IMG/VR virus record: IMGVR_UViG_3300020724_000005 | Length of the DNA: 64,000 nt | From: a virus | Strand: one strand, 5' to 3' | Shown: positions 1 to 64,000 of the stretch, in pieces | How the letters are laid out: the number at the start of each line of letters is the position of its first letter | How positions within the stretch are numbered: the stretch's first letter is position 1 | Notes under the pieces: generated by a model | Seen by the model: the letters and a program-made list of their open reading frames with translations, nothing else | The model's database searches: none | Told to the model about the DNA's origin: nothing | Position numbers and translations under genes: made by a program

Positions 1-2149
1 CTAATCCATCAATCCCAACAGATTTTAGTCGTCTATTTATTTGTATAGCTGCTCTATTTACTATTGAGGCAGCTAATGACTGTATACAATAATTGCGAGA
101 GTTATTGATGCCATTGACGTAGTCCCTGTATATCTTGGTGACTTTCTCCTTACCATATTGTTTAGATAGCATGTTTCTGATTTGCCAATCTGTGATGCCG
201 TCTCCGAGAGAATCGTATATCTTCTTGACTTTGTCCAAGTGTCTGATGCGACCTACTTGGGTCTTGACGTATCCTAAGGTCTGGGCTTGAAGTTTTGAGT
301 CTGCCATCCACTGCTTCAATGCTGGAAAGCCGTTGAGGTATCCATCGACCAAGACTTGTGCCTTCTTCTGTGGTATGTCAAGGTTCATTCCTAGCGCGTA
401 AGCTCCCATGCCGTAAGGGATGCCTAGCGCGTATGCTTTGGCTTTGTTCCTGAGCTGCGGTGCATGCTTTCTGAGGAAGTTCTCTGCCTTTTTATCTGGG
501 GAATATTGGCTGAGATGCTCTGTCTTTATCGCGATCGTAGAATAAAAATCCCAGTTATTTCTGAAGATATCCTTGAGTCCTTCGTCGCCTGAGACATGGG
601 CGAACACGTGAGGCTCCAAAGACTCATAATCGCAATCCACAAAGTCATTGCCCGTGTCGGATATAAAGAACGCTCTCACCAGGTTCGTGTACTCTACTAC
701 TATCGGATCGTCTTCTCCTTCCTCTTTCGGCCTTGGAAGCTGTTGCGCGTCTGAACCATATCTGCCTGATACAGTCCCGTGCTGTTTATAATAAAAGAAA
801 TATCTGCCGTCCTCTTGTGCATCCAAAAAGCGATCCATGTATGTAGACTTGATCTTTAGCAGCTTGCCATATATCCTGAGCTTAGACGCCCAAGAGTGTT
901 TGTCAGCGATGCTCTGGATCAGATCATCATCGAATTGGGGTTTGCCCTTCTTGGTCTGAGACAGGGGTTTTATCCCAAGCGCATTGAATGCTATGTCACC
1001 CATCTGGTCTTTGGACTGTATGTTGAAGAACGTGCCATCGTTGTCTTTCTTCCACAACTTCATGCTTATCTTCTGCAGGTCTATATCGTCTAAAAGAAAG
1101 TCGTGTCCTTCTGACAGAAATCTTTTAACTTGTGAATCTGGCAGTTTGGAGACAGTGGATTTAGTGATGCTGTATTTCCCTGAAGCCTCTGACTTTGGCA
1201 GGTCTAGTTTAAAGTGCTCTACAGCGGCCTGAGCAAATGATCCCTTGTTGCTCGGAGGATATGCCTCTATCGCCTTGCATACTATCCAGTCTTTGATTTC
1301 CTGTCTGCCCACGAGGTCCTCTACCACAAGATCGTAGTACCGTTTCATGTCAAGATCTATCCTCTCTCTCGATGACTTGATGGTATCGATGTCCAGCTTC
1401 ACGCCTTTGTCTTCCATTGGTATGGTGACTTCTCTGTAAAGGGGCATGACCTCGTCCACAAAGAAGAAGCCCTCTAGCCCCTCGTCCTTTATCTTCTGCA
1501 GGTAGTATTTGTATATCCTTAGAGCAAGATCGGTGTCTGCACATGCGTATTTAGAGAGGATGTCTATGTCCGCCTTCCATATCTCGTAGTTCTCCTTCGA
1601 TGTAGATCCGCCGTTTGCGTGTATCGACTCCTTGAGCTCTATCTGCTCCTTGTTCGCCTCAGTCTCGATATCAATACCGATCTCTGTCTGTATGCTCTTG
1701 GCGATCTCCTTCAACGCAAAGGTACCTGCTCCGTACTCAGCGTTTGCACCTTCCTCTTGGACTGTGTGTACCATGAGTATCGTGTCTGCATGTATCGAGT
1801 CTATGAGATCTACGCCGTAGAAGTTCTTGACAAATCTGGTGTCGAAAGAGAGGTTGTGTCCGATGAGCTTTTTTCCTACAAGCAGTGCAATGGCACGTTT
1901 GGCTATGTCATGGCATAAAATACCATCAATAGACGCATTCTGGAGCTCATCGTTGACAAATAACATCGTCGGCATATAGAAACCTAGACCAACTTCTCCT
2001 GAGACAGAGAAGCCTATTATCTTGCCTTTTCTGGGGTTTAGCGAGTTTGTCTCTGTGTCAAAGGATATGAGATCATGGCTCTGTATGTGAGCTATCATTT
2101 CCTTGACTTTCTGAGAAGTATCTACTTTCAAATATGTCCTTTGTGTCAT
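1..2149 (-). CDS. Family A (Pol I-like) DNA polymerase with 3'-5' exonuclease domain; 3' end runs off the left edge of the window
   Basis: My own translation from ATG 2149 (alternative ATG 2098) stays open to position 1. It is absent from the ORF track because no stop lies in the window. Exo motifs: ISFDTETNSL, GHNLSFD, YACADTD. Pol motifs: TVSGRYGSDAQQLPR, motif A DCDYESLEPHV, motif B RNKAKAYALGIPYGMG. Confidence 0.9.
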   Translation of the reverse strand, partial: MTQRTYLKVDTSQKVKEMIAHIQSHDLISFDTETNSLNPRKGKIIGFSVSGEVGLGFYMPTMLFVNDELQNASIDGILCHDIAKRAIALLVGKKLIGHNLSFDTRFVKNFYGVDLIDSIHADTILMVHTVQEEGANAEYGAGTFALKEIAKSIQTEIGIDIETEANKEQIELKESIHANGGSTSKENYEIWKADIDILSKYACADTDLALRIYKYYLQKIKDEGLEGFFFVDEVMPLYREVTIPMEDKGVKLDIDTIKSSRERIDLDMKRYYDLVVEDLVGRQEIKDWIVCKAIEAYPPSNKGSFAQAAVEHFKLDLPKSEASGKYSITKSTVSKLPDSQVKRFLSEGHDFLLDDIDLQKISMKLWKKDNDGTFFNIQSKDQMGDIAFNALGIKPLSQTKKGKPQFDDDLIQSIADKHSWASKLRIYGKLLKIKSTYMDRFLDAQEDGRYFFYYKQHGTVSGRYGSDAQQLPRPKEEGEDDPIVVEYTNLVRAFFISDTGNDFVDCDYESLEPHVFAHVSGDEGLKDIFRNNWDFYSTIAIKTEHLSQYSPDKKAENFLRKHAPQLRNKAKAYALGIPYGMGAYALGMNLDIPQKKAQVLVDGYLNGFPALKQWMADSKLQAQTLGYVKTQVGRIRHLDKVKKIYDSLGDGITDWQIRNMLSKQYGKEKVTKIYRDYVNGINNSRNYCIQSLAASIVNRAAIQINRRLKSVGIDGL

Positions 2150-2330
2150 AAACTTTATTCTTCTTGTATGGGAATAGCTCATTGAGTCTGCTCTGACGCC
2201 TTTCGCATCCGCAGTCTTCTTTTCCTAAGACTTTGGTAGCAAACCACATAGACAAACGATCCAGTCCAAAGAAATGGGTGAATCGTGCTATCGTGTCTCC
2301 AAGACCTCTACTCCTTATCTTGTTTGCCAT
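2073..2330 (-). CDS. hypothetical small protein
   Basis: 85-aa track ORF containing GLGDTIARFTHFFG and CGCERRQ. Its 3' end overlaps the polymerase start. Confidence 0.45.
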   Translation of the reverse strand: MANKIRSRGLGDTIARFTHFFGLDRLSMWFATKVLGKEDCGCERRQSRLNELFPYKKNKVYDTKDIFESRYFSESQGNDSSHTEP

Positions 2331-2514
2331 CTATCTTCTTTTCTATTTGGGTTATTGCCCCGGCGACGTTGAGTATCACGTTTTGAACTTGGAGCCAAAG
2401 AGCGTTGTGGTCCTGTCTGAGCTTATATATTAATCGGAACTGGTATACTTGTAATACCATGAGTACAAATATCACAATGAGGTAAAACGTCTGTGTAGTA
2501 ACTGTGAATGTCAT
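2308..2514 (-). CDS. hypothetical small membrane protein
   Basis: 68-aa track ORF with the hydrophobic segment FYLIVIFVLMVLQVY. Confidence 0.4.
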   Translation of the reverse strand: MTFTVTTQTFYLIVIFVLMVLQVYQFRLIYKLRQDHNALWLQVQNVILNVAGAITQIEKKIDGKQDKE

Positions 2515-2565
2515 AAGTCAAATGTATGACATCTTTTAGAACTTTTGCAGTGTAAGTTCTAAGTG

Positions 2566-3381
2566 CTAAAGCTCTGTGCTCAGCCTTCTGAGGAACCTCC
2601 TGTATAGCCCCTCGTCAGTTGACCATGCTTTGATCTTGACCAGCTCAGAGTAAAAACTGTCTCTTGCAGACTCAAGCCTGTCTTTTATCCAAGGTCCTCT
2701 TAGAAAGAGGAAAGGAACTGCCGTGTTCTTGTACTCGTTGTATACCTCATCGTAGCTCTTGGTCTTTATGTCAGAGAGTGCCCTAAACAGCTGGCTTTTG
2801 ACCGCAGCCATAAGCTTCTTGTCCTTGTCTTTCTTTGCAAGCCCAGAGGCTATTGTGTTTATCAGCGTAGAGGTGTGTGCATCGAACTCAGCTGGTGAAT
2901 TTAGATGTGATATGAGGTCCTTTTCGTACTGCTCTATGTCTTCTGGGCTTGCATTCTTGCCTGGCGCTTTCGGTGCTCCAACTCCCAGCTTTGCATCTAG
3001 ATCTGGATCGAACGCTTTAGGATCTATTGCATGTATGAGCTCATGCTCTATGTTCACCGTAAAATCATGCTCGTCTGTAAGCTTTGCAAGGTTTGCCATG
3101 ACAGCCATGTTCTGCTGGTCCATCCTAGCGTATGCTCCATCCTTTGGATCGTTATACAGACCTAAGCTGATCGATGTCAGGTTGCCTCTGCGGTCTTTCA
3201 TGTTGAACATGTTCTTGAAGCTCATAGGAACATATGGATCTTGCTTGTAGCTTTTAGGCGACTTCTTCTTGAGAGAGTCTAGGTTGTTCTCTATGTAGGA
3301 GAACGCAGAACTAGCCTTTGACAGCTGGTCCTGCGGTATCTTTACTATCTTCTCTGTAAGCAGATCTATGAGCTTTATCAT
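2566..3381 (-). CDS. putative zinc metallopeptidase (HExxH) carrying the MIKLIDLL leader
   Basis: 271 aa. The N-terminus is MIKLIDLLTE and there is an HELIH motif (NIEHELIHAIDPK). Confidence 0.55.
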   Translation of the reverse strand: MIKLIDLLTEKIVKIPQDQLSKASSAFSYIENNLDSLKKKSPKSYKQDPYVPMSFKNMFNMKDRRGNLTSISLGLYNDPKDGAYARMDQQNMAVMANLAKLTDEHDFTVNIEHELIHAIDPKAFDPDLDAKLGVGAPKAPGKNASPEDIEQYEKDLISHLNSPAEFDAHTSTLINTIASGLAKKDKDKKLMAAVKSQLFRALSDIKTKSYDEVYNEYKNTAVPFLFLRGPWIKDRLESARDSFYSELVKIKAWSTDEGLYRRFLRRLSTEL

Positions 3382-3386
3382 ATGTT

Positions 3387-3394
3387 ATAAATAT
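3387..3394 (-). promoter_or_regulatory. GATATTTAT(A/T)A-type intergenic motif copy
   Basis: Plus strand reads ATAAATAT followed by C. It lies 5 nt upstream of ATG 3381 and abuts the stop of 3397..4143. Confidence 0.4.
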
Positions 3395-3396
3395 CA

Positions 3397-4143
3397 TTAA
3401 ACCTTGCTTATTATTATTTTAAAACCTTCATAATTTGACTTTTCTATTTTAGAAGATGTCAATATTATCTCTCTTATTCCAGATCTGATTTTATTCATAT
3501 CTCCAAAATTAATCTTTAACTCTTTCTTTGCTGTTGTTATTTTATCAAATTTCTTTATTAGATCTCCATCTTGATTATATAAATATGCAAATCCTAACCA
3601 TTTATAATTCTTATCTCCTTTTTTACATTCACTCCATTTTTTCCTATATTCTGGATTACTAAGTATATCTTTCATTTTATCTGAGAATTTTTTTAGATTC
3701 TCTTCATTTTTCCAATATGCATCCACTCCATTTTTTACGCTAGTTCTATACTCATCGTCTTTCCATAAATTTTTAGAAATATCAACAAATTTATGTCGTA
3801 AAATATCTTTATTAGTATTTGATGCATTTCGTAATTTTTCTCTATGCTCTTCTTTATTTGGATGATTTGTAAAATTATCTCCACCATCCCCTCCTGTAGA
3901 AATATTATAACCAATTTCTGGATTTGTAGAATTATAATAGCTGATCCAATATTGCTCTTTTATATTTAATTCCTCAATAGAAGAGCTATGATCTAATACG
4001 CCCTTTTTGAACTTATCTCGACCATAGCTCTTTATAGCATCTTTTATTTTTACTCCAGATCCAAGATAGCTTGGATCATTTTTTGTGTCTTTACCTATAT
4101 AAATTTTTCCTGATTCTAAATTTGTAGTCTTATAAATTATCAT
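3397..4143 (-). CDS. GIY-YIG homing endonuclease (free-standing)
   Basis: N-terminus MIIYKTTNLESGKIYIGKDT...YLGSG; conserved EQYW and GYNISTGG. The insert is very AT-rich compared with its neighbours. Confidence 0.85.
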   Translation of the reverse strand: MIIYKTTNLESGKIYIGKDTKNDPSYLGSGVKIKDAIKSYGRDKFKKGVLDHSSSIEELNIKEQYWISYYNSTNPEIGYNISTGGDGGDNFTNHPNKEEHREKLRNASNTNKDILRHKFVDISKNLWKDDEYRTSVKNGVDAYWKNEENLKKFSDKMKDILSNPEYRKKWSECKKGDKNYKWLGFAYLYNQDGDLIKKFDKITTAKKELKINFGDMNKIRSGIREIILTSSKIEKSNYEGFKIIISKV

Positions 4144-4172
4144 AAGGTCTTTATAATAAATATGCGGACCTT
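4144..4172 (-). promoter_or_regulatory. hairpin abutting the HEG start codon, with the motif in its loop
   Basis: AAGGTC (4144..4149) pairs with GACCTT (4167..4172). The 17-nt loop contains ATAAATAT (4156..4163). In the transcript sense the 3' arm touches ATG 4143. Confidence 0.45.
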
Positions 4173-4188
4173 GTGTAATTCAGTTAAT

Positions 4189-4872
4189 TTATATATTAAT
4201 TTCACAACTATTTCCAGCACACGCAACTTGGTCCTTAAGGTCTGTGTTGTCTTCTGCCTCTACCACCAAGCTCAGATCTATGTTAGAAAGCGACTCCATC
4301 ATTTTTTCGTAAGTCTCTTTATCGCAGTCTTGGAAAGGTGCCTGAACGTAGGTGTGGTCTGAGAATGGCAGCACTGAAAGCCCGTTGTAGCAAGTCCTGT
4401 TCTCCCACATCCACTCTCCTACAGTGTCCCACTCTCCGTCCTTTATAGAGATCGTGGCCGAGATGTTGTGTGTGTTCTGTCCTGTCTTGTGTCCTGGTTT
4501 GATCCAGTTGTTGTAGAAGTATTTTACCCTCTCGAGCAGATCTATCGCTGACTCTGTCCTCAGTATCGAACCCTCTGGCGCTTTCTGTGGGACCGAGATG
4601 ACTGCCGTGCTGTGGGGCTTGAAGTACTCGTCCTGTATCAGCTCTGGGTGGTATATGCTCAGGTACGTGTATATGGCCTCGTTCTTGCCAACTCTTATGT
4701 TTCTGATGTAGTACTCGCTGTGCCACGCATGTATGCCAGAAGATGTGCCCAGGACTAGAGAGGAGGTATTATGAACCACAGATTTATTTTTTAGTTGATA
4801 TGAATGAGTATTATCTACTTCTATGTCAACAGTAAATTTATTTCCAGACTTTGTTATTTTTTTAATTTTCAT
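4189..4872 (-). CDS. nrdJ: ribonucleotide reductase class II, C-terminal fragment preceded by a split-intein C-fragment (35 aa)
   Basis: MKIKKITKSGNKFTVDIEVDNTHSYQLKNKSVVHN then T(+1)SSLVLGTSSGIHAWHSEYYIRNIRV. Intein blocks F and G end in HN. The extein continues the RNR motif KPSG|TSS. Confidence 0.85.
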   Translation of the reverse strand: MKIKKITKSGNKFTVDIEVDNTHSYQLKNKSVVHNTSSLVLGTSSGIHAWHSEYYIRNIRVGKNEAIYTYLSIYHPELIQDEYFKPHSTAVISVPQKAPEGSILRTESAIDLLERVKYFYNNWIKPGHKTGQNTHNISATISIKDGEWDTVGEWMWENRTCYNGLSVLPFSDHTYVQAPFQDCDKETYEKMMESLSNIDLSLVVEAEDNTDLKDQVACAGNSCEINI

Positions 4873-6007
4873 AATATTTAATTAATTCTATTATATTTTC
4901 TAATACTAATTGCTTATTTTTTAAATAATTTGATTCTTTAACTCTAATTAAATTTAATCCCATATTAGCATATATCTTATCCTTTAATCTATCTCTCTCT
5001 ATATTATTAGGTAAAGAATGCCAATAATCTCCATCAAATTCAATTACAGTATTTCCTATTTTAATGTCTGGTACTATACACTTTATTTGATAATCATTCT
5101 GGTTTAGATTTATAAAATAGGGTTTTGTTATTGGGTAACCAAAAAATACCTCTTTTTGTTTATTGTTTAATAAATCATATAGTGATAAATTAAAATCTTT
5201 TTCTATATTTGAACTAAAATCTGGAAAATAACTAATTTTCTTTTTTATCATATCAGAATATAAATTCCGACCCTCTACTTCTCCAAATTTATCTATATAA
5301 TATTCTAATCTTCCAGATTTTCCTTTACTATAACATAATTCTTTATATCTATTTAAGCCTTCAATTTTTCCAAATTTAGAGATATAATAGTCTTTAGTCT
5401 GTGAATATGCTATTTTTTTATTAGCCTCATCATATTTTTCCTTTCCTATATTATCACCATACTTTTTTATATAATAATCTAACCCTCTTGATTGATTCTT
5501 ATTAACAAACTGTTTAGCTTCTAATTCACTTACTCCATAATATTTCATTACAGATTTATAATCTCTACAAGAATACCCACTGTCTATTTTCTTTTTATAT
5601 CTTAATCTACCCTCTTTTTCTCCATATTTTTTTATCATGCTTTCCAAGTCAGTCTTTGAATTAATAGAGTGTTTTGCTTTAATGTCTTTTATTTCATCAT
5701 CACTATATCCATTTAATTTTAAAGCATTTATACTAACTGAAAGTTTACTATTTTTTTCTAAATATTCCTCTCTACCTAACTCCTCCCCGTATCTTTTAAT
5801 GAATCCATTTAGGGTATTTTTAAACTTATCATTTTCTATTTTTTGTTTATATTTAAATAAGCCTAACTCTTTTCCGTATTTAAACTGTAATACTTTTAAA
5901 GAAGACCCTCGCATTAAATTTGCACATCTCTTGTTGCCCCCCTCTTCTCCAAGTAGATGAATCAGTAGTCGTCTCAGTCTATTAATCTTTTTTATATCTT
6001 TTTTCAC
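4862..6007 (-). CDS. homing endonuclease with a Vsr/DUF559-like nuclease domain (GTG start)
   Basis: The C-terminus reads IEFDGDYWHSLPNNIERDRLKDKIYANMGLNLIRV. About seven KYG-x-x-x-G-x-x-x-Y repeats lie upstream. It is very AT-rich and sits between the two nrdJ halves. Confidence 0.7.
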   Translation of the reverse strand: MKKDIKKINRLRRLLIHLLGEEGGNKRCANLMRGSSLKVLQFKYGKELGLFKYKQKIENDKFKNTLNGFIKRYGEELGREEYLEKNSKLSVSINALKLNGYSDDEIKDIKAKHSINSKTDLESMIKKYGEKEGRLRYKKKIDSGYSCRDYKSVMKYYGVSELEAKQFVNKNQSRGLDYYIKKYGDNIGKEKYDEANKKIAYSQTKDYYISKFGKIEGLNRYKELCYSKGKSGRLEYYIDKFGEVEGRNLYSDMIKKKISYFPDFSSNIEKDFNLSLYDLLNNKQKEVFFGYPITKPYFINLNQNDYQIKCIVPDIKIGNTVIEFDGDYWHSLPNNIERDRLKDKIYANMGLNLIRVKESNYLKNKQLVLENIIELIKYYEN

Positions 6008-6008
6008 A

Positions 6009-6058
6009 ATTAAGCCTTTTATTATAAATATCTGATTAATTACAATAATAGGCTTAAT
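6009..6058 (-). promoter_or_regulatory. 9-bp hairpin abutting the HEG start, with the motif in its loop
   Basis: ATTAAGCCT (6009..6017) pairs with AGGCTTAAT (6050..6058). The loop contains ATAAATATC (6024..6032). In the transcript sense the 3' arm ends 1 nt before GTG 6007. Confidence 0.45.
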
Positions 6059-6071
6059 AGTAAAAATTAAT

Positions 6072-7682
6072 CTAATAATTTATAATATCATCATCATCCT
6101 TCAATTCGTCTGCTCTAACCCACCCCCTATTTTTAGTTAAAAACCTATGATTTGCTGTAACTGTAACTACCAAACCATCTTCAAACTCCACATCAAACGT
6201 TTCTTCTACTCCATTAATGTATAATTTATTAATTTGTTGCCATTCATCATTTAAATCTTTGACTTTTATATCCTCTGTTACTTCTAAAAATAGCTTTTCG
6301 TTATTTTTAAAATCAGATAAGTCATATCCATTGATTTTAAAAATATCCTCTAATGAGAGAATACCTTTATTTGTTATTATTTCAGTTTCTGGTATCATGC
6401 ACCCACTCGGTTTTATTGTAGTGCAACGGGCTGCTGCGTTTATCCCTACCGCTTTCGCTACTGCTGCGTTCGTCTCTTTCACTATGAGAGCGGCCTTTTT
6501 AAGATCCAGCTTCTGAGCAACTCCTGACCCTATTCCAGTCATTCCTACTCCTATTAGTGCTTCTTTCTCTGTAGTCTTCTGCCATATTGGTCTGAGATAG
6601 TGAAAGTTAGTGTATCCTGCTTGTAAAGTCCCTATTATCGCTGCTGCATTTACTCTGTCATTAAGATCTTCTTGGTCTACTACGTCTGAAACATTTACCT
6701 CGCAAAGGTTGCAAAATTGATATGGTCTTAGTGCAATTTCCATACAAGGATTACTTCCTAAATCTTTATCATTACTAAGAAATATACCCGGTTCTCCTGA
6801 TCCCGAGTTCTCAATCTTCTTCCAGAGATCCATAAAGAATTCCTTTGTAAGTCTATTCCTTAAAAGTACAGCCGAGTTATTCGCTCTACCCCTTTGCGGA
6901 TTTAATTCCCACCATTGACCAGTCTTACAAGAGATCATATCCTCATCGTCAGCTGAGAATAGTGATACTAATGCCGCTCTCCTTATACCCCCAGCAAGTA
7001 CTGCATCAGCTATGTGGCAGACCATGTCGTGAACCTCTATCGAGCTGAGTTTATCTCCATCCTCTTTCTGGCTGAGTATTCCATCTAACATTAGTAAGCA
7101 CTCTTTCAGTGGTTGAGGACCTGGAGCTTTACCGCCAGAAGTAACTAGCATTGCTCCTTTTGGACGTATGTCAGAGAAGTCAAAGTTAATCGATGATCCA
7201 CCTCTGAAATAGGACTTGATCAGGGCTTTGACTGCGTCTGCCCAACCCTCTATCGAGTCTCCTATCAGGAACCTTGTGTGCTTCTTTGGGTTCGGTTTCC
7301 TTATCTCTGGCAGCTTCTCAACGTGGTGCTTCTGTACAGAGAAACCTACTCCCGTGCCACCAAGCAGCAGGAACATCGTCTCAGAGAAAGCGTGTATGTC
7401 GTCTATAGGAAGGTACGCGCAGTTATACACTCTGTTAGGAGATATCTCTATCGACTTTCCACCGAACTGCAGGCTCCTCATAGAAGGAAGCACCTTTTTA
7501 TCATATACGAATTCATAAGCCCAGTCTATCTCAGCTTGCATATTGGGATATTTCTTGAGATGCATTGCCTTGTTTCTGTCTACCAATTCTTCCCAAGACT
7601 CTCTCTTCTGTAGTTCTGGGAGGTATTTGGAATATTTTAAGTGTACTGTAATATCTGATAATATTTCCTGTGAGATATTCAT
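6072..7682 (-). CDS. nrdJ: ribonucleotide reductase class II, N-terminal fragment fused to a split-intein N-fragment (109 aa)
   Basis: RNR-like body (SLQFGG, NPCMEIAL, TTIKPSG) followed by CMIPETEIITNKG...TANHRFLT...IINY and a stop. Confidence 0.85.
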   Translation of the reverse strand: MNISQEILSDITVHLKYSKYLPELQKRESWEELVDRNKAMHLKKYPNMQAEIDWAYEFVYDKKVLPSMRSLQFGGKSIEISPNRVYNCAYLPIDDIHAFSETMFLLLGGTGVGFSVQKHHVEKLPEIRKPNPKKHTRFLIGDSIEGWADAVKALIKSYFRGGSSINFDFSDIRPKGAMLVTSGGKAPGPQPLKECLLMLDGILSQKEDGDKLSSIEVHDMVCHIADAVLAGGIRRAALVSLFSADDEDMISCKTGQWWELNPQRGRANNSAVLLRNRLTKEFFMDLWKKIENSGSGEPGIFLSNDKDLGSNPCMEIALRPYQFCNLCEVNVSDVVDQEDLNDRVNAAAIIGTLQAGYTNFHYLRPIWQKTTEKEALIGVGMTGIGSGVAQKLDLKKAALIVKETNAAVAKAVGINAAARCTTIKPSGCMIPETEIITNKGILSLEDIFKINGYDLSDFKNNEKLFLEVTEDIKVKDLNDEWQQINKLYINGVEETFDVEFEDGLVVTVTANHRFLTKNRGWVRADELKDDDDIINY

Positions 7683-7761
7683 TTCTGTTAAAGTTTTGAG
7701 AATAGTTTATAACTTGGGCCCTGAGATGGGTCCATCAGTTTGATCTTAGTGGTGTGTGATG

Positions 7762-7962
7762 TTACTTACCTGGGATGGTAGTGTTGCCTGAAGCAGCTGG
7801 AGTTGTACTCTGCATGCTCTTCAGCTTTATTGTGTTTGTTCCCTTTTGGTTAGTAGAGTTGAGAGCTGCGATGCTATCGTTGTACTTGTCAAGAGATTGA
7901 GTGGTTCTGTAACCGTCTCCCTTTATCGCTTTATTGAACAAGTCTATTAGAAAGTTTGCCAT
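7762..7962 (-). CDS. hypothetical small protein
   Basis: 66-aa track ORF with a motif copy 27 nt upstream. Confidence 0.4.
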   Translation of the reverse strand: MANFLIDLFNKAIKGDGYRTTQSLDKYNDSIAALNSTNQKGTNTIKLKSMQSTTPAASGNTTIPGK

Positions 7963-7989
7963 GTGTATTGTTATGTTTTCTTCGTATCA

Positions 7990-7997
7990 ATAAATAT
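7990..7997 (-). promoter_or_regulatory. GATATTTAT(A/T)A-type motif copy
   Basis: ATAAATATC on the plus strand, 27 nt upstream of ATG 7962. Confidence 0.4.
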
Positions 7998-8014
7998 CTG
8001 AGTCGAGAGAGAAA

Positions 8015-9400
8015 TTACTTGGAAAGTTCAAAGAATTTCTTACTCAGTATGGATTTCTCTTCAAAAGTCAGACTAGAGCTGTTAGAGGTTTTGAAAGCGT
8101 TGTTCGTAGCTGCCTGCATTGCGTGTATCTCTTCTTCTGTTAGCTCTGTCTCATCTATCTTTATCGTACCGTTGTCCGTGTCGATCATCGCATTGTACGT
8201 CATACCGTCTTGTCCATATCGATTTTTCATGATGTGCACTCTACCTGTCTTGTTGAGTTTGTCTGCTCTCTTTCTGGACAGAGACAGTATGAAGTCTGCG
8301 ATCATGATCTTGTTGTACGATCCTGCTGCCTTGTCACCTTCTACGATGTCATCCTTTGCCCCAGCCCTGTTCACCTGAGACACAGACCATACGGGAATGT
8401 TCAGCTCTCTTGCCATGCCTTTCACCGCGGTGTACACGTCATCTATCTCGTCCTTTACTTCTCCTCCGACCCTTTTTGACTTCAATAGGTCTATGTAGTC
8501 GATGATGATCAGATCAGGTTTGTGTCCCATGTCGGTGCACTTCCTTATGTGAGACTCTATCTTGTTGACTGTGGTCTTGCCCATTGGGAACTCAGCTATC
8601 GTCAGTCTGCCTGGTAAGTTTGCTACTGTCTCTTCTACCTTGCTACGATGCAGGTGGACTTCCTTGAAACCTATGCCGGTGAACACAGAATCGTACCTCT
8701 TGCCTGTGTAGATGTCTGAGAGCTCTAGCGTGTAGTGGTTGACAGTGAGCGCCTGCTTGACTGCCTCAGCTCCTATGTTGACCAGAAACCAAGACTTGCC
8801 TGAGCCTGGTCCTCCGAATATTATGCCAAGGTCTCCTCTTCCAAGTCCTCCCATGAGATGATCGCTTATCTTTGGCCATGGAGTAGGCACTGCCCTTCTG
8901 TCGTCTTCTCTGTACCTCTGCTCTATGTCTTGCAAATACTCGTGTCCTACGTTCTTGTCTGCACCGGCTTTTAACGCAGAATCTATCATGATCCTTATGT
9001 CTTCAAACTGGCCTTTGGAAAGCAGATCTACGGAATTGAGTAGCGCCTTCTTTAATTGCTGGTTCTTGCAGAAGCTTGAGAACTCCAGTTCTATGTACTC
9101 CTTGTCTTCGTTCGCCGTCTTTAACGCCTCTTTCAACTGCTCTGCTACCGAGACCCTGAGGACCTCGTTGTCTATCTTTTTGACTTCTATCTGAAGATAT
9201 TCTAGTGACGGTGTGGTATGATATTTGTAATAATACTTTAGAATGTCTTTGACTATCCACTGTGACGCCGGCGAATCGAACATCTCTGGCTCTACAACGT
9301 CGTGTATCGTCTGTAGGAACTCTTTATGACGTAAAAGTGAAGCAAGAACTTTTATTTGAAATCCACTTCCATACGCGTTGAGCGTGTTTAATTGTGCCAT
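8015..9400 (-). CDS. replicative DNA helicase (DnaB / T4 gp41-like)
   Basis: Walker A GGPGSGKSWFL, Walker B LIIIDYIDLL, and SQVNRAG. I chose ATG 9400 (MAQLNTLNAYG) so the gene does not overlap the upstream HEG. Confidence 0.85.
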   Translation of the reverse strand: MAQLNTLNAYGSGFQIKVLASLLRHKEFLQTIHDVVEPEMFDSPASQWIVKDILKYYYKYHTTPSLEYLQIEVKKIDNEVLRVSVAEQLKEALKTANEDKEYIELEFSSFCKNQQLKKALLNSVDLLSKGQFEDIRIMIDSALKAGADKNVGHEYLQDIEQRYREDDRRAVPTPWPKISDHLMGGLGRGDLGIIFGGPGSGKSWFLVNIGAEAVKQALTVNHYTLELSDIYTGKRYDSVFTGIGFKEVHLHRSKVEETVANLPGRLTIAEFPMGKTTVNKIESHIRKCTDMGHKPDLIIIDYIDLLKSKRVGGEVKDEIDDVYTAVKGMARELNIPVWSVSQVNRAGAKDDIVEGDKAAGSYNKIMIADFILSLSRKRADKLNKTGRVHIMKNRYGQDGMTYNAMIDTDNGTIKIDETELTEEEIHAMQAATNNAFKTSNSSSLTFEEKSILSKKFFELSK

Positions 9401-9407
9401 AACTTTA

Positions 9408-10127
9408 TTATATATTTGGTTTTTTATATTTGCACTTATCAAAATGCCACTGAGTCATTCCGTTATTTCCTCCAATTTTATTACAATGCGGACATTGTAT
9501 TTTTGGATTTTTTATTCCTAATCTATTAGTATTTCCTATTTTAGATATGCTCAATTTTCTTTTATGTTCTTCTGATTTAGATTTTCCCTTAAGAGCTCTG
9601 CTAATATTTGCCTTCTCTAATTCTGATTTTACTCTATTTTTTTGACCTTTAGAAATTGATTCTCTATGTTGTAAAGATAAACATATCCCTAATTTAGATT
9701 TTCTTATATTTAATTTAGTTTCTTCTGATCTTACTTTTCCCGTATTCGATTCTTTCATCTTTTTTTTAGTATCATCAGAAACTAAATGGCCTTTTCTGGA
9801 TAATCTATATAATCGTTTTGTTTCTTCAGAATGTTTAAAACCAAATTGACCTTGTCCACCATCTGTCATATTAACTAAAGGTCCCAATTTAAGATCTGCT
9901 CTTCCATAGAATATAATCCAAAATTTTTCTTTTTCACAGGCTTCTTCCCAAGTTAACCATTCTTCTGACATAATTTCTACTTTATATTCTGTAAGATTAA
10001 TCACATTATTCCAATGAATATTTCTGTTCTTTTTTGAATAAGATCTTTTATAGTTTTTATCTGATCCTATTCCTATATAAAAAACCTCATTCTTGTCTAG
10101 TCTTATATGACGATACACATATGCCAT
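9408..10127 (-). CDS. GIY-YIG homing endonuclease with NUMOD3-like repeats and a C-terminal CPHC zinc finger
   Basis: MAYVYRHIRLDKNEVFYIGIGSD; repeats HSEETKRLY, SDDTKKKMK, SEETKLNIR, SEEHKRKLS; C-terminus CPHCNKIGGNNGMTQWHFDKCKYK. AT-rich. Confidence 0.85.
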   Translation of the reverse strand: MAYVYRHIRLDKNEVFYIGIGSDKNYKRSYSKKNRNIHWNNVINLTEYKVEIMSEEWLTWEEACEKEKFWIIFYGRADLKLGPLVNMTDGGQGQFGFKHSEETKRLYRLSRKGHLVSDDTKKKMKESNTGKVRSEETKLNIRKSKLGICLSLQHRESISKGQKNRVKSELEKANISRALKGKSKSEEHKRKLSISKIGNTNRLGIKNPKIQCPHCNKIGGNNGMTQWHFDKCKYKKPNI

Positions 10128-10137
10128 AAAATAAAAA

Positions 10138-10232
10138 TGGTCCAAAGTGACAAAGAGCCTGCATGCTCTCTATCTCAAAGGACCAATAAGTTCTATTATA
10201 GATAACTCATGCAGGAGCTTCTATCTATAATA
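10138..10232 (-). promoter_or_regulatory. structured HEG leader (copy 1): two hairpins with complementary loops enclosed by a long-range helix
   Basis: Hairpin S1 pairs 10194..10204 with 10222..10232. Its loop CTGCAT is complementary to loop ATGCAG of hairpin 2 (stem 10154..10158 with 10165..10169). The outer helix pairs TGGTCC (10138..10143) with GGACCA (10180..10185). Confidence 0.6.
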
Positions 10233-10237
10233 AATAT
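10230..10237 (-). promoter_or_regulatory. GATATTTAT(A/T)A-type motif copy
   Basis: ATAAATATC overlaps the 5' arm of leader hairpin S1, 102 nt upstream of ATG 10127. Confidence 0.4.
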
Positions 10238-11133
10238 CAGGAAATACTTGCTAAATACTTAAAGTTTGTGTATAGCCACGAAGGTAGGTTTGTGATGCTC
10301 TGTCCCAGTTGATCTTCGTTATACATCTCTGTAAACTCTGTTGGATAGTAGTCCTTCTTTGGGTTGCCCATCATCTGGTCTATCTCCTCTTGTGCCTCTG
10401 CTGGTATGTTAGGCTCGTCTAGGTCCATGAGCTTCTTGTTGATCTCTAGCTGGCTTCTGAAGTCGTAGATCTTTTTGAGCATTGCAACATCGCCGTCCTT
10501 GCACTTCTCTATGACATGCTCTAGACTGATAGTAGCACTTTTTCCTAACTCTGGAAAGTGTTTAAGCAAAGTCTTGATGCCTAATCCCTTTACCCCAGGA
10601 ACGTTGTCTCCTTTGTCGCCAAGCAGCACCTTCTGGGTTAGAAAGTTGTGAGACGTCACTTCGTACTCGCTCAAGACGTCTTTTGGAGAATAGAACTTCT
10701 TCTTTGTAGGTGAGTATATGCTGATCCTGTCCGATGCAAGCTGAAGGTAATCTCGGTCCGAAGACATGATGGTCACCTCTTTTCCTATGCGCTTTGCTAT
10801 GTATCCTATGACATCGTCTGCCTCTATCTTGTCTATCGATAGCAGATCTATGGGAAGACATTTGAGGTAGTCCACGAGCCTCAGAAGCTGGTTCTTGATG
10901 GCATCAGACTCCTCTTCTTGGGAATCGAACATGTCCCAGTTTGTGATTCTCTTTATACCCCTATTTGCTTTGTACTCAGGATAGAGGTAACGCTTATTTG
11001 TTGAGCTACCGCGGCCATCAAATACTACTATGACACGTGTTGGTCTTATCAGTCTCATCCCATATGCCATCGACTTGAGAAACCCAGTTAGAGCTCCTAT
11101 GTGCTGTCCAGCTGGGTTCACGTGCTGGATCAT
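10237..11133 (-). CDS. flap endonuclease / 5'-3' exonuclease, main segment (as listed in the ORF track)
   Basis: VVFDGRGSSTNKRYLYPEYKANR, EADDVIGYIA, SSDRDYLQL, LLGDKGDNVPGVKGLGIKT. The N-terminal DG strand is missing from this ORF and lies upstream, across an in-frame TAA. Confidence 0.85.
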   Translation of the reverse strand: MIQHVNPAGQHIGALTGFLKSMAYGMRLIRPTRVIVVFDGRGSSTNKRYLYPEYKANRGIKRITNWDMFDSQEEESDAIKNQLLRLVDYLKCLPIDLLSIDKIEADDVIGYIAKRIGKEVTIMSSDRDYLQLASDRISIYSPTKKKFYSPKDVLSEYEVTSHNFLTQKVLLGDKGDNVPGVKGLGIKTLLKHFPELGKSATISLEHVIEKCKDGDVAMLKKIYDFRSQLEINKKLMDLDEPNIPAEAQEEIDQMMGNPKKDYYPTEFTEMYNEDQLGQSITNLPSWLYTNFKYLASIS

Positions 11134-11157
11134 CGCGAAGGATCGGAGAAAGTTGTT

Positions 11158-11166
11158 GAGTTAAAG
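11158..11166 (-). other. candidate recoding site CUU-UAA-CUC inside the flap-endonuclease reading frame
   Basis: The minus strand reads GGT CTT TAA CTC AAC, with TAA at 11161..11163. The frame is conserved on both sides (KVFIVDGL * LNNFLRSFAM). Confidence 0.5.
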
Positions 11167-11265
11167 ACCGTCGACTATGAAAACCTTTGAATTCAGGCTT
11201 AAGTCGACGGTCTGTGTATTATTTTGTGAAAGATCATTTATCATTTCTGCATATCTACTATTCAT
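11164..11265 (-). CDS. flap endonuclease 5' segment (34 codons), in frame with 10237..11133
   Basis: My own translation gives MNSRYAEMINDLSQNNTQTVDLSLNSKVFIVDGL. KVFIVDG is the canonical first catalytic Asp strand of FEN/5'-3' exonucleases. It is too short to appear in the ORF track. Confidence 0.6.
11165..11213 (-). other. 11-bp GC-rich hairpin inside the FEN 5' segment
   Basis: AGACCGTCGAC (11165..11175) pairs with GTCGACGGTCT (11203..11213), with a 27-nt loop. Confidence 0.6.
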
Positions 11266-11279
11266 ATTCTACTATAGAT

Positions 11280-11843
11280 TTAATTTTTATATTTACAATT
11301 ATCAAAATGCCACTGGATCATATTACTCTTATTTGCTATTTTTTTACAATGCGGACATTGGGCCAAAGGCCTATTTTTAGCAGATTCACTTTGTGCAATT
11401 TTAGTTTTTTCTGATGTTTTTAATTCTTTATTCCACGTATTCATTCCAATGAAAAATGATCCTGAATTTACTTTATGTGGAAATTTTTTATCTTTATTCC
11501 ATGGAATTCTATTTTTAATACTTTCAATATAGCATTGTTTAGCTTCTACTGATATTCTTATACTATGTCTACCTGTATTTTTATCTTTAATGCACATTAA
11601 ATGAAAAGCATATGTTAATTTTTTATTTTCAGGAAAACTTCTATGTAATAACCAGTGCGCTAATATATGCTCTCTAATAGTTAATAAAACTATATTTTTA
11701 TTGTTTGTATTTCTTCTATCACCAATTCCTCCCAAACATATTGGCACTATGTGATGAGACTCGTAATAAACCTCTTTATTTTTTGTTCTTTTCTCCAATT
11801 TACATTTGCAGACTAATCTATTATATATTTTTAAGTAATCCAT
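11280..11843 (-). CDS. HNH homing endonuclease with a C-terminal CPHC zinc finger
   Basis: MDYLKIYNRL...YYESHHIVPICLGG...NIVLLTIREHILAHWLL; C-terminus CPHCKKIANKSNMIQWHFDNCKYKN. I chose ATG 11843 by analogy with the paralogue at 45814. Confidence 0.85.
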   Translation of the reverse strand: MDYLKIYNRLVCKCKLEKRTKNKEVYYESHHIVPICLGGIGDRRNTNNKNIVLLTIREHILAHWLLHRSFPENKKLTYAFHLMCIKDKNTGRHSIRISVEAKQCYIESIKNRIPWNKDKKFPHKVNSGSFFIGMNTWNKELKTSEKTKIAQSESAKNRPLAQCPHCKKIANKSNMIQWHFDNCKYKN

Positions 11844-11852
11844 AAAATAAAA

Positions 11853-11953
11853 TGGACTCATTGAAGTCAAAGGTCGGGCAATGACCAATGATTCTAGAGT
11901 CCAATAAGTTTATTATAGATAGTTAATTGCCCTAACTTTCTATCTATAATAAA
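11853..11953 (-). promoter_or_regulatory. structured HEG leader (copy 2)
   Basis: Hairpin S1 pairs 11909..11922 with 11940..11953 (14 bp). Its loop GGGCAAT is complementary to loop ATTGCCC of hairpin 2 (stem 11872..11875 with 11883..11886). The outer helix pairs TGGACTC (11853..11859) with GAGTCCA (11897..11903). Confidence 0.6.
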
Positions 11954-11956
11954 TAC
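11949..11956 (-). promoter_or_regulatory. variant motif copy (ATAAATAC)
   Basis: It sits in the same position relative to leader hairpin S1 as the copy at 10230, 105 nt upstream of ATG 11843. Confidence 0.3.
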
Positions 11957-11963
11957 TTGATTT

Positions 11964-13046
11964 TTAAGAATCTTCAATATCAAATATATCATTTTTTGAT
12001 GGATCCTCTTCTTCTACAATATCAAATATCTCAGAACCTAGCGCCTTTATCCACTCATGCGAATATTCATTTTTATATTTACTTATCGCTGATGGAGAAT
12101 CATCAATAAAACCATGCACTGTCATTATAACTTTGCCTACAGCTGTAACTCCAGTTATGTGATTTTTATCGCATGAAATTCTAGTTCTCTTAGCAAATTC
12201 CACGTCTTTTCCATTTTTTGTAGCTTTTATTTTATTAGTCCCCGCCTTTGAAATATTCCCGAAAGTGATTACAAGAGTAGAGTCAAACCACATAGTATTA
12301 CCTCCTTTATTTTGTAAAGTTGGTTGTCCCATTGGATTATCTGGTTTTGCTACCCAAACTTTATTTATTGCTACAAGTGTATTGGTGTAGGGTTGGCTCT
12401 CCTTTCTCGACATAATGATACGTTGATTGATGAAGTTGCCAAATTGAGTCGACATAGCACCTGCAGCCCACTCATTATTATTAGTGGATTTTTCTATGCT
12501 CAGACGACAAGGTATAGACCCCACCGAGTCCCACAGAAAGCATATGTCATACGGTAGATTGCCTTTCTTCTGCTCGTCTAAGATGTCTGCCATAAATCCC
12601 GCCACGTCCTCTACGCACTGCATCTTTTCCCTGTCTACGTATATGAAGAAGCCACTGTAATCTACCACTTCTCCTGTTGACTTATCGACGACCTCATCAA
12701 ATTGTAAACCCATTGACCTTGCGTGCTCCCAAGACCATTTCATCTCGGTAACTATAAACACTGGGAGTATGCCCATCTTTTGAGCTTGCACTGCTGCTTC
12801 TAATAGCGCAGTAGTCTTGCCAGTATCTGAGTGTCCTCGTAGTAGAGTGATGTGTCCTATCGGTATGCCAGGGATCTGAAGTGTATCACTGAAAGCCTTG
12901 GAGAGAGGTATCCACCTCGTCTCCTTGAACTTTACAGATGTGCTTGATAGGTTCTTGGACTTCTTGAATTTGTCCAGATTGAATTCGCCTTTGATGGCTG
13001 TAGAGAGAGCCCCATTGAGGCTCTCTTTCTTTTCTGATTTTGCCAT
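11964..13046 (-). CDS. RecA-superfamily recombinase/ATPase (UvsX/RadA-like)
   Basis: Walker A GHSDTGKTT, Walker B-like ICFLWDSVGS, 360 aa. It lies next to the SSB gene. Confidence 0.55.
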   Translation of the reverse strand: MAKSEKKESLNGALSTAIKGEFNLDKFKKSKNLSSTSVKFKETRWIPLSKAFSDTLQIPGIPIGHITLLRGHSDTGKTTALLEAAVQAQKMGILPVFIVTEMKWSWEHARSMGLQFDEVVDKSTGEVVDYSGFFIYVDREKMQCVEDVAGFMADILDEQKKGNLPYDICFLWDSVGSIPCRLSIEKSTNNNEWAAGAMSTQFGNFINQRIIMSRKESQPYTNTLVAINKVWVAKPDNPMGQPTLQNKGGNTMWFDSTLVITFGNISKAGTNKIKATKNGKDVEFAKRTRISCDKNHITGVTAVGKVIMTVHGFIDDSPSAISKYKNEYSHEWIKALGSEIFDIVEEEDPSKNDIFDIEDS

Positions 13047-13064
13047 GTAACCTTTTTAATTGGA

Positions 13065-13922
13065 TTAGATATTGAAGAGATCATCAATTTTTGCATCGAT
13101 ATCACTCTTCTTTGTGCTCAGTGAAAACGACTTGGTCTCTGCCTTAGTCTCTTTCTTCTTAGGCTTTTCTTCCTGCGTTTCCCAAGAAAGATCTCCGCCT
13201 GGGATCTCTGGAGCGTTGTCTGGTGCGATGACTACCTCTGGCTTGTCTGTCTCCTCTTCTGGGTTCAGGTGTGCTTGTAGCGCTGCCTTCATCTCATCGT
13301 AAGAGTAATGCTTGTACGTATCCAGTGGATTTGGCTGTTCTGTGAGCCACTTCTTGATCTCTGATTCCTTCTCAGACAGAGGAGTCACCTTGCCTCTCAC
13401 CCTTACTTTTGACTGGTTGAAGTTTGTGCCGTTCTGCTCTGGAGATGTCGTCTCGATCGTGATATCGCGTCCAGAGATGGGATCTGTGTAGTCGCCAACG
13501 TCTTCGTCTTCCATGATCGCCAAAAGCTCCATGAAAACCTGCTTGCCGAATTCCCAAAGCATGACGCCTTTGTCTTCTTCGCCACGCACTATCACTGGCA
13601 CCATGACCCTCATCTTTGGTTCCATCTTCCTGGCCAGCTGCCAATCCTCCTTGTTAGAAGACTTACGTAGCTTCTGAGTGAACTCTGCGATCGGATCTTT
13701 CTCTCCATGACACGCTGGAGACATCATCGTCTTGTTGTTGATCCCGTAGTAGATGTAGATCTCCTTGAACGGGTTTGTCTTGTCGAAAACAGACGGGAGT
13801 ATTCTCACCGAGTGTTTGCCTACTGCTGATCTCCATAGAGTCTTGGGTTGATCAGATTTGGAACCCTTTGGGTTCTGAAGTGACGCTAGTCTACTTCTCA
13901 ATGCTGCAACGTCTATTGCCAT
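13065..13922 (-). CDS. ssDNA-binding protein (T4 gp32-like)
   Basis: LWRSAVGKHSVRILPS, MRVMVPVIVRGEEDKGVMLWEFGKQV, and an acidic C-terminal tail DIDAKIDDLFNI. The layout parallels gp32. Confidence 0.6.
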   Translation of the reverse strand: MAIDVAALRSRLASLQNPKGSKSDQPKTLWRSAVGKHSVRILPSVFDKTNPFKEIYIYYGINNKTMMSPACHGEKDPIAEFTQKLRKSSNKEDWQLARKMEPKMRVMVPVIVRGEEDKGVMLWEFGKQVFMELLAIMEDEDVGDYTDPISGRDITIETTSPEQNGTNFNQSKVRVRGKVTPLSEKESEIKKWLTEQPNPLDTYKHYSYDEMKAALQAHLNPEEETDKPEVVIAPDNAPEIPGGDLSWETQEEKPKKKETKAETKSFSLSTKKSDIDAKIDDLFNI

Positions 13923-13982
13923 ATTTGAAACTATTTGTTTATAAAAGAATGTAATGATTAATATCGATCCAGAAAAATAGAT

Positions 13983-14405
13983 CTATGAAGTCGCCACTAT
14001 CTTGTGTACGAGGGTGTTTAATTTTCGAAATGCGCTGCCTTGCGTCAGGAGCATTGAGTTTCTGTACTCTTGCCAGTTTATAGGGAACTTGTTGTCCATC
14101 ATGCCGTTGTTCAGGCTCATGATCAAGGTATTCAGCGCGTTTATCGTGTAGAGCGTGTTGCTCTCTTTCTTTCTGTGTAGAAGGATCGTGTTGTTCAGCA
14201 TCCGTGTCTCATGTCCTTCGACCTCGATGTTGTATGTGCACATGTACTCGTCAGACTCTGGAGACGTCAACACGAAGATCTTGCTGTATAGGATCTTGTA
14301 TTGGCCGTTTATCTCTGCCAATCTTTCTTCGAGTCTTTCTTTGGGTGTGAAGCTGCAAAAGAGCCTATTCATTAATGAGTCTTGCGTTAACGTGATCGTT
14401 GTCAT
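13983..14405 (-). CDS. hypothetical protein
   Basis: 140-aa track ORF with a motif copy 15 nt upstream. Confidence 0.5.
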   Translation of the reverse strand: MTTITLTQDSLMNRLFCSFTPKERLEERLAEINGQYKILYSKIFVLTSPESDEYMCTYNIEVEGHETRMLNNTILLHRKKESNTLYTINALNTLIMSLNNGMMDNKFPINWQEYRNSMLLTQGSAFRKLNTLVHKIVATS

Positions 14406-14420
14406 AACCTGATTGTTTTT

Positions 14421-14428
14421 ATAAATAT
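14421..14428 (-). promoter_or_regulatory. GATATTTAT(A/T)A-type motif copy
   Basis: ATAAATATC, 15 nt upstream of ATG 14405. Confidence 0.4.
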
Positions 14429-14434
14429 CGGGTT

Positions 14435-15739
14435 TTAGTCGAAAAAATAGTCTTTTGAGTGCTTGTGTTTTACCCTGAATCCGTCTTCTTCGAGTATCTG
14501 CTTGACTCTGATGAGGAACTCCTTGCCTTCCTGTACCGAGTAGTCAAACAGGAAGGCGTCGTAGGTTATCAGCACCAGCTGGCTTGTCTTTCCTGACATG
14601 TACTCCCTAAGCCTCTCTATCTTCTGTACATTGTTTTTGGTCTCTAGATTCTGCACCCAATAGTTAAATAGCTTGAGCTTGTTCATCTCTGGATTCTTTC
14701 TGAGCAATGTCCCTGTTGGAAGTATCAATGAACCGTCTCTCTTGTACCTCTTCCAGATCTCGTCTATGAAGTCTCCAAGCTTTGAGAAGAAGGGGAACTC
14801 CTTGTACTGGTCATCTATCCCTCCGTACAACTGCTTAAATGTGATCTCCTTTGATTTATGATACTCCTCTTCTGTCAGCTCTTCCTTGCCAAAGTATATC
14901 TTGCCTAGCTGCATGTGTATCGACTGGTCTTGATCTTCAAACTCGTGTCCTATCTGCCGTGCTATGAGTCTCAAATGATACGAGTCAAAATCGAACTCAA
15001 CCAAATAATCATGTCTTGGAACGAAACACCGTCTGAACTCTCTGGTCTTTGGTACTGCTACGAAGTTTATGCCGTTGAAAGAGTTGGTAGGTCTGCCTGT
15101 GGTGTTGTACATGTTGTAGTACGAGTATACCAGCCCACCTTTTACGAAGCTCCTTTTTGACTGCACTGCGTACGTGTCGTCTAGTGCCTCTTCATCTATG
15201 GCGACGCCCTGCCTCTCTACCCATCCGTATGCCTCACAGGCTCTGTCTAATATACTGTGATCATTCTCAAGGTCAAACAGGGACTGGACTTTGTTATAGA
15301 GACACTGGCACCTCTCGTAGTGCTTCGTTATCGGCAGGATCTCGTTTAGGTTTGGAAGAGCGCCCATCCTCATGTAGAAGTCGCTGTGTATCATCGTATC
15401 GCACTCTAGCTTTGATCCGTCTATACCCTGGTCCATCCTCGTGAAGTTCAGATCTACTGCGTTATCGATCTGGAGAAAGTACGAGTGGAACTTCCTATCG
15501 AGCAAGTAGACTTTCTTGTGCGAGTTTATGAAAGATTGAATCTGGGCTATTTCTAGGCTGAATCCTTCGCTATGGTTTACGGGGAATATGTAACCTTTGG
15601 CTCCATCATTATAGTAGACCAGTGAGCATCTGGATAGCCTAGGATGATACCTGTCTGAAGATGATACTACTTGAATGAAGCACGATTCGCTTGGAGAGAG
15701 CTTTGAGAGCTGCTCTGATGTTTCTATGATAAAGTACAT
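14435..15739 (-). CDS. second, minimal family A-like DNA polymerase paralogue with divergent catalytic motifs
   Basis: TGRPTNSFNGINFVAVPK; motif A FDFDSYHLRLIA; motif B KSKEITFKQLYGG; motif C LITYDAFLFD. No recognisable DxE exonuclease motifs are present. Confidence 0.7.
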   Translation of the reverse strand: MYFIIETSEQLSKLSPSESCFIQVVSSSDRYHPRLSRCSLVYYNDGAKGYIFPVNHSEGFSLEIAQIQSFINSHKKVYLLDRKFHSYFLQIDNAVDLNFTRMDQGIDGSKLECDTMIHSDFYMRMGALPNLNEILPITKHYERCQCLYNKVQSLFDLENDHSILDRACEAYGWVERQGVAIDEEALDDTYAVQSKRSFVKGGLVYSYYNMYNTTGRPTNSFNGINFVAVPKTREFRRCFVPRHDYLVEFDFDSYHLRLIARQIGHEFEDQDQSIHMQLGKIYFGKEELTEEEYHKSKEITFKQLYGGIDDQYKEFPFFSKLGDFIDEIWKRYKRDGSLILPTGTLLRKNPEMNKLKLFNYWVQNLETKNNVQKIERLREYMSGKTSQLVLITYDAFLFDYSVQEGKEFLIRVKQILEEDGFRVKHKHSKDYFFD

Positions 15740-15799
15740 TTGTCAAAACCTGATTAGTAGGAATGTAAGTTATCTTTTGGAACTTTTGTAGTCTATGTT

Positions 15800-16471
15800 T
15801 TAAGTCGTAGGTCTTGCCCATTTGCTGTATTGTCCTCCTATGAAGTCTGTCATCCCTATCATAGTCTTGTTGAGCTCTTCAGTCAGCCGTTTGTTGGTGT
15901 CGATTATTCCAGCTCGAGTATCGTATTGGGATATCCTCACGGCGTTTAGTGAACCTGTCAACTTCCACATCATCTGCCCTGTCATATACATAGATATGTC
16001 ATACGGAGCAGTTCCGTTCTGTATGTTCGTGTATTCTTCTGGAGATATCTCTATCACGTACCCTCTGTCGTTCGTCTTCTTTGCAAAGTATCTTATCAGG
16101 TATCCTCTGCCGTAGTCGTCTGATATAGGAGACGGGTAGTAGGGCACAGGTCCTCCTCCCAAGTTGATGGGACTGTTTTGCTGCTGAGTTGATTTCTTTG
16201 AAGACACAGAACTCCTGTCTAGAGTTGCTGCTATCAACGCCTGTTGCAGAGATTGTGGAAGCGCTGGGTTAGAAAGCACAGAAGATGCCTTGGTGTCTAG
16301 AACGGGTTTCAACGGCTCACTTGGACCTTGTAGCGGATCTGGTCCTGTGAAAGCAGTGCCATCATACGCCACATAGTACTTTCCTACATAAGGAGCGCCA
16401 TTCAGCGTGAAGTCTCCTCCAGCTGTGTTCTGGTTTGTCTGTATCCTAGAAGATGGGTAGTATCTCAGCAT
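15800..16471 (-). CDS. hypothetical tail/baseplate-module protein
   Basis: 223-aa ORF, the last gene of the tail gene string. Confidence 0.4.
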   Translation of the reverse strand: MLRYYPSSRIQTNQNTAGGDFTLNGAPYVGKYYVAYDGTAFTGPDPLQGPSEPLKPVLDTKASSVLSNPALPQSLQQALIAATLDRSSVSSKKSTQQQNSPINLGGGPVPYYPSPISDDYGRGYLIRYFAKKTNDRGYVIEISPEEYTNIQNGTAPYDISMYMTGQMMWKLTGSLNAVRISQYDTRAGIIDTNKRLTEELNKTMIGMTDFIGGQYSKWARPTT

Positions 16472-16474
16472 GGG

Positions 16475-19400
16475 TTAAAATTTTCCGAATTCTCCTTTAT
16501 CTATCCTGTTCAAAATGTCTTTAGAGTATGCAAGCCTTATTTCTGGATCTTGTACAGACGAGTTTTGAAATTCATAGAATCCCATGGCATTGATAGCTGT
16601 CATGAGGTCAGTTGTAGTCTTTAGAATTTTACACTCTTCTACAAATGGAGTATTAGACATCTCAATGTCTATGAACGCAAGTTGCACATCAATACTGTTG
16701 TAGTCATGCTTAGTTTTTAGCTGAGCTAATCTTGATCCAAGCCATTGGGCTATCCCATATGCGCCACTGCCCCGTTTGTTCGATACAGTGGTGATCAACC
16801 CAGACTCTTGGAGAAGATTGCCTACTACCACAGCGGTGCCTACTTTTCCATAGCCTCTGCCTTTAAAGAAAGTTATAGCTTTTTGTATCTTTGCCTTATC
16901 AAAGCCAGTAGTGTCTCCATTGACCGGGCCTGGGTTAGCTGTAGCATTCAAAGTCTTTACAGCGGGTGGTGGTGCGTTGAATACACTTTGATCTTCGTAG
17001 TCTTCTTGGTTCTTAAGCAGAGTCATGAACCCGTCTACTGCAGTCGTCCACTGGTTGTTCTCGAAGCTATGCACCAGCTTGGATATGGAGAATGCTACTT
17101 TGCGGTCATTGAGATTCTTCTGGTTGTACCTGTACGGAAGCACTTGTTCTGAAAGAGTGTAGAGCTGGAACGGGTACAGGCTCGATATGCCATCCATGGT
17201 CACGCTTGACTTCAGAGGTATTATAGCAGAATGCACTGATCCTTTGCTGATGTTTCTGACGTAAGACATCCTTTCTATGTAGTAGTTTATCGCCCTGTTG
17301 ATGCTGTCTTCGCTCAAAGCTTCAATTTTAGGTGTCACCTCTCCACTGTAGTATCCGTTTATCCTCTGCATGACAGAATCAAAGTTAGCAGCTATGCTGA
17401 ACATGGAGTTGTTGTCAGCAGCTATAAATTTGTCTTTTCCAGTGCCAGAGTTGTCTACAGTATACGGCTTGTATCTGTCTATGAAGTTGTAGTTGTATAT
17501 CCCAAAGTCAGAGTTGTCTCTGCTCATCCCCACTTGGTTTTGAGTTCCTCCAGGGTTTGCAGATATCGCAAGCATGCTAGACACCCTGCTGCTTATGTCA
17601 GTTCTTATGTCAAAAGCTCTCGCTACTGACCCTTTACCGAACACTGGTATCTCACACGATGTTCCTATAGTACTGCTTTTGGCTGTGTTAGGATCTGCTG
17701 GTATCAGTTGGTCATCGACTATGGAGTAGCAGTTTGCATTATCGTTGTAGGCGACCCTCAATGCGTTGTATCCACCCATGCACTTGTTGATGTCTTGGAC
17801 TATAGTCTTCATGATCCCTTGAAAGTACGTCTCGTAGGTGTCACTCTGCCTTGACAGGTCCTTTATAATCTTTAGGAGATACTGCACATTCACCATGATC
17901 TCCATAGTTCTTCCGATGTATGGATTAGACTTTCCTTGTACGTCTGCATGTGGGTTTGGAAGCAGGCTTGATAGACCGTTCTTCTCTCCGTCTTCTGGGT
18001 TCCAAAGAGAGCTAGAGACTGCAGTGCTTTTGTTGTGTACAGGGTTTGTTGAGCTTCCTTTGTCTGCAGGCGCTTGGTACTGGAGGTAGTCTCCTTTTAT
18101 CAAGCTGGAATCGAACAGCTTTTTGTAGTCTGTCTTCCTTCCTTTGTAAGCGACCAAGAATTTGTTAGGATCAAGAGATATCTGGTTCACACTGCTCTGG
18201 TAGAAGTTGGTAGACTGGTTGAAGTCTATGTATGCCATTGGAGACAGCGTTGCATTCGGATTGTCTGCGCTCGGGTTGTCTTGTGAGTTGTACAGTATAG
18301 CAGTGTGGTTGAGCATCATCATGAACAGACCAAGCGGTATGTAGACGAACTCTTTCACTGCGATCTGGTGTGAGCTGTCTTCTATCACCGTCATGCTATT
18401 TCCAAAACTGAATGTACGAGGAGTGAACAGCTTTTCAAAGTCAACTTGCGGGATCTTTGAAGACTGAAATATGTTATCATCTCCAAGGTTCTCTCCAGAC
18501 ATGATGTAGGAGTTGTTACCGTATCTCAAGTTTATCTCTAGCCTTTTTGCAGCGTCCAAAGATCCGTCATAGTAGCTTTTGTAGTATCCGCTGAGATCTA
18601 CAGGCTTTAAAGACTGGTCAAGTATGTTTGCCAGCGCTTTGCTGTATGCTCCGTCTTGAAACAGGTTCTTGAAAAAATCTATGCTTACGTTCGGGTTTAC
18701 TCTTCCAAGAGCTGCAGTGTGATTATCTGCGTATATTATCATAGACTTCAGCATCATCTCCAACGCAGACTCTGAATCCAATGAGGCTTTGAACTGGTCG
18801 AAGTCGTAAGTTTGTGATGCGTTGTTTATAGCATTGTTATATTGATCTTTCGCCTGTTGTACTTGCGCATTGTACTCTACTGTGAGCTTGTCCTTCGTCA
18901 GGTTTTTTTCATCTGGGACTAGGGGTGGCTTTGTGCTATTCACATCTATGCTTGTTATCAGAGACAGATCTGGGAGGTAATACCTACCTTCGTAATCAAG
19001 ACCTGCTGCTGCTTTATCTGAACCTCCGTTCCCCACGTCAGAATCTTCACCTGGTGCCAGTCCAAGCTCTATATAGATCTTATCATTTGACTTTGTAGTA
19101 GAACTCAGCTTCACATAGACTCCATAGCGAGAATCTTTAACAGGGTCTACTTGTAAAATCTCAACTTTATATTTTGTAGCTGGATCTTCAAAAGCGCTTA
19201 TTGCTTCTGAAGTTGCGCTTTTTTTAGAAGCATCTACTAGAAACGTTGTTCTGACTGAAAAATACGCTTCTTCTACAACACCAGCGCTTCCTGAGATCAG
19301 ATCAGTTACAGAGCTGTTCTTTGATCCGTAGGTGATGAATTTACCTGGGTTGTCAACTTGCGTAGTAAAAAAATAATCGCTGACGCTCTTCTTTGCTGTA

Positions 19401-20779
19401 GGATCGTTCGGTAATTTTCCAAACTTGTCGTAAAAATCATTCTCAAGCTTTGCAAAGTTTAAAGTCACAAGCATGTCCTGACCGTGGTTTATGTACTCTT
19501 TTACGTTATCGAACCACAGTACACCGTTTGCATATCCTGTAACAGGCGCAGTAGTGGTAAAAGATGCATTGTAGAACTTGTCGTTACTTTGCATAGTAGA
19601 TCCAGTCTCTACGTACTGCATGTACGATATGTCAGCTTTAGTGTCTTTGTAGTTTGATGCTGCCTGCATCAGCTTTTCTTTCGCGCCTATCGTGTCTCCA
19701 ACAGCTTGGTTAATTGGATCTATGCTTATGTTACCTGTGTTGTAAAGCAGAGTAGTGAACGGATCATCTATCTTCAATTTAGAAAAGAAGGCAGAAGAGT
19801 CTTTCTTGTCAAGTTCTGCTTGAGCTTGTGCGTCTGCAGCTCCCAAAGTCTTTAACGCCACATCTTGCAGCTCTTTATATTTCCTGTTAAAGTAAACTTT
19901 AAGCTCCTGCTCATACGCTCTTGCCATCTTTGTGGGGTGGTTGAGCTTGAGGTCTCCCATCACAGCTCCCATGGCAAGCGCTTTCACTGTGCAGTCGAAC
20001 CCTCCGTCTTGCGTCATCGTAAAGTTGAACTGAGTTATCAATCCAAGCATCCCTCCGTAGTTTCCATGAGACTTTTGAGCGCCAGAGTTTATCCTGATAG
20101 CTATCTCTTCTTTGGTCATCTTCTTCGTAAAAGGATCTATCATGAACTGCTCTGACGATTCTAGATTTCCGCTGTTCGTGTAATACTTTGTGTGTCCCCA
20201 CTCAAGCAAGATAGAGTATCCTGGTCTGAAGTACAAAGCGTCTATTATATCAAGCTGCTGTTTGTTCCAGACCTTAAAGTTTATCGTAGCCTGTCGAAGA
20301 GATCCCATCTTTCCGGTAGTCTCTACTGTAGCTGACGTTATACCGGGCATTGGCTTATACCCATACGTGTGAACCTCTGACGATCCTAGCATGCCGTAAG
20401 CTCCATTTGGGTCTATGCCTGACCTGAGCCCTCCGCCTGGCTGAGCATATGCAGAAACTCCACCAAAGAGTATGTAGTTCTTTGCAAGGTCACTCATGCT
20501 CTTTATCATCACGTTCTCTGGTGTTATCTGCTGGAAGTCTCTTATTATCTGAGACGGTTGCGCGTATAACACTCCTTTAGAAGAGTCCAAAGGAAAAAGG
20601 TCTATAGACGAAACTGCTCTGAACCAAGATCCACGGTTTGCGAGGTAGAGCAAGTCGCTGTCGCTTCTTGACTCGTTCTGCAATATCTCACTTCTCTTTT
20701 GTATCTGAGCCGCTGTCCATCGATACATGGGGTAACCGGCAATGTTACATATCTTGTCGAATTCGTTGTTCGTGAGCAT
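16475..20779 (-). CDS. large tail hub/baseplate protein with a C-terminal tail-lysozyme-like domain
   Basis: 1434 aa. The C-terminus reads GTAVVVGNLLQESGL...GSGAYGIAQWLGSRLAQL, the pattern typical of phage tail lysozyme domains. Confidence 0.6.
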   Translation of the reverse strand: MLTNNEFDKICNIAGYPMYRWTAAQIQKRSEILQNESRSDSDLLYLANRGSWFRAVSSIDLFPLDSSKGVLYAQPSQIIRDFQQITPENVMIKSMSDLAKNYILFGGVSAYAQPGGGLRSGIDPNGAYGMLGSSEVHTYGYKPMPGITSATVETTGKMGSLRQATINFKVWNKQQLDIIDALYFRPGYSILLEWGHTKYYTNSGNLESSEQFMIDPFTKKMTKEEIAIRINSGAQKSHGNYGGMLGLITQFNFTMTQDGGFDCTVKALAMGAVMGDLKLNHPTKMARAYEQELKVYFNRKYKELQDVALKTLGAADAQAQAELDKKDSSAFFSKLKIDDPFTTLLYNTGNISIDPINQAVGDTIGAKEKLMQAASNYKDTKADISYMQYVETGSTMQSNDKFYNASFTTTAPVTGYANGVLWFDNVKEYINHGQDMLVTLNFAKLENDFYDKFGKLPNDPTAKKSVSDYFFTTQVDNPGKFITYGSKNSSVTDLISGSAGVVEEAYFSVRTTFLVDASKKSATSEAISAFEDPATKYKVEILQVDPVKDSRYGVYVKLSSTTKSNDKIYIELGLAPGEDSDVGNGGSDKAAAGLDYEGRYYLPDLSLITSIDVNSTKPPLVPDEKNLTKDKLTVEYNAQVQQAKDQYNNAINNASQTYDFDQFKASLDSESALEMMLKSMIIYADNHTAALGRVNPNVSIDFFKNLFQDGAYSKALANILDQSLKPVDLSGYYKSYYDGSLDAAKRLEINLRYGNNSYIMSGENLGDDNIFQSSKIPQVDFEKLFTPRTFSFGNSMTVIEDSSHQIAVKEFVYIPLGLFMMMLNHTAILYNSQDNPSADNPNATLSPMAYIDFNQSTNFYQSSVNQISLDPNKFLVAYKGRKTDYKKLFDSSLIKGDYLQYQAPADKGSSTNPVHNKSTAVSSSLWNPEDGEKNGLSSLLPNPHADVQGKSNPYIGRTMEIMVNVQYLLKIIKDLSRQSDTYETYFQGIMKTIVQDINKCMGGYNALRVAYNDNANCYSIVDDQLIPADPNTAKSSTIGTSCEIPVFGKGSVARAFDIRTDISSRVSSMLAISANPGGTQNQVGMSRDNSDFGIYNYNFIDRYKPYTVDNSGTGKDKFIAADNNSMFSIAANFDSVMQRINGYYSGEVTPKIEALSEDSINRAINYYIERMSYVRNISKGSVHSAIIPLKSSVTMDGISSLYPFQLYTLSEQVLPYRYNQKNLNDRKVAFSISKLVHSFENNQWTTAVDGFMTLLKNQEDYEDQSVFNAPPPAVKTLNATANPGPVNGDTTGFDKAKIQKAITFFKGRGYGKVGTAVVVGNLLQESGLITTVSNKRGSGAYGIAQWLGSRLAQLKTKHDYNSIDVQLAFIDIEMSNTPFVEECKILKTTTDLMTAINAMGFYEFQNSSVQDPEIRLAYSKDILNRIDKGEFGKF

Positions 20780-20781
20780 AA

Positions 20782-21087
20782 CTATCTTATGGTATTTATC
20801 TGGTTGTAATCATTTATGATCGACTGTATGTTAGCAGGTATCCTCAGCTGCATCCCTATAGGGGGGAATAGGCTGTCTCCTGTCAAAGAGTTTGCAGATG
20901 CTATTATCCACCAGAGGTCTACATCTCCATAGAACTTCTGCGCCATGATGTCCATCCTGTCTCCTCTTGTAGATATCAAATAGCTATCAGAGTCTGAGAG
21001 TGGTATGTCAGGATACACAGCATTCACATAGAATGGTATCCCTCTTGGAGAATTCTTTGTAGTAGGTATGTTCTGGTATCTGTTCAT
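20782..21087 (-). CDS. LysM-like tail protein (P2 gpX-like)
   Basis: 101 aa; GDRMDIMAQKFYGDVDLWWIIASAN resembles a LysM motif. It lies between the hub genes. Confidence 0.45.
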   Translation of the reverse strand: MNRYQNIPTTKNSPRGIPFYVNAVYPDIPLSDSDSYLISTRGDRMDIMAQKFYGDVDLWWIIASANSLTGDSLFPPIGMQLRIPANIQSIINDYNQINTIR

Positions 21088-21093
21088 CTTTGT

Positions 21094-23061
21094 TTATTTT
21101 CCTGGAACTGTTCCTGGTGCGCTCTTTGTAAAGTCTAAAGAAGTCCCTGTAATGTCTAATCCATTTCCAGGCTGATAAGGATTTGGCGACGTTGGTATTG
21201 GTGTTGCAAAAGTATTTAGCGGAGCTAGACTCAATGGGTCTACTTTTAGAGTTTTTACTGGATCTATAAATCCGCTTCTGCCTACTAAAACAGGAACGCT
21301 GCCTGATGCGGCATTGTCTTGCTTTTCCGTCTGTCTCTTTGGCAGTATAGAGTGTATCGGCTTAAATGATACTGATACCTCTACTACATGTGGAAGCTGC
21401 AATACATCTGTTCCAGGATCTCCTTCAAGATTTATCTCCCATGGAGTTGCGTTGTCTGCTGTCACATTCACGCTTTCCAAGAATCCAGGTACACGGTACA
21501 AATAGTCTCCTATGGTCACCTTCACTAATGGAGCTCTCATGATGCCTCCATCAGAATAATCTGGGTACACTTGTGATATCAGGTTGTTTAGCTTGTTGTA
21601 CAACGGCCTCAATTCGCTTCTTGAAAAAGCTGCGATCTTGAAGCTGAATCCTATCGTCCTTGAAAACCCCTGATATGTAAAGAAGTCCTCTCCACGTCCC
21701 ATGTACTTGAAGGCGGTCAGGTTTGCTGCATTGCTGTCTGTGAATCCGTTTGTTAAAAAGGCTCTGAAGAAAAGCGCAGTAGACACGTTTTGATCGTTGC
21801 TCATGCACTCAAATCCGAACTTTATGATGTCTGTGGCTTTTACTCCTCCTAACTTAGCAAGCATGTCATTATTTTCGTAAGGGTCTCCTCCTAAATTATT
21901 AAAAACCACAGGATACATGGCATTCAAAGCGTCAGTGGCGCCTGGTATTTTGACAGTGTAGTTCAGCGGTTTGTTCTGCTGACCAAAGTTGCCTGTGCCT
22001 ATCCTGTATTCTAGGCTGTTATTTGCATAGTCCCAAGCAGGTTGAACTGCTTGTGTGTTTGCTCTGAAGTCCTGTATGTTCGTAGCATTTATAGGAGCTC
22101 CCTTTATAGAAGTCTGCTTTGCGATCTCGTTGTAGTTCATCACCATAGGAGAGTAGACGTACGTGGTGTCTGTGTACCTTCCTACTATGGTGTCTCCACG
22201 GTCTCCAAGAGAGTTAGGCCCTCCTGAGTAGTTGAATATCAAATTCGGGTCTAAAGACACTCCAAGGCTCTTTGCAAAAGAAACGTCTATGGATCCGTTT
22301 ATAAACCCGTTGACCCCGTTAGAGAACATGTTGCCAAGCACTCCACCTCTCATCTTCAACCTGTTCAGAAGAAGAAGCCTGTTTGTTGACGCGTTGTTGT
22401 ACACGTTTTGCAGCCCCACTGTCTCTGCGTAGAACATGTCTGTGGTCGAGTATGCTGCGTCTCCCAGTCTGGATAGATGAGCTCCTGTGCCTTGCATTCC
22501 TGCTTGCCTCACTGTGTTATTCTTTGAGTACGCTCTCGTGTTTTCCAAGATTACTCCAGACAAGTTGCTTTTTCCTGTCTCCATCCTTGGATTCGTAAGC
22601 CCCAGCAGCTTTTGCTTTTGGACAAAGTTTACTCCTGCTGTAGTGTTCATGAAAGACAGTATCCTAGACTCATCTACTCTTCTGCGGTAGTCTCCTTCTA
22701 GTCCAGGGTTGTTTGGCGATGGGAAGAAGTCTCCCGTGTCAGAATTTGTGCTTCCGGATGCGTCAGACGTTATGAACGGTGGTTTGCCAAAAGAAAGATC
22801 TAGCATGCTGGTCTTTAGATACCCGAGCCCGCTTCCTTGCTTTCCATCGACTATCTTTACAGACTCTATCTGATCTAAGCCTTTGTTCTTAAGGTTGTTG
22901 TTATAGAACTGGTACTGGTTGGACGATGGTATCAGGTTGAATTTTGCTTGCGCTGATTCTGGCGTGTTGTTCGCAGAATAGTCAGTGTGCGGAACTCCGC
23001 CGTCTGTAGCAGGGTCCCACTTTAAAGTAGCGTATTGTGTTGTTAGGTTTACTAGTGCCAT
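21094..23061 (-). CDS. tail/baseplate structural protein (function unclear)
   Basis: 655-aa ORF immediately downstream of the tape measure gene. Confidence 0.45.
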   Translation of the reverse strand: MALVNLTTQYATLKWDPATDGGVPHTDYSANNTPESAQAKFNLIPSSNQYQFYNNNLKNKGLDQIESVKIVDGKQGSGLGYLKTSMLDLSFGKPPFITSDASGSTNSDTGDFFPSPNNPGLEGDYRRRVDESRILSFMNTTAGVNFVQKQKLLGLTNPRMETGKSNLSGVILENTRAYSKNNTVRQAGMQGTGAHLSRLGDAAYSTTDMFYAETVGLQNVYNNASTNRLLLLNRLKMRGGVLGNMFSNGVNGFINGSIDVSFAKSLGVSLDPNLIFNYSGGPNSLGDRGDTIVGRYTDTTYVYSPMVMNYNEIAKQTSIKGAPINATNIQDFRANTQAVQPAWDYANNSLEYRIGTGNFGQQNKPLNYTVKIPGATDALNAMYPVVFNNLGGDPYENNDMLAKLGGVKATDIIKFGFECMSNDQNVSTALFFRAFLTNGFTDSNAANLTAFKYMGRGEDFFTYQGFSRTIGFSFKIAAFSRSELRPLYNKLNNLISQVYPDYSDGGIMRAPLVKVTIGDYLYRVPGFLESVNVTADNATPWEINLEGDPGTDVLQLPHVVEVSVSFKPIHSILPKRQTEKQDNAASGSVPVLVGRSGFIDPVKTLKVDPLSLAPLNTFATPIPTSPNPYQPGNGLDITGTSLDFTKSAPGTVPGK

Positions 23062-23062
23062 T

Positions 23063-25474
23063 CTATCCTGTTGTTAGTGTTCTTGAGTACCTGCTAGTGT
23101 TGATGTTGTCTGCTGACTGTTGGTCACTCAGCCCTCTTATCGTGCTTCTTGTTGTAGCTCCGTCTTCTTGCTTCTGTATTATGGTCAACTCATTCTGTAC
23201 TACTACAGGTCCTCCTGCTGAAGCTGCAGCTGATGGAGATGTTGTCATAGCTGTTGATCCTGCTGCGTTAGCTGCGCTCATCGATGATATTCCAGATGTT
23301 GGAGTAGACAGTCCTCCAAGAGAAACTCCTTTGAGCTGAGCTCCTGCTCCTTCTACCATATTTATCATCCCCTCGTCTATGTTTATCCCTGGGAAGTAGT
23401 TCAAAAACCTCATGATGCCTCCAAGTATAGCTCCTGTCACGTCAAGCACCTTAACAAAGAAGTCTTGTATTCCTCCTACTATCTTTTTGAGGCTGTCTGG
23501 CTGTGATAAGAAGTTTATCGCTTTATCTATGAAAGCTCCAACTCCTGAGCTGGATACCAAGTCTGCAAAGCTCTGCTTTATCTTGTCTATGAACGCGGCT
23601 ATCTTTTCGTTGGCTGCTCCAGAGATCACTGCGTTCGCCGCCTCATCTCCCATAGCTGCTGCCATGGCTTCTTGAGTCTTATACTTCTTTATTGCAAGGT
23701 TGTACTGCTCTCTGTAGTCGTCTGTCTGCTTTGCTCCTATGATCCTCATGTACTCCTGCTTCTTCAGCATGTCTGCCATTTGGTCTCTTGTCATGCCGAA
23801 CGCTTTGGATATAGACTCTGCCTGTATCCTGTTGAGCTTCATGAAGTCTGTAGAAGATCCGACCTGCTTGTTTATCTCTTGGGCTGCACCAGCAAGATCA
23901 TTGTTCAAAAAGAGGTTTCTTGCAGTCTCAAGGTTTAGATCTCTGCCTGTAAGAAGCTGCGCCTCAAACTGGCTAGAGATGCTAGATTCAAAATCCAAGA
24001 AAGAGTCTGCGATGCTATCCATCTCTTTGAGGCTGGTGCCTAGAGACTTTGCTGTTACAAGCGCTTTTGTGAGCTTCTCTGGGTACTTTGCAAACGAAAG
24101 CCCGAGATAGCCTCCGTACGTAGAAGCTTCTTTGAGCACTCCTTTCTGGTCAAGCTGTATTCCCTTTGCCAAGCGAAGCGCTGCGACTTGGGTGAATACG
24201 CCTTTGATTATCTCTTTCTGATTCCTGTTCTGTAGCACTGACGCCTCTACAAGCCCTGTCCTCTCTGTGAGTTCAAGCCCTGCGACGTTCTTCAGCATTA
24301 TGTCTGTTTCGAGTCTGTCATTTGAAAGACCGTTCATCACCCCAAGCTGCTTTCCGAGCTCTATCTGAGTCTCAAACATCTTTCTGCTTGTGACAAAGAC
24401 GTTGTTGCTGTTGGTTGCAAAATCAGAGTAGTACTTGTTGAGCTTTAATGCTTCATCTGCGCTCAGACCCATCTCTCTGCCCATCTTCTGGACTTGGCTT
24501 ACTGAGTTGACTACTATGTCAAGGAACATGGAGAAAGTGTCAACAAGGCCACCCAGAACTCCACCGATGAGTGGTATAGTCTTCAGAACGTTAGAGAAAC
24601 CAGACGTTAGGTCTGATATGGGGCTTCCTCCTTCTGGAGTCAGTGCTTTCATTCCATTCTTAAGCTCAGATGCTATCGCTGACCCTGTCTTCTTTACAGC
24701 AGAGAACAGCTTAGCAAGTCCGACTGCCCAAACTGCGGGGTCTCCAAAGCTCTTTAAGAACTCGCTTCCTATAGATCTAAGACCAACTAATGCTACTTTC
24801 CATTTACCAGGATTCGTGACTTCGTTTTGGTTCTTTACGAGATCACGAGACTTTTGGACCATCTTACCATAAGCTTCATCTCCGACTCCAAGCTTCTTAG
24901 CAAGTATTCCTACAAGATTTCCTGAGACACCCATCTGCTTTACGACCATGTTCTCAGTCTTCAAAAGACCTTGCAACACAGCAGCCTGCTCGTTCATATT
25001 GTCTGTAACCTTCTTAGACGCAATGTACTCTGCTTCTTGTGCAGTAACACTTCTCCTGTGAAAATCAAGCTCTGCTGTGAGGTCCGCTAATTTTTTTAAT
25101 CTTGTGGCAGTGGCATTTTTAGCAATTTGGCTTTCTTTTTTCTCTATCTTTTGCAGTAGATCATCTTCTTTCTTCAGTTTCTCATCAGCAGACTTCTGTA
25201 TAGCTTCATTTATTGTAGCAAGCCTATTTTGTGCAACAGCTCTTCTTCCCAACGCCCTCTCTATATCAGCTTCAAGCTTCTTGGAGTTTATCTGAGTATC
25301 TGATATCGCTTCATACTTTGCATTGATGTCTTCAATGAAATTGGCTACCTTCTTGAGTTCATCAATAGTCCTTTTGGTGTTAGTAGTAAGATCTCCTGAG
25401 AACTGTACTATGTCTTTGTAGAGGTCGTATGCTTCTCTGAGTTTTTTGGGATCTAAGCCTTGTGCATCTGCCAT
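23063..25474 (-). CDS. tail tape measure protein
   Basis: 803 aa with a coiled-coil N-terminus, Gly/Ala-rich hydrophobic central segments, and a position downstream of the sheath and tube genes. Confidence 0.7.
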   Translation of the reverse strand: MADAQGLDPKKLREAYDLYKDIVQFSGDLTTNTKRTIDELKKVANFIEDINAKYEAISDTQINSKKLEADIERALGRRAVAQNRLATINEAIQKSADEKLKKEDDLLQKIEKKESQIAKNATATRLKKLADLTAELDFHRRSVTAQEAEYIASKKVTDNMNEQAAVLQGLLKTENMVVKQMGVSGNLVGILAKKLGVGDEAYGKMVQKSRDLVKNQNEVTNPGKWKVALVGLRSIGSEFLKSFGDPAVWAVGLAKLFSAVKKTGSAIASELKNGMKALTPEGGSPISDLTSGFSNVLKTIPLIGGVLGGLVDTFSMFLDIVVNSVSQVQKMGREMGLSADEALKLNKYYSDFATNSNNVFVTSRKMFETQIELGKQLGVMNGLSNDRLETDIMLKNVAGLELTERTGLVEASVLQNRNQKEIIKGVFTQVAALRLAKGIQLDQKGVLKEASTYGGYLGLSFAKYPEKLTKALVTAKSLGTSLKEMDSIADSFLDFESSISSQFEAQLLTGRDLNLETARNLFLNNDLAGAAQEINKQVGSSTDFMKLNRIQAESISKAFGMTRDQMADMLKKQEYMRIIGAKQTDDYREQYNLAIKKYKTQEAMAAAMGDEAANAVISGAANEKIAAFIDKIKQSFADLVSSSGVGAFIDKAINFLSQPDSLKKIVGGIQDFFVKVLDVTGAILGGIMRFLNYFPGINIDEGMINMVEGAGAQLKGVSLGGLSTPTSGISSMSAANAAGSTAMTTSPSAAASAGGPVVVQNELTIIQKQEDGATTRSTIRGLSDQQSADNINTSRYSRTLTTG

Positions 25475-25479
25475 ATGAA

Positions 25480-25487
25480 ATAAATAT
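25480..25487 (-). promoter_or_regulatory. GATATTTAT(A/T)A-type motif copy
   Basis: ATAAATATC, 5 nt upstream of ATG 25474. Confidence 0.35.
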
Positions 25488-25496
25488 CAAGCAAAG

Positions 25497-25757
25497 TTAG
25501 TTTTTGCTCTTTGCTTTAGAAACAAAAGTAGGTCCTTTTTCCATCGCTTTTTTTACAGCATCTGGCATCTGGAACTTGCTCATGTTCGTGTTCTCAGTGA
25601 CTACCTGCTTGGATTCATTACGCTTCTCTTCTACTTTGTTCAAGAACTCCTCTATCTTCTTTAAGCTGAACTTACGATGCGGCACAGGCATGTTCCAGAC
25701 TTCTGAATACGTGAATCCTCCTCCACCGTGGTAGGTCAGTTCGAACACCTCAGTCAT
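25497..25757 (-). CDS. hypothetical tail-module protein (possible assembly chaperone)
   Basis: 86 aa; the call rests on its position between the tube and tape measure genes. Confidence 0.35.
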   Translation of the reverse strand: MTEVFELTYHGGGGFTYSEVWNMPVPHRKFSLKKIEEFLNKVEEKRNESKQVVTENTNMSKFQMPDAVKKAMEKGPTFVSKAKSKN

Positions 25758-25767
25758 GAAGACGACT

Positions 25768-26529
25768 CTATATTCCGCTCCCGGGAAAAAAGAAATCTCC
25801 AGTTATCGGGAGATCTAGGGTTGCCTCCTCCCCATCGCTGAAAGTGACCTTCACCTTTGTGTCTATGTCTGGCGTTATCTGGGCCATGTACTGTCTTAGG
25901 GCGTTTGCATCTTTTGCCATCAATGCTTGGTCTACAAAGTCTCTTATGGTCTTTGTTGAGTAGTCTCCATTGACAGACGTTATCTGATACTTCAGTCTAA
26001 GGCTAGCGCCTGAATCTTGCCCAAGAGCCTTCTTAAGGCCTTTAGATTCTTCGTCTACTTTCTTTTCGTCTGCAAGAGTCATCAGCTTGAAAGTCACTTT
26101 GTTCTTGGAGAATGGAAGCTCAAAGTCGAACTCGTTCTTTCCTTTGAATATGCTTTCGTCTATCTTCTTGTACTCCATAGACTGGAGGTCTACTGTAACG
26201 ACCTCTTCTTCTCCTGTCCTTGGGTGAGGATACTTGAACTGGTAGTCTTTGCCATAACCCAAGATCCTTGCAGCTATGAGAAGTCCGTTACGGTCTCCCA
26301 GTATGAGATCTTCGTACACAACGTCTGAGGCTATGAGAGCTCTCAAGGTCTTCTCTATAGCGGTGCCTGCTCTGAGATTGTTGATGTTTGTTAGGATGTC
26401 TTCATCCTTTGCTGTCATGTAACGCATCTCTATCTTCCCTTTAGAGAGTGGGCTTTCTGGTGAGTATACCAGCCCTTTGCTAGGTAGGTCTACCATTTCG
26501 GTAGGGATCGCAAACTTTTGTTCTGCCAT
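25768..26529 (-). CDS. hypothetical tail-module protein (possible chaperone or hub subunit)
   Basis: 253 aa; N-terminus LPSKGLVYSPESPLSKGKIEMRYMTAKDEDIL. Called by position only. Confidence 0.35.
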   Translation of the reverse strand: MAEQKFAIPTEMVDLPSKGLVYSPESPLSKGKIEMRYMTAKDEDILTNINNLRAGTAIEKTLRALIASDVVYEDLILGDRNGLLIAARILGYGKDYQFKYPHPRTGEEEVVTVDLQSMEYKKIDESIFKGKNEFDFELPFSKNKVTFKLMTLADEKKVDEESKGLKKALGQDSGASLRLKYQITSVNGDYSTKTIRDFVDQALMAKDANALRQYMAQITPDIDTKVKVTFSDGEEATLDLPITGDFFFPGSGI

Positions 26530-26598
26530 GTGTAACTGTGTTTATTATATATATTGAGGTTCTAAGTTTTCCCCTCTATAGAATATAATGAAATTTAT

Positions 26599-26642
26599 CT
26601 AAAAAGAAAAAAGCTCCTTTTGAGTGGAGCTTCTTTTTTTAT
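26599..26642 (-). terminator. rho-independent terminator after the tube gene (looks bidirectional)
   Basis: AAGCTCC (26611..26617) pairs with GGAGCTT (26626..26632), flanked by an A-run upstream and a T-run downstream. On the minus strand the stem is followed by TTTTTTCTTTTT. Confidence 0.7.
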
Positions 26643-26696
26643 CTATTGTTGGTATTGCCTAATAGTTTAGAATAAAAATATTCTAATAATTAAGAA

Positions 26697-27185
26697 TCAG
26701 TAGTTGAGTATACAAAAATCACAACCGAGTGTCAATGTCAACTCTGTAGGATCAGATGTAGACCAGTCGTAGTTGCCAGCTGAGAAAGTCTTGATAAATG
26801 CGCCCTTTACGATCCATTCACTTACAATATCTCCCACTGGTCCTACTATATCCAAAGTAACATCTTTCTTATAAAAGTCAGAGTATCCATCTCTACCGGT
26901 CACTGATTCGTGGTGAAGACGAACCCACTCCATGCAAGCCTGCTGTCCTGAAGGAGATATCGGGTTGTAGAGAGATAGCTCGATGTCTTTCCACTCAGCC
27001 TTACCTTTTATCTTAAAGTAGGTGTTGATGTGGTCCAGCTTGATCTCACCCATTTCAACACTAGGAGCTGACGCCTTTTTAATCATGTATGAGGGAATAC
27101 CGTCGATGTACATGATGAACCTGTTGCTTACCGTAGGTTCAAACGCCGTATAAAAGATTTCTGCGGGATCCAAAATTCCTGCCAT
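26697..27185 (-). CDS. tail tube protein (T4 gp19-like)
   Basis: 162 aa, directly downstream of the sheath region; the pattern FIMYIDGIP...WKDIELSLYNP is typical of gp19-like tubes. Confidence 0.7.
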   Translation of the reverse strand: MAGILDPAEIFYTAFEPTVSNRFIMYIDGIPSYMIKKASAPSVEMGEIKLDHINTYFKIKGKAEWKDIELSLYNPISPSGQQACMEWVRLHHESVTGRDGYSDFYKKDVTLDIVGPVGDIVSEWIVKGAFIKTFSAGNYDWSTSDPTELTLTLGCDFCILNY

Positions 27186-27216
27186 ATTATTTTAGTTTTA
27201 TTCTTGTTGTTCGTTT

Positions 27217-27224
27217 ATAAATAT
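27217..27224 (-). promoter_or_regulatory. GATATTTAT(A/T)A-type motif copy
   Basis: ATAAATATC, 31 nt upstream of the tube ATG 27185. Confidence 0.4.
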
Positions 27225-27226
27225 CG

Positions 27227-27709
27227 TTACTTTGCTTTTTTCTTTGCAGCCTGTCCTTTCCACATAGCCGCTGCTGCTACCTTCTGGCCTCTTTCTTTTG
27301 AGCCGTACTCTTTGGCTGCTTTCGTTGCGACCTTCTCGAATCCTTTGCCTTTCTTGCCTATGTCCTTGCCAGACTTTGCCTTTTTGACTACAGCTGATTT
27401 CTCCTTTTTGGTGAGACCTGCTGATGGTTTCTTTTTGGCTTCATCTAGATCTTCTTCTCCTTCTAGATCATCTCCAATGAACTCCTCGTAAGCATATCTC
27501 ATAGCCTCTTCAGCTTCAGACCCATTCATCGCATTACCAAGAACGTATTCTAAGATCTTGGTGTCTGATACTCCAAAATCTCTTAAAGACTCTAGTGTAT
27601 CAAAAGCTTCTGCTCTTGGGTTTTTAAATGCCTCTTTTATCACTTTGCCTTTGAGAGACTCATACAGTGCAGCTGGCACTTTTACTCGTACTATTGTGTT
27701 TTTGTTCAT
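27227..27709 (-). CDS. hypothetical Lys-rich protein
   Basis: 160 aa with an acidic middle and a basic C-terminus (KGKGFEKVATKAAKEYGSKERGQKVAAAAMWKG). Confidence 0.5.
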   Translation of the reverse strand: MNKNTIVRVKVPAALYESLKGKVIKEAFKNPRAEAFDTLESLRDFGVSDTKILEYVLGNAMNGSEAEEAMRYAYEEFIGDDLEGEEDLDEAKKKPSAGLTKKEKSAVVKKAKSGKDIGKKGKGFEKVATKAAKEYGSKERGQKVAAAAMWKGQAAKKKAK

Positions 27710-27710
27710 G

Positions 27711-29468
27711 TTATCCGAATGTTACGCCTGTAGGCAGTATGTTGAATGTTAAGTAGATGAATTCTGCTGTGCGGGTTGGCTGTAAGTATATAGAACCTAT
27801 AAGCTCGTTTCTGTCTATCACAGCCGGAGTGTTGTTCGTATCGTCCATCACAACTGAGAAGCTGTAAAGACCTTGTCTCTGCTGTACGCTTGCGAGGTAT
27901 GGGTTCACTGCGTTCAGGAACTTGTTTCTTGTCACCTGAGTGTTTGGTTCGAATACCAGGTTGTCTGCGATCTGACCTATGTAAGACTTCAGAGATATCA
28001 ACAGTCTTCTAACGTTGACTCTGTCGAGAGCTGATGATTTCTGCTGCAGCGTCTTCTGACCGTATATCACTGTACCAACTCCTGGGAATATAGATATCGG
28101 ATTGACCTTAGACGCATACAGAGTGTTTCTGTCGTCGATCGAAAGCTTTCTTTCTGGCTGTAGAACTGCGCTCATTCCACCTCTTGTGAAGCCTGCTGGA
28201 GCGAACCACTCTGCGCCGATCTTGTCGTTGTATTCGTACACTGCTGGCACCATCGTAGAAGCTGGAACGAAGTTTGTTCTTCCTGTCTCTACTGATCTTA
28301 TCTGTACCCACGGCCAGTACGTAGCTCCGTATGAGTTATCGAACGACTTAGCGAGTGTAGTTATAGTTCCTATGTTCTGAGCGTATCCACCCATATCTAC
28401 GACTGCGATGTTGTCTCCTCTATTCTGTGCAAGAGTCAAAAGAGCGTTGATCTCAGTAACAGCGTTCTGTGCTGTTATGCCTGGAGCGTATATCGAGTTG
28501 AACTGGTAAGAGTCTTTGTTTCCAAGCAGGTTTATCGCCAGATCGTAGTCTGATGCGTGTAGGCCTTGGATGTTAGTTCCAGGAGTATCGTTTACTGATG
28601 CCACTGTTGGGATTGCTTCGAACATGTTCAGCGCTTCTATTCCAAAAGAGCCGTATAGTCCTCCTGTTGCTCCGCCGAATGCTCCGTTAACAGACCCTGA
28701 TCCTACCAAAGGAAGAGAGCTTGTGTATTGATTTTGTGGCTGGCCGTATGAATTGAAGTAGTTAGGAGTAGGTAGATTCACCGATTTAACTCTAACGTAC
28801 TTGCTTATGTTGATGTAAGATCCAGTAACTTGCAAGTAGTAGTTTCCTGTGGTAGGATCTGCTATAGCATTTTGAACTTGGTCTCCTATCACGTAAGAGA
28901 TGTAGTTGTTCTGGTTCGGATCTAAAGAGAGGTTGTTCCAAGACTCAAGCACAGTTTTGCTGTTCTCGTAGTCGTCTCCTCTGCGGATCACCAAGCTGAA
29001 CAGTCCTGAGCCTGAATCAGAGCTCACTATCTCCCATCTTACGTTTGCTGAAGATCCTGAAGGAAGAGCTCCGTTAACTGCAGTACCGCCTGTGTTGTTC
29101 ATCACTGTACCTGCAGACAGAGTCTCAAGAACGAATGCTGTGACGCTGCCAGAAGCCGCTAAGCTAGCAGTCGCTGGAGTATAAGATCCAGATACTACCC
29201 TAGTGACAAGCAAAGAAGTACCGCCTTGCTGGAAGTATCCGTTTGCCGCCATGCTCGTAAGGTATTCATAAGAAGTACCTCCAGAGACAAAAGCTGCCCC
29301 AAAGACTGCCTTGTATTGTGAGTAAGAAGTTACTACCGTTGGGATGTTAACTGGTCCTAGAACTGTAGGTCCTATTAATGCTGCACCAGCTATGATCGGT
29401 CCTTGTGTTATCTGACTCTGGTCGTTCTCTATCGAAAATACGCCAGGGCTTATGAGTGTTTCAGCCAT
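27711..29468 (-). CDS. contractile tail sheath protein (T4 gp18-like)
   Basis: 585 aa with an N-terminus ISPGVFSIENDQS typical of sheath proteins. It is adjacent to the tube gene. Confidence 0.8.
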   Translation of the reverse strand: MAETLISPGVFSIENDQSQITQGPIIAGAALIGPTVLGPVNIPTVVTSYSQYKAVFGAAFVSGGTSYEYLTSMAANGYFQQGGTSLLVTRVVSGSYTPATASLAASGSVTAFVLETLSAGTVMNNTGGTAVNGALPSGSSANVRWEIVSSDSGSGLFSLVIRRGDDYENSKTVLESWNNLSLDPNQNNYISYVIGDQVQNAIADPTTGNYYLQVTGSYINISKYVRVKSVNLPTPNYFNSYGQPQNQYTSSLPLVGSGSVNGAFGGATGGLYGSFGIEALNMFEAIPTVASVNDTPGTNIQGLHASDYDLAINLLGNKDSYQFNSIYAPGITAQNAVTEINALLTLAQNRGDNIAVVDMGGYAQNIGTITTLAKSFDNSYGATYWPWVQIRSVETGRTNFVPASTMVPAVYEYNDKIGAEWFAPAGFTRGGMSAVLQPERKLSIDDRNTLYASKVNPISIFPGVGTVIYGQKTLQQKSSALDRVNVRRLLISLKSYIGQIADNLVFEPNTQVTRNKFLNAVNPYLASVQQRQGLYSFSVVMDDTNNTPAVIDRNELIGSIYLQPTRTAEFIYLTFNILPTGVTFG

Positions 29469-29491
29469 TTATGTTATTGTTTTTTCTACTA

Positions 29492-29499
29492 ATAAATAT
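29492..29499 (-). promoter_or_regulatory. GATATTTAT(A/T)A-type motif copy
   Basis: ATAAATATC, 23 nt upstream of the sheath ATG 29468. Confidence 0.4.
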
Positions 29500-29509
29500 C
29501 GGCCATTTC

Positions 29510-29746
29510 TTACGAAATATCTCCGGTTTCTATATTTATCGTAACGTTTCCGTACTTGGACTTTATCTCTTCAAAGATCGATTCTTCTCTCTGTTTCAAC
29601 GCTGCTATCTCCTTTCTTTGCTCATCTATCTTAAGCTCTATAGATATCTTTTGAAACTCTAATTCGCCTAGTGCTGAAGCTATGTCTAAAGCGTCTTGTC
29701 TTATGAGGTTGATCTTACTGAGTTCGTCTTCTGTCAGTCTTGCCAT
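29510..29746 (-). CDS. hypothetical coiled-coil protein
   Basis: 78-aa ORF with a motif copy 14 nt upstream. Confidence 0.45.
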   Translation of the reverse strand: MARLTEDELSKINLIRQDALDIASALGELEFQKISIELKIDEQRKEIAALKQREESIFEEIKSKYGNVTINIETGDIS

Positions 29747-29760
29747 AACGTGATTTGATT

Positions 29761-29768
29761 ATAAATAT
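29761..29768 (-). promoter_or_regulatory. motif copy
   Basis: ATAAATAT, 14 nt upstream of ATG 29746. Confidence 0.35.
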
Positions 29769-29772
29769 GTGA

Positions 29773-30006
29773 TTATTTAGACGAGATCTTCTTTATGTCT
29801 TCTAACATTTTATTAGAGTTCTCTTGCACTCTATTCACAGTCTCTTTTACTTTAGGATCTTCAGTCATCTTCTTGAAAGCGTCCTCTGCGAACTCCGCGC
29901 CTTCTTTTACTTCTTGGACAAACTCCTCTATCTTGCTGGCTTTTACAAGTAGTATGATCACCAGAGTTATTGCGATAGCTACGAGTGCTGTTATCAGTAT
30001 AGGCAT
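29773..30006 (-). CDS. hypothetical membrane-anchored protein
   Basis: 77 aa with the N-terminal TM segment ILITALVAIAITLVIILLV. Confidence 0.45.
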   Translation of the reverse strand: MPILITALVAIAITLVIILLVKASKIEEFVQEVKEGAEFAEDAFKKMTEDPKVKETVNRVQENSNKMLEDIKKISSK

Positions 30007-30022
30007 AGTTGATGGATTTGTT

Positions 30023-30030
30023 ATAAATAT
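30023..30030 (-). promoter_or_regulatory. motif copy
   Basis: ATAAATAT, 16 nt upstream of ATG 30006. Confidence 0.35.
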
Positions 30031-30033
30031 TGT

Positions 30034-32643
30034 TTAATCTACAAAAGCATATGATATTGTTGCAGGAGCTAATAAAGAGTTCCAGTTGGTCGTTCTTGTT
30101 AAAGTAGGTTTATAGTCCCATATAGGTTGTCCTCCTGAGCTATTGATATCGGTTGCTGTCACAAAAGATACGTTTTGGGTAGCTCCTGGCTGTAGATTAA
30201 ATAATGTTGCAGTTGATGGAGTACTTGCTACTAGTGATATATTAGATGCTGCTGTTCCTCTTAAAATTAAACCACTATTTACAGTATATGTTTTATTAGA
30301 AACTAGAGAATGGGTTGCTCCTGCTGTTGTAGATATTAGATTATATGTACTAAAAGCCGCTGATCCTGTAATGTTAGTAGAAGTATTTAGAGACATTGTA
30401 CCATAACATGTTAAACTTGAAGTATTAATTGTAAATACTGAAGTAGAACCAGTTGTTGTAATACTATATAAACTTAATGAAGAAGAGTTAGCCAATGTTA
30501 AACTACCAGAAACTACTAAATTACTTGTACCATATGAGATACTACCCGTTGTATAAGTTAGTGTTCCTGTTTTAGCTATCGATCCTGATAGTGTTAATGA
30601 ACCTGTAGTATTGATTGTTAAAGCACTAGTTATATTACCTGTTCCACTCCATGTACCTGTACCGGTTAAAGACAATGGAGTAGTTCCTGCAAGAACAGCG
30701 CCTACTGTAAGATTACCTGATATAGTAGATGCAAAGTTACCATTTATGGTTAAGTTCTGAGTAGCTACCGTAAGATTAGTGAAATTGATAGCACTTGGTA
30801 TAGTTAACGTAGTTGCTGTACCTGCTCCAGTATTAGTGATAGTACCAGTGGGATTAAAGAACGTAGACCCACCAAAAGTTGTATTACCTCCTATAGCGAG
30901 GGTTAAAGTACCTGAAATATTTAAGTTTGAAGATAGAGTAAAAGTACCAGCAACAGAAATAGTTAGATTATTTAAAGTTACTGAATTGGTCAGGTTGATG
31001 GTAGATCCCCCAGAAATTATATTTACAGTAGATCCTGTGGTAACTACAGTACCAGCTGTATATGTCAAAGTTCCCGCACCCCAATAAACTGTACCAGAAA
31101 TAGTTAGTGTGCCTGACGTGTTAATGGTTGTATTCAAAAGCACCGCCCCGGTCGTAGTGTGACTCCATGTACCAGTACCGGTAAATATCAAACCAACACC
31201 ATTTGACGAATAAAGTCCAACTGTACTGTTTATAGTTAAATTTCTACCCACATTTATATTAAAACCCGCCCCATTAACAGTGGTGTAATTTGATCCGTTG
31301 GAAGTTAAATCGGTTACATTTATTGTATTAGGTATTGTCAAGATGCCTGATCCTAACACCATGTTTCCAATAGGCTTAAAATTCCCAGCGCCGTTTACCG
31401 AACAGTTATTTCCACCTTGCATAACGGTAAACGTTCCTGCGATCGTAAAAGTAGAAGAACATGTTATAGTTAAAGCACCTGCTCCTGTTTGAGAAGTAAC
31501 ATTATTCCAACTGACGGCACTGGTTGTATTCATTGTACAACTAGAATATAATTTTAAAGTTGATCCTGTTGTAATAACTGTACCAGCAGTATAAATCAAA
31601 GAAGGAGCATAACCAACTGTTCCAAATCCTACAGTACCAGATATAGTTATTGTTCCTGAAGTATTAATAGTAATATTTCCTCCGGCAAAGCCAAAATCAC
31701 CAGTCCAAGTACCGGTTCCTATTAAATTCATATTTGCTGCTAAAAAAACCACCCCTCCTATATTAAGATCACCGGTTAGATTTAAAGTACCAGTTCCACC
31801 TGTAGTTAAACTAGTAGTAGTAATAAGACTTTTTATAGTTGTATTTGCACTTAAATTGACTCCTACTCCAGCAACATTGAATGTCCAATCACCCCAACTC
31901 ATAGAAGCATTTGTAGTATTAATCGTTGATGAGGTGCCTACAAAATTTAATATAGAACCAGTTGTAACTATTGTCCCCGCAGTATAAGTTAAAGTTCTTG
32001 ATGATGAAGTAGAACCAAAATTTACAGTACCAGAAACAGTTATAGTTCCTGCTGAATTGAATACAAGACTTAAACCTAGATTACCACTCCCTGTCCAAGT
32101 ACTATTACCAGCTAAAACAATTGTAGATGCTGCTCCTGGAGTGTTAAAATTTAAGTCAGCATTAACATTAAAAGTTCCAGTTACTGTTAGGTTAAAAGCA
32201 CCTGACATTCTGGTAAGAACACCTACAGTTAAATTATTAACTGAAAAGTTAGATGAAGTTAATGTTTTTATTCCATTACTAGTTGCAAAGGTTAATAACC
32301 CTCCCCAACTCCCCCCTGCTCCCGACGCTAATGTAGTACTCCCAGCAGCTACCAAAGCACTGGATCCTGAGACACTAACAGTTGTAGTTCCTAAAGTAAC
32401 AGTTCCACCAGTAGTTGTAGTAATAGTATTTGACATGGTTATGGTATTAGTATAACCTGTAAAATTTATAGATAAACATACTCCAGCAACATCTACTGTA
32501 CAGTTTCCTGAGTTAGCATCAAATACAGCAGTATCAGCAGTAGTAGGTACTGCCCCACCAGTTCCACCACCTGAACTTAAACTCCAGTTGGTAGATACAC
32601 TCCAGTTTACGTTACCACTATTTCTAAAATAATATGTTGCCAT
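30034..32643 (-). CDS. beta-helix-type tail fibre/adhesin, long paralogue
   Basis: 869 aa, T/G/S/N-rich. The N-terminus is MATYYFRNSGNVNWSVSTNWSLSSGG. It contains four internal modules of about 130-150 aa (GTGTW...TINTSGT(I/L)TISGTV...TYTAGT(V/I)(I/V)TTGS). Confidence 0.6.
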   Translation of the reverse strand: MATYYFRNSGNVNWSVSTNWSLSSGGGTGGAVPTTADTAVFDANSGNCTVDVAGVCLSINFTGYTNTITMSNTITTTTGGTVTLGTTTVSVSGSSALVAAGSTTLASGAGGSWGGLLTFATSNGIKTLTSSNFSVNNLTVGVLTRMSGAFNLTVTGTFNVNADLNFNTPGAASTIVLAGNSTWTGSGNLGLSLVFNSAGTITVSGTVNFGSTSSSRTLTYTAGTIVTTGSILNFVGTSSTINTTNASMSWGDWTFNVAGVGVNLSANTTIKSLITTTSLTTGGTGTLNLTGDLNIGGVVFLAANMNLIGTGTWTGDFGFAGGNITINTSGTITISGTVGFGTVGYAPSLIYTAGTVITTGSTLKLYSSCTMNTTSAVSWNNVTSQTGAGALTITCSSTFTIAGTFTVMQGGNNCSVNGAGNFKPIGNMVLGSGILTIPNTINVTDLTSNGSNYTTVNGAGFNINVGRNLTINSTVGLYSSNGVGLIFTGTGTWSHTTTGAVLLNTTINTSGTLTISGTVYWGAGTLTYTAGTVVTTGSTVNIISGGSTINLTNSVTLNNLTISVAGTFTLSSNLNISGTLTLAIGGNTTFGGSTFFNPTGTITNTGAGTATTLTIPSAINFTNLTVATQNLTINGNFASTISGNLTVGAVLAGTTPLSLTGTGTWSGTGNITSALTINTTGSLTLSGSIAKTGTLTYTTGSISYGTSNLVVSGSLTLANSSSLSLYSITTTGSTSVFTINTSSLTCYGTMSLNTSTNITGSAAFSTYNLISTTAGATHSLVSNKTYTVNSGLILRGTAASNISLVASTPSTATLFNLQPGATQNVSFVTATDINSSGGQPIWDYKPTLTRTTNWNSLLAPATISYAFVD

Positions 32644-32646
32644 TGT

Positions 32647-33408
32647 TTAAAATCCTCCTAAGAAAGTAAATGATGTATTTACTGGAAAAACTGACATATC
32701 TTGCCAGTTTAAAGTATTACTTAATACTCCACTGTATGTCCATATTGTTTGCCCATTGGAGCTGTCTATCCATGTTCCATCTAAAAATCCGTTATCCTGT
32801 GTTCCAGTCAAGGTAAGTATTGCGTATGTTCCTGCAGAAGATGATGTAAGTATTATGTGGGAAGTAGCAGTCCCTGTGGTTGTCATCGCACCTGTTATAG
32901 TATAAGTGTTTCCTGCAACCAATGTATGCGTAAGACCTGCAGTAGTACAAGTAAAATTGTTTGTAGTAAACCCATTAGTACCTGCAAATGTTAGCGCTGC
33001 TGATAAAGTCAAAGTACCTCCTATTGTAAATACAAATGAGTTTATGGTTATGGTTGATGTTGCTGATACTGTAATGGAGTTGGGCCATGTTTTATTATTG
33101 CTTATCCAAGTACTAGAAGCATTAAAGGTTAACCCACTTGCTCCTGATATTGTCATACCTGAAACTAATGTAATATTTCCTGATATCGTAAGTCCATTGG
33201 TCATTGTCAATGTACCAGTATAGCCAGTACAAGTAAGAGATTTACAAACAGAAGCTGCGTCTACTGTACATCCACCTGAGTTGTTATCTAAAATAGCATC
33301 ATCTGTAGCAGTTGGCACAGCACCGTTGGCCAGACCTCCTGAAGAAGTTGACCAGCTGGATGCTGCACTCCAGTTACCGTTAGAATTTCTAAAGTAATAA
33401 GTTGCCAT
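32647..33408 (-). CDS. beta-helix-type tail fibre/adhesin, short paralogue
   Basis: 253 aa. Its N-terminus (MATYYFRNSNGNWSAASSWSTSSGG) and C-terminus match those of 30034..32643. Confidence 0.6.
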   Translation of the reverse strand: MATYYFRNSNGNWSAASSWSTSSGGLANGAVPTATDDAILDNNSGGCTVDAASVCKSLTCTGYTGTLTMTNGLTISGNITLVSGMTISGASGLTFNASSTWISNNKTWPNSITVSATSTITINSFVFTIGGTLTLSAALTFAGTNGFTTNNFTCTTAGLTHTLVAGNTYTITGAMTTTGTATSHIILTSSSAGTYAILTLTGTQDNGFLDGTWIDSSNGQTIWTYSGVLSNTLNWQDMSVFPVNTSFTFLGGF

Positions 33409-33409
33409 G

Positions 33410-33652
33410 TTATATTGTCACTACTTGTCCTATTGGTACTTGGGGTATGATAGCTGCTACTTGCTGTGTGCGCGTTATTCTTGCTTGCTCAGATTGCCCT
33501 CTGATGGAGAGACTCAAATTGATATAATCTATTGAATCTGGAGCAAAGATAGCAACTACTATTTCTTGTTTTGTACCGTCATCAAATGTATACTCTGCCG
33601 TAACATTTAAAGTTTCTCCTGCCTGTTCTGTCGATAAAATTTTGTAAGTCAT
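33410..33652 (-). CDS. hypothetical small protein
   Basis: 80-aa ORF between the fibre genes. Confidence 0.45.
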   Translation of the reverse strand: MTYKILSTEQAGETLNVTAEYTFDDGTKQEIVVAIFAPDSIDYINLSLSIRGQSEQARITRTQQVAAIIPQVPIGQVVTI

Positions 33653-33666
33653 AAATTTATTTATTT

Positions 33667-36600
33667 TTAAGGTAATGTTCTTATTGCTACGAATTGTACT
33701 GTAACTCTGCTTAAAGTTGTTGCTGAGTTAACAACAAATTCCATTATGTCGTTTGCGTTTATGTTTGTTGAAGTCCATCCTGAAACGCTCGCTGATGCAA
33801 ATTGTTGGGAAGATAGAGACGCTGAGTTGCCAGTTCCTACCAATGAGGTTGAGTTTCTTTTTAAGTCTATCTGTATACAGCTTCCTGCACTTCCAGTATT
33901 TGCCATTACCACCCAGCTTTTGATGGATCCTGACCATGGAATAGATACATATCCTTTAGTACCTGTTGATATAGTTCCACCCTGTCCGTCTAATGTTATA
34001 CCAAAAGATGAAGTTGCAGTAGAAGCTCCACCACCTCCACCGCCAGCAGAACTTAAGGCGTACGAAGCTGTTAAAGCGTAGCTTGAGCTGACCGCGTTTA
34101 GGACATATGATGCAGTTTGGGCTGTTGTAACATAGGACGCTGTAGACGCATAAGAAGCTGTTCCAAATAGAGATCCTGTTATTGAAGATGCACTTACAAA
34201 TGATGCAGTCAGACTATTAACTGATACTCCGTCATTCGTAACTAAACTTCCGCTGAGTGTATAGCTTCCGCTTAGTATCTTGGTGTTGTACCAAACGTTA
34301 GAGTCATACATCAGTAGATCTCCGTATGTAGGACTTGTTAACAATACGTCGCTTAAAGCAGCCAAAGACGTGGTACTTACGCCGGTGCTGCCTCCTATTC
34401 CTCCTACGTTTCTAAATAGACCTCCTTGCTGTATTATCGCTCTTGTGCTTGATAGATCTGTACACCCTTTTTGTACGATTATGTACGCTACAAATATCGC
34501 GTTAAGAGCTGTATTTGGAGCTTCAGTAAACGCTTCTGTGTTTATTGCTGCCTGTGCTGCTGCTGACGTAGAATATTGCGCATTTCCATAATATACCACA
34601 AAAGCATTTGTAGGAGAATTTGGAAACCAGAATACTCTTTGGATAGTCCAGTTAGAGTTATTTACATTATTGCCTGTTACCGTAGTTAAATTTCCTGTTG
34701 TAATATTTACGTATTGACTTGGATCTATGACTGTGTATCCAGCATTTGCAACACCAGTGTCTATGACTGGAGTAGAACCTGATATGTAGTACCTGAATAT
34801 CTTTGAAGTTGTTATAGCTCCTTCTACTGTGGTAGACGGGTGGTTTGGGTTTATTGTATAATTAGCTCCCTCTCTCCACGCGTTTCCTCCTGTTTTGATG
34901 ATACTTAACGTAGATCCGCTTGGCTGTAAAACGTGCCCAGATAATTTAAGAGGTCCAAATGCTCTAAGAAAGTCATCAGATTTTTGGAATCCACCGTATG
35001 ATATCTGAGGTGAGTTAAATACTCCAGAAGATACACTGCCGCTGAGATGTAGAACAACTCCTAAAGGTATAGAATTGTCCCACTGGTTTATGTCAGTAGA
35101 TCCCCAAGGAGTGACTTGTTGTATTACAGTGCTTCCGCTATTTATGCCTACGTATGTTATCTTTGCAGAACCTGAATTGATTATGGGCTGAGAAGTATAA
35201 TTAGGCCATGATATGTACTGGACTGTTGGATACGGCGCACTTGCTGTAGAAGCATTCAGGGTGACTATTATTCCGGTTCCAGCAGATATGTTAAACGTTG
35301 TAGATCCTGTAGTTGATGATAGTATGCCTCCGCTTAGTATGCCGGTATATAATACGCTTTCTAACCAACGTAAACGAGTTGAGTTTGAATATCCTGATCC
35401 ATTCTGTGAAAAGTATAGATCTTGCGTTGAACCAGAAACGTAAATGTACGATGCTGATATCGAGTTGTCTATACTCTTTACTACTGGATTAAACTTAATT
35501 ATGCCGCTCGTCTCCATGTCTCCGTATACCCCGATCGTTGGAGTTGCTGGAGTTGTGGTTGAACCTGAGATTATGATAGATCCTGAGAGAGTCGTGTTAC
35601 CATACAGGTTGTTATTTCCTATTTGAGTAGTAGATCCAGAGATATTCAAAGATCCTGTTAACGTAGTACTGCCGATAAGCGTATTAGATCCGGATGTATT
35701 TATGCTTCCGGTGATTGTTTGATTGCCGATAAAAACGTTTGAACCTGTCGTAGCAAGACTGGCGGATTTTGACACAAACACTGGGTCTACTTCTTGGTAA
35801 TACGAAGCAGATGTGCTTGAGTAACTGTAAGAAGAGCTTATAGCATACGAAGAGCTTAAAGCTTGTGTTGCATATGAAGCTGTACCTTGCAATGAACCTG
35901 TGAATCCACCTGTAGATGATACAGACCCAGTTACGCTAAGAGATCCTGATATGATCGCTGATCCAGTGAAGGGGAATGATGCGCCTGTACCTCCATTTAG
36001 AGCATATGATGCAGTAACCGCGTATGATGAACTCAAGATGCTGTTAGATCCGTAAGGACCATACACGTTAGAACTTGTTACATATGACGCAGTAGATGAA
36101 TACGAAGCTGATGTAACTGATCCTGAAAAGTAACTTGCTGACAGCGCATAAGAAGCTGATAACGCATATGAAGCAGTCGTACTTGTGTTAGAATACGATG
36201 AGCTTAAACTGCTTGAAGCGTATGAAGCAGACAGTATAGAGTTTGCTCCATAAGGTCCATATACTTTTGATGAAGTCACAAAAGACGCTGTCTGAGCGGT
36301 TGTGGTGTACGAAGCAGTAACTGCATATGAAGCGCTCAGCACAGACATCGAACTAGTCTGGTTGCTTAACACCGCTGGGCTGCCGTTTACTGACAGTGAT
36401 CCTGTGATGCTTACGCTGCCGGTCATCACTTGAGTGTTAGTCAGAGAGTTACCGAATATGTTGCTTCCAGAGCTGAATATCACCGATGATGTCTCTGTCT
36501 GTACTACTAGAGTCTTTGCTGTGAGAGTTCCTGCTACTGTAAAGTTATCTGCATAGGAGGCCGTTACTGCTACTGTTGCAAAAGAGGCAGATATGGAGTT

Positions 36601-37878
36601 ATCTGCGTTGTTTGCATGAGAAGCGCTAGTTGAGTTTAAAGAATAAGAGCTTGATGTTGAGTTTTGCGCCTGTGAACTGCTTATGGCATATGAAGCACTT
36701 ACGACTGATCCTCCGTAGTAAGAGGCTGTTAAAGAATACGAACTAGAAACTGCATTCAAAACGTATGAGGCAGTGACTGCATTCTGAGCTTGGGAACTGC
36801 TTACGGCATAGGATCCGGATTTAGAATAAGAACTGCTTACTGAATATGATGCTGTTGATGCATAGGATGCTGTTAGAGACACAGAAGAGTAAGATGCTGT
36901 GTTGCTATAGCTTGAGCTCAGAGATGCCAAAGAATATGATGAGGATACGCTGTACGATGCTGTGCCCTGTAGCGACCCAGTAAATGACGGAGCTGTTACT
37001 CCTCCAGGCATTGAAGTTGTACCGTTATTGTAATAGTTCCAAGTATATGATCCTGAGGTTTGGGTATATGCGCCATAATCATCTACCCAAACAAGTGATT
37101 GAGTGTTGCTTGAGGCCATCTCTACATACTCCCCAGGAGCCGCTATTAAATCAACCCCACCTTCTAAAAATAAATTATATACAAGACTACCACCTCTTAA
37201 ATTTACTGAACCTGTTACTTCTACATTATTTACAAAAGCAACTTTATCCTCATATACTATTAGCCCATTCTCTGCACTATATCCGTTAACCTGCAATCCT
37301 ATGCTCTGGGTTGAATCATTATGGAAAACAAAACGACCATCATTCCACCCAAAGTAGCTCATCACAGAGTTTGTTTTTGAGAAGGTATCATTATAGAAAC
37401 GAGCTATCCGAGGAGAATCATTATTTCCGTGTATCTCTTGAATTGAATAGTTTGGACTACCAACAGTAGGGGACAGTATTATTACACCACCGCTTCCTGT
37501 TATAGTTAGATTAGTATCAAAGACTGAATTTGTTTCTCCTACTTGTAATTTAATAGTAGGTGACGCCCAAACATTATCATATTGAGCGCTTGTGTCTGCT
37601 ATTACGAATGTAGATCCAGAAACTCCAGCAGTATAGTGCGCATATCCTTCATTTGCAAACTTAATACCTGAGCCAAATCCATCTGAACTACCTCCGTCTA
37701 TTATTTGATTTCCAAAAAATAGATTTGACCCAGTTGTAGCTAAGCTTGCAGACTTTTCAACAAACACTGGATCTGTCTCATGGTAATAAGACGCGGTACC
37801 TTCTAGAGAACCTGTGAAAGTCCCCACAAAAGATCCAGATATCGGTTTTAAAAGCTGTTTACTGTTTATTTGAGCCAT
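33667..37878 (-). CDS. long tail fibre protein with (S/T)ASY low-complexity repeats
   Basis: 1403 aa with dozens of SASY/TASY/SSSY units and internal duplications (YYHETDPVFVEKSASLATTGSNLFFGNQ and YYQEVDPVFVSKSASLATTGSNVFIGNQ). Confidence 0.6.
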   Translation of the reverse strand: MAQINSKQLLKPISGSFVGTFTGSLEGTASYYHETDPVFVEKSASLATTGSNLFFGNQIIDGGSSDGFGSGIKFANEGYAHYTAGVSGSTFVIADTSAQYDNVWASPTIKLQVGETNSVFDTNLTITGSGGVIILSPTVGSPNYSIQEIHGNNDSPRIARFYNDTFSKTNSVMSYFGWNDGRFVFHNDSTQSIGLQVNGYSAENGLIVYEDKVAFVNNVEVTGSVNLRGGSLVYNLFLEGGVDLIAAPGEYVEMASSNTQSLVWVDDYGAYTQTSGSYTWNYYNNGTTSMPGGVTAPSFTGSLQGTASYSVSSSYSLASLSSSYSNTASYSSVSLTASYASTASYSVSSSYSKSGSYAVSSSQAQNAVTASYVLNAVSSSYSLTASYYGGSVVSASYAISSSQAQNSTSSSYSLNSTSASHANNADNSISASFATVAVTASYADNFTVAGTLTAKTLVVQTETSSVIFSSGSNIFGNSLTNTQVMTGSVSITGSLSVNGSPAVLSNQTSSMSVLSASYAVTASYTTTAQTASFVTSSKVYGPYGANSILSASYASSSLSSSYSNTSTTASYALSASYALSASYFSGSVTSASYSSTASYVTSSNVYGPYGSNSILSSSYAVTASYALNGGTGASFPFTGSAIISGSLSVTGSVSSTGGFTGSLQGTASYATQALSSSYAISSSYSYSSTSASYYQEVDPVFVSKSASLATTGSNVFIGNQTITGSINTSGSNTLIGSTTLTGSLNISGSTTQIGNNNLYGNTTLSGSIIISGSTTTPATPTIGVYGDMETSGIIKFNPVVKSIDNSISASYIYVSGSTQDLYFSQNGSGYSNSTRLRWLESVLYTGILSGGILSSTTGSTTFNISAGTGIIVTLNASTASAPYPTVQYISWPNYTSQPIINSGSAKITYVGINSGSTVIQQVTPWGSTDINQWDNSIPLGVVLHLSGSVSSGVFNSPQISYGGFQKSDDFLRAFGPLKLSGHVLQPSGSTLSIIKTGGNAWREGANYTINPNHPSTTVEGAITTSKIFRYYISGSTPVIDTGVANAGYTVIDPSQYVNITTGNLTTVTGNNVNNSNWTIQRVFWFPNSPTNAFVVYYGNAQYSTSAAAQAAINTEAFTEAPNTALNAIFVAYIIVQKGCTDLSSTRAIIQQGGLFRNVGGIGGSTGVSTTSLAALSDVLLTSPTYGDLLMYDSNVWYNTKILSGSYTLSGSLVTNDGVSVNSLTASFVSASSITGSLFGTASYASTASYVTTAQTASYVLNAVSSSYALTASYALSSAGGGGGGASTATSSFGITLDGQGGTISTGTKGYVSIPWSGSIKSWVVMANTGSAGSCIQIDLKRNSTSLVGTGNSASLSSQQFASASVSGWTSTNINANDIMEFVVNSATTLSRVTVQFVAIRTLP

Positions 37879-37881
37879 TCC

Positions 37882-39144
37882 TTATGCAAATTTACCTATT
37901 CCTAATACTGTATCACTTGGATCAAAACCGTATCCTAAAGCTGTTGGATCTATCACCAAAGTGGATGTACTTATTCCGTCTGTTGTAAAACTAACTATCG
38001 AACTCTTTTCTACAAAAGCTCCGTTGATAAAGAAGTTGAAGTTATCTAACCCTGTCGCTGGTAGTCCTGAAGGCGCTGTTAACCATATACCTGGGAAAGT
38101 AACTGTTGCGTTATCTACGTAAGTTGCCTGTAGCTGCTTATTGGTAGAAAGGTATGTAAGGAGCAATGGATTCACAGACCCTGCGTTTATGTTGTACACG
38201 TTATTGACAGAATCGTTTATCAGCGCACCCTTGGCAGGACTTCCTGTCTTCTTAGCGGCGGTGCTTGAAGTCTCTGTTCCGCTCGTGGTCTCGAGTCCAA
38301 ACACCAGCTTTGATATCCCATACGATCTACTAGCGCCCGCTATCTTGCTCATCTCTGTGTCTGGGATCAGGTAGCCGTTCAGTGTGAGGTTAAAACTGTT
38401 TCTTACCAGCCTATCGTCTCCAAGATCATACGATAATGTGTCGGTGAATGTTTCTATGTTGCTGTAGAAAAGGAAGCGATTAGGGTCACCCCAGTAGCTT
38501 CTAGATGAAAAGTTCAATGACTCGATAATAGTATCTATCTGTTCTACAAAGTAAGTCCACACCATGCAAGTGTATTCTACAGTCACGTAGTCTGGGGTTA
38601 TCGACACCAAGTACTCTGTCTCTGGAGATCTGTTGTTCAGAGCCGCAAAGTTGCTGTATATGTTTCTCTTTGAGTATTTCTTTTGGAAGAACTGCAAGTT
38701 ATGAGCCTGGTTACCGTCGAGTTTGTTTCCTAAAGTTCTGTTCTGAGTAACTGAGTTACGTTTGAACATGATCAGAGGCGCCATAAGCTTTCCTTTCTGG
38801 TCTCTGTAGTATCCGTCTGCTTGCACGCTCTTCCAGTTCTCAGGAGTTCCGTACAATATAGGAACGTTCAGCTTGGTGTTGTTTTGAACCACCGTCGGTT
38901 TCAGTACTTGGGTAAAGTAGTACATCACCGCATCGTCTATGTCTTTTATCCCTACTGAAAATACTTTATCAGTGTCTCCTTTCAAAGAGTACTCTAAAGC
39001 TCTGTTGTTCTCTGGCTGTCCCAGCTTCTGAGGCTCTGTGAAAACTGGATCTGGAACTTGCTGTACATATGGGGTCTCAAGAGTCTTCATGAACTCTCGT
39101 CTGCTTTGTGGCCTTGTCGTCTGTATCCCGCCTTTTCCTGCCAT
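37882..39144 (-). CDS. virion structural protein (neck/baseplate region, unassigned)
   Basis: 420-aa ORF between the head genes and the fibres. Confidence 0.4.
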   Translation of the reverse strand: MAGKGGIQTTRPQSRREFMKTLETPYVQQVPDPVFTEPQKLGQPENNRALEYSLKGDTDKVFSVGIKDIDDAVMYYFTQVLKPTVVQNNTKLNVPILYGTPENWKSVQADGYYRDQKGKLMAPLIMFKRNSVTQNRTLGNKLDGNQAHNLQFFQKKYSKRNIYSNFAALNNRSPETEYLVSITPDYVTVEYTCMVWTYFVEQIDTIIESLNFSSRSYWGDPNRFLFYSNIETFTDTLSYDLGDDRLVRNSFNLTLNGYLIPDTEMSKIAGASRSYGISKLVFGLETTSGTETSSTAAKKTGSPAKGALINDSVNNVYNINAGSVNPLLLTYLSTNKQLQATYVDNATVTFPGIWLTAPSGLPATGLDNFNFFINGAFVEKSSIVSFTTDGISTSTLVIDPTALGYGFDPSDTVLGIGKFA

Positions 39145-39145
39145 G

Positions 39146-39637
39146 TTATAGTCTCTCTTGTTTTATTCCCAACGAATCCGGAGAAGCGTAGTGGGTCTTC
39201 AGTATCATCGAATATGAAGATCCAAAGTTCTCTAGACCGTCTTGGTATGCGTATTGGTTGTCTTTTCCTAGTATCAGCTGATTCTCGTTTACAGAGTCCA
39301 CAGAAAAATACAACTCATTGTACATGATCACATCACCCACCTCAGGAAACACGTTTGCTTGAATTAGATGGTCTTTAAAGAACCTGAACTCAACTGCCCT
39401 TGTGTTGTCTGGTCCAAACTCTGTCTGCGTGAATTCGAAGTCTCCTCTCTGTATCAAGCAGTTTATCAGCACAGGTCCTATGTAGGTTTTGTTAAGAGCC
39501 TCTCCGTATGTGTTGAAAGGCGTATCTCCTAAAACTACCTTGTAATATCCGATTGCTTGACTCACGATGTTCTCCACGACTTCTCTCGTCATAAATTTGA
39601 ACGTTGTTATGTCTCTTGTTGATCCGAATAGAGCCAT
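39146..39637 (-). CDS. virion structural protein (unassigned)
   Basis: 163-aa ORF, start-stop coupled to the upstream gene. Confidence 0.4.
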   Translation of the reverse strand: MALFGSTRDITTFKFMTREVVENIVSQAIGYYKVVLGDTPFNTYGEALNKTYIGPVLINCLIQRGDFEFTQTEFGPDNTRAVEFRFFKDHLIQANVFPEVGDVIMYNELYFSVDSVNENQLILGKDNQYAYQDGLENFGSSYSMILKTHYASPDSLGIKQERL

Positions 39638-40800
39638 TAGCCGATGTAGATTAATAGTGGAACGTTCAATAATGTGTCGCTTTCAGATTTTGCCTCTGCG
39701 GCTTTTCTCTCCAGCTGACTCTGTCTTGTCATATCTTCAAGCTCCTGTCTCAATCTTTCTTTCAGTGCCTGCTGCGTGTTTTGTCCTTTCGATATCAGAT
39801 CTGCTCCATTCAAAGTCACTTCAGACCCTGGAACTGGAACTTGAGTGTACTTTCCTCTCACTAGACCAAGAAGTTCAGAAGCAAGAGCCAATGTGTATTC
39901 GTATATCCACTGCCTTCCTGGTCTATTGATCTGAGAGTACGTTATCGTGCCGTATGGAACTTGAGAAGGATTAGCTACGAGGTTTGTGCTTCCGGAGTAT
40001 GGACTGTTTATGCTTGGATCTCCCATCTCGCTCTTCTTTGAATACTGGATCCAAAGGGCGCTGTTTATCTCAGGCATCGGGAATATCTTGAGCTTGTTGT
40101 TGACTATCTCAAACGTATACGCGCTTCTTCTCACAGTGTTTGACATCTCTATCTCCTGGATCCTCTGTATGTCCCAGTAGACAGGGAACAGGGTGAAGTT
40201 GAGTCCTGGAGAATACGACGCCCATCCAAAGTTCTCTGCTGCTCCTTGGTAGTTTATAGATCCACCAACGTATGGATCGTAGTATTGGTTTATCGCTGGG
40301 TTTCCTTGGTAGTACACTTGCTGCACAACGACTCTGTCTCCTGGCTGTATCCATCCTCCTGAGATAGCGATGCTCTGAATGTCGTATATCTGACTGCCCG
40401 AGTATAGTGTTATCGAGCCCGTGTACCAATCTATGTTTCCGCCAACTCCAGCAGGAGCTCCGTATGAGTCTGCTATCGTTATGACTGTATTTAGGTTTGG
40501 GACTACGACTGTGTTATTGAGAAGAGATCCAGTAGGAGAACCTTCTAGACCTAGATAGTTGTCTTTTATCTTAGACTGGTATATCTCTAGAGCATATGTG
40601 GAAACAGCCTCTTCAAAACAAGCAAAAAATTGACTATCTTGAAGCTCCACTTCCATCATGGGGTAACCTAGCTTTTTGGCACAGTAATCAGCTACTTGCA
40701 CAGATTCACTTACAAATACTGGATCTGTATCGTAAAGTCCAAACGGTGTACTACCTGTTGAGAATGAAGCGCTGCCTGGCCACGGTTGAGGGTTACTCAT
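39637..40800 (-). CDS. virion structural protein (unassigned)
   Basis: 387-aa ORF with a motif copy 14 nt upstream. Confidence 0.4.
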   Translation of the reverse strand: MSNPQPWPGSASFSTGSTPFGLYDTDPVFVSESVQVADYCAKKLGYPMMEVELQDSQFFACFEEAVSTYALEIYQSKIKDNYLGLEGSPTGSLLNNTVVVPNLNTVITIADSYGAPAGVGGNIDWYTGSITLYSGSQIYDIQSIAISGGWIQPGDRVVVQQVYYQGNPAINQYYDPYVGGSINYQGAAENFGWASYSPGLNFTLFPVYWDIQRIQEIEMSNTVRRSAYTFEIVNNKLKIFPMPEINSALWIQYSKKSEMGDPSINSPYSGSTNLVANPSQVPYGTITYSQINRPGRQWIYEYTLALASELLGLVRGKYTQVPVPGSEVTLNGADLISKGQNTQQALKERLRQELEDMTRQSQLERKAAEAKSESDTLLNVPLLIYIG

Positions 40801-40814
40801 TTTTTGTGTTTATA

Positions 40815-40822
40815 ATAAATAT
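40815..40822 (-). promoter_or_regulatory. GATATTTAT(A/T)A-type motif copy
   Basis: ATAAATATC, 14 nt upstream of ATG 40800. Confidence 0.4.
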
Positions 40823-40837
40823 CAGGAAAGCCGACAA

Positions 40838-41515
40838 CTAGTCCTCATATTGCTTATAAACTCTGAGGATCTCTTCTACTATCGGATCTCTGTGGTTTTG
40901 TTTGAGAGTGACTACCGCAAACTTAGGAACATCGGTAAAGTTCTTACAAATGAAATCGAACCCTGAAGTTTTTTTCTCCTTTAGATCGATCTGAGACGCA
41001 TCTCCGCAGAGCACCATCTTTGAACCTTTGCATATCCTGCCCAGCACCAATCTCATCTGATCGTGTGTTATGTTCTGTGACTCATCTACCAGCACAAGAC
41101 AGTCTGAGAAGTTTCTGCCTCTCATGAAGCCAAGAGGACATATCTCTATCTTGCCTTCTTCTACCAACTTGTCTATCTTCTCTTTGTTGTAGAGTCTGTA
41201 CATGTTATCAAACACTGGAGCTGTGAACGGCGCTAGCTTGTCTTCTTTCGATCCTGGGAGGAATCCTATGCTCGCTGCTGCCTCTACAGTGGGTCTTGTT
41301 ATGATGACCTTTTCTATGTCTTTCTTAAAGAGCATGTCCAAAGCGACCTGTGCAGCAAGCAAAGACTTACCAGAGCCCGCCTGGCCTTTCAGTATAGTCA
41401 CCGTGTTGTCAAAGATCACTTGCTTAGCCAAACGCTGTTCTTCATTCAACTGTATCTGAAACTTTATAGGGCCTTTGGGTTTTCTGCCGTTAGGACCAAC
41501 TTTTTCTTCGACCAT
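40838..41515 (-). CDS. phoH: PhoH-like ATPase
   Basis: GQAGSGKSLLA, ITRPTVEAAASIGFLPG, CPLGFMRGRNF, LVDESQN, VLCGDASQIDL. Confidence 0.9.
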   Translation of the reverse strand: MVEEKVGPNGRKPKGPIKFQIQLNEEQRLAKQVIFDNTVTILKGQAGSGKSLLAAQVALDMLFKKDIEKVIITRPTVEAAASIGFLPGSKEDKLAPFTAPVFDNMYRLYNKEKIDKLVEEGKIEICPLGFMRGRNFSDCLVLVDESQNITHDQMRLVLGRICKGSKMVLCGDASQIDLKEKKTSGFDFICKNFTDVPKFAVVTLKQNHRDPIVEEILRVYKQYED

Positions 41516-41539
41516 TATGTTTGGTTGGGTTTGAAACTA

Positions 41540-41806
41540 TTAATATCCTGGGAAGTAAGATCCGCTGTATATTATCGCAAGACCTGCTGATTGTGTCACA
41601 GAAGTTATGTTACCGTATATGCTTTGGCCTTGGTTGAATGATGCGCTTATTGAACTTCCGCTAAGATTTGAAAATTTAATGATCGCAGTGGTCCCTGTTA
41701 CTGCATAATACCAAAAGGCATCACAAGCTTTATTCACAGATCCGCTAAGTATAGCGCCTCCATTTAAACCATACGGGTCTTTTAATCCGTCTACTATTTG
41801 TGGCAT
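41540..41806 (-). CDS. hypothetical protein
   Basis: 88-aa ORF with a motif copy 13 nt upstream. Confidence 0.45.
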   Translation of the reverse strand: MPQIVDGLKDPYGLNGGAILSGSVNKACDAFWYYAVTGTTAIIKFSNLSGSSISASFNQGQSIYGNITSVTQSAGLAIIYSGSYFPGY

Positions 41807-41819
41807 GTTATTGTTTTAT

Positions 41820-41827
41820 ATAAATAT
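41820..41827 (-). promoter_or_regulatory. motif copy
   Basis: ATAAATAT, 13 nt upstream of ATG 41806. Confidence 0.35.
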
Positions 41828-41837
41828 TGAAATTATT

Positions 41838-42155
41838 CTAAAGAGTAGACTTGAAAATGTAAACTTTTCCTTCAAGGTCTAATATATCTTTTATAGCAAG
41901 GTTCAGTTCTTTTGTTATTTTTTGGGATAGATCTGCTATTCCTTTGTTAGAAGAGTGCTTGTATATATCTAAATTCTTTTTGACGTCTCTAAGAGATTTT
42001 GCAAACTTTTTAAAGTCTGCTACATTGTATACTTGGGTCTTTACACTTCCAGTTTCTGGGTCTATCGTCTCTGGCCCTTGTAAGAATCCCTTCTTCATCA
42101 ATTTATCGACGTCTATTATTTCCTCGTCTTCAATTAAAAGATCTATCAGTTTCAT
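41838..42155 (-). CDS. leader-bearing small protein (MKLIDLLIE...)
   Basis: I moved the start to ATG 42155 because the track's N-terminal extension runs through the capsid-gene terminator. The N-terminus is MKLIDLLIED. Confidence 0.55.
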   Translation of the reverse strand: MKLIDLLIEDEEIIDVDKLMKKGFLQGPETIDPETGSVKTQVYNVADFKKFAKSLRDVKKNLDIYKHSSNKGIADLSQKITKELNLAIKDILDLEGKVYIFKSTL

Positions 42156-42159
42156 GCTT

Positions 42160-42167
42160 ATAAATAT
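42160..42167 (-). promoter_or_regulatory. motif copy
   Basis: ATAAATAT, 4 nt upstream of ATG 42155. Confidence 0.3.
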
Positions 42168-42183
42168 AGAATACTTTTTGATG

Positions 42184-42213
42184 AAAAACAAAAAAGCCCG
42201 GTAAAAACCGGGC
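42184..42213 (-). terminator. rho-independent terminator after the major capsid gene
   Basis: GCCCGGT (42196..42202) pairs with ACCGGGC (42207..42213) around a 4-nt loop. On the minus strand the stem is followed by TTTTTTGTTTTT. Confidence 0.75.
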
Positions 42214-42242
42214 CTTTCTTTTATTATTGTCTTAGATTAAAC

Positions 42243-43955
42243 TTAGACTACATTCAAATCTGATACGAACAAGTTCGCATAAAATTCGGGCCTGACCATC
42301 GTCATTGCGTAACGTGTCATTATCCCCTTTCTTGGAGTAAAGGTGTTAGGATCGTACACCAGAGGCGTCATGATCAATGGCACGTAAGGAGCGTAAACCG
42401 CACCACACTCTAAGAACTGGTTGCCACGGAAACCTAACAGTACCACGTTCTCCAGCATATAAGGGTTCTTATACACTTTGTAACGGCTGTTAAGAGAACC
42501 GATCTTCTGTACACCGAAAGCATACTTCATTGTGTCTGCTGCACCGTCAGTATCAGCTGCAAATCCTGGGATTGATTCAAGGATCGTAGCTACTGCTGGA
42601 GAAACTACCATGAAGTTTGCACCGCCACGGAGAGTCTTCTGGTGGATGATGTTAGACAGCTTCTGAAGCTTGATACCGATGGTCTGGAACCAAGTCATCT
42701 GGTTGTAGAACACGCCTGCAGTGTTTGAAGTAAACGCAGTGTTTGTTGAGTTGATCTGGTTACCAACTTTAGCAGACCAGTAGTCAACTGTTGGAGCCTT
42801 TTGGATCAGCATGTCAAGAACTTCAAGATCTATTTCCAGAGTGATGTACTCAGAAAGAATACCAGTCAATTCAGCCTCAGCGTCAAGTGAGTGGTATGCG
42901 TTAAGATCCTGTGCAAATTCTGGTGTCCACTGTGCTTTCAACTTACGTGTTTTAGCAGAGATCGTCTGGCTTACCATCTGTACGTTAACCTCTGGGATAG
43001 AAATTGAAGTAGGAGAGTATGCGTTAGGAACAGAAACACCTTGTGTAGATGTACGATCTTCAAAGTCACCGATTGCGTTAAAGTCAGTCTGCTTGTTATA
43101 GTATACTGTCATCAAGCTACCAGTCAACAGGTTATTTGTAGCTGTAGCATATGTGCTAGAACCACTAACAATAACAAAGGACAGAGTATCTGTAATATTA
43201 TTGTAAGAAGTAAATTGATTTGCACTATTTGCTGGGTTAACTAGTGCTGCAATGCTAGATACAGATCCTGTAATTTCAAAAGCACGAACGCCATTCTGAT
43301 TCAAATATGGGAATAGGGTTGCATTAGCATTTGCAAAGTTTACAATAGCTACTGCGCCAGCCGCAACAGATGCAGAATAGTTAGCATCAAAGTTAAGGTT
43401 TGCCCAAGTTACTTGAGAACCAGTTAATACTGAAGATGCTGTAAAGCTTGCGCTAAAAAGGTTTAAAGAATAACCAAAAGTACCAGCACCATAAAGACCA
43501 CCAGCATTTGAGTTACCAAAATCTTTTGTGTCTTTTGTACCGTACATTGAAGTACCAGCACCAAATCCAGGATTACCTGTAGTACCGTACTGGAAGTCAA
43601 GGTAGAACACCAGACCAGCAGGAAGGTTCATTGGCTGTACGCTAACGAACTCCTTAGATGCAAGCTGACCGAAGATCTTACGAACCAACGGAAGAGCCAC
43701 ACCAGCCCACTGTTCACCAGCACCAGCTGTGAAAGTAGCACCGTTAGATACTCCGCCTGTTGCAGCAGAAGTCTCAGTTACGAGCTGTTTAGACTGATTC
43801 TCAAGGATCATCGCCATCGTCCTAGAGTCATGCTCGTTCAAGTTTTTAAGCAGGCCTGATTTGCCCCACTTCTTAACGAGTCTTTGAGAAACTGACAGAG
43901 TCGAACTATATGCGTTCTGTGCAGATTCTTGTAAAAGGGAATTTACTAGATTCAT
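42243..43955 (-). CDS. major capsid protein (T4 gp23-like) with an N-terminal propeptide
   Basis: 570 aa. It follows the scaffold gene, and its C-terminus AVYAPYVPLIMTPLVYDPNTFTPRKGIMTRYA is gp23-like. Confidence 0.8.
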   Translation of the reverse strand: MNLVNSLLQESAQNAYSSTLSVSQRLVKKWGKSGLLKNLNEHDSRTMAMILENQSKQLVTETSAATGGVSNGATFTAGAGEQWAGVALPLVRKIFGQLASKEFVSVQPMNLPAGLVFYLDFQYGTTGNPGFGAGTSMYGTKDTKDFGNSNAGGLYGAGTFGYSLNLFSASFTASSVLTGSQVTWANLNFDANYSASVAAGAVAIVNFANANATLFPYLNQNGVRAFEITGSVSSIAALVNPANSANQFTSYNNITDTLSFVIVSGSSTYATATNNLLTGSLMTVYYNKQTDFNAIGDFEDRTSTQGVSVPNAYSPTSISIPEVNVQMVSQTISAKTRKLKAQWTPEFAQDLNAYHSLDAEAELTGILSEYITLEIDLEVLDMLIQKAPTVDYWSAKVGNQINSTNTAFTSNTAGVFYNQMTWFQTIGIKLQKLSNIIHQKTLRGGANFMVVSPAVATILESIPGFAADTDGAADTMKYAFGVQKIGSLNSRYKVYKNPYMLENVVLLGFRGNQFLECGAVYAPYVPLIMTPLVYDPNTFTPRKGIMTRYAMTMVRPEFYANLFVSDLNVV

Positions 43956-43993
43956 TTTGTTTGTTTTTAAGTTTTAAAATAGTTGTTTCTGAA

Positions 43994-45529
43994 TTAGATG
44001 CCTGCTAGTTTCTGCATTCTTGCTATGAAAGGATCAGACTCCAGTGTGTTTCCTTTTGGAGCTCCGCCTGTTGGCTTAGATGCAAATCCTGAGAAGGATT
44101 CTTTTAATTGTTTCTTAGGAGCAGCAGTTATTGATTCGCTGATGAACTTAAATGTGTTCTTCACTTCTTTAACCGACGTCGCTCTATCGAATGCATTCAG
44201 GACCTTTACTTTTTGTGCTTCAGTAAGAGATTTAGATTTGAAGATCTTGTTAACATAAAGAAGCTTAGCGTTCAGAAGATTGATCTCATTCAGCTCTTTC
44301 TGCATCAGTTTGATTGCTTTCTTAGCCTCTTCGAGTTCTTTCTTTTCTGCCATCTTTTTCTTCTCTTCCATCTTCTTCTTCTCGTGCATTTTCTTTTTGG
44401 CTTCTTCCATGTGATGCTTAGCTTCGTCCATTTCGTCTTCTTCTTCATCATCCTCTTCGCCTTCGTCTTCGAGTTCAGCTAGAATCTCATCAAGAGAAAC
44501 TTCATCATCACCAGCTTCTGCGCCTTCTCCACCTTCGTGGCCAGCCATTGCAGCTTTGATTGCGTTTACAAGATCTCCAAGAGTTACGTCAACAACTTTG
44601 GTGTCTTCTTCAGACTCTTTGCCGTCTTCTCCCTCTTCTTCATCTTCTTCTTCGTCGTCTTCTTCTTTGGCTTCTTCCATTTCGTCGTAATGTTCGTCTA
44701 GCTCTTCTTCATGTTTGGCTTTCTTTTTCTTTTTAGCCTCGTCCATGTGGTGTTTAGCTTCGTCCATTTCGTCTTCTTCTTCATCGTCTTCTTCATGGTG
44801 AGCTTCGTCCATTTCTTCGAGTTCGTCTAGGATCTCATCAAGATACTTTTCATCAAGATTACCAGGATCTGCTTCGTCCATTTCGTCATAGCCTTCTTCC
44901 ATGTCTTCAATAGCGCCTTTATGAGCTGGAGCATGTTTGTAACCGGCTTCTTTTGAGCGATGTGCTTTATTTGTATGCACAATGTGCTCTGCCTCGTCCA
45001 TCTCTTCTTCAGATTCGTCCATTGATAGAATATCTTCTATACTCTCAGTCTCTGGATCATTTTCTTCTGAGTGTATGTGAGTTGCGCCCATTTTTTTAGC
45101 GGCCTTTGCAATCATCTTCCAGAATTTATCAACATCTTCACCAGTACGTTCTACAACTTTAGCAGTTTTACCGTTAAATTCAACTGTAGCTTCATGTTCA
45201 CCAGAAGGTGATGTATATACTTCTGCTGTTGTTGCTTGATCACCATCTTCTCCTTCGTCCATTTCATCATACTCATCTAAATCTTCGATCGCGCCTTTAT
45301 GAGCTGGAGCATGTTTGTAACCGGCTTCATGACTACGAGCTGATTTCTTTGTGTGAACGATGTGCTCTGCTTCGTCCATTTCTTCTTCTTCAGATTCTAC
45401 GATGTGTTTCTTCAACATCGCTTTGATCTTTGGCTCGAATGCTTCTTGAATCGCAGCTTTAGCGTTGGCCATGGCGCTTTCACGAACTGCTTTTGCATCA
45501 GCAACAGCCTGAGTGTAAATACTTTCCAT
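43994..45529 (-). CDS. prohead scaffold/core protein (gp22-like), highly acidic and repetitive
   Basis: 511 aa, Glu/Asp/Lys/His-rich, with EMDEA repeated six times. It lies between the protease and the capsid gene. Confidence 0.7.
   Translation of the reverse strand: MESIYTQAVADAKAVRESAMANAKAAIQEAFEPKIKAMLKKHIVESEEEEMDEAEHIVHTKKSARSHEAGYKHAPAHKGAIEDLDEYDEMDEGEDGDQATTAEVYTSPSGEHEATVEFNGKTAKVVERTGEDVDKFWKMIAKAAKKMGATHIHSEENDPETESIEDILSMDESEEEMDEAEHIVHTNKAHRSKEAGYKHAPAHKGAIEDMEEGYDEMDEADPGNLDEKYLDEILDELEEMDEAHHEEDDEEEDEMDEAKHHMDEAKKKKKAKHEEELDEHYDEMEEAKEEDDEEEDEEEGEDGKESEEDTKVVDVTLGDLVNAIKAAMAGHEGGEGAEAGDDEVSLDEILAELEDEGEEDDEEEDEMDEAKHHMEEAKKKMHEKKKMEEKKKMAEKKELEEAKKAIKLMQKELNEINLLNAKLLYVNKIFKSKSLTEAQKVKVLNAFDRATSVKEVKNTFKFISESITAAPKKQLKESFSGFASKPTGGAPKGNTLESDPFIARMQKLAGI
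44873..45013 (-). repeat. scaffold internal repeat, copy 2
   Basis: SEEEMDEAEHIVHTNKAHRSKEAGYKHAPAHKGAIEDMEEGYDEMDE. Confidence 0.8.
45254..45394 (-). repeat. scaffold internal repeat, copy 1
   Basis: SEEEEMDEAEHIVHTKKSARSHEAGYKHAPAHKGAIEDLDEYDEMDE. Confidence 0.8.
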
Positions 45530-45628
45530 ACTTTTTTAAAGTTTTTTGGATCTTAATCGTTCATTGAGGATGTGGAACGATATGGGAAATTAGTGTAATA
45601 GCGTCATATTGGGAAGACGCATCTGTTG

Positions 45629-45636
45629 ATAAATAT
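45629..45636 (-). promoter_or_regulatory. motif copy (divergent pair with 45709..45716)
   Basis: ATAAATAT, 99 nt upstream of the scaffold ATG 45529. Confidence 0.35.
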
Positions 45637-45708
45637 ACAACTTTTGACGAGAATCGAGTTTAAACAAAAAAAATATTACAACTTAGAGTTTAAATTTGCT
45701 ATTGTCTG

Positions 45709-45716
45709 ATATTTAT
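45709..45716 (+). promoter_or_regulatory. GATATTTAT(A/T)A-type motif copy in plus orientation
   Basis: GATATTTATAA read on the plus strand, 97 nt upstream of the only plus-strand gene (ATG 45814). Confidence 0.45.
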
Positions 45717-45720
45717 AATA

Positions 45721-45802
45721 AATTGCTACTGGTACTAGTAATTAACAAAGATATTGAGTCATCATAGATGGAGTTGTACCAGAACTCTGTTTATTTTGAC
45801 TC
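45721..45802 (+). promoter_or_regulatory. structured HEG leader (copy 3, plus strand)
   Basis: Hairpin S1 pairs AATTGCTA with TAGTAATT (45721..45728 with 45736..45743) around loop CTGGTAC. Hairpin 2 pairs GAGTT with AACTC (45771..45775 with 45783..45787) around loop GTACCAG. The outer helix pairs GAGTCA (45756..45761) with TGACTC (45797..45802). Confidence 0.6.
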
Positions 45803-45813
45803 ACTTTTATTTT

Positions 45814-46446
45814 ATGGATCATCTCAAAATTTACAATAGGATCATTGCAAAGGCTAAATTAGAAGGGAGAAAAAAACTTTCTAGAGATCATAATGATTAT
45901 GTCTACTACGAAGCTCATCATATCATTCCAAGATGTTTAGGAGGTATGAATGATAAAACTAATATAGTACTACTTACAGCTAGAGAGCATTTTATCGTCC
46001 ATTGGTTATTATATGAAACTGATAATGGAAATGTAAAATTAGCTTTGGCATTTTTTATGATGTGTAATACTAAAGATCACAATCAATTAAGATACATTCC
46101 AAGTTCTAGAATTATAGAATATTCAAAAAATCAACACTCTAAGTATCACCACTCAAAACTACCTAAATTTAAAAAAATAAATTCTGATTTAAGAAAAGGA
46201 AAATCTATAGTAGAACAGTTTGGAAAGCAAAAAGCTTTAGAATGTTCAATTAAAAAATCTAATTCTTTAAAACTGAGCTATCTAAATGACCCCACACTAT
46301 CAAAAAGAAAAAGTGATTCTATGAAAGGAAAAAATAAAATTGTTCGTAAATTTACATGCCCACATTGCGGAAAAATAGGAGGAATTTCTACTATGAAACA
46401 GAAACATCTTCCTATATGTAAATCAGCTCAAACAGCAAATCCCTGA
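45814..46446 (+). CDS. HNH homing endonuclease with a C-terminal CPHC zinc finger
   Basis: MDHLKIYNRIIAKAKLEGRKK...YYEAHHIIPRCLGG...NIVLLTAREHFIVHWLL; C-terminus CPHCGKIGGISTMKQKHLPICK. The track ORF starts at TTG 45754; I prefer ATG 45814. Confidence 0.85.
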   Translation: MDHLKIYNRIIAKAKLEGRKKLSRDHNDYVYYEAHHIIPRCLGGMNDKTNIVLLTAREHFIVHWLLYETDNGNVKLALAFFMMCNTKDHNQLRYIPSSRIIEYSKNQHSKYHHSKLPKFKKINSDLRKGKSIVEQFGKQKALECSIKKSNSLKLSYLNDPTLSKRKSDSMKGKNKIVRKFTCPHCGKIGGISTMKQKHLPICKSAQTANP

Positions 46447-47061
46447 TTGTAAACAGATGATCTCTGAAATTAACTTATGAATTCTAGAATATTTATCTAC
46501 TGATACAGAATGATCTATCGATTCTTTAAGCCCTTTTTTGCCTTCTTGGTGCATATAGGAACCGAAATTTGAGGGTTGCGAAACAAAATCCCACCCAATA
46601 AGATCTAAATCGTCTTCTACCTGCACCAATCCTTCTCCTATTTGTGTAACTGATCCCATAGCTCTTGATGATATACCCACTGAGAGGTTATTCTCAAACA
46701 GCGTCTTTAGGATGTTTCCGGATGGTGTAGGGAGTATTTCAACTCTGCCATATAGATCTTTGCCTTCCCACCATATTTCCATGATGTTGTGGCTTACGTT
46801 CTTTAAGTTGATGATGCTTGTTTCTGGATGGTCTAATTCTCCAAATGCTCTTCTTTCTTTTATAGGTCCTTCAGCATATTTCTGTGCTTGAGACATAAGG
46901 ATATCATGCGGATAGATTCGTTGATTTGCATTGGGAATATCAGCAGAAGACAGCTTACCGACAACTACCATATTACTATTTCCACGAAGTCCTTCTTTAA
47001 GGTGACTAAGAGGTTTAAATACTGAATACTCTATGAGAAGTTGTGGTTTCATATTATACAT
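46423..47061 (-). CDS. prohead core protease (T4 gp21-like)
   Basis: FGELDHPE and GISSRAMGS (His/Ser motifs). It sits between the core proteins and the scaffold, as in T4. Confidence 0.75.
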   Translation of the reverse strand: MYNMKPQLLIEYSVFKPLSHLKEGLRGNSNMVVVGKLSSADIPNANQRIYPHDILMSQAQKYAEGPIKERRAFGELDHPETSIINLKNVSHNIMEIWWEGKDLYGRVEILPTPSGNILKTLFENNLSVGISSRAMGSVTQIGEGLVQVEDDLDLIGWDFVSQPSNFGSYMHQEGKKGLKESIDHSVSVDKYSRIHKLISEIICLQSGICCLS

Positions 47062-48238
47062 CTATTGCTTGTCCTGAATTAAAAGCTTTTTGTAGATCTG
47101 CTCTTGCTGATCCTTGAACTTTATTTAATTTATTTTGTACTGCTTGATTATGAGCAGAGTCGGTAGTTTTAGCTGTGGCAACTTCATCTACTTCTTTTGT
47201 CTTCTTTTTCTTTTTAAGGAACTCCACTACTTTCTTGATCACAGCATCTTTCTTTTCATCTACTGTCTTTACTCCGGGTTTTGCTTTTGCGTCAAATTTC
47301 TTTATCTTTGCATCATCAAGCTCATTTGAAGATTTATCATGGTGCCCAGAAAAGTGATTTATGATGTTCATCTGGTAGTCTTTATGTTTGCCTTCTCCTA
47401 ATTCTACAGTGAGAGTTGATCCTACTATTGCTTTTACAGTTCCTGGTCCATCTGGTGTTTCTACTCCCATGCCTATTCCGTATACGTGGTGACTATCTTC
47501 GGTCAATCTTTTTTTTAAGAAAGTCTCTATGGCCTCCATCACCTTGTGTTTCTTTTCAGGCTGCTTCATCTGCTTCATGCCTTTATGACCTTTTGCATGA
47601 CTTGACATCTCCTTTACTCCTTTTGGCTTTCCCTTCTTATTCTCTTTTGTAGAAGCTTTTGTGTTTGCTTTATGCTTTTCTACTCCTTTTGGAGACTTCA
47701 TCTGATGATGCTGATCTTTAAGTTCTTTCTTTACTGGGATCATCTTACGCTTCTCGTCTACTTTATTGATCTCCTTTGCGTTTGCGACTAGCACATCATC
47801 ATAACATCTTGGATCTTTTTTGAGCTTAGCTACCACCTTCTCAAGCGTCTTTTGGTACACTTCACCGTCTATCTTAGGAAGCTTTGCAAGCTCTACGTTC
47901 ACAGCTTTGTTCACCAGGATCGGATTCAATCTGTCTATGGTAAGGTGTAGATCTTCTTGCTCTTTTATGATTTTCTTTGGAGATTTACCTTCTTTTAGTT
48001 TTAATAGACCCAATCTAATAGCCTGTTCTACTTTATCTTGAAGTAAAGGTTCATTATCTTCTCTAGTCTCTTCTGCTTCTCTGATCACAGACTTCTGCTT
48101 CAGAATCCTGATAGCATCATCGTATGAGGTCAAGTTGCTTATGTATGGGAGTTGAGCGTCTTTACGAACTTCGTAGAGGAACTTCTCTTTTGATACTTCT
48201 CCCGCTCTATGTTTCGCAAATAGGTTTGCTACTGTCAT
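47054..48238 (-). CDS. hypothetical prohead-core-region protein (Lys-rich)
   Basis: 394-aa ORF in the slot between portal and protease. Confidence 0.45.
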   Translation of the reverse strand: MTVANLFAKHRAGEVSKEKFLYEVRKDAQLPYISNLTSYDDAIRILKQKSVIREAEETREDNEPLLQDKVEQAIRLGLLKLKEGKSPKKIIKEQEDLHLTIDRLNPILVNKAVNVELAKLPKIDGEVYQKTLEKVVAKLKKDPRCYDDVLVANAKEINKVDEKRKMIPVKKELKDQHHQMKSPKGVEKHKANTKASTKENKKGKPKGVKEMSSHAKGHKGMKQMKQPEKKHKVMEAIETFLKKRLTEDSHHVYGIGMGVETPDGPGTVKAIVGSTLTVELGEGKHKDYQMNIINHFSGHHDKSSNELDDAKIKKFDAKAKPGVKTVDEKKDAVIKKVVEFLKKKKKTKEVDEVATAKTTDSAHNQAVQNKLNKVQGSARADLQKAFNSGQAIDV

Positions 48239-48256
48239 CTTTTTGTATTTTTAGTA

Positions 48257-48264
48257 ATAAATAT
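48257..48264 (-). promoter_or_regulatory. GATATTTAT(A/T)A-type motif copy
   Basis: ATAAATATC, 18 nt upstream of ATG 48238. Confidence 0.4.
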
Positions 48265-48267
48265 CGA

Positions 48268-48369
48268 TTATCGTCCCTGACCTCTATACGCCTTTGGCCT
48301 TTTAGAGTTTTTATTGTAAGATTTTTTAGCTTTTCCTTTCTTCTTAATTCCAAACGAAACTTTTACCAT
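48268..48369 (-). CDS. candidate 33-aa highly basic peptide (below the ORF-track cutoff)
   Basis: My own translation gives MVKVSFGIKKKGKAKKSYNKNSKRPKAYRGQGR: 13 of 33 residues are Lys or Arg and none is acidic. The ATG lies 1 nt after the stop of 48371..49354, and the ORF fills an otherwise empty 130-nt gap. Confidence 0.35.
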   Translation of the reverse strand: MVKVSFGIKKKGKAKKSYNKNSKRPKAYRGQGR

Positions 48370-48370
48370 A

Positions 48371-49354
48371 TCATTTGAGTTTTTTGTGTTTTACGTAAAT
48401 GCTCTTTATCATCTCTGTCATCTTTTCAAGAGACCTTTTTGTGTGAGTGGTCTCGTTTACCATTCCAGCAGTAGTCAGATCGCTTTTAAGAGTAGCAAGG
48501 TACTCCACCATTCTATTGACCTCGGCCAGCTTCTTTCTCACTAGGCCAACTCCAGTGTGGTACTGTCCAGCTGCATCTCTCTCACGTGTTGCTTTTTTGA
48601 ATCTAGAGTAGCTCTCTTGGAGTTCTTCTGATTCGTCCCACAGCGCTTTGTATTGGAATCCTCCTGTGGAAGGACGATTGGGTATTGAAGGGGCTGGCGT
48701 GAAACCAAACTTATCAACAGCATAATTCTTTTTAAGTTTTCCTGCTGCGAGCTTTGGTTCTTTGTCTTTTGATTCTTTTGCTGATGGAGCAACTGACGTA
48801 TACTGCATAGGAGATCCTGTCACTATCGTGCCGTCTTCTTTCTTTGCAGATATTCTATTCTTGCCATTATCTTTGAATATCTTAGTAATCACTGCTTTTT
48901 CTCCAGCATGATATACGCTGCTTCCTACTTTTACTTCTTTGCCGTCTCTAGTCTCTGCTGTAGGTTGATCTTTAAAAGCAAAAGAACTTCCTGGCTTGAA
49001 CTTTCCAGGCTCTCCCTTTTTTATGTTAGACGGATCTGGAGTCCTATAATCTTTTTTACTATAAGATTCTTTCATTTTTTTCTTTGGCTTATCAAGAGCT
49101 TGAGCGTATTGCATGCCTGAACCAGGGGTGAACGTGGCTCCGCCTGAACCTACTCCGCCTCCAGTAGCTGACATCTCTTCCATGGTATTAGGAGCTTTAC
49201 GGATGATGTCTTTGGCCTCCTCAGCTGTTATCTTTCCAGACTCTACAGCAGCAAGCAACGTATCTATGAGATGCTCTGCCATGTCCATTTCTTCTTGGCT
49301 AGGCTGATGCTCACTGCCACGCATCCTATCTACCATCGATTGCATATCACTCAT
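48371..49354 (-). CDS. hypothetical prohead-core-region protein sharing motifs with the scaffold and the capsid N-arm
   Basis: 327 aa. EEMDMAEHLID matches the scaffold's EEMDEAEHIVH; SATGGGVGSGGATFTPGSGMQYA matches the capsid's SAATGGVSNGATFTAGAGEQWA. Confidence 0.5.
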   Translation of the reverse strand: MSDMQSMVDRMRGSEHQPSQEEMDMAEHLIDTLLAAVESGKITAEEAKDIIRKAPNTMEEMSATGGGVGSGGATFTPGSGMQYAQALDKPKKKMKESYSKKDYRTPDPSNIKKGEPGKFKPGSSFAFKDQPTAETRDGKEVKVGSSVYHAGEKAVITKIFKDNGKNRISAKKEDGTIVTGSPMQYTSVAPSAKESKDKEPKLAAGKLKKNYAVDKFGFTPAPSIPNRPSTGGFQYKALWDESEELQESYSRFKKATRERDAAGQYHTGVGLVRKKLAEVNRMVEYLATLKSDLTTAGMVNETTHTKRSLEKMTEMIKSIYVKHKKLK

Positions 49355-50208
49355 TTGTGTATCTTTTTAAGCTCATCTATAAGATCTATGTACTGTAGAA
49401 GTCCTGATATTGTCTCGTCTTTTACTCTTTTTCCTTCTTTTATCGGTTGAACCAGCTTTACCACTTCGTCCAGCTTTATCTTTACTACTGGATCAGTGAC
49501 CTTTTTAGAGAGCTTCACTATGTCTGCTTTGATCTCTGTCAGCTGTTGGTTTACGTAAGAATTGAGCTTTGTTGTGTTAGATATGCTGGTGATGTAATTA
49601 TTGAGGATGTCTTTTTGCCTTGTTGACATGCCTTCGTACTTTTCATTGAACTTTTCTACCAGTATCTTGTATGTAAGCAGCCTTATCTCTTTGTCTTCCT
49701 GCATCAACTCTTCCATGATATTTTTGGAAGCTGGCATATTTTCAAGTTTGGATTTTGTCACATGCTCTAATACTACGACTTTATTTAGGAAGACTTGCTT
49801 AATATCAACATCTTTTGTATTTTGAGATTCGAGTGTATTATATATTGCAGCAAGCGTTTTGTAATTATCTACCTTAGCCTTAAAGAAATCGTCAATATCA
49901 TACCCAGACTTGATTTCTCTTATAAGGTTATACTTTAGTTTCTGTATTGCTTCTTTATCAAGCTTCTTATACTGCTCTAAAATTGTAGAGATTAGCATCT
50001 CTGCTTTAGATTCTGAGAGTTTAGGACTTGTTACTACTCCATTGTAAAGAGCGTACTCCTTGCCTAGTTCTGTGTTCGTAAAATACTTCTTGAGTATCTT
50101 TACTGCTTTTGACTCCCTATTGGCAATAAAATCAGCCGTAGTCTGTCTGACTAGCAACTCAAAAAGTATGCCAGAATTTCGATATTTCGAATGTTTAAGT
50201 GATGCCAT
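49351..50208 (-). CDS. hypothetical prohead-core-region protein
   Basis: 285-aa ORF just downstream of the portal gene. Confidence 0.45.
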   Translation of the reverse strand: MASLKHSKYRNSGILFELLVRQTTADFIANRESKAVKILKKYFTNTELGKEYALYNGVVTSPKLSESKAEMLISTILEQYKKLDKEAIQKLKYNLIREIKSGYDIDDFFKAKVDNYKTLAAIYNTLESQNTKDVDIKQVFLNKVVVLEHVTKSKLENMPASKNIMEELMQEDKEIRLLTYKILVEKFNEKYEGMSTRQKDILNNYITSISNTTKLNSYVNQQLTEIKADIVKLSKKVTDPVVKIKLDEVVKLVQPIKEGKRVKDETISGLLQYIDLIDELKKIHK

Positions 50209-50228
50209 GAATTGGATCGATTCTATTT

Positions 50229-50236
50229 ATAAATAT
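50229..50236 (-). promoter_or_regulatory. motif copy
   Basis: ATAAATAT, 20 nt upstream of ATG 50208. Confidence 0.35.
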
Positions 50237-50256
50237 ATCTAATTGCTTCTCGGTGT

Positions 50257-53200
50257 TTATTCTTTGATGTTTCTTTCATCTAAAAGCCCACCTGTTTCAC
50301 TTTGGTTCTCAAACAGGGACACCTTCTTGCCCGCAAACATCTTTGCCATGCTGTCTTTATTCTGAAGATACACCGCTTTAGTGCTTTCAAAGCTCAATGG
50401 TCCACCTTTATATTCTACCTTATCTTCTCCGCGTTCCATGCTAGATCCCATTCCTTTTCTGCCTATTGGATCTCTACCAAACGCACTTTTGTCAGTTCCG
50501 ATGATCGATTTGTACTTTTCAGGCCTTCCTGGCATCTTCACTGGCTCATTAGGATTTGTTTCGTTGTAGCCGTCTGGAACGTCTAAGGTAGGTTTTCCGC
50601 CGTACAGTCCTGCTATCTGGGAAGGAGTTCCGTATGCTGTGCCTGACTCTAGAGGATCGTTTCCTTCTGTCTCTATCTGATCGTATCTGAATTTGTTCTT
50701 TTGGTCTTCGATGATCATGTCTTGGAGCTCACCAAACGAATCAGGAGAAAGGTGGAATATGTTTTCCCAGATGTACTCTTTAGGAAGTATCGCTCCTTCA
50801 ACAGCTTGAGTTGCCAGATCGATCTTCTCTTTGAACATCGCTATCCTCTCCTGGTCGTATATGATGGACGGATTTGTCAGGCTCAGGGTGAAGTTTGCCA
50901 TGCCTTCGTCTGTGTATCCGTTTGCATATAGATGAACTAGAGCTATCTTCTTGAGCTCTGATACTATGATCCTCTGCAGTCTTTCTACAGTACGAGCAAA
51001 CCTGATGTCTTCTGCCGCGAGGGTAGCTTTACCTGTGAGGTCTTTTTCGTATCCCATGAACGCCTTTGGTATCTTCAACGCTGCGAATAGCTTTTCTCTA
51101 AAGTATATGACGTCTTCTATCGCATTGTACTCCAGGCCTTTCGCCGTATCTATCCTTGTAGACGTATCATTGCCTCTTACAGGAACTATGAAGTCTTCTA
51201 GTAGGTTCTGTTGGTTGTACTTTAGGTTGTATTGTCCTGTGTTAGGATCGATCAATGGAGTCTTCTTCATCTTGTTGATCATCCTCTGAACGTAGTTCTC
51301 TACCTCGTTTGGTGGTATCGCTCCAACGTTCGTGTAGAATATCCTTCTCTCTGGGGCACGAGTGATCCTATGGATCAACATGGCATCTTCTATGAGCGTA
51401 TACTGTTTAAACAGCTTTCTTGCTGGCTCTAGGTATGATCTGCCATAGGGAAGATAGTTGACGTCTCCAATGAGCCTGAAATGTGCCATCTCGTAGTTAT
51501 CAAACCACACTCCTGGGTCTTGGTTGTTGAAAGCCGAAGTGTATCCAGATGTTGCTGCCAATGCTGCGTTAGGATCAAACTTGAATCTCACCTCATTAGG
51601 GTTGTTCGGGTTGTATCCTTCCTGGCGCACTATGTTGTATGCTGAAAATGGAATTACATTATACACGCCAAATTTATCAGAGATCTCCATCTTTAAGTAG
51701 AAGTCCCCGTACTTGCACATGTTTCTTATCCAAGACCATAGATTGAACTCTATGTTGAGCACTGAGTAGAATAGGTTTTCTAAGATCTTCTGTATGTTTT
51801 CGTCTGAAGACCTTATAGTCAGTACTTGACCCTGTTCATTTTTGAGTGTACAATTGTGTGTATATATCTTAGACCCGTCTTTAGCCTCTATAGCAAATAT
51901 GTGATTGTCTCCTGCATTTACTATGTCATAAACATCTTCATATCCGCATTCTTCTATTGATACAACTTTATGATTAGATGATTTTGCAAAATCTTCTAAA
52001 GTTGAATATCCATTACCCAACACTATTCTTCTCAACTTATTGATAGTAATAGAATTACTATTACAAAAATCTGATACTAAAAATCTCTTTCCCTCTTTGT
52101 AAGTATTATTGCAATATGACCTAAATTTAATTATAGTATCAGTGCTATGGTTAGAAAGTATTTTATTTATTAGGGTTTTAGTATTATTACACTTATACAC
52201 AGCAAAGAGATCTCTAATTATTTTTCTCCACTCAAATGTTATAATATTAAGTTCTTTTTGTATATCTCCTAAAATATTTTTGTGGGGATCATTTTTTATT
52301 CTATCTATTATATATGCTAAGTTTATAGATTTTTTTCTAGTAGTTTGTGTATTATATCTACCATTTTTTTCTTTTGAAATTTTATATCCTTTTCCATACA
52401 TTCCATTTTTAGATCCACGGTGTCCATATACGATTTTTCTTTCTTCTGAACTCAAATTTTCCATGTAACTTTTCATGGAATCTGATTTCTTTTTCAAAAA
52501 AGACTGCTTATCTACATTTTCCCAAAAATGTTTTTGTCCTTCCATTAATTTTACGTAGTAATCATTTTTTTTGGGCGGATCTGAATTTATACTAACCCAA
52601 AGGTTTTTATTATATTCAGCATGAATTTTATTATGCTCATTCCATCCTACCCACTTTAGAAAATTAGGATTATTATTTCTTTTATCAAAAGAGTCATGGT
52701 GTACTACTGGTTTTTCTTTTGCTGGAATCTGATTCCTCTGTTCTTTTAAAAATGTAACCTGATTTGCTACTATCCTATGAGTATATTCGAATTTATCCCC
52801 ACTCCATATTTTTTCATATCCAGGCATGCTAGTTCCTTCTGATATTTTAGTAGAAAGAGCTAATATACTAGTACTAATTTTTATGTCACTAGTAGTTATT
52901 TGAGATCCACTGCTATCTATCCAAATATGATTAGATGTAGCTTTTACTTCAGTTCCATCATCGAAGGTTATTTTATATACCCTTTTCTTCCCATTATAGG
53001 CCACTTTTTCAGCTTTTACTGGACGGAATTCATTAGTTTTTTCATCTAAACCATATATCCATATGTCTTTTGCTCCTGAGTCGTGCAATTCTTTTATGGT
53101 CTTCTTAGTTCCATCTAAAAGAGGTATAACTGTATCTGCTCCAAGACATTCATCCGCTATAATATCCAATGCTGAAGCTATGATTGCATCTGTATCCATA

Positions 53201-53457
53201 GAATCATAATCAGCGTAGATCTGTACTCTCGCTGACTGATAGTTCATCGCCAGATTCAGGTTGACACCATACGCAGTAGAGGTGGTATAAACTTTGTGGA
53301 ACCTATCAATAAGAGAATTAGTCTGAATAACACCATTGGATTGGATATTATCTGTATCCATGACCGAAAGCATATTGCCCCCATCATTGCGGATAATAAC
53401 GTCCGTACTAAATAGTCTGCGGAGTGTAGAAAATAAATTCTGTTGTATTTCTGCCAT
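50257..53457 (-). CDS. portal protein (T4 gp20-like) interrupted by a 432-aa intein
   Basis: The extein parts YADYDSMDTDAIIASALDIIADE and CTLKNEQGQVLTIRS...LWSWIRNMCKYGDFYLK are gp20-like. The gene is adjacent to the terminase. Confidence 0.8.
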   Translation of the reverse strand: MAEIQQNLFSTLRRLFSTDVIIRNDGGNMLSVMDTDNIQSNGVIQTNSLIDRFHKVYTTSTAYGVNLNLAMNYQSARVQIYADYDSMDTDAIIASALDIIADECLGADTVIPLLDGTKKTIKELHDSGAKDIWIYGLDEKTNEFRPVKAEKVAYNGKKRVYKITFDDGTEVKATSNHIWIDSSGSQITTSDIKISTSILALSTKISEGTSMPGYEKIWSGDKFEYTHRIVANQVTFLKEQRNQIPAKEKPVVHHDSFDKRNNNPNFLKWVGWNEHNKIHAEYNKNLWVSINSDPPKKNDYYVKLMEGQKHFWENVDKQSFLKKKSDSMKSYMENLSSEERKIVYGHRGSKNGMYGKGYKISKEKNGRYNTQTTRKKSINLAYIIDRIKNDPHKNILGDIQKELNIITFEWRKIIRDLFAVYKCNNTKTLINKILSNHSTDTIIKFRSYCNNTYKEGKRFLVSDFCNSNSITINKLRRIVLGNGYSTLEDFAKSSNHKVVSIEECGYEDVYDIVNAGDNHIFAIEAKDGSKIYTHNCTLKNEQGQVLTIRSSDENIQKILENLFYSVLNIEFNLWSWIRNMCKYGDFYLKMEISDKFGVYNVIPFSAYNIVRQEGYNPNNPNEVRFKFDPNAALAATSGYTSAFNNQDPGVWFDNYEMAHFRLIGDVNYLPYGRSYLEPARKLFKQYTLIEDAMLIHRITRAPERRIFYTNVGAIPPNEVENYVQRMINKMKKTPLIDPNTGQYNLKYNQQNLLEDFIVPVRGNDTSTRIDTAKGLEYNAIEDVIYFREKLFAALKIPKAFMGYEKDLTGKATLAAEDIRFARTVERLQRIIVSELKKIALVHLYANGYTDEGMANFTLSLTNPSIIYDQERIAMFKEKIDLATQAVEGAILPKEYIWENIFHLSPDSFGELQDMIIEDQKNKFRYDQIETEGNDPLESGTAYGTPSQIAGLYGGKPTLDVPDGYNETNPNEPVKMPGRPEKYKSIIGTDKSAFGRDPIGRKGMGSSMERGEDKVEYKGGPLSFESTKAVYLQNKDSMAKMFAGKKVSLFENQSETGGLLDERNIKE
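51853..53148 (-). mobile_element. contiguous intein with an HNH endonuclease domain in the portal gene
   Basis: It starts CLGADTVIPLLDG (Cys codon 53146..53148), has block B ATSNHIW and an HNH region VVHHDSFDKRNNNPNFLKWVGWNEHNKIH, and ends VYDIVNAGDNHIFAI...IYTHN followed by C+1 (51850..51852). The core is AT-rich. Confidence 0.85.
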
Positions 53458-53467
53458 ATTTTATTTT

Positions 53468-54895
53468 TTATCCCAATAGCCAATTCAGATCCTCTATAGT
53501 ATTTCCATTTACTGTAGTGATCTCCATTTGATATGGATTATTATTTATAAAGTTATTTGTATTGTAAACTGGGGATTCTCCCATCTTCTTCATCCCGTCT
53601 AATGTAGCATATGTTAAACTCTCTGCCGTCCTTCTGAATCTTATAGAAGAGTCTCTCATATACATCGATATCGCAAAAGACATCACAAGGTCATCATTGT
53701 ATCCTTGCATTGCTTGTGGTTTTGAGTTCTTCCATATGAACACTCTCAATTCTTCTAAAAGCCTAAGTGATCTTATCTTTACTTGCTTTGTCTCTATGAA
53801 GTCTCTCATCCTCTCTATAATAAGAGGTCTTGATGCTGACGACATAGTGAATCCAGGAACTAATGAGTCTGTTGCTCCGTATCTTTCAAGCCTCTTCTCA
53901 TTGTCTAAACTAAAATCTGTCCTATGCGAGTAGTGTAGGTTACTGTAACCGCTCTCGATCAAAGTCTGAAGAACGTCCCAACCTATGTTTGCATTCTCCA
54001 CAGCGACCAAGGCATTGTTGTACTCGAAAGCCGCTGCCAGTATTGTCTTTGCAAACTCTCTGGTGTCGCACTGGGCTTGGTATTCTGCTACCTGGGTCAA
54101 TGTATCTACGTCTATGATGTGGAACGCGGAATAGTCAGCTCCGTCTCCTCTTGCTACGTCTGCACATAACAGATAGGTTTTTAGAGGGCTTGGGTACTCC
54201 CATATCCACATTGCCTTATCGAGTCCCCTTCTTTCGATAGGCTCTAAGACCATGTTTTCTTCATACCAACTTAGTATGTCTGGGATGATGACAGTATTAC
54301 CCGATGAACTAAAGTCACAATCACACTCTTGCGCAGCCATTCTAACTCCAAGGTCTTGATCTTGTCTATCTCTCCAAGGTTGACTTCTTTCTGGGTGTAC
54401 TGTCCAAGGAAGTGATACTGGTACAAAGCTGTTTTCTTTTTTCTGCGCTTTTATATATGTTTTGTGGAACCAATTACCTACGCCGTTTGGAGTCGATAAT
54501 GCTATACATTTACCACCGGTTGCCAAGGTTTGCTGAGCAGAACCAAAAAGATCCTCTGCATTATCTATGAAAGCGCAATTATGACTAACTACATCATTTG
54601 TATAATATTCGTTTTTATTCTTTACGTTTACTAAATCATAAACTTCGAATTCTTCTTCTATAATATCAATAGAAATAATAGAAATATTCCCAAATAGTAT
54701 ATCGCCTACTCTCAATAAACACGCTTCTAGAAACTCACCATTTGGAAATTTAAGACAATGCCCCTCTGTACACTTTATAAAAGAATTATTTGATAATTTT
54801 ATATGAAAAATGATATTAGTAATCTTTGATAAAATTCCATCAAAATCACTAAACCCGGTTGGAGTTAAAATTTCATATTTAGTATTTTTTATCAT
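53468..54895 (-). CDS. terL: large terminase C-terminal fragment preceded by a 106-aa split-intein C-fragment
   Basis: MIKNTKYEILTPTGF...CTEGHCLKF (block B)...EVYDLVNVKNKNEYYTNDVVSHN, then C+1 AFIDNAEDLF, which completes the gp17-like MDE|CAFI Walker B region. A nuclease domain follows. Confidence 0.85.
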   Translation of the reverse strand: MIKNTKYEILTPTGFSDFDGILSKITNIIFHIKLSNNSFIKCTEGHCLKFPNGEFLEACLLRVGDILFGNISIISIDIIEEEFEVYDLVNVKNKNEYYTNDVVSHNCAFIDNAEDLFGSAQQTLATGGKCIALSTPNGVGNWFHKTYIKAQKKENSFVPVSLPWTVHPERSQPWRDRQDQDLGVRMAAQECDCDFSSSGNTVIIPDILSWYEENMVLEPIERRGLDKAMWIWEYPSPLKTYLLCADVARGDGADYSAFHIIDVDTLTQVAEYQAQCDTREFAKTILAAAFEYNNALVAVENANIGWDVLQTLIESGYSNLHYSHRTDFSLDNEKRLERYGATDSLVPGFTMSSASRPLIIERMRDFIETKQVKIRSLRLLEELRVFIWKNSKPQAMQGYNDDLVMSFAISMYMRDSSIRFRRTAESLTYATLDGMKKMGESPVYNTNNFINNNPYQMEITTVNGNTIEDLNWLLG

Positions 54896-55599
54896 TTTAA
54901 AAATTGTCTCATCGATTTTAATAACTGGGGTTGTTCTTCATAATTAATCATATTCGCATTTTTCTTAAACCAACTATCTGAAATTATTACCATTTTATAA
55001 GAATTATCTTTACACCATGATAATGCGCTTTTAAATTTAATTATATTTTTAGGATCCGATTTTAATTTTGATGGTTTTATTTCATATAAAATTTTTTTGT
55101 CAAAATCAACGAAATCTACTATATAAGATGATACTTTATTTTGATATTCATATTGTATTCTTACTTTTTCGTAGTCTAGATGTTGATTTAATAGAAAAAA
55201 TACAGCTTCCCAATTACTTCTGAATTTTTTTATGTCATCTTTAATTTTAATATAGCTTTTCCAATTTGTCCAACTATTAGTTATGCATGGCGTAAATTTA
55301 CCTTCTTTTATAAGTCTCTTTAATCTTATTGAATTCTGTCTTCGTGCTTCTATTACTCTAGGACTACTCTTAATCTTTTCTTTATGTTCCTGTGTCGATA
55401 CAGTTTTTTTATTTGATTCTACTCTTTTTCTTTTTGTTTCTTCTGAATCTTTATGGTGATTATGTGAAGTCCAACATGGTTGAGTACAGTATTTTTTATT
55501 TTCTTTTTTTGTTAAATATCTCTTTCCACATCCGGAACATTCTTTTTCTATAGGTTCTTTCCAATTCCACGAGTGTTTTTTAATATTCTCTATAAACAT
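54892..55599 (-). CDS. homing endonuclease with an N-terminal zinc finger and a PD-(D/E)xK-like C-terminal domain
   Basis: CSGCGKRY...YCTQPCW; NUMOD3-like HKDSEETKRKRVES; C-terminus YIVDFVDFDKKILYEIKPSKL. It is very AT-rich, and its ATGA overlaps the IntC start. Confidence 0.65.
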   Translation of the reverse strand: MFIENIKKHSWNWKEPIEKECSGCGKRYLTKKENKKYCTQPCWTSHNHHKDSEETKRKRVESNKKTVSTQEHKEKIKSSPRVIEARRQNSIRLKRLIKEGKFTPCITNSWTNWKSYIKIKDDIKKFRSNWEAVFFLLNQHLDYEKVRIQYEYQNKVSSYIVDFVDFDKKILYEIKPSKLKSDPKNIIKFKSALSWCKDNSYKMVIISDSWFKKNANMINYEEQPQLLKSMRQFLK

Positions 55600-55610
55600 T
55601 TGCTTTTACT

Positions 55611-55618
55611 ATAAATAT
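55611..55618 (-). promoter_or_regulatory. GATATTTAT(A/T)A-type motif copy
   Basis: ATAAATATC, 11 nt upstream of the HEG ATG 55599. It overlaps the stop of the terL N fragment. Confidence 0.4.
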
Positions 55619-56217
55619 CAATAATGTCCAGATAATTTATTTTTTAATTCATTTATTGTTGTCTTTTCTATTTCGCCAGTATTTTTATTCTTAATTAATA
55701 TTTCAGTATCTCCAGTTACACATTCATCCATCACAAGAAGAGATACTGCTTCAGAACGAGCTGAGTCGCTTGCTCCTGACACTGCCTTTATCTGAGAACC
55801 GTTTGTGAGTCGTAAACTTAGCCTGTTGTCTTCAGTAGCTCCTATCTTCAACCAAGCTGGAAGGTTATCGTATGCAAATCGTACCTTTGTGACCATATTC
55901 TTGGCCGTCTCTTGCTTTGTTGCTATGACCAGTACGTTCTTATCTTTGTGGAATACCATGAGCCAGAGCGCATAAGCAGACACCAACGTTGATATCCCCA
56001 GCTGTCTTGACTTGTTTATTATTACATTTTGGTCTCCTGAAAAGACCTTTAGCATGGATTCTTGGAATGGGTATAGATCAAAGAGCATCCTGCCTCTTTG
56101 AGGGTGTTGGATCATGTAATACTTCTTCATGAAATATACCGGGTCTGTGGCGCATTTCACAAATTCTTCTCGTATCTTATCTTTGATAGTGGATTGCCTC
56201 GTAATCGGTTCGGGCAT
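55618..56217 (-). CDS. terL: large terminase N-terminal fragment (ATPase Walker A/B) fused to a 34-aa split-intein N-fragment
   Basis: KSRQLGISTL (Walker A) and LLVMDE (Walker B), followed by CVTGDTEILIKNK...SGHY and a stop. Confidence 0.85.
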   Translation of the reverse strand: MPEPITRQSTIKDKIREEFVKCATDPVYFMKKYYMIQHPQRGRMLFDLYPFQESMLKVFSGDQNVIINKSRQLGISTLVSAYALWLMVFHKDKNVLVIATKQETAKNMVTKVRFAYDNLPAWLKIGATEDNRLSLRLTNGSQIKAVSGASDSARSEAVSLLVMDECVTGDTEILIKNKNTGEIEKTTINELKNKLSGHY

Positions 56218-56230
56218 AAAACTTTTGTTT

Positions 56231-56238
56231 ATAAATAT
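56231..56238 (-). promoter_or_regulatory. motif copy
   Basis: ATAAATAT, 13 nt upstream of the terL ATG 56217. It is the left arm of the inverted repeat 56229..56265. Confidence 0.4.
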
Positions 56239-56321
56239 ATCGGATTTGACTGAGTATATTTATAAGTCTCCTGCATCAATATAATCTTCAATGTTGATTT
56301 TAAAAAGTCTATCTTTGCAGT

Positions 56322-56780
56322 TTAAGTAGTTTCTTCAGGAGTCTCTGGTTTTTCCTTTGGTTTTTCTTCTTTTTTTGTTGGAAGCTCTTCTGACCTTGGT
56401 CCTTCTTCGCTCTCTGGACCTTCAGACTTTGATTTTGCTCCATATCTCTGTATCCTATTGATCGCCATAGTAGCCCTTTGGATGTCTCCTATGTTCATCA
56501 GATAGTAGCGCTTGCCTTGCACACCTGCTTCGTACGCTTTTCCCATGAACGTCATAAAGAAGTACTGATTGTTTTTTAGCAGTATCTTGAAGGTGGTCGG
56601 CTTTCCAGATATTATGAATATTCCATCCAAGTATTCTTCAAAGTTATCTCCCATCAAAGTTATTAGGTTCTTGTTGAGCCTTTTATACTTTCTCAGGATG
56701 TAGCCCATAGGATCTGCATCAAACTCTGGATTTGTGTGATCTTCATGTACTTCTTTGAGTATGTCTATCAGTTTTATCAT
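56322..56780 (-). CDS. leader-bearing protein (MIKLIDILKE...)
   Basis: 152 aa with N-terminus MIKLIDILKE and a Glu/Pro/Lys-rich C-terminal tail. Confidence 0.6.
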   Translation of the reverse strand: MIKLIDILKEVHEDHTNPEFDADPMGYILRKYKRLNKNLITLMGDNFEEYLDGIFIISGKPTTFKILLKNNQYFFMTFMGKAYEAGVQGKRYYLMNIGDIQRATMAINRIQRYGAKSKSEGPESEEGPRSEELPTKKEEKPKEKPETPEETT

Positions 56781-57040
56781 TATTTTTCTATTTGTCTTAA
56801 TGCCACTATAAGATCGAGTATTTTATCAGAAATATAATCTTCATAATCTGAACTTACTTCTTTTCCCCTAAGATAATAATCTTTCGTATAATCATCTATC
56901 TCAATATCATAAAAATCTTTTAGATCATCTATGATATCTTTATCTAACTTTTTAGATATTCTTAATTTTACTATAATATCATCTAAAGATCTTATAAGAT
57001 TATCTATATCTTTATTACTTTCTAAAAGTTTATTTGACAT
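56780..57040 (-). CDS. hypothetical acidic protein
   Basis: 86-aa, AT-rich ORF whose stop is coupled to the next start. Confidence 0.45.
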   Translation of the reverse strand: MSNKLLESNKDIDNLIRSLDDIIVKLRISKKLDKDIIDDLKDFYDIEIDDYTKDYYLRGKEVSSDYEDYISDKILDLIVALRQIEK

Positions 57041-57407
57041 ACCCTCTATCTTTTAGTTTTGATATGATATTGTCTACCTTATTTGATATCTTTTTATAGT
57101 GAGATTTCATTATAGATTCATCAAAAGATTCATCTACTCTAGATATTGGTTCTATACTATACCCAAAATAATTTTCTTTATCCTCTGGATTATAATATCG
57201 AGTTCTAGTTGTAAAAATATAATCATCAACTCTAGGATCATAGTCTTCTACTCCACGTTCCTCCCATTCATTTGATTCAACCCAACTTTCTGCTTCGTCT
57301 TTTGAATCAAAAATTCTGCTTGTAGGGAATTCTTCATCTCCATAATCTGTAAATACTACTCTGTATTTTATTATACTCTCTTTGGGTATGTCTATGAGTT
57401 TTATCAT
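57030..57407 (-). CDS. leader-bearing protein (MIKLIDIPKE...)
   Basis: 125 aa with N-terminus MIKLIDIPKE. Confidence 0.6.
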   Translation of the reverse strand: MIKLIDIPKESIIKYRVVFTDYGDEEFPTSRIFDSKDEAESWVESNEWEERGVEDYDPRVDDYIFTTRTRYYNPEDKENYFGYSIEPISRVDESFDESIMKSHYKKISNKVDNIISKLKDRGYVK

Positions 57408-57418
57408 TGTAATTATGT

Positions 57419-58018
57419 TTAAGCAACTTCTGATGCATATTCTGCTACGCTATGCATGTAATCACTAGCAAGAGTTATATATGCTGCAACCCATCCAGGA
57501 AGCTCTGTTCCTGGTTCTACCATGCTGTAAAGCTTTGATGCGTTAGATATCAGATCTTTAAGTTCAGCTCTTGCCATAGTGGCTTGGTGTCCAGAATCAG
57601 GTTTCCCCCAAACATCTCCACACTGGGCGCATTTTCCATTTACCATTTCCTCTCCACAGTCTGTGCAAACCTCTTCTGCTATTGGGTGTGTTGATTTTAT
57701 TGCATTCATATCCTGATTGTCAAATGATGGCTGCTTAAAATATCTTCTTTTTTCATTTCCGTAGTATATCTCTGGAGTCTCTGCTGGATTTGGGGTAAAC
57801 TCCTTTAAATTCCTCATCTTTGGAATAAAATGATCTTTTATCCAGTCCTGAGTCTTTTGGCTAAGCTGTTTTCTTGGAAAGTCTCTCTTAAACAGATTTT
57901 GAAGATGTAATCCTCGCTTTTTTAACTCTTTTTCTACGTAATCAGGAACATCTACTTCCATTTTTTTAGGATTTAGTGCTTCTGCTAAAAGTTTTGTTAT
58001 GAGGCTCTTTTTTGTCAT
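57419..58018 (-). CDS. hypothetical Cys-rich protein
   Basis: I chose ATG 58018 (MTKKSLITKLLAE) rather than the track's GTG 58048. It has a CTDCGEEMVNGKCAQCG zinc-ribbon-like motif. Confidence 0.5.
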   Translation of the reverse strand: MTKKSLITKLLAEALNPKKMEVDVPDYVEKELKKRGLHLQNLFKRDFPRKQLSQKTQDWIKDHFIPKMRNLKEFTPNPAETPEIYYGNEKRRYFKQPSFDNQDMNAIKSTHPIAEEVCTDCGEEMVNGKCAQCGDVWGKPDSGHQATMARAELKDLISNASKLYSMVEPGTELPGWVAAYITLASDYMHSVAEYASEVA

Positions 58019-58037
58019 ATCTGCTGTTTTATATAGT

Positions 58038-58045
58038 ATAAATAT
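58038..58045 (-). promoter_or_regulatory. GATATTTAT(A/T)A-type motif copy
   Basis: ATAAATATC, 19 nt upstream of ATG 58018. Confidence 0.4.
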
Positions 58046-58284
58046 CACTTAGGTTCGAACCAATCACTACACCATTTTCTAGGATCTTTTATGTCCATCA
58101 CAGCGTTTCCGTTCCATGCCTCGTAGTATTGGTTTCCACAGATGTGTTGGTCATTCTCGTAGCTGTAGTACTTGCATACTGCGCAGCTAAAGCCATCAGG
58201 ACTGTACATGAAAGGTTCATGGTTTGTTGGGAGAGTTATGTCCCCTTTGATCTCTTCTTTAAGTAAGTCTGTAAGCTTTATCAT
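58045..58284 (-). CDS. leader-bearing small Cys-rich protein (MIKLTDLLKE...)
   Basis: 79 aa with N-terminus MIKLTDLLKEE. Confidence 0.6.
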   Translation of the reverse strand: MIKLTDLLKEEIKGDITLPTNHEPFMYSPDGFSCAVCKYYSYENDQHICGNQYYEAWNGNAVMDIKDPRKWCSDWFEPK

Positions 58285-58288
58285 ATTT

Positions 58289-59053
58289 TTAGTTTTTTCT
58301 TCCCCACTGTATGCCTTCTTTTCCGCTTTGCAACCACATCTTTACGTAGTTCTTTTGTCTTTCTGTGGCTTTGTATCCTTGCTTTTTTATAGAGTTCATG
58401 ATCCCATCTAGGTAATCATCTTGCTTGCTCCTCTTTGCTATGTTGTTCACTCTGTTCCACTCTTGCTCTCCAAACGGCTGTAAATTCTTCCAATCTTCTT
58501 TTAGAAAGTCTGATAGCTTTATCGTCTTGCTCTCTTTAATGCTAGCAAGAGCTTTTAATTCTTTGTTTGCGTCGTCTATTTTATAGAGGTATTTTTTTAT
58601 CTTTGTAGAAAAGAAACTTACTATCTTATTGAGGTACAATTTGACTTTATCTGCAGTTGATGCTTCAGATAGTTTTCCTATGGTAAATCTAGTGGATACT
58701 TTTCTTACAGTAGACTCTTCTTCTTCTAGCTTCTTACAAACTGCTTTTGTAGCTTCATTCAGCTTGGTTAGCGCATATTCATATGCTTTTTTATATTTGT
58801 GAACTTGAGACTCATATGCCGGTTGCTTAATAGTTATTATGTAATACTCTGAAACCGCTGTTTTTTCTTCAAGCTGCTTCATTGTTTCAAACATCGGAGC
58901 TAGATCTTTTGCAAATTCACCATATTTTTTTTCCATAACTTTCATTCTGTCAGACAGCTCATCTATCTCATTTTGTAGATGGTAGAATTTTTCTAGTTGT
59001 GCAACTATTGCTGGATCCTGGATCTCAATTTCTTTAAGGTAGTTTTTTTTCAT
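58289..59053 (-). CDS. hypothetical coiled-coil protein with an internal leader-like motif
   Basis: 254 aa. Residues 177-186 read TIKLSDFLKE, encoded by ACG ATA AAG CTA... at 58496..58525. Confidence 0.55.
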   Translation of the reverse strand: MKKNYLKEIEIQDPAIVAQLEKFYHLQNEIDELSDRMKVMEKKYGEFAKDLAPMFETMKQLEEKTAVSEYYIITIKQPAYESQVHKYKKAYEYALTKLNEATKAVCKKLEEEESTVRKVSTRFTIGKLSEASTADKVKLYLNKIVSFFSTKIKKYLYKIDDANKELKALASIKESKTIKLSDFLKEDWKNLQPFGEQEWNRVNNIAKRSKQDDYLDGIMNSIKKQGYKATERQKNYVKMWLQSGKEGIQWGRKN

Positions 59054-59262
59054 CTCTTTTCTTTTTTAGGACGTAATAAGATATATAAACCAAAGAACAA
59101 TCCCGCTATACAGTACAAAACGAAGTTTGCTCTCCATAAACTTCCTGTCTTTAGAAATAGCCAATATTGAACTGCATCGAACCCAAACGGGTTGAAGAAC
59201 ATCGCTGCCATCAGACAGATCGTTGCCAAGTTTTGTTTTAGTGTTTTGTTCCAAGTATTCAT
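59050..59262 (-). CDS. small two-TM membrane protein (holin-like)
   Basis: 70 aa with TM segments LATICLMAAMFFNPFGF and FVLYCIAGLFFGLYILL and a charged C-terminus RPKKEKR. Confidence 0.4.
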   Translation of the reverse strand: MNTWNKTLKQNLATICLMAAMFFNPFGFDAVQYWLFLKTGSLWRANFVLYCIAGLFFGLYILLRPKKEKR

Positions 59263-59310
59263 GTCTACTATCGGGGTCCATATTACGGGGTTAACGTTAA
59301 CAATACAAGA

Positions 59311-59955
59311 TCAATTCATAGAGAACTTGAATCCTGTTAATTTTTCAACATCTGCGATTTGTACCTTCCAGTGGTCTATCCCTTTAGGTTTATCTGTCGT
59401 GTTATCAAATATGTAAGCTTCATACGCCTTTGTCTTTTTTACATAGATCACCTTCCAACATTTAGTAGGCACGGTAGTAGTTCCTATCTTTTTTGCAGAT
59501 CCAATAGAACCACACCAAACGTAGACTGAATCTTGGTTGTCTACTATAAGCCTTGTTTTCGTTTCCAATGACTTCCAATCTCCAGCATTCAGAGAGTGGT
59601 ATTGAGCCGCCATGTTTGAGAAATAAAAACACTCTGCTTGTTGTTTTGCGCCAAAGCAAAGGTTGTCTGCTGCTGGACACATATGGCCACGGTCTGTGCC
59701 TGAACCAACATAGTCCTTTGCCAAATTCGTTTCTGAAGGAAGAAGAGGATCTGGAGCAAATTGGTCTTTCCTTGCCAGGGGACTTTTGCAACCAACTCTC
59801 GCTTTTGTGTCCCACCATTGAACCAAAACTGGGTAATGAAAGGACTTACTGTACGTGGTCTTGTATGCCTCGTGTACTAAAGTTACTGTGTCTTGTGCTG
59901 AGCTGGTTAGTATGCAAAACAGTATTGCTGCAACCGTAGCGATTATATTTTTCAT
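59311..59955 (-). CDS. secreted DNA/RNA non-specific endonuclease (Serratia NucA-like)
   Basis: Signal peptide MKNIIATVAAILFCILTSSA|QD. Active-site motif DRGHMCPAAD and FYFSNMAAQ. Confidence 0.75.
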   Translation of the reverse strand: MKNIIATVAAILFCILTSSAQDTVTLVHEAYKTTYSKSFHYPVLVQWWDTKARVGCKSPLARKDQFAPDPLLPSETNLAKDYVGSGTDRGHMCPAADNLCFGAKQQAECFYFSNMAAQYHSLNAGDWKSLETKTRLIVDNQDSVYVWCGSIGSAKKIGTTTVPTKCWKVIYVKKTKAYEAYIFDNTTDKPKGIDHWKVQIADVEKLTGFKFSMN

Positions 59956-59959
59956 GTTT

Positions 59960-60559
59960 TTATTTTAAAAGTGAATAATACTCATTGAAGTGTTTGATTC
60001 TATCGTCATTTCCTATAGTCCCACCGTTCACTCTCTTTGTGATCTTGGTGACTGTATCAACTGTTGCGCCTTCGTCTGCTATCTTGTGAAGACCGTTTTT
60101 GTGGAAGAACCACGCTGCAGAAGCCAAAGGGTATTTAGTTGCTACCAGATCAGGACTAGCCACACAATCTTCGTTTATTGCTTTTGAAAACGCAGCGTAG
60201 TTGTCTTTTCCTGTCAGTTGAATACAGCCGCGACCACGGAATTTGTATCCTTCTCCAGATGATTCAGGACCGTTGCCCATGCGGCCTCCATAGACTAAAT
60301 TAGCTATCTTTTCGGGTTTTCTTTCATACTCCAAAGCTTTTGCGTCTGTTGGGAAATACTTGCCGAATATGCTACGAAGTCCTTTTGCTCCGTAATTCAG
60401 ATTCTCGTTTAACACTTTGAAACCACCTGATTCGTGTCCTGCTTGAGCAAGGAAATGCGCTAAACGCAGCGGGGTGTTCAATTCAAACTTTGCCATCGTA
60501 TCTGGCAGTTGAGCGATGATGTTGTCTGGAACGTGTCCTTTTAAACTCTCTAGATTCAT
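59960..60559 (-). CDS. endolysin, glycoside hydrolase family 19 (chitinase-like)
   Basis: LAHFLAQAGHESGGF, YKFRGRGCIQLTGKDNY. Confidence 0.8.
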   Translation of the reverse strand: MNLESLKGHVPDNIIAQLPDTMAKFELNTPLRLAHFLAQAGHESGGFKVLNENLNYGAKGLRSIFGKYFPTDAKALEYERKPEKIANLVYGGRMGNGPESSGEGYKFRGRGCIQLTGKDNYAAFSKAINEDCVASPDLVATKYPLASAAWFFHKNGLHKIADEGATVDTVTKITKRVNGGTIGNDDRIKHFNEYYSLLK

Positions 60560-60574
60560 ACTTTATTTTTGTTT

Positions 60575-61282
60575 TTATTTTTTAAAATAGTAGGCGTGTA
60601 TCATGTCTGCCGTCATTCCAAGCACTGCTGCTACAAGACCGCCTTCTATGAATGCCCTTGTGGTTTTGTACCTGGTAGCTTTCTCTTCATATTCAAGCTT
60701 GTACTTATAGTCCTCAAGTTTCATCTCTGTCGTGGTCTTGTATAGTTCAAACTTACCTTGTACATCTGTCTTTGACATATCTACCCTCAGTCTTTCAAAG
60801 TCTAACCGGTAGTTCATAGCCTTGATGGTATCATTCAGACTAGCAACATTCTGGGTCAGCTTGTAGTTCTTATCGGCTATCAAGTTCAGTTCACCTTCAA
60901 GATCTCTGTTCTTTATCCATACAGCATGACTATAATCACTCAAGAAAAGATTGGCAGCATTTAAAGTATCTACCAACCTATGGAAACTCTTCATGCTATC
61001 TTTGAACATCGTAAACCTTCTGTTCATGTCCTTTCCTTGCTGTACTGTCATCACTACTACTGTATCATCATCCAGGATCCTAGTCATGGGGTATTGCGCC
61101 TGTGATTTAGGAGTCGGAAGCGCTGTCGGTAATTGAGCAGTATTCAGGGCAGGTGTAGCCGTAACACTATTCGTTATCGCCGGAACTGGGTTTGCTGTCG
61201 CTATTTGGTTCGTTGACTGGCAGTAGGTTGAAATGCTTATTAACATTAACAACAGTGTCACCAAGCTTCGCTTTAAGTTCAT
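60575..61282 (-). CDS. lipoprotein-signal plus C-terminal-TM protein (spanin-like)
   Basis: MNLKRSLVTLLLMLISISTYC|QS, a Pro-rich linker, a coiled coil, and the C-terminal TM segment GGLVAAVLGMTADMI. Its start is embedded 116 nt inside 61167..61580. Confidence 0.45.
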   Translation of the reverse strand: MNLKRSLVTLLLMLISISTYCQSTNQIATANPVPAITNSVTATPALNTAQLPTALPTPKSQAQYPMTRILDDDTVVVMTVQQGKDMNRRFTMFKDSMKSFHRLVDTLNAANLFLSDYSHAVWIKNRDLEGELNLIADKNYKLTQNVASLNDTIKAMNYRLDFERLRVDMSKTDVQGKFELYKTTTEMKLEDYKYKLEYEEKATRYKTTRAFIEGGLVAAVLGMTADMIHAYYFKK

Positions 61283-61580
61283 TGTTTTCTTTTTTTAATA
61301 CTTTGACTTCTGTATGTAAAACTTCTATATTCTTTGCAGTTTTTTCGACTTTTGTGATGATCATAGAATCGCTTTTTATGCTCTTCTGTCCCATAGATAT
61401 CACGTTCTTTTTACTCTTTTCCAGTATGGTATCTACAGGTAATACGTCTGCTTGAGGAGCTGATACCGTAGTTGAGTCTTTGTGGGAGATGTATTTATCT
61501 TTCAAAGACATCAACTGATTTCTTCCAAAAAAGGCTGCTGCAGCTAAAGCTGATATCGCCATCACTATTTTCTGTTTCAT
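61167..61580 (-). CDS. N-terminal TM plus coiled-coil protein (i-spanin-like)
   Basis: MKQKIVMAISALAAAAFF, then the coiled coil EVLHTEVKVLKKENNELKAKL. Confidence 0.45.
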   Translation of the reverse strand: MKQKIVMAISALAAAAFFGRNQLMSLKDKYISHKDSTTVSAPQADVLPVDTILEKSKKNVISMGQKSIKSDSMIITKVEKTAKNIEVLHTEVKVLKKENNELKAKLGDTVVNVNKHFNLLPVNEPNSDSKPSSGDNE

Positions 61581-61582
61581 TC

Positions 61583-61924
61583 CTACTTTATTTTACCGAG
61601 TTGTTGTAACACCGCTATTTTGGATTCAGCCGCTGCTAAAGTGCTATCAGATCTTCTAAGTTGATTGCTTAAGTTCTCTACTCTGACTTCTAACGCCTGT
61701 ATCTTTTTGCTTTGGTTTTCTATCTGGCCAGTATAATTCATCTTGCCATCTACGTATAAATATCCGATCGCGATGAGAACTATGAATAACATCCCTTTTA
61801 CAGGATCTTTACTGAAGTCCTTGAAGCTTATCGGCATCAATGAAGGTGCTTTGACAGCAGTCTCTTTGGGCACAACAGCTTTAGGCTTTGCAGCCTTAGG
61901 CTTTACAGTTTTAACAGTAGTCAT
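61583..61924 (-). CDS. single-TM coiled-coil membrane protein (holin/antiholin or spanin-like)
   Basis: 113 aa with a Lys-rich N-terminus, TM segment MLFIVLIAIGYLYV, and a coiled-coil C-terminus. Confidence 0.4.
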   Translation of the reverse strand: MTTVKTVKPKAAKPKAVVPKETAVKAPSLMPISFKDFSKDPVKGMLFIVLIAIGYLYVDGKMNYTGQIENQSKKIQALEVRVENLSNQLRRSDSTLAAAESKIAVLQQLGKIK

Positions 61925-61940
61925 TTAGATAGGGTTTGAT

Positions 61941-61948
61941 ATAAATAT
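61941..61948 (-). promoter_or_regulatory. GATATTTAT(A/T)A-type motif copy
   Basis: ATAAATATC, 16 nt upstream of ATG 61924. Confidence 0.4.
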
Positions 61949-61966
61949 CGAAGTGTTTTCGTAACC

Positions 61967-62437
61967 TTATGATTTTACAAGCTTAGTCTTATCTACAAAA
62001 TCTGCTCTTCTTACTGATGGTATCTTTCTGACTCTGTCTTCTATTGTTTTTATAGTACTTGTGTCAAAAGTTTCAAATGGGGCTGGGTCTATCTTGATGC
62101 TGATGTCCACAACATACTTTTTTAACCTTGCTGCCGATGGCTGACGGTTATTTGTAACACGTACGATGGTAACTCCAGTTAGAGCCCTGATGTCAGAGAG
62201 GATGTCTGCAAGTGATCTCTTTGTAGTATCTGCCATGAGTCTGCCTTCTATCTGATAGATCTTAGGACTGAATGTTTCTTTGACAGTAGAATTTATATCT
62301 TTAGCCGCTTTCACAGCTTTTTTATATGCTTTACTGCCTTTACGAGCAGGTTTCTCTCCCCTAGCTCTTTTTGCTCGGATGTTCGCCCAGAGTCCAGGCT
62401 TTTCTATTTCCTTCAGTATGTCTATGAGCTTTATCAT
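61967..62437 (-). CDS. leader-bearing protein (MIKLIDILKE...)
   Basis: I moved the start to ATG 62437, which forms an ATGA overlap with the stop of 62434..62691. The N-terminus is MIKLIDILKEIEKPGLWANIRAKRARG. Confidence 0.6.
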   Translation of the reverse strand: MIKLIDILKEIEKPGLWANIRAKRARGEKPARKGSKAYKKAVKAAKDINSTVKETFSPKIYQIEGRLMADTTKRSLADILSDIRALTGVTIVRVTNNRQPSAARLKKYVVDISIKIDPAPFETFDTSTIKTIEDRVRKIPSVRRADFVDKTKLVKS

Positions 62438-62691
62438 GTCTTTTTTATCTTTATCTTTACGGATCCGGTTCCTTTTATAGCACGATGCCAAACCCCTCTT
62501 GGTATAAATATCTCTCCTTTCATCTTTACAGGTATCTGGTTGTCCATTTGAAACTTCCAGTCTGTGTCTCCTACCACCTCTATCAACCTATCTTCCTGAT
62601 CTCTGTGCCACTTAAGCTCTATAGGATCTATGTTCTCATCGAACTCTCTGATCAGGACTTCATCTTCCAAAATGTCTTTATATGGCCTCAT
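62434..62691 (-). CDS. hypothetical small protein
   Basis: 85-aa ORF. Confidence 0.45.
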   Translation of the reverse strand: MRPYKDILEDEVLIREFDENIDPIELKWHRDQEDRLIEVVGDTDWKFQMDNQIPVKMKGEIFIPRGVWHRAIKGTGSVKIKIKKT

Positions 62692-62693
62692 GT

Positions 62694-63290
62694 CTACCAG
62701 TATCCTGAAAAGTTACTCTTCAATCCCAACAGCTTTGCGTATCGCGGAAGTCTGCACGCCCAGTACCCAGCATGTGTCTTGTCTTTCTTCTGAGCGCATT
62801 TGTGTCTCGCTGCGAAGCTCTTTCTTGCTGCTGGGTTGTTGATCTTTGCGCTAAGTCCTGTCGTGTCTCCAAAGCTGACCTTCTTTATTCCGCCTGTCTT
62901 TGGATTCCTTACGAACACATAGAACTTCTTAGATCCTCCTCTGTGTGGTTTGTTCAAAGCCGGCTGTTTCTTTTTTGACTTTGCCTTTGCTTCGAGTAAA
63001 AAATCTCTCGTCATCGGATAGTCTAGCGGAACTGTAATGCCTTTGTAGTTTCCGGTCAATCCTAGGTCAGTTTCTGTCAGGTACCATATATCTTCATCGC
63101 CCAACGACAAAAGTCCCCTATTTAGCAACTGGCGCGCTTCTGTGAACAGGGCTACGAAGTTTGCTGACTGAGGACGATATATGTTTTCGTTCAAGTCGAT
63201 GGAATTGTCCAAATGGTAAGCAAGCCCCTCAGATATAAGGAGCTTATTTGCAGTTTCATGTAAAGTTATCTTGCCTCTATTGCAACACAT
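62694..63290 (-). CDS. conserved hypothetical protein
   Basis: 198 aa. KKFYVFVRNPKTGGIKKVSFGD...FAARHKC...AGYWACRL resembles a domain I recall from marine phages and giant viruses. Confidence 0.45.
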   Translation of the reverse strand: MCCNRGKITLHETANKLLISEGLAYHLDNSIDLNENIYRPQSANFVALFTEARQLLNRGLLSLGDEDIWYLTETDLGLTGNYKGITVPLDYPMTRDFLLEAKAKSKKKQPALNKPHRGGSKKFYVFVRNPKTGGIKKVSFGDTTGLSAKINNPAARKSFAARHKCAQKKDKTHAGYWACRLPRYAKLLGLKSNFSGYW

Positions 63291-63291
63291 G

Positions 63292-63666
63292 TTAGTGTAA
63301 GTATTGTAGTTTGTAAAGTGTTGTCTCTATCAGCTGGTAGATCTCATCTATCAAGTTCTGGAGGTATGTGTCATCTTGCAGCATCGTTCTAGTCCTCTCT
63401 ACATACTGGGAAAGCGCCTTGAAGTATATGACTGGGTTGCCGTCCTCTCTGAAAGTTGTAGGACCGTCGTATCCTGTGATTATGCCGTATTTGCCTTGGA
63501 AAGCTTCTACAAATTCATCGACTGCATCAACTATCTCATCATAGTATTCATTGAGCGCTTTATGCTCAGCAAAAGAAGATTCGTCCTGTACTTGCCAGTG
63601 AAATATATGAGCCTGTGTTCTTGATGCCAGAAGGGTTGATATGAACTTTGCTACTGTTGGATTCAT
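63292..63666 (-). CDS. Dps/ferritin-like four-helix protein (tentative)
   Basis: I chose ATG 63666. AHIFHWQVQDESSFAEHKALNEYYDEIVDAVDEFVE resembles the Dps HW...F..H...Y motif. Confidence 0.35.
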   Translation of the reverse strand: MNPTVAKFISTLLASRTQAHIFHWQVQDESSFAEHKALNEYYDEIVDAVDEFVEAFQGKYGIITGYDGPTTFREDGNPVIYFKALSQYVERTRTMLQDDTYLQNLIDEIYQLIETTLYKLQYLH

Positions 63667-63667
63667 G

Positions 63668-64000
63668 CTATAATTCCATTTTTTTAATAGTATTTGTAAC
63701 AAATCTTGCTGCATCTTTAATAGAATATTCAAACTCTTTTGCTATCCTTTTTAAAAATGTTTCAACCATTTTTTCCTCAAGTGACAGACTTTTAACAGCT
63801 TCATTCACTTTTTTCTTCTTTCCGTCTTCTTGCTCTTCTGATTCTTCTTCTTTCTTAGACTTAGAAACTTTTTCGAGTTTATCCATCAGGTCTTCTATCT
63901 TGCCTTGGATCTGGGATATGTGTTGTTTGTGTTCTCCTGCATGGTCCGGATTCTCCTTTGCCATCTTCATGTGGTCTTTTCTTTTAGATTCCAGCTTATC
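63668..64000 (-). CDS. hypothetical protein, possibly 5'-partial (frame is open to the right edge)
   Basis: The track ORF 63668..63970 has no upstream stop before position 64000. Confidence 0.4.
   Translation of the reverse strand, partial: DKLESKRKDHMKMAKENPDHAGEHKQHISQIQGKIEDLMDKLEKVSKSKKEEESEEQEDGKKKKVNEAVKSLSLEEKMVETFLKRIAKEFEYSIKDAARFVTNTIKKMEL

Follow-up and report, generated by a model that had tools for sequence, protein, structure and literature searches.

The phage nrdJ gene analyzed here, which encodes a class II ribonucleotide reductase (RNR), most probably carries a mobile cassette composed of a split intein and a homing endonuclease gene (HEG), in which trans-splicing would restore NrdJ and the endonuclease would drive homing; we place the probability of this reading at about 85%. 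The arrangement belongs to the known class of fractured genes, of which the locus is, with good support, a new member with an insertion site of its own. The preliminary description had recognized the arrangement as previously reported, which is correct, and had attributed the earlier cases to marine metagenomes, which needs qualifying: the published NrdJ loci originate from freshwater Lake Gatun and thus are not strictly marine.

Organization of the interrupted nrdJ locus

The window, i.e., the entire 64,000-nt stretch of viral DNA, contains nrdJ as two coding fragments separated by a free-standing endonuclease ORF (Table 1). The cassette comprises 1,634 bp (6401..4768) in the order IntN, spacer, HEG, IntC, and lies inside the codons of the KPSG|T loop. 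The HEG ORF shares its final 11 nt (4862-4872) with the start of the IntC ORF. The three ORFs with their lengths and boundaries, this overlap and the phage context had all been proposed before; every coordinate was borne out on recheck, and the surroundings, with a replication module and structural genes of the myovirus kind, are those of a phage. In all details that could be checked, the earlier observation was confirmed.

Table 1. Features of the interrupted nrdJ locus and the reconstructed cassette-free site
Feature	Position	Strand	Description
nrdJ N-extein+IntN ORF	7682..6072	(-)	536 aa
nrdJ N-extein	6402..7682	(-)	aa 1-427 of the 536-aa ORF; C-terminal end ...TTIKPSG
IntN	6075..6401	(-)	aa 428-536, 109 aa; CMIPETEI...DDDDIINY; stop codon 6074..6072
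RNA hairpin, IntN-HEG spacer	5996..6071	(-)	RNA folding vs shuffles
Endonuclease ORF (HEG), free-standing	4862..6007	(-)	381 aa, GTG start
IntC+C-extein ORF	4872..4189	(-)	227 aa
IntC	4768..4872	(-)	35 aa, MKIKK...SVVHN, Met start
nrdJ C-extein	4189..4767	(-)	192 aa plus stop; begins TSSLVLG
Reconstructed empty site (cassette-free nrdJ)			...AAACCGAGTGGG|ACCTCCTCTCTA...

Chance is not a plausible origin for this arrangement, because the intein halves match intein structures in both sequence and predicted fold, the HEG matches PF18741 and I-Bth0305I, and the identical three-ORF order was assembled independently in several metagenomes (L001-L003). The C-half protein (IntC plus C-extein) recurs in identical form across 58 blocks of the searched collection.

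The host enzyme and the insertion site

When joined, the exteins constitute a class II RNR of 619 aa. The N-extein contains the RNR-II insertion domain and the thiyl-radical motif GSNPCMEIAL and matches Pfam PF02867 and PF21995, while the C-extein starts at Thr+1 (TSSLVLGTSSGIHAW) and carries the C-terminal Cys pair ACAGNSCEINI at its end. All features of monomeric class II RNRs (NrdJm) were found, namely NPC-x-E, the redox Cys, the KPSGT loop and the C-terminal Cys pair. The spliced protein was aligned with L. leichmannii RTPR (1l1l, E 5.6e-39), in which KPSGT is also present; we take this loop to bind the substrate phosphates.

A megablast search with the region as query, covering 50,697 phage records, gave zero matches and no cultured near relative, and the nrdJ of Microcystis phage Mel-JY01 was reached via tblastn, which matched residues 1-617 of the spliced protein in one piece at 66.9% identity. 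The synteny is the same in Mel-JY01 (exonuclease-helicase-nrdJ). Neither the Mel-JY01 NrdJ alignment nor that to 1l1l has a gap at the KPSG|TSS junction, precisely where the preliminary description had set it; judging by these alignments, removal of the cassette would restore a colinear host protein.

Residue 427 is the last before the intein, and the NPC motif spans residues 311-313. The published NrdJ-1 and NrdJ-2 inteins are inserted one residue past the thiyl-radical site (NPC|) (PMC2677866), and the KPSG|T site lies 114 residues downstream of theirs. By its insertion point, the present intein falls outside NrdJ-1/NrdJ-2 and is a different allele. At NPC|C, a separate intein is present in three related loci (L005, L009 and L010), two of which, L005 and L010, have both sites occupied together, resulting in a three-piece nrdJ.

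A putative naturally split class 1 intein with Thr+1

IntN contains Cys1 within block A (CMIPETEIIT) and the block B motif TANHRFLT at residues 82-89, including T82-x-x-H85 (TANH); it ends in the acidic tail DELKDDDDIINY and has a net charge of -13. IntC begins with a basic stretch (MKIKKITKSGNK; charge +5 over the first 13 residues), followed by block F TVDIEVDNTH and block G VVHN with the penultimate His and terminal Asn. In the alignment of nine split and contiguous relatives, C1, T82, H85, D125, H143 and N144 (fused-intein numbering) are invariant. Across the family, a Cys immediately follows xPxG in 82/92 IntN sequences and TxxH is present in 87/92. These relatives required an exhaustive representative search, which returned 729 representatives at E<=1e-3; a word-indexed protein search with IntN alone gave one irrelevant match and missed its own protein.

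Against the PDB, phmmer with the fused halves retrieved the NrdJ-1 intein 8ubs (E 1.3e-6), then the DnaB and DnaE inteins. Modeled with AF2, the fused halves adopt a HINT fold (pLDDT 96, pTM 0.89), for which the best Foldseek matches were 8ubs (E 1.6e-8), Ssp DnaB and Npu DnaE (TM 0.75-0.77), each with a probability of 1.0; the best 50 of 66 PDB matches at E<=1e-3 were nearly all inteins, likewise at probability 1.0. Pfam PF14890 scored 31.2 bits on the intein, just under its gathering threshold of 35.8. The split falls between blocks B and F, with a stop after IntN residue 109, at a position where contiguous relatives have a linker of 8-10 aa. With all class 1 residues present, these sequence and modeling data agree with the earlier assignment of a canonical split intein and indicate a putative class 1 intein, naturally split at the canonical site.

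The Thr+1 nucleophile noted at the outset was also confirmed. It comes from the host motif, where Thr is invariant, and His-Asn|Thr occurs in 40/40 IntC homologs examined, which ties Thr+1 to the allele rather than to the locus in the window. Cys and Ser are stronger nucleophiles than the Thr at this position. No characterized, naturally split Cys1/Thr+1 intein was found in the literature searched, and literature searches with intein peptide motifs returned nothing relevant.

The predicted homing endonuclease

The C-terminal nuclease domain of the HEG displays the EDxHD/Vsr-like residues D314, E323, D325, H330 and D339, of which E323, H330 and D339 are invariant among its homologs, D314 is found in 45/46 and D325 in 39/46. 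The HEG itself scored 35.8 bits against PF18741, just under the gathering threshold of 38.2, and its homologs carry both PF04480 (DUF559) and PF18741. A family profile run against the PDB reached I-Bth0305I (3r3p, E 1.9e-6), then the DUF559 structure 3hrl and, weakly, Vsr (E 0.75); the AF2 model (pLDDT 90) matched 3r3p in Foldseek with a probability of 0.99 and TM 0.62-0.64. Profile and model thus point to an enzyme of the EDxHD/Vsr-like family, consistent with the Vsr/DUF559-like nuclease initially suggested.

The N-terminal ~260 aa are modeled by AF2 as eight helix-pair repeats, seven of them with the sequence consensus L..YI.KYG.E.G...Y. Residues 1-280 gave no NUMOD or other Pfam match even at E<=10, with libraries that held no NUMOD2 model, and Foldseek found no significant PDB match for the repeat region. 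In the PDB, phmmer with the single HEG sequence matched only designed PPR repeats, which was spurious, and it took the family profile to reach 3r3p. A group I intron or other structured RNA was rejected as the intervening element, Rfam returning only a chance snoRNA match at E<=1. The window also contains a HEG at terL.

Hairpin and promoter-like motif upstream of the HEG

The spacer between IntN and the HEG is predicted to fold into a hairpin of -23.6 kcal/mol (z -5.9; 0/200 shuffles fold as well), which pairs the AGG of the putative ribosome-binding site (RBS; aaaagg, 6020..6015) and the GTG start codon (6007..6005), and encloses a promoter-like motif, TATTTATA (6030..6023). L010 keeps the hairpin (z -5.8), whereas the L008 HEG, the L009 nuclease and the terL HEG of the window all lack it in their upstream region. 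It probably restrains HEG translation.

The gene strand has 16 copies of TATTTATA, and the two strands together have 20, compared with 4.35 expected; 14/16 of the gene-strand copies are followed by an ATG or GTG at a distance of 4-35 nt. A T4-type late promoter, TATAAATA, was considered for this motif; it is enriched, but on the strand opposite the genes, the gene strand reading TATTTATA, and we therefore call the motif promoter-like only. Scans of 4000-8100 for sigma-70 promoters and terminators found no more than in shuffles. No clear Shine-Dalgarno sequence precedes the IntC ORF, and its start falls within the HEG ORF, whose translation is supposedly repressed; the need to make the C-half in step with the N-half is therefore a point against the explanation that we prefer.

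Mobility and selection

The base composition of the cassette is foreign to the exteins: GC is 0.433 in the N-extein and 0.486 in the C-extein, compared with 0.281 in IntN (GC3 0.21), 0.246 in the HEG and 0.219 in IntC. Nucleotide identity to L010 is 0.90-0.97 across the cassette and 0.715-0.743 in the exteins, dropping ~30 nt outside each splice junction; motif conservation could account for this short extension of high identity beyond the cassette, which is not necessarily a co-conversion tract. Between the same two loci, dS amounts to 0.10-0.40 in the cassette; of the three extein segments, the middle one gives 2.3 and the others are too saturated for a value to be computed. IntN, HEG and IntC are all under purifying selection, with dN/dS of 0.126, 0.166 and 0.115, respectively. 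Taken together, the AT-rich composition, the identity of 90-97% against 71-74% and dN/dS of 0.12-0.17 indicate a functional unit that was horizontally transferred.

The allele is very abundant, and its relatives include loci with an intact, truncated or deleted HEG. The site is empty in 77/80 of the closest IMG/VR nrdJ loci, and other relatives have contiguous mini-inteins of 149-154 aa at the same KPSG|T position. Split loci without a HEG comprise L005, L006/L007 and L082. In L012, the stretch matching window positions 6026..5070 is lost, a HEG deletion of 957 bp; in L006 the HEG is reduced to 27 codons, and HEG remnants across loci measure 53-86 nt. Those HEG-less loci that were examined arose by deletion and keep 3' remnants of the HEG. 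In the L008 HEG, Q-Y-N-G replaces E-F-D-G.

Proposed mechanism and alternatives

We propose that the locus yields N-extein-IntN (536 aa) and IntC-C-extein (227 aa) as separate polypeptides, and that acidic IntN and basic IntC would associate into one HINT domain. Class 1 trans-splicing would proceed by an N-S acyl shift at Cys1, helped by T82 and H85, after which the acyl group would be transesterified onto the Thr+1 hydroxyl; Asn35 would cyclize, aided by His34 and by Asp16 and His23 of block F (IntC numbering), and an O-N shift would restore the KPSG-TSS peptide bond and an active 619-aa NrdJ. The HEG would cut cassette-free nrdJ in co-infecting phages, and recombinational repair would copy the entire cassette into the cut allele, i.e., homing. 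The hairpin would bury the HEG RBS and GTG, and transcripts starting from the enclosed promoter-like motif would escape.

Homing could instead involve the HEG alone, which would target HEG-less nrdJ already bearing a mini-intein or split intein and insert only itself at the split point. The model of fractured genes explicitly places HEG integration within the intein-coding region (PMC2677866), and possible targets do exist in the mini-inteins and HEG-less split loci listed above. Nevertheless, identity to L010 is uniform over IntN, spacer, HEG and IntC and falls to ~0.7 only beyond the extein junctions, as expected if the whole cassette entered an empty site; most close relatives offer just such a site, and the HEG-less loci, with their 3' remnants, are not naive targets. 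We consider insertion of the HEG alone unlikely.

It is far less probable that the NrdJ fragments assemble non-covalently, with the intein halves serving as a dimerization handle and no splicing taking place. Thr+1 is a poor nucleophile, and the HEG-split NrdA of Aeromonas phage Aeh1 is reported to work unligated (PMC3045599), but all splicing residues (C1, TxxH, block F Asp/His, His-Asn and Thr+1) are kept in highly diverged homologs under purifying selection, and an unspliced 144-aa HINT domain would stay lodged in the conserved KPSG|T loop. Equally improbable is a decaying or non-functional nrdJ, or a HEG that is an inactive relic: such decay is known in the lineage from L012, L006 and L008, yet in the window the three ORFs are intact, the EDxHD residues are present, the dN/dS values are low and the identical C-half protein recurs in the collection. 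A transferred cassette that splices in trans and homes into empty nrdJ remains our preferred reading.

Tentatively, and at slightly less than even odds, we further suggest that the locus represents an undescribed, very abundant NrdJ split-intein allele (Cys1/Thr+1, KPSG|T), whose relatives cover all stages of the cycle, with contiguous mini-inteins, HEG-fractured and HEG-truncated forms and split loci devoid of a HEG; in some phages a second split intein accompanies it, so that nrdJ is in three pieces.

Significance

Between contiguous and naturally split inteins, fractured genes have been put forward as the missing link. Here, one gene family has mini-inteins, intact cassettes, the 957-bp HEG deletion and the 53-86-nt remnants at one site, and such a dense series makes the order of events directly testable; if the allele is indeed undescribed, it would offer a natural test of the model in which HEG invasion creates split inteins. 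Among split inteins, gp41-1, NrdJ-1 and IMPDH-1 derive from fractured genes and are now standard protein-engineering tools. The present candidate Cys1/Thr+1 split intein could, if genuine, be orthogonal to NrdJ-1, as is suggested by its coexistence with an intein at the NrdJ-1 site in one polypeptide chain. The eight-repeat helical array of the HEG may likewise be an unstudied DNA-recognition module. For virome surveys that use nrdJ as a marker, the 225-aa and 536-aa 'fragments' they will meet are the halves of one enzyme.

Comparison with known systems

The closest parallels are the fractured NrdJ-1 and NrdJ-2 loci, which share the N-part with IntN, the free-standing HEG and the IntC with C-part on a single strand, as well as the class II RNR host gene and the phage context. 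NrdJ-1 also has an acidic IntN and a basic IntC, and its intein is a detectable relative at 27% identity (...TKNRGWVRADELKDDDD here vs ...TKNRGYVRADELTDDDE in NrdJ-1). The +1 nucleophile of NrdJ-1 is Ser, and that of the window intein is Thr. Unlike NrdJ-1/2, the cassette sits at KPSG|T and not beside the thiyl-radical Cys, and related phages can occupy both sites at once (L005, L010). Hairpins and overlaps of 6-69 bp are hallmarks of fractured genes (Dassa, London, Stoddard, Schueler-Furman & Pietrokovski 2009, NAR 37:2560; PMC2677866), and the window has both, with a hairpin in the HEG 5' UTR and a HEG/IntC overlap of 11 nt.

The cyanobacterial DnaE split inteins (Npu/Ssp) have the same canonical split position and Cys1 class 1 chemistry and a similar fold (TM 0.75-0.77). 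Their fragments measure ~102 and 36 aa, against 109 and 35 aa here, and DnaE uses Cys+1. The DnaE halves are encoded at separate genomic loci of a cellular host with no HEG between them, whereas the window is phage DNA.

I-Bth0305I is the prototype of the EDxHD family (Taylor et al. 2011; PMC3239194; PDB 3r3p). Both enzymes have a C-terminal Vsr-like nuclease with E/D/H/D residues and a DNA-binding region, putative in our HEG, N-terminal to it. I-Bth0305I comes from a recA group I intron and has two NUMOD2 motifs, whereas the window HEG is free-standing between intein halves and has the ~260 aa of eight helix-pair repeats and no recognizable NUMOD.

The nrdA/mobE locus of Aeromonas phage Aeh1 (Friedrich/Gibb & Edgell; Crona et al. 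2011, PMC3045599) is likewise a phage RNR gene split by a free-standing HEG, with a HEG that overlaps the downstream fragment and a hairpin with an embedded promoter-type motif, which in Aeh1 is reported to govern HEG translation. Aeh1 is intein-free, and its fragments assemble non-covalently; the window HEG, by contrast, is flanked by complete intein halves.

Anatomy of the fractured nrdJ locus

Three consecutive minus-strand ORFs, established by ORF listing and translation, make up the nrdJ locus. A cassette of IntN, spacer, free-standing homing endonuclease gene (HEG) and IntC lies between the exteins at the codons of KPSG|T, and the HEG and IntC ORFs overlap by 11 nt. All figures given for these ORFs in the preliminary description were correct.

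Joining the exteins yields a 619-aa NrdJ, of which residues 1–617 align in one tblastn piece with the uninterrupted nrdJ of Microcystis phage Mel-JY01 (66.9% identity); the exonuclease–helicase–nrdJ gene order is common to both. In a global alignment the junction is ungapped (window ...TTIKPSG|TSSLVLGTSSGIHAW vs. Mel-JY01 ...TTIKPAG|TTSLTLGCSSGIHAW), and the reconstructed cassette-free site reads GGGATAAACGCAGCAGCCCGTTGCACTACAATAAAACCGAGTGGG|ACCTCCTCTCTAGTCCTGGGCACATC.... Among solved structures, the L. leichmannii monomeric class II RNR is the best relative (1l1l, E 5.6e-39); its TTVKPSGT aligns with TTIKPSGT of the window. This alignment also located the thiyl-radical NPC-x-E motif, the Cys after it and a C-terminal Cys pair. 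The thiyl Cys is thus separated from the Cys pair, the former being on the N-half and the latter on the C-half, and a complete enzyme requires both halves.

Features of the nrdJ locus and other mobile elements in the window
Feature	Coordinates	Strand	Description
NrdJ N-extein + IntN ORF	7682..6072	minus	536 aa; N-extein 427 aa, ends TTIKPSG
IntN		minus	109 aa, CMIPETEIIT...TANHRFLTKNRGWVRADELKDDDDIINY then stop; C-terminal part of the 536-aa ORF
Hairpin	6071..5996		64-nt spacer and first HEG codons
Octamer in hairpin	6030..6023	minus	TATTTATA
HEG ORF	6007..4862	minus	381 aa, GTG start
HEG N-terminal repeats	6007..5230	minus	~260 residues
IntC + C-extein ORF	4872..4189	minus	227 aa; IntC 35 aa (MKIKKITKSGNKFTVDIEVDNTHSYQLKNKSVVHN); C-extein 192 aa, starts TSSLVLGTSSG
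HEG	4143..3397	minus	AT-rich, free-standing, between replication genes; directly downstream of nrdJ C-half, absent from the related P0002 locus; matches PHROGs homing-endonuclease families; tentatively GIY-YIG-type
HEG	10145..9408	minus	AT-rich, free-standing, between replication genes; matches PHROGs homing-endonuclease families; NUMOD3; tentatively GIY-YIG-type
HEG	11888..11280	minus	AT-rich, free-standing, between replication genes; HNH-type
terL, fractured	56217..53468	minus	ORF199, ORF235 and ORF475
ORF199	56217..55618	minus	TerL N-part (Terminase_6N, Walker B LLVMDE) and very short 34-aa IntN (CVTGDTEILIKNKN...SGHY then stop)
ORF235	55599..54892	minus	free-standing nuclease of PD-(D/E)xK-like type, AT-rich (GC 0.26), with TATTTATA ahead of it
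ORF475	54895..53468	minus	~106-aa IntC (block B CTEGH, block F, block G VVSHN|C), then TerL C-part
Portal (gp20, PF07230) intein	53148..51853	minus	contiguous, 432 aa; inside ORF 53457..50257
TATAAATA, examples	3386, 6023, 14420, 27216, 55610, 56230, 62503	plus	form read on the plus strand

Split intein and endonuclease

By sequence, the fused IntN and IntC matched NrdJ-1 best in the PDB (8ubs, E 1.3e-6), with Ssp DnaB and Npu DnaE next. The AF2 model of the fusion, for which split and contiguous relatives formed the input alignment, reached a pLDDT of 96 and a pTM of 0.89. Foldseek returned 66 PDB matches at E<=1e-3, headed by the NrdJ-1 fusion; the 50 of these 66 that were listed were nearly all inteins, at probability 1.0. 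Nine intein relatives share C1, T82, H85, both block F residues (Asp and His) and the His-Asn terminus without exception, and His-Asn was followed by Thr in all 40 IntC-bearing homologs found among the top 120 C-half relatives. Pfam PF14890 scored just below its cut-off (31.2 vs. 35.8 bits). Net charge is -13 over IntN and +5 over residues 1-13 of IntC, the same polarity of acidic IntN and basic IntC as in NrdJ-1 (Dassa et al. 2009, PMC2677866). Taken together, the sequence matches, HINT model, Foldseek results, invariant catalytic residues and charges identify the nrdJ element as a class 1 intein with a canonical split position, for which splicing is predicted.

The HEG product scored 35.8 bits with Pfam PF18741 (REase_MTES_1575), whose cut-off is 38.2. 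Both PF04480 (DUF559) and PF18741 occur in many of its homologs, some of which JGI names Vsr endonucleases. A profile of 46 homologs found I-Bth0305I as its best PDB match (3r3p, E 1.9e-6) and the DUF559 structure 3hrl as the next, with Vsr weak; the AF2 model (pLDDT 90) likewise matched 3r3p in Foldseek (probability 0.99, TM 0.62-0.64). Across the 46 homologs E323, H330 and D339 never vary; 45 retain D314 and 39 retain D325. These residues are recognizable as the composite EDxHD motif defined by Taylor et al. 2011 (PMC3239194), and cleavage is predicted. Both the canonical split intein and the Vsr/DUF559-like nuclease of the preliminary description were thus borne out, the former by the PDB matches, structural models and invariant residues, the latter by PF18741, 3r3p and the EDxHD residues; the observation holds, and its interpretation was correct.

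The N-terminal part of the HEG product was modeled by AF2 as eight tandem helix-pair repeats, seven of which contain the motif L..YI.KYG.E.G...Y. Searches of this part gave no Pfam match and no significant PDB structure match. We infer that the repeats bind DNA, and they may constitute a modular DNA-binding array. In the HEG homolog of the related metagenomic locus L008, KYG-type motifs are fewer, about five by eye.

Leader hairpin and a promoter-like octamer

Folding of the spacer together with the opening HEG codons gives a hairpin (-23.6 kcal/mol, z -5.9) in which the putative RBS AGG and the GTG start are paired. The hairpin is retained in L010, a locus of a related phage from another metagenome (z -5.8), although its 5' arm has changed. 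Inside it lies the octamer TATTTATA, often extended to gaTATTTATAa, with 16 copies on the gene (minus) strand of the window and 20 on both strands vs. 4.35 expected. Fourteen of the 16 gene-strand copies precede an ATG or GTG by 4-35 nt, and the octamer also stands before the HEGs of L008 and of the window's terL. It is probably a promoter element of this phage. Reverse-complemented, the octamer reads as the T4 late-promoter consensus; its orientation to genes is opposite to that in T4.

Dassa et al. 2009 (PMC2677866) reported a hairpin in 15 of 16 HEG leaders and HEG–IntC overlaps of 6-69 bp at 15 loci, and tied the hairpins to Aeh1 mobE, in which a promoter within the hairpin relieves RBS sequestration. 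The window HEG fits this logic: the hairpin would sequester the RBS, and a promoter inside it would relieve the sequestration. Such a scheme does not account for independent translation of the C-half, the start of which lies within the HEG ORF.

Mobility of the cassette and the evolutionary series

The cassette differs from its exteins in GC content (IntN 0.28, spacer 0.16, HEG 0.25 and IntC 0.22 vs. 0.43 and 0.49), and more sharply in GC3. L010 carries the same cassette, with nucleotide identities to the window of 0.90 (IntN), 0.91 (spacer), 0.91 (HEG) and 0.97 (IntC) vs. 0.74 and 0.715 for the exteins on either side; identity falls ~30 nt outside each splice junction. Between the two loci, dS ranges from 0.10 to 0.40 across the cassette; for the exteins it is 2.3 or too saturated to compute. 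The dN/dS values of IntN, the HEG and IntC are 0.126, 0.166 and 0.115, respectively. These values show that the cassette was transferred horizontally as a unit, later than the divergence of the two host genes, and that all three of its coding parts are under purifying selection.

Empty sites are frequent, KPSG|T being uninterrupted in 77 of the 80 closest IMG/VR nrdJ loci (best 80 of ~570). The intein allele at this site is abundant: an exhaustive IntN search, counted in representatives of 50%-identity clusters, returned 729 at E<=1e-3, of which 102 reached E<=1e-10. Among the best 150 of the 729, 92 are N-halves ending in an IntN that directly follows KPSG, KPAG, KPEG, APTG or a similar motif. 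Some relatives from this search have instead, at KPSG|T, an unsplit mini-intein 149-154 aa long.

Related loci differ in the state of the HEG. In L016 the intein halves flank a same-family HEG that is intact, and in L008 a diverged one in which E-F-D-G has become Q-Y-N-G; this HEG may be catalytically dead and kept in place. In this HEG (L008 4012..5004), IIQYNGDFWH replaces the family's IIEFDGDYWH, with both acidic residues exchanged. L012, of the window's cassette lineage, carries a clean deletion equivalent to window 6026..5070, which takes out the hairpin 3' arm, the start codon and ~313 codons. The 80-nt spacer of L006/L007 still codes for the C-terminal end (27 residues) of a HEG of L008 type (E 1.4e-11), and the spacers of L005 and L082 measure 53-86 nt. 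Together, these loci and the contiguous mini-inteins are the full series proposed by Dassa et al. 2009 (PMC2677866), from mini-intein through HEG invasion to HEG loss leaving a split intein.

Phage context and other mobile elements

The source of the window is a metagenomic contig of ~157 kb from a myovirus; tail sheath, major head protein and T4-like portal genes are present, in agreement with the phage context first ascribed to the locus. The capsid protein shares 52% identity with its counterpart in Flavobacterium phage immuto and 47% with the one in Mel-JY01. The genome is HEG-rich and has two intein elements besides that of nrdJ. One is in terL, a second fractured gene, where ORF475 and ORF235 overlap by 4 nt; we take this split intein to resemble the atypically split AceL-TerL/GOS-TerL type. 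The other, in the portal gene, has junctions IIADE|CLGADTVIPLLDG and KIYTHN|CTLKNE, block B TSNH and an internal HNH-like motif, with a GC content of 0.29 vs. 0.39-0.44 in its exteins.

Comparison with known fractured genes

The nrdJ arrangement is the same as that of the fractured genes of Dassa et al. 2009, in a different allele from NrdJ-1 and NrdJ-2. Those two are inserted next to the thiyl-radical Cys, one residue past the NrdA point (PMC2677866), whereas in the window the intein comes after residue 427, NPC being at 311-313. In L009, NPC|C is occupied and KPSG|T is empty; in L005 and L010 both are occupied, giving a three-piece nrdJ. NPC|C and KPSG|T therefore prove to be distinct insertion sites.

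The three-piece genes (L005 1992..4859, L010 1552..5819) contain two different split inteins, and their middle piece consists of the IntC of the NPC|C intein, 114 aa of extein and the IntN of the KPSG|T intein. At NPC|C, L010 retains a 99-aa PD-(D/E)xK nuclease remnant (E 2.4e-10 vs. a 273-aa ORF of L009). In the literature searched, whose coverage was incomplete and did not include the InBase intein registry, we found no description of the KPSG|T allele; nor did the literature searched yield a natural three-piece split-intein gene.

The window intein is new by its insertion site and Thr+1, and its kind of fractured gene has been known since 2009. The arrangement itself will not surprise specialists; the abundance of the allele, its complete decay series and its three-piece relatives make it a useful system.

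Follow-up and report, generated by a model that had tools for sequence, protein, structure and literature searches.

What is the element that precedes three homing-endonuclease genes of this phage, and what could it do there? In the 64,000-nucleotide stretch of viral DNA analysed here (the window), each of these genes follows a ~95-nt RNA leader made of two hairpins with mutually pairing 7-nt loops. The order is shared by all three copies: a promoter-like box, hairpin A, a linker, the long hairpin B, a U-run and the AUG, and the apical loops of hairpins A and B are perfectly complementary in every copy. The pairings named in a preliminary description of copy 1 and its two counterparts are all present. 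Its helix H3, said to enclose 35–37 nt, encloses 36, 37 and 35 nt in copies 1, 2 and 3, and the distance from the H3 3' arm to the AUG, given as 9–11 nt, measures about 9–10 nt. Three features extend that description: (i) the outer stem carried by hairpin A of copies 1 and 2; (ii) a middle helix between H3 and hairpin 2; and (iii) the nature of the 9–11 nt between H3 and the AUG, which form a U-run and have a terminator-like look. The features are as follows.

10236..10125, minus strand: copy 1 leader, with loop L1 CUGCAU at 10214..10209, loop L2 AUGCAG at 10164..10159 and H3 arms at 10185..10180 and 10143..10138
10226..10236, minus strand: copy 1 promoter-like box TATTTATTATA, agreeing with the Bacteroidetes -7 element at 6/8 positions and overlapping the 5' arm of the hairpin A outer stem
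10192..10234, minus strand: copy 1 hairpin A, a 13-bp outer stem, bulge and 4-bp inner stem, from the minimum-free-energy fold, inner-stem covariation and L1/L2 complementarity
10138..10185, minus strand: copy 1 hairpin B, with H3 UGGUCC/GGACCA, a middle part and hairpin 2 bearing L2; dG -23.8 kcal/mol; H3 and H2 covary
10128..10137, minus strand: copy 1 U-run UUUUUAUUUU, separating hairpin B from the AUG (10127..10125)
9408..10127, minus strand: copy 1 gene, a GIY-YIG homing endonuclease of 239 aa with NUMOD3 and a C-terminal CPHC..WHFDxC finger
11955..11841, minus strand: copy 2 leader, with L1 GGGCAAU at 11932..11926 and L2 AUUGCCC at 11882..11876
11945..11955, minus strand: copy 2 promoter-like box TATTTATTATA
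11909..11953, minus strand: copy 2 hairpin A, a 13–14 bp outer stem, GAAA bulge and inner stem GUUA/UAAC
11853..11903, minus strand: copy 2 hairpin B, with H3 UGGACUC/GAGUCCA, middle helix GAAUCA/UGAcUUC and H2 GGUC/GACC
11844..11852, minus strand: copy 2 U-run UUUUAUUUU, followed by the AUG at 11843..11841
11280..11843, minus strand: copy 2 gene, an HNH homing endonuclease of 187 aa; an identical leader and gene are found in IMG/VR locus L052
45710..45816, plus strand: copy 3 leader, with L1 CUGGUAC at 45729..45735 and L2 GUACCAG at 45776..45782
45710..45720, plus strand: copy 3 promoter-like box TATTTATAATA
45721..45743, plus strand: copy 3 hairpin A, a short form of 8 bp lacking the outer stem and beginning at the probable +1
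45755..45803, plus strand: copy 3 hairpin B, a 12-bp upper stem above H3 UGAGUCA/UGACUCA
45804..45813, plus strand: copy 3 U-run CUUUUAUUUU, followed by the AUG at 45814..45816
45814..46446, plus strand: copy 3 gene, an HNH homing endonuclease of 210 aa

These cassettes are homing-endonuclease insertions between or against essential genes, copies 1 and 2 being located in the replication module. The copy 3 gene is antisense to all its neighbours, so box TATTTATAATA is its only plausible promoter; no close relative of its endonuclease was found in IMG/VR.

Is the fold real? The three window leaders folded 4.2–6.1 sd better than dinucleotide shuffles, and a covariance model run over the 64 kb window returned these three copies and no others. 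In leaders of related contigs, the hairpin A loop has its exact reverse complement in the hairpin B apical loop in 32/32 distinct cases, as against 0/926 matches among non-cognate loop combinations. About 25 different loop pairs occur across the family, some in both polarities, and a search of the window for a third partner of the loops found none. In each of two separate alignments, 5 of the 7 pairs of the kiss helix show changes on both sides and all stems covary, with pair counts reached by 0/500 shuffles and by no slid control. Both alignments contain many G-U pairs, which would be A-C mismatches on the opposite strand, and the structure was therefore assigned to the sense-strand RNA. Run on the raw MAFFT alignment, RNAalifold recovered hairpin A only, since the hairpin B sequences were misaligned; structures given by hand and alignments built from the model were used instead. 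An alignment count put the kiss helix at 65% paired, one H2 class being shifted by one column, and the loops were assessed by direct string tests. With three copies, the three-way covariation originally read from the window was thin evidence; the case now stands on more than 100 sequences. Loop matching, shuffles and covariation in relatives together establish the conserved, covarying two-hairpin leader that the preliminary description had proposed. Two apical loops within one RNA that covary and are Watson-Crick complementary define the intramolecular kissing-loop folds, to which the leader is predicted to belong.

Is the leader an endonuclease element? Pattern and covariance-model searches of IMG/VR returned more than 120 distinct leaders, carried by more than 100 uncultured Bacteroidota phage contigs. 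A covariance-model search of relatives, a step the preliminary description had called for, placed the leader upstream of homing-endonuclease genes in about 45 related contigs; there and in this window, HNH_3 genes join the GIY-YIG and HNH genes already recognised downstream. The proposal of a portable cassette was borne out, as the same leader and loop pair precede different endonuclease families at different insertion sites. Its restriction to homing endonucleases was not, because in other Bacteroidota phages a larger subfamily of the same architecture (subfamily 2) mostly precedes replication-initiator genes, and also a DNA methyltransferase gene and others. Across the family, hairpin A has a 4–8 bp stem and a 7-nt loop, and the linker is 12–19 nt long, A-rich and ends in CUUAUU at its 3' side. 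Hairpin B spans ~50 nt (~-20 kcal/mol) in three stacked helices, capped by the 7-nt apical loop complementary to that of hairpin A; its base helix directly abuts a 9–13 nt U-run, and the start codon forms the last bases of that run. The linker and bulges are conserved in sequence and the helices are variable. We found no association of loop identity with endonuclease family or insertion site. Homing-endonuclease genes of the same phages that have no leader show an A-rich initiation region directly after the promoter box.

Outside these contigs, megablast and blastn searches with the region and the leaders gave no match in 50,697 phage records. Protein searches reached only distant isolates, the closest being Flavobacterium phage immuto, whose DnaB is 54% identical, and the Bacteroides phages SJC, with 40% identity in the terminase; neither the first 50 kb of immuto nor SJC22 contained a leader recognised by the covariance models. 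A genome-collection scan of 185,579 species, with a pattern that required the hairpin A of the homing-endonuclease type, yielded only chance palindromes, and to the extent of that pattern the element seems confined to viral contigs. The RNA layout is that of a promoter-proximal module of phages infecting Bacteroidota, which would act in cis.

Where does the transcript begin? The preliminary description had counted the GATATTTAT motif as a leader component; it proved to be a general promoter-like motif of the phage that lies outside the RNA fold. The box recurs on the gene strand 0–27 nt upstream of about 18 window genes, mostly structural, and the window motif TATTTATW is found 3–4 nt before the ATG in three genes. 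The Bacteroidetes -7 element, TAHHTTTG, has a known spacing of 4–5 nt to the start site, and in subfamily 2 a canonical TAHHTTTG box lies 4–7 nt before hairpin A. By this spacing, transcription would start 0–2 nt before hairpin A, placing hairpin A at the transcript 5' end. In copies 1 and 2, as in about 45 related cassettes, the box itself supplies the 5' strand of the hairpin A outer stem, a perfect 13–14 bp duplex, so that, with such a start site, only transcripts reading through from the upstream gene could form this stem. Copy 3 and subfamily 2 have no promoter box in an outer-stem arm. An antisense promoter in the palindrome was rejected, the conserved first bases of the motif being missing on the other strand, as was a leader peptide, since in-frame upstream starts are not conserved.

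What happens at the other end? Hairpin B has a median dG of -20.6 kcal/mol with an H3 of 5–8 bp, its stem is separated from the U-run by 0 nt in 65/78 leaders, and in a hairpin-A-anchored scan all 50 distinct matches continued directly into a U-run and then ATG. A stable, G-C-containing stem with a U-tract of at least 7 nt within 0–2 nt is what defines an intrinsic terminator by sequence, and hairpin B has both. A terminator score was only modestly positive (median +9.7) and negative for 7/41 leaders, including copy 3. Hairpin B went unflagged in a simple terminator scan, which allows loops of 3–8 nt, because this hairpin contains internal loops. Canonical hairpin-plus-U terminators exist in these phages.

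The initiation region is equally distinctive. Positions -10 to -1 hold 8–9 Ts in the three leader genes against a median of 2 (maximum 7) in the other window genes. In F. johnsoniae, A at -3, -6, -12 and -13 promotes translation and U at -3 is unfavourable. At these positions, 45–62% of the other window genes have A; the leaders have U, U, C and C/U, the last two (-12 and -13) being paired. The U-run and AUG are unpaired in all folds and a Shine-Dalgarno site is absent. The initiation region has none of the positive determinants known for Flavobacterium. The earlier idea of low translation fits this sequence. Transcription termination appears at least as likely a role as the translational throttle or tie to one promoter first suggested. 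The AUG always lies at the U-run end, 9–12 nt from the stem, an arrangement that a pure terminator would not need, which suggests a translational role. Such a role could even be activating, as in structured leaders lacking a Shine-Dalgarno site, for example that of E. coli rpsA.

Does the leader correspond to a known system? Consistent with the initial impression that no equivalent had been described, Rfam 15 gave 0 matches for the whole window at gathering score, only a chance snoRNA match elsewhere for window positions 10100–11980 at E<=10, and 0 matches for four subfamily-2 loci at E<=1. No description was found in the literature; the leader may be present, unnamed, among the 8,495 candidate RNAs of an IMG/VR catalogue (PMC10690425).

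The nearest parallels are hairpins of T4 homing-endonuclease genes (I-TevI, I-TevII, I-TevIII, segB, Aeh1 mobE), which carry a late promoter in their 5' arm and form only in read-through transcripts. As there, a structured RNA lies directly upstream of a homing-endonuclease gene embedded in an early/middle operon, and in copies 1 and 2 a promoter-like box overlapping the outer-stem arm would give the same promoter-in-arm layout. However, the T4 hairpins sequester a Shine-Dalgarno site, whereas here, with a Bacteroidota host, there is no such site and the initiation region, U-run and AUG included, is unpaired in all folds, so that a T4-type hairpin sequestering the ribosome-binding site was rejected. 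Moreover, the T4 elements are single hairpins without loop-loop pairing, the promoter-bearing stem here belongs to hairpin A, ~70 nt upstream of the AUG, and the leader also serves non-endonuclease genes. T4 mobE and segF carry intrinsic terminators in their 5' part, and the promoter-leader-terminator units of lambda (PR'-tR', tR1) likewise place a stable stem and U-run near a gene start. The leader shares with mobE and segF a stable stem followed by a U-run close to the gene start, and a proposed role in letting fewer transcripts enter a selfish or tightly controlled gene. Unlike these terminators, its hairpin is ~50 nt long with internal loops, the loop is engaged in a predicted kiss and the start codon lies in the U-run; here termination is a proposal.

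Loop-loop or pseudoknot contacts control replication-initiator genes in ColE1 (RNAI/RNAII), R1 (CopA/CopT) and IncI-alpha/IncB plasmids (the repZ/repA activator pseudoknot). The leader resembles these systems in its fully complementary 6–7 nt loops, which there decide the outcome, in a loop sequence that serves as a specificity code differing between co-residents, and in the position of subfamily 2 before replication-initiator genes. Plasmid kisses, however, are intermolecular (with an antisense RNA) or connect a loop with a sequence adjacent to the ribosome-binding site, whereas both loops here belong to one leader, the partner loop lies ~35 nt from the AUG and no antisense RNA is evident. 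The purine riboswitch aptamer, with its L2-L3 kissing loops, and the HK022 put RNAs, a promoter-proximal hairpin pair that acts on RNA polymerase, are likewise compact two-hairpin folds in 5' leaders. With the riboswitch the leader also shares a loop-loop-held fold followed by a terminator-type expression platform, but it has no enclosing P1 helix or conserved junction for a ligand pocket, and its loops are Watson-Crick paired over all 7 nt and freely variable. The put hairpins do not kiss, whereas hairpins A and B have complementary loops. HEARO, the omega RNA of IscB, is likewise structured and encoded immediately before an HNH nuclease gene. This assignment was rejected: no model matched, the proteins are GIY-YIG, HNH and HNH_3 enzymes with NUMOD or zinc-finger modules and not IscB, and the variable segments cannot be guides because they are paired with each other. 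A group I intron with an endonuclease gene was discarded as well, given no Rfam intron match and cassettes that lie between complete genes; in immuto, a relative without the homing endonucleases, the same genes are directly adjacent with no cassette between them.

What, then, is the function of the leader? We tentatively favour, at close to an even chance, a promoter-proximal, cis-acting expression throttle locked by the kiss, in which an attenuator is combined with a poor initiation region. Hairpin B and the U-run would act as an intrinsic-terminator-like attenuator at which many transcripts stop just before the AUG, and those that continue would offer ribosomes a poorly suited, structure-flanked initiation region. 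The kiss would keep the long hairpin B folded and shield the 5' end. In copies 1 and 2, where the outer stem would form in read-through transcripts only, the two transcript classes could fold differently, as for T4 I-TevI.

Several points count against this picture, among them the fixed AUG position, the modest terminator score and the scan in which hairpin B went unflagged. A throttle also leaves unexplained both the exactness of loop pairing and the divergence of co-resident copies. Replication initiators are needed early, which would be odd with a strong constitutive terminator unless an antiterminator exists.

The loop pair may also be a private address code that confines RNA-RNA recognition to its own transcript, a conceivable though unlikely addition. 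If recognition must stay within a transcript, each co-resident copy would need an orthogonal 7-nt pair, and such pairs are present in 9/9 multi-copy contigs. Expression would then be set by the kiss forming in cis, failing, or forming in trans between transcripts. Such a leader would be a factor-independent, self-addressed terminator or translation switch that tells own-promoter from read-through transcripts, or senses the concentration of its own RNA. This would be a regulatory principle undescribed for bacterial or phage leaders, in a phylum whose initiation signals are poorly understood.

Several other explanations compete with attenuation and poor initiation. In a transcript switch of the T4 I-TevI type, own-promoter transcripts would kiss and be ON, whereas the outer stem of read-through transcripts would swallow ~10 nt of linker, block the kiss and keep them OFF. 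The promoter box within the outer-stem arm of copies 1 and 2 and their relatives is what this switch predicts, the outer stem is maintained by compensatory and wobble changes, and 38/42 cassettes begin 0–24 nt downstream of a gene on the same strand. The box is found before late structural genes, whereas copies 1 and 2 sit in the replication module, and T4 provides the precedent. That antisense copy 3 has no outer stem agrees too, but this association is a single case. Subfamily 2 also directly follows same-strand genes yet has no outer stem, and there is no evident mechanism for kiss-activated expression. We therefore regard the switch as rather unlikely.

The leader might instead govern RNA stability or processing. 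A flush 5' hairpin and closed kiss would oppose 5'-end-dependent decay, and in read-through transcripts the long hairpin A, or a coaxial stack through the kiss, would offer RNase III a site at which to cut the cassette free of the upstream message. Hairpin A at the probable +1 in all subfamilies and the perfect duplex of the outer stem point this way, as does the processing of T4 segB, segG and Aeh1 mobE transcripts by RNase E. In other systems, mRNAs are stabilised by 5' stem-loops, and the loop-loop complexes formed by S. aureus RNAIII are cut by RNase III. However, a simple 5' hairpin would suffice for protection, and the U-run abutting hairpin B and the fixed AUG position find no explanation; we consider this role doubtful.

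We judge it similarly doubtful that the leader is a protein operator, recognised through the kissing-complex shape and the conserved linker AAACUUAUUGG. Such a protein might be an antiterminator or NusG-like factor of the phage, a repressor of translation or, in autoregulation, the DNA-binding product of the downstream gene. Conservation of linker and bulges amid variable helices would be expected of an operator, the downstream genes encode DNA-binding proteins, and I-TevI autoregulates. Rop binds kissing complexes regardless of sequence, and the UpxY factors of Bacteroides act on 5' leaders. Against this, the downstream proteins are mutually unrelated, which makes a common autoregulator unlikely, and no candidate factor gene was identified.

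Could the leader be a stand-alone small RNA of ~95–100 nt that begins at the promoter, ends at the hairpin B terminator and acts in trans, with the downstream gene expressed by read-through? A promoter, a structured RNA and a terminator-like 3' end do occur in that order, and several cassettes (L027, L073, L059) keep an intact leader despite a truncated endonuclease reading frame. Co-resident copies always have different loop pairs (9/9 multi-copy contigs), as expected if RNA-RNA specificity matters. Nevertheless, the AUG always stands directly at the end of the element, no leader copy without a downstream gene start was found, and the variable loops pair with each other, so there is no free seed region. 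A small RNA is thus improbable. Finally, a DNA-level element (cruciform, replication origin or recombination site) is very improbable, as is chance similarity of AT-rich intergenic regions: the outer stem is a perfect DNA palindrome and subfamily 2 adjoins replication-initiator genes, where origins often sit, but the G-U pairs, a loop-loop complementarity without DNA-level rationale and an orientation that is always that of the downstream gene speak against DNA, and shuffle folding and the loop statistics exclude chance.

Shine-Dalgarno pairing is not used in Bacteroidota or their phages, for which few cis-regulatory RNAs are known. A compact and abundant leader with very clear covariation provides a clean test case. 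It lies at the probable 5' end of transcripts for two gene classes that need tight dosing, homing nucleases and replication initiators. Its covariance model flags endonuclease cassettes and the promoter-proximal starts of genes in contigs of uncultured phages, and the roughly 25 kissing pairs of 7 bp, naturally orthogonal and all on one scaffold, are a possible parts list for RNA engineering. If the leader is an attenuator or translational throttle, it would be a defined element for the study of gene control in Flavobacteria-type hosts, and would show that selfish endonuclease cassettes bring their own expression insulation.

In the transcript sense, all three leaders of the window are built in the same order: a TATTTATWATA box, a 5' hairpin (hairpin A, with loop L1), an A-rich linker, a long 3' hairpin (hairpin B, with loop L2), a U-run and the AUG. 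Pairing between L1 and L2 forms the kiss.

10236..10125, minus strand, leader copy 1, loops CUGCAU and AUGCAG
11955..11841, minus strand, leader copy 2, loops GGGCAAU and AUUGCCC
45710..45816, plus strand, leader copy 3, loops CUGGUAC and GUACCAG

Every pairing listed in the preliminary description was present when the sequences of the three regions were read. Single-sequence folding gave the same two-hairpin structure in 3/3 leaders (fold z-scores of -6.1, -5.5 and -4.2 versus dinucleotide shuffles), and covariance models retrieved exactly these three copies within the 64-kb window. Folding also showed two elements absent from that description, a middle helix inside hairpin B and, in hairpin A of copies 1 and 2, an outer stem of 13-14 bp in which the TATTTAT box forms the 5' arm.

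The window belongs to an uncultured myovirus, and a nucleotide search of 50,697 phage records returned no match. With Flavobacterium phage vB_FspM_immuto (immuto) it shares 54% identity in DnaB and the gene order SSB-RecA-exonuclease-DnaB. Because immuto has this order with no intervening genes, copies 1 and 2 and their endonuclease genes are insertions. The copy-3 endonuclease gene, the sole window gene not on the minus strand, is an antisense insertion between the next gene and a gene (43994-45529, minus strand) for an extremely acidic 511-aa protein with internal EEMDEA.. repeats, which adjoins the major head protein gene and whose product is probably scaffold-like. As first proposed, the leader precedes both GIY-YIG and HNH enzymes (one and two genes, respectively), and all three enzymes carry a C-terminal CPHC...WHFDxC module. 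This zinc-finger-like module (CPHCxKxG...M.QWHFDxCK), also seen in many IMG/VR cassette proteins, indicates domain shuffling among endonuclease families behind a common leader.

9408-9500, minus strand, zinc-finger-like C-terminal module
11280-11330, minus strand, zinc-finger-like C-terminal module
46350-46446, plus strand, zinc-finger-like C-terminal module

The 5'-3' exonuclease (FEN) gene that lies downstream of endonuclease copy 2 is interrupted (11134-11265 and 10237-11133, both minus strand). Between its true N-terminus, which aligns with immuto residues 2-40, and the remainder stand an in-frame TAA ('FIVDGL*LNNFLRSFAM') and an insertion of two codons; immediately 5' of the stop there is an 11-bp inverted repeat, GACCGTCGACT/AGTCGACGGTC. 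The gene could be a pseudogene, an assembly error, a case of recoding or a scar at an endonuclease target. Other mobile elements occur in regions 3397-7682 and 53468-56217 (both minus strand). There is a fourth, GIY-YIG-like endonuclease gene without a leader (3397-4143, minus strand); the ribonucleotide reductase gene (6072-7682, minus strand) has an intein-like end followed by ORFs with REase-like domains (4189-5914), and the terminase large subunit gene is apparently split by ORF 54892-55599.

The motif GATATTTAT, which had been described as part of the leader, does recur before the leaders, but it is a general promoter-like box rather than a part of the RNA fold: it lies on the gene strand 0-27 nt 5' of ~18 window genes, including those for tail sheath, tail tube, baseplate hub, head-tail adaptor and terminase. 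Examples of the phage-wide box, upstream of mostly structural genes, are as follows.

40811-40821, minus strand, box (G)ATATTTATW
29757-29767, minus strand, box (G)ATATTTATW
14417-14427, minus strand, box (G)ATATTTATW
3383-3393, minus strand, box (G)ATATTTATW

The box behaves in immuto as it does in the window, being strand-specific and intergenic. It matches the Bacteroidetes -7 element TAHHTTTG at 6/8 positions, suggesting that late genes use a sigma specificity modified or encoded by the phage. In F. johnsoniae, transcription starts 4-5 nt downstream of TAHHTTTG. At three window genes the box-to-ATG distance is just 3-4 nt, which fits this spacing and thus implies leaderless mRNAs. By the same rule, own-promoter transcripts of the leaders would start at leader A13, at the base of inner hairpin A, where pairing in the short hairpin begins in 3/3 window copies, so that only read-through transcripts from upstream would include the outer stem's 5' arm. 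Separately, six window genes that otherwise differ begin with the peptide MIKLIDLL(K/T)E, as does at least one gene of immuto (also locus L205, ~24977). Two of these genes start 0-1 nt after the promoter-like box and probably yield leaderless mRNAs; the common 5' stretch of coding sequence may act as a signal for initiation.

2566-3381, minus strand, gene starting MIKLIDLL(K/T)E
41838-42155, minus strand, gene starting MIKLIDLL(K/T)E
56322-56780, minus strand, gene starting MIKLIDLL(K/T)E
57030-57407, minus strand, gene starting MIKLIDLL(K/T)E
58045-58284, minus strand, gene starting MIKLIDLL(K/T)E
61967-62437, minus strand, gene starting MIKLIDLL(K/T)E

GIY-YIG homologues in IMG/VR also carry the leader, with new loop pairs, one of which is just one compensatory pair away from copy 1 (CUGCAC/GUGCAG versus CUGCAU/AUGCAG). 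A pattern anchored on the outer stem of hairpin A found 44 loci, a promoter-to-start pattern added more, and the covariance model of these endonuclease-type leaders (R1) gave 46 matches in the first 68 sources and further matches later. An exact reverse complement of L1 was found in hairpin B, always apical, in 32/32 distinct leaders versus 0/926 non-cognate combinations. The loops are 43-71% G+C versus ~30% in the leaders, and their duplexes are predicted at -6 to -10 kcal/mol. Paired cells make up 84.6% of the model alignment versus 73.9% in shuffles, and 25 pairs show two-sided changes; the observed values were reached by 0/500 shuffles, with slid controls at 31-43%. Each of the ~42 leaders of this type stands ahead of a homing endonuclease gene, and these genes come from several unrelated families (HNH_3, HNH/I-HmuI-like, GIY-YIG/I-TevI-like, with NUMOD modules). 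Of the leaders, 38/42 start 0-24 nt past a same-strand gene's stop codon, and the insertion sites are many and different. The leader is a portable module, since a given leader with its loop pair occurs before endonucleases of different families and at different sites. The outer stem is kept by compensatory and wobble changes; it would be possible only in read-through RNA, where it would take up ~10 of the 16-19 nt linker. Leaderless endonuclease genes (the fourth of the window and one at L002) have the same promoter box directly 5' and A-rich initiation regions.

When the search was anchored on the linker, hairpin B and U-run alone, it returned at least 106 loci and at least 85 distinct sequences, and the majority of the matches listed form a second subfamily (subfamily 2). 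Here a canonical TAHHTTTG box stands 4-7 nt before a short hairpin A, as in GGAU-GUAGGAU-AUCC, for which the hairpin B loop AUCCUAC is the exact complement; by the 4-5 nt rule, transcription would start 0-2 nt before hairpin A. The linker, ending in AAACUUAUUGG, and the U-run followed by AUG are as in endonuclease-type leaders. Loops include GUAGGAU, GUCGGAU, GUGAGAU, GUACGAG, GUACCAG, GUACCAU and AUGCGAC, each with its complement, and since the CUGGUAC/GUACCAG pair is found in both polarities, complementarity alone matters. Subfamily 2 precedes replication initiators, replisome organisers and Lin1244-type proteins, as well as a DNA methyltransferase, an ABC/GNAT protein and some HNH_3 endonucleases, so the initial view of an endonuclease-linked cassette was too narrow. 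At one locus (L244) the upstream gene encodes a winged-helix protein and its stop codon touches the promoter box. A second alignment, of 24 sequences (subfamily 2 and copy 3), has 92.2% of cells paired versus 76.2% in shuffles and two-sided changes in 21/25 pairs, again with 0/500 shuffles reaching the observed values (slid controls, 36-50%). The helix covariation proposed from the three copies thus holds in both alignments. U-A/U-G and C-G/U-G alternations are common in both, which places the structure on the sense-strand RNA and counts against a DNA-level element. Co-resident copies always differ in their loop pairs (9/9 multi-copy contigs, window included), which is suggestive, not conclusive, given loop frequencies. 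Two sipho-like contigs with host-type promoter boxes carry two leaders each: L274 (439-532 and 5591-5684) pairs GUAGGAU with GUGAGAU and L263 (1959-2051 and 3209-3301) GUAGGAU with GUACGAG, the second copy preceding an HNH_3 endonuclease gene and a replication initiator gene, respectively.

What could such a leader do? Hairpin B (median dG -20.6 kcal/mol) has its base helix flush with the U-run, with a gap of 0, in 65/78 leaders, and a scan anchored on hairpin A alone found a U-run of 9-13 nt ending in ATG in 50/50 distinct matches. As judged from sequence, hairpin B and the U-run have the anatomy of an intrinsic terminator, and the leader qualifies both as such a terminator and as an intramolecular kissing fold. 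A computed terminator score is modestly positive in 34/41 leaders; canonical intrinsic terminators are also present in the leader-carrying phages. Leader genes are outliers, with 8-9 U in positions -10..-1; across 60 other window genes the median is 2 and the maximum 7. They also have U, U, C and C/U at -3, -6, -12 and -13, where other window genes have A in 45-62%. In F. johnsoniae, translation is stimulated by A at these four positions, and U at -3 is a mark of genes with poor translation.

We tentatively favor a cis-acting module that sets downstream expression low, a reading to which we give somewhat less than an even chance. Hairpin B together with the U-run would act as an attenuator of transcription immediately before the AUG, continuing transcripts would present an intrinsically weak start site with structure on its flanks, and the kiss would make the long hairpin more stable and fold the 5' end into a compact, closed structure. 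Such a role matches the strategy known for T4 endonuclease genes, which includes 5' terminators (mobE, segF), processing of transcripts and control by promoters placed in hairpins. A T4-like switch that tells own-promoter from read-through transcripts, with the kiss as the active state, is unlikely, and an element for stability or RNase III processing slightly more so, on a par with a protein operator; none of the three explains why the loop code is so exact and so diverse. Nor does a free-standing small RNA, the least probable of these readings.

No Rfam 15 family matches endonuclease-type leaders or subfamily 2, and we found no description of the leader in the literature, in line with the first impression that it lacks a described equivalent; a catalogue of IMG/VR candidate RNAs may include it unnamed. 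No leader-carrying cultured phage was found among phage records, with covariance models covering the first 50 kb of immuto and the Bacteroides phage SJC22. A T4-type RBS hairpin, an intron and an IscB omega RNA were each rejected as its identity. Most likely, it is a phage cis-regulatory leader or attenuator, and its unusual feature would be the self-addressed kissing lock. Several natural variants offer useful controls: hairpin A is precisely collapsed at L060 (3286-3371) and replaced by unrelated sequence at L234 (13867-13959), both with hairpin B intact, and at L027 (6153-6266), L073 and L059 an intact leader precedes a truncated endonuclease reading frame. The leader occurs in a phylum, the Bacteroidota, whose expression signals are poorly charted.

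Follow-up and report, generated by a model that had tools for sequence, protein, structure and literature searches.

A flap endonuclease gene of freshwater phages interrupted by an in-frame stop between matched leucine codons, a candidate natural stop-hop

Introduction

To our knowledge, translational bypassing is used in nature by very few systems, namely by T4 gene 60 and its relatives and, in yeast mitochondria, by the byp elements. In-frame stop-hops have been experimentally established in synthetic E. coli constructs (Weiss et al. 1987, in PMC5009743), in which peptidyl-tRNA leaves one codon and re-pairs with the other across the stop, yielding a product two residues shorter than that of read-through. 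According to a 2016 recoding review, in-frame stop-hopping had been shown with synthetic constructs only and no natural case was known (PMC5009743), and in E. coli, stop-hops that lack stimulation are described as occurring at a low level (bioRxiv 10.1101/2024.12.09.627546). For the longer hop of gene 60, pairing of the exiting mRNA has been proposed to drive forward bypassing (bioRxiv 10.1101/2024.12.09.627546), and 70S ribosomes slip forward more readily when a G+C-rich 12-bp hairpin directly precedes CUU UGA (PMC6321510).

Here we describe a locus that partly resembles each of these systems. On the minus strand of a 64-kb stretch of viral DNA (hereafter the window), a flap endonuclease (FEN) gene is interrupted in its catalytic motif by the sequence CUU UAA CUC. 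As in the synthetic stop-hops, matched codons surround a stop and nine nucleotides would give one amino acid in frame; those hops, however, are engineered, unstimulated and low-level, whereas this site is natural and has a strong hairpin directly 5'. With the T4 gene 60/MobA cassette (bioRxiv 10.1101/2022.08.31.505936) the locus shares a take-off codon followed by a stop, a matched landing codon, an insert within strongly conserved codons that adjoins an HNH homing endonuclease gene, replacement of the neighbouring coding sequence by a divergent version, cassettes in which the endonuclease has been lost or replaced, and lateral transfer between related phages. In contrast to gene 60, which encodes a topoisomerase and has a 50-nt gap, the FEN gene has a gap of 6 nt and the hop would stay in frame. 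A take-off stem-loop 3' of the codon is missing, no counterpart of the KKYK nascent-peptide signal can be read by eye in the N-terminal peptide, and the endonuclease lies beside the gene instead of splitting it. The HNH product was identified by its phrog_655 match; no homology to MobA, the 50-nt gap or NTE is apparent, and endonuclease and insert do not form one mobile unit but separate modules, as seen in genome L005 and from a clean indel.

The +1 site of prfB (RF2), CUU UGA C, is similar in its CUU P-site codon and in the C that follows the stop, one variant of our locus (L099) reading exactly CUU UGA C; similar, too, is the duplex immediately 5' of the site, which in hairpin-stimulated slippage promotes forward mRNA movement (PMC6321510). 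Unlike prfB, the FEN site has no Shine-Dalgarno-like sequence, and a +1 shift would be unproductive, since a stop follows within 5-10 codons and only a +6 landing restores the protein. Finally, the mitochondrial byps of Magnusiomyces capitatus (PMC5009743) are short inserts in essential genes made harmless by bypassing, as may be the case here, but they are numerous, 27-55 nt long and depend on special mitochondrial translation and an unused A-site codon, whereas the FEN gene has a single 6-nt insert and would be translated by a bacterial ribosome.

Results and Discussion

The FEN gene runs on the minus strand as a single frame from an ATG at 11265, through a TAA at 11163-11161 and an ATG at 11133, to a stop at 10237. 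All the elements named in a sequence-only reading of this DNA, one FEN frame split by a single UAA in the context CUU-UAA-CUC with a start at 11265, are present. The 5' segment (11161..11265, minus strand) consists of 34 codons and the stop, MNSRYAEMINDLSQNNTQTVDLSLNSKVFIVDGL*, and carries strand 1 with the catalytic Asp32. The FEN body (10237..11133, minus strand) is a 298-aa ORF that begins MIQHVNPAGQ at the internal Met and matches PF02739/PF01367. Translation from ATG 11265 to ATG 11133 gives MNSRYAEMINDLSQNNTQTVDLSLNSKVFIVDGL*LNNFLRSFAM, and the frame around the stop reads AAG GTT TTC ATA GTC GAC GGT CTT TAA CTC AAC AAC TTT CTC CGA TCC TTC GCG ATG(11133). The nine linker codons between the stop and this ATG (11134..11160, minus strand; LNNFLRSFA) encode the helix-1 residues N, F, R and F, which are invariant in the family, and since no in-frame start codon is read from the stop to the internal Met, these residues can be made only by passing the stop. 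That Met (M44 once the two parts are joined) is conserved in homologues as part of their RSFAM motif and is no special start.

The joined protein matches PF02739, the N-terminal resolvase-like domain, over residues 27-200 (E 9.5e-31), and scores 33.7 bits against PF01367, the C-terminal SAM-fold domain (cut-off 40 bits). Pfam and alignment to the Taq, T5 and T4 5' nucleases together identify it as a predicted FEN / 5'-3' exonuclease. Because the match to 5_3_exonuc_N starts at residue 27 with profile position 1, the catalytic N-terminal strand is encoded solely upstream of the stop, and the ORF 10237..11133 indeed lacks the catalytic-Asp strand, as had been noticed from the sequence. No second FEN gene was found within the 64-kb window. 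At this locus, gene-calling pipelines all gave a 34-aa ORF and an N-truncated enzyme.

The nature of the interruption becomes clear from some 75 close homologues, the nearest 91% identical, which are all spaced D-[GSA]-L-N-x-F. The nearest relatives read KVFIVDGLNNFLRSFAM, identical letter by letter to the predicted product of a hop. Since the homologues read VDG-L-NNF, the window carries a 6-nt insertion, TCTTTA (11162..11167, minus strand, with a placement uncertain by 1-2 nt), which is also apparent in DNA alignment with all uninterrupted alleles (GACGG^ACTCAAC). The insertion makes the CTT Leu codon proposed for take-off (11164..11166, minus strand) and the in-frame TAA that follows it (11161..11163, minus strand; TGA in L099); next come the proposed landing codon CTC (11158-11160), whose first base follows the stop, and the AAC at which decoding would resume (11155-11157). 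Between the strand-1 Asp and the helix-1 Arg there are consequently an in-frame TAA and 6 extra nt, and the canonical spacing is obtained, exactly, only when 6 nt are skipped. When Leu-stop-Leu is counted as one Leu, a count first proposed from a Pol I alignment and in agreement with both the ~75 homologues and the Taq and T5 alignments, the joined protein aligns without gaps to the Taq and T5 5' nucleases. None of the ~75 homologues has extra residues at this spacing, and the D-to-R spacing is equal in Taq and T5. CUU and CUC, on either side of the stop, can be read by one tRNA-Leu; by our own arithmetic, a random stop-bearing in-frame hexamer at this position would have matched flanking codons with a chance of 3-6%. 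Compared with the L006-type allele, the linker shows four differences, all four synonymous.

Immediately 5' of the stop lies a hairpin (11165..11213, minus strand), detected by inverted-repeat search and folding, with a perfect G+C-rich 12-bp stem, AGACCGTCGACT / AGTCGACGGTCT. Its arms (11202-11213 and 11165-11176) enclose 25 nt, in which an inner stem of 6 bp is set off by internal loops of 4 nt and 1 nt and capped by an apical loop of 8 nt; the first two bases of CTT close the 3' arm, and the insertion supplies the last 3 bp of the stem. The sequence-only reading was right that the hairpin exists and that its 3' arm covers the first two CTT bases, but had counted 11 bp. The structure is allele-specific: the 81-nt hairpin region folds at -26.4 kcal/mol (z = -7.4), whereas six uninterrupted alleles, all without the hairpin, fold with z from -1.4 to +1.4. 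It is also the sole G+C-rich perfect inverted repeat in the window (11 bp or longer, with no more than 60 nt between the arms). In the variants L111, L112 and L016 the stem is shortened to 10 bp, the two outermost pairs being gone in L111 and L112 without compensating change. An intrinsic terminator is ruled out by inspection, the stem enclosing 25 nt and being followed by just three U residues, and an intron or known RNA element was rejected because Rfam matched nothing in positions 9000-13000 with an E-value of 1 or less. A single template-switch mutation could yield a perfect hairpin without selection; by inspection, such an origin of the insert would account for TCT, not TTA.

The best reading of the locus is, in our view, a CUU-to-CUC stop-hop helped by the hairpin, which we put forward tentatively, the doubts slightly outweighing our confidence. 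The ribosome would pause when CUU, paired with peptidyl-tRNA-Leu, occupies the P site and UAA the A site. The tRNA would unpair from CUU (a G:U wobble pair if its anticodon is GAG), and the mRNA would move 6 nt forward, a movement that zipping of the upstream hairpin may help as the 3' arm exits the ribosome. Decoding would resume at AAC, so that nine nt would give one Leu and the product, ...KVFIVDGLNNFLRSFAM..., would be the canonical FEN sequence. The junction peptide expected from the hop is VFIVDGLNNFLR, as opposed to VFIVDGLXLNNFLR from read-through. The insertion, the matched codons, the hairpin, the restored spacing and the wide and lasting occurrence of the allele are directly seen; the hop itself and its efficiency, a part of the hairpin in it and any link to endonuclease immunity are inferred. 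As for frameshifting, a -1 event was rejected because the sequence contains no -1 slippery heptamer, and a +1 event because of the early stop in that frame (after 5-10 codons); a prfB-like +1 slip at CUU-U would compete with the hop. A 78-aa N-terminal query returned one uninformative protein.

With its hairpin, CUU, stop and CUC, the locus is a compact natural stop-hop candidate of ~60 nt, which could show the minimal needs for a ribosome hop and whether pairing of the exiting mRNA pulls the message forward. If the hop is true, gene finders and pseudogene filters discard functional genes of this kind. A broader claim would make this the first in-frame stop-hop used in nature, with a hairpin that pairs again behind the ribosome as its driving force and a 6-nt insert tolerated at a catalytic site, the insert perhaps destroying an endonuclease target, and would see in it an independently evolved, minimal counterpart of mobA/gene 60; this we regard as possible but distinctly doubtful.

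How the interrupted allele is distributed bears on whether it is functional. The same 5' cassette turns up in over 20 contigs that represent over 12 samples; its upstream context takes four forms, and it precedes two FEN bodies that differ at pS 0.71. The contigs stem from a lake time series (examples are JGI 3300000439, 3300025401, 3300025413 and 3300025789 and SRR4029063). Within the window lineage the stop is present in L100 (ENA) and L114 (JGI), which were assembled independently, and it is present in ~20 contigs of a second lineage as well; among 5.8 billion proteins, no intact start is known for either body. The main rival to the stop-hop is a null or nearly null FEN allele, the host Pol I 5' nuclease removing the primers and the matched Leu codons and hairpin being by-products of mutation. 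Recombination or co-conversion beside a hot spot of homing endonucleases could have spread such an allele, as could the loss of an endonuclease target through the insert. We consider this somewhat unlikely, but it has several points in its favor. Mutants of T4 rnh are viable. The block with the interruption is young and seemingly recently spread, with a FEN diversity among carriers of pi 0.0013, within a low-diversity block of ~1.3 kb, as against 0.0108 in DnaB, and no more than 15 nt beyond the stop it ends abruptly at a recombination breakpoint. In the window lineage, 3 of the 4 mismatches over ~5.7 kb fall in FEN and 3/3 of those are nonsynonymous, which favors a null or weak allele and hints at relaxed constraint. 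There is a second lesion in L016, where an additional 2-nt deletion breaks the 5' segment; since L016 comes from a co-assembly and L111 and L112 are changed at the same dinucleotide (AG to CC), this deletion may be an artefact.

Against a null allele, both lineages are known with the interrupted allele only (>25 contigs), and their 298-codon bodies are all intact, with no further stop or frameshift in any. The intact ORFs are nevertheless weak evidence of selection since the insertion, because the carriers are very close relatives that recently shared the 1.3-kb block; tests of selection within carriers had 3 segregating sites in 897 nt, too little divergence. The variant L099, known from one contig, also argues against loss of function. 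Its site reads CTT TGA CTT AAT, with three bases altered yet stop, Leu and Asn retained; its landing codon matches the take-off codon in all three bases, and neither of the two sense changes alters the encoded residue. In what is a tiny sample of almost identical cassettes, L099, L111 and L112 all retain the stop, the Leu codons and a stem of 10 bp or more. Three pattern scans of viral contigs for a cassette without the insert, or for other lineages with a stop here, returned L099 and L115 only, the latter an unrelated chance match. Should the allele be dead, it would be a clear case of a defective replication gene spreading in wild phages beside a homing-endonuclease hot spot.

The surroundings of the insert are indeed mobile. 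The 5' cassette (11147..11288, minus strand) has the same sequence as in the L006-type lineage (100% identity), but the FEN body that follows it differs at pS 0.71; the right breakpoint of the cassette lies between 11161 and 11146. To judge from these alignments, this ~140-nt cassette recombines between related freshwater phages, beside a recurrent homing-endonuclease insertion site. The adjoining gene (11280..11888, minus strand) matches phrog_655 'homing endonuclease' (E 2e-34) and phrog_12434 HNH (E 5e-9), its product giving no match in a Pfam search, and it ends 14 nt before ATG 11265, as had been proposed. It is found in the window, L005, L016, L111-L113 and L081 and is absent from ~70 relatives; this presence or absence between conserved genes, with co-transferred flanks, marks it as a probable free-standing HNH homing endonuclease. 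Relative to L007-type genomes, the HNH element is a clean 677-nt indel (11283..11959, minus strand) with a TAAAAAT repeat on its flanks, and includes a leader with a 14-bp inverted repeat (11909-11953). An A+T-rich block comprising the 3' half of a RecA-like gene and the HNH gene (11310..12500, minus strand) is ~100% identical to L005, and this 1.2-kb block moved as a single piece. A second free-standing homing endonuclease gene, of the GIY-YIG/NUMOD3 type (9408..10145, minus strand), lies between FEN and DnaB.

The HNH gene and the cassette are separable modules. L005 has the same HNH gene (98.5%) beside an uninterrupted FEN gene, and the insert occurs without the HNH gene in L007 and ~15 other contigs, contigs of the L007, L006 and L008 types being without it, which is what the comparison with HNH-less relatives suggested earlier has brought to light. 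The likeness to mobA/gene 60 drawn in the sequence-only reading thus stands in part, since the cassette moves between diverged phages at a homing-endonuclease site, but the HNH gene, a clean indel, does not travel as one with the insert. The insert may have been kept since it destroys the target of a circulating homing endonuclease, which would be a putative immunity link. As a clue to the HNH target, comparison of the endonuclease-bearing L081 with relatives devoid of the gene revealed no cluster of changes at the site, and the synonymous changes at the site in L005 also occur in L020, which has no such gene.

Another possibility, which we judge quite unlikely, is that ribosomes terminate at UAA and re-initiate at AUG 11133, 27 nt downstream, to produce an N-truncated FEN with or without a free 34-aa peptide, that is, a split or altered-function protein. 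The AUG is near the stop, gene callers predict exactly this ORF pair, and spontaneous 70S sliding with re-initiation is known on polycistronic mRNAs (PMC11194080). However, the truncated protein would be without strand 1 and its catalytic Asp32 and without the four invariant helix-1 residues (N, F, R and F), LNNFLRSFA has no in-frame start to rescue it, and all uninterrupted homologues have the Met in question, as an ordinary conserved residue.

Stop-codon read-through by a near-cognate or suppressor tRNA, which would give a FEN with two extra residues (VDG-L-X-L-NNF), is improbable. A stop followed by C, as here, is reported to be a weak termination context in E. coli, and the search for tRNA genes covered only 64 kb of a phage genome of ~150 kb. 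Yet no homologue tolerates extra residues at a spacing that is equal in Taq and T5, and there is no tRNA gene in the 64-kb window or in 18 related loci. TAA ends 33/53 long ORFs in the window and, being the commonest genuine stop, is not reassigned; stop reassignment and a suppressor tRNA were rejected on these grounds. In L099, which has TGA, read-through would need another suppressor. Faulty sequencing or assembly, like the single sampling of a defective genome, found no support and can practically be dismissed, since the base-call error that the sequence-only reading had wished to exclude is countered by the same 6-nt insertion, stop included, in independent JGI, ENA and Logan assemblies from >12 samples.

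Interruption of the FEN gene by a 6-nt insertion

The flap endonuclease (FEN) gene, on the minus strand, is a frame (11265-10237) with a single break, ATG ... GTC GAC GGT CTT TAA CTC AAC AAC TTT CTC CGA TCC TTC GCG ATG ..., and thus displays the lone in-frame TAA between CTT and CTC described in a sequence-only reading of this DNA. The 5' piece (11265-11161) encodes MNSRYAEMINDLSQNNTQTVDLSLNSKVFIVDGL*, while the 3' ORF (11133-10237) encodes 298 aa. In the joined protein, the match to the Pfam 5'-3' exonuclease N-terminal domain begins at residue 27, which is profile position 1. Strand 1 and its catalytic Asp, which that reading had found missing from the 298-aa ORF, are therefore coded only upstream of the stop.

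The order gp32-like, RecA-like, FEN, and DnaB is common to the window, Flavobacterium phage immuto, and Microcystis phage Mel-JY01, and endonuclease genes are absent from this stretch in the two phages. Scanning viral contigs yielded 80 related loci. Every uninterrupted homologue contains D-[GSA]-L-N-x-F, which in the closest ones (74-91% identity; L003-L005, L010-L015, L017, L019, and L020) reads KVFIVDGLNNFLRSFAM. At the DNA level, GACGG-TCTTTA-ACTCAAC in the window aligns with GACGG-ACTCAAC in these homologues. Counting Leu-stop-Leu as one Leu, as had been proposed, is borne out: once either CUU-UAA or UAA-CUC is skipped, the homologue sequence is matched exactly, and the product aligns over the junction with the Taq and T5 5' nucleases without gaps.

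The interrupted allele is real and widespread. The identical 5' cassette, running from ATG to TAA CTCAACAACTTTCT, is present in viral contigs L006-L009 and L016, in metagenome contigs L091 and L096, and in JGI/ENA/Logan assemblies L100-L114. This recurrence in independent assemblies excludes a sequencing or assembly error, and L100 and L114, assembled independently from the lineage to which the window belongs (99.9% identity), reproduce the stop. The remaining carriers form a second, "L006-type" lineage, whose FEN body differs from that of the window by a pS of 0.71 and a pN of 0.11. Since the cassettes of the two lineages are nonetheless 100% identical, with a first mismatch at 11146, no more than 15 nt past the stop, recombination moved the cassette between diverged phages. 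Among 5.8 billion proteins, both FEN bodies are found solely as 298-aa calls, one of which (P0024) by itself accounts for 22 contigs, and full-length FEN proteins come no closer to the two bodies than 90.6% and 85.5% identity, respectively.

A hairpin next to the stop and a possible stop-hop

The GC-rich hairpin noticed earlier upstream of the stop exists but is longer than the 11 bp claimed: an inverted repeat of 12 bp (11213-11202/11176-11165, minus strand) encloses a 6-bp inner stem, and the fold has an energy of -26.4 kcal/mol (z = -7.4). Nowhere else does the 64-kb window contain a perfect G+C-rich repeat that reaches 11 bp and whose arms are separated by 60 nt or less. Neither arm occurs outside the interrupted allele, and six alleles without the insertion fold no better than shuffled sequence. 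The one insertion gave rise to CUU, to the stop, and to the final three hairpin pairs. The same cassette in L099 reads GGT CTT TGA CTT AAT AAC, a TGA variant seen in one contig, in which three changes in 9 nt leave a stop in place and put the same codon on either side of it without altering Leu or Asn. The AG dinucleotide at the base of the 5' arm is polymorphic. AG in most contigs, it is CC in L111 and L112, which alters the outer two stem pairs (Q18P) and retains 10 bp (-21.9 kcal/mol). In L016 it is deleted, and this 2-nt frameshift (about 1240-1250) disrupts the FEN 5' segment, a point against a hop; since L016 comes from a 48-sample co-assembly, the deletion may be an artefact of the AG/CC polymorphism.

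A CUU-to-CUC stop-hop is the only single decoding event that would give back a canonical enzyme, and it is our leading, if tentative, explanation, with a chance of being correct a little short of even. The features created by the insertion and the L099, L111, and L112 variants fit a programmed hop, for which the site has the known ingredients. One tRNA-Leu can read both CUU and CUC and, by standard wobble rules, would exchange a wobble for a Watson-Crick pair upon landing. When CUU occupies the P site, the hairpin's 3' arm would lie at about -10 to +2, held within the ribosome, while the inner hairpin would end about 14 nt upstream and leave the 5' arm free, so that on this geometry the outer stem could zip only with forward movement of the mRNA. 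A +1 slip at CUU-U would be an unproductive competitor. Matched-codon stop-hops are established in synthetic constructs, with no natural case known (PMC5009743). Stem-loops formed on the exiting mRNA have been proposed as drivers of forward movement in gene 60 (bioRxiv 10.1101/2024.12.09.627546; 10.1101/2022.08.31.505936), and forward slippage on 70S ribosomes is stimulated when a 12-bp G+C-rich hairpin sits directly 5' of CUU UGA (PMC6321510).

Alternative explanations and sequence diversity

The strongest rival, which we consider unlikely though deserving of serious weight, is that the allele is null or weak and was spread by recombination. In the window lineage (window, L114, and L100), three of the four mismatches over about 5.7 kb fall in FEN (10300, 10421, and 10432), all nonsynonymous (Q278H, L238R, and K234N, respectively), and the fourth falls in the flanking sequence (about 4.8 kb); these small numbers suggest relaxed constraint. 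Carriers are too alike for a selection test, the L006-type FEN body having three segregating sites (two synonymous, one nonsynonymous) and a pi of 0.0013, against 0.0108 for DnaB. The low-diversity tract spans about 1.3 kb from the ATG of Met44 (FEN and roughly the initial 300 nt of DnaB) and points to recent sharing of a block, not to constraint. Past it diversity rises sharply, with 11 sites forming a mosaic patch at +1305 to +1342, which places a recombination block boundary within DnaB.

Reinitiation at Met44 is improbable, since Asp32 and the invariant helix-1 N/F/R/F would be lost without any in-frame start to rescue them. Read-through of the stop is less probable still, as it would add two residues where homologues, Taq, and T5 have none. 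Stop reassignment or suppression is disfavored, since TAA terminates 33 of 53 long ORFs in the window and a search for tRNA genes in these 64 kb and in 18 related loci found none. An intron or known RNA element is disfavored by the lack of an Rfam match.

The neighboring HNH gene and other mobile elements

As reported earlier, an HNH homing endonuclease gene (11888-11280, minus strand; PHROG homing-endonuclease and HNH family matches) ends 14 nt before the FEN ATG. Insertions recur at the RecA|FEN junction, which harbors the HNH gene in the window, L100, L005, L016, L111-L113, and, at 47% identity, L081; in many L006-type genomes a 192-aa ORF (L006 3421-3999) with no Pfam or PHROG match; in L008 (3789-4004) and L099 (about 240-450) a 71-aa remnant of that ORF; and in L015 an insert of about 600 nt. 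The junction is empty in about 70 relatives. Against L007-type genomes, the HNH element (11283-11959, minus strand) is a clean 677-nt insertion/deletion flanked by a 7-nt repeat, TAAAAAT; the HNH stop codon sits just beyond it, within flanking sequence. Because this indel excludes the cassette, and because L005 carries this HNH gene at 98.5% identity alongside an uninterrupted FEN, the endonuclease and the insert are neighbors rather than one unit. The suggested resemblance to the T4 mobA/gene 60 cassette thus holds for the HNH neighbor, and as an analogy for the site's possible mechanism and reason for existence, but not for travel as one unit or membership of the gene 60 family.

Window positions 11310-12500 (the 3' half of the RecA-like gene and the HNH gene) are about 100% identical to L005, and the RecA-like gene is A+T-rich in its 3' half (about 0.33 GC vs. 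0.46 in the 5' half). This block resembles a co-conversion tract that travelled along with the endonuclease. No HNH target site could be inferred by comparing L081, which has the endonuclease gene, with relatives lacking it.

The HNH gene and the GIY-YIG homing endonuclease gene (9408-10145, minus strand) share a preceding leader, ATATTTATTATAGATAGAA-(loop)-TTATCTATAATA(G)AACTTATTGG (11886-11975 and 10143-10240, minus strand), containing a perfect 14-bp or 11-bp A+T-rich inverted repeat. The leader has no Rfam match and may be a promoter or translational control hairpin travelling with endonuclease genes. Their C termini (11280-11370 and 9408-9500, minus strand) have a common module, CPHC..(N/G)..M(I/T)QWHFD(N/K)CKYK, and the GIY-YIG query matches the HNH C terminus with 56-66% identity, which suggests one DNA-binding domain shuffled between two nuclease classes. 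Finally, a ribonucleotide-reductase-like gene downstream of DnaB in L101 (5594-6880), with equivalents in other L006-type loci, shows a weak intein-splicing Pfam match and may contain a further selfish element within this replication module.
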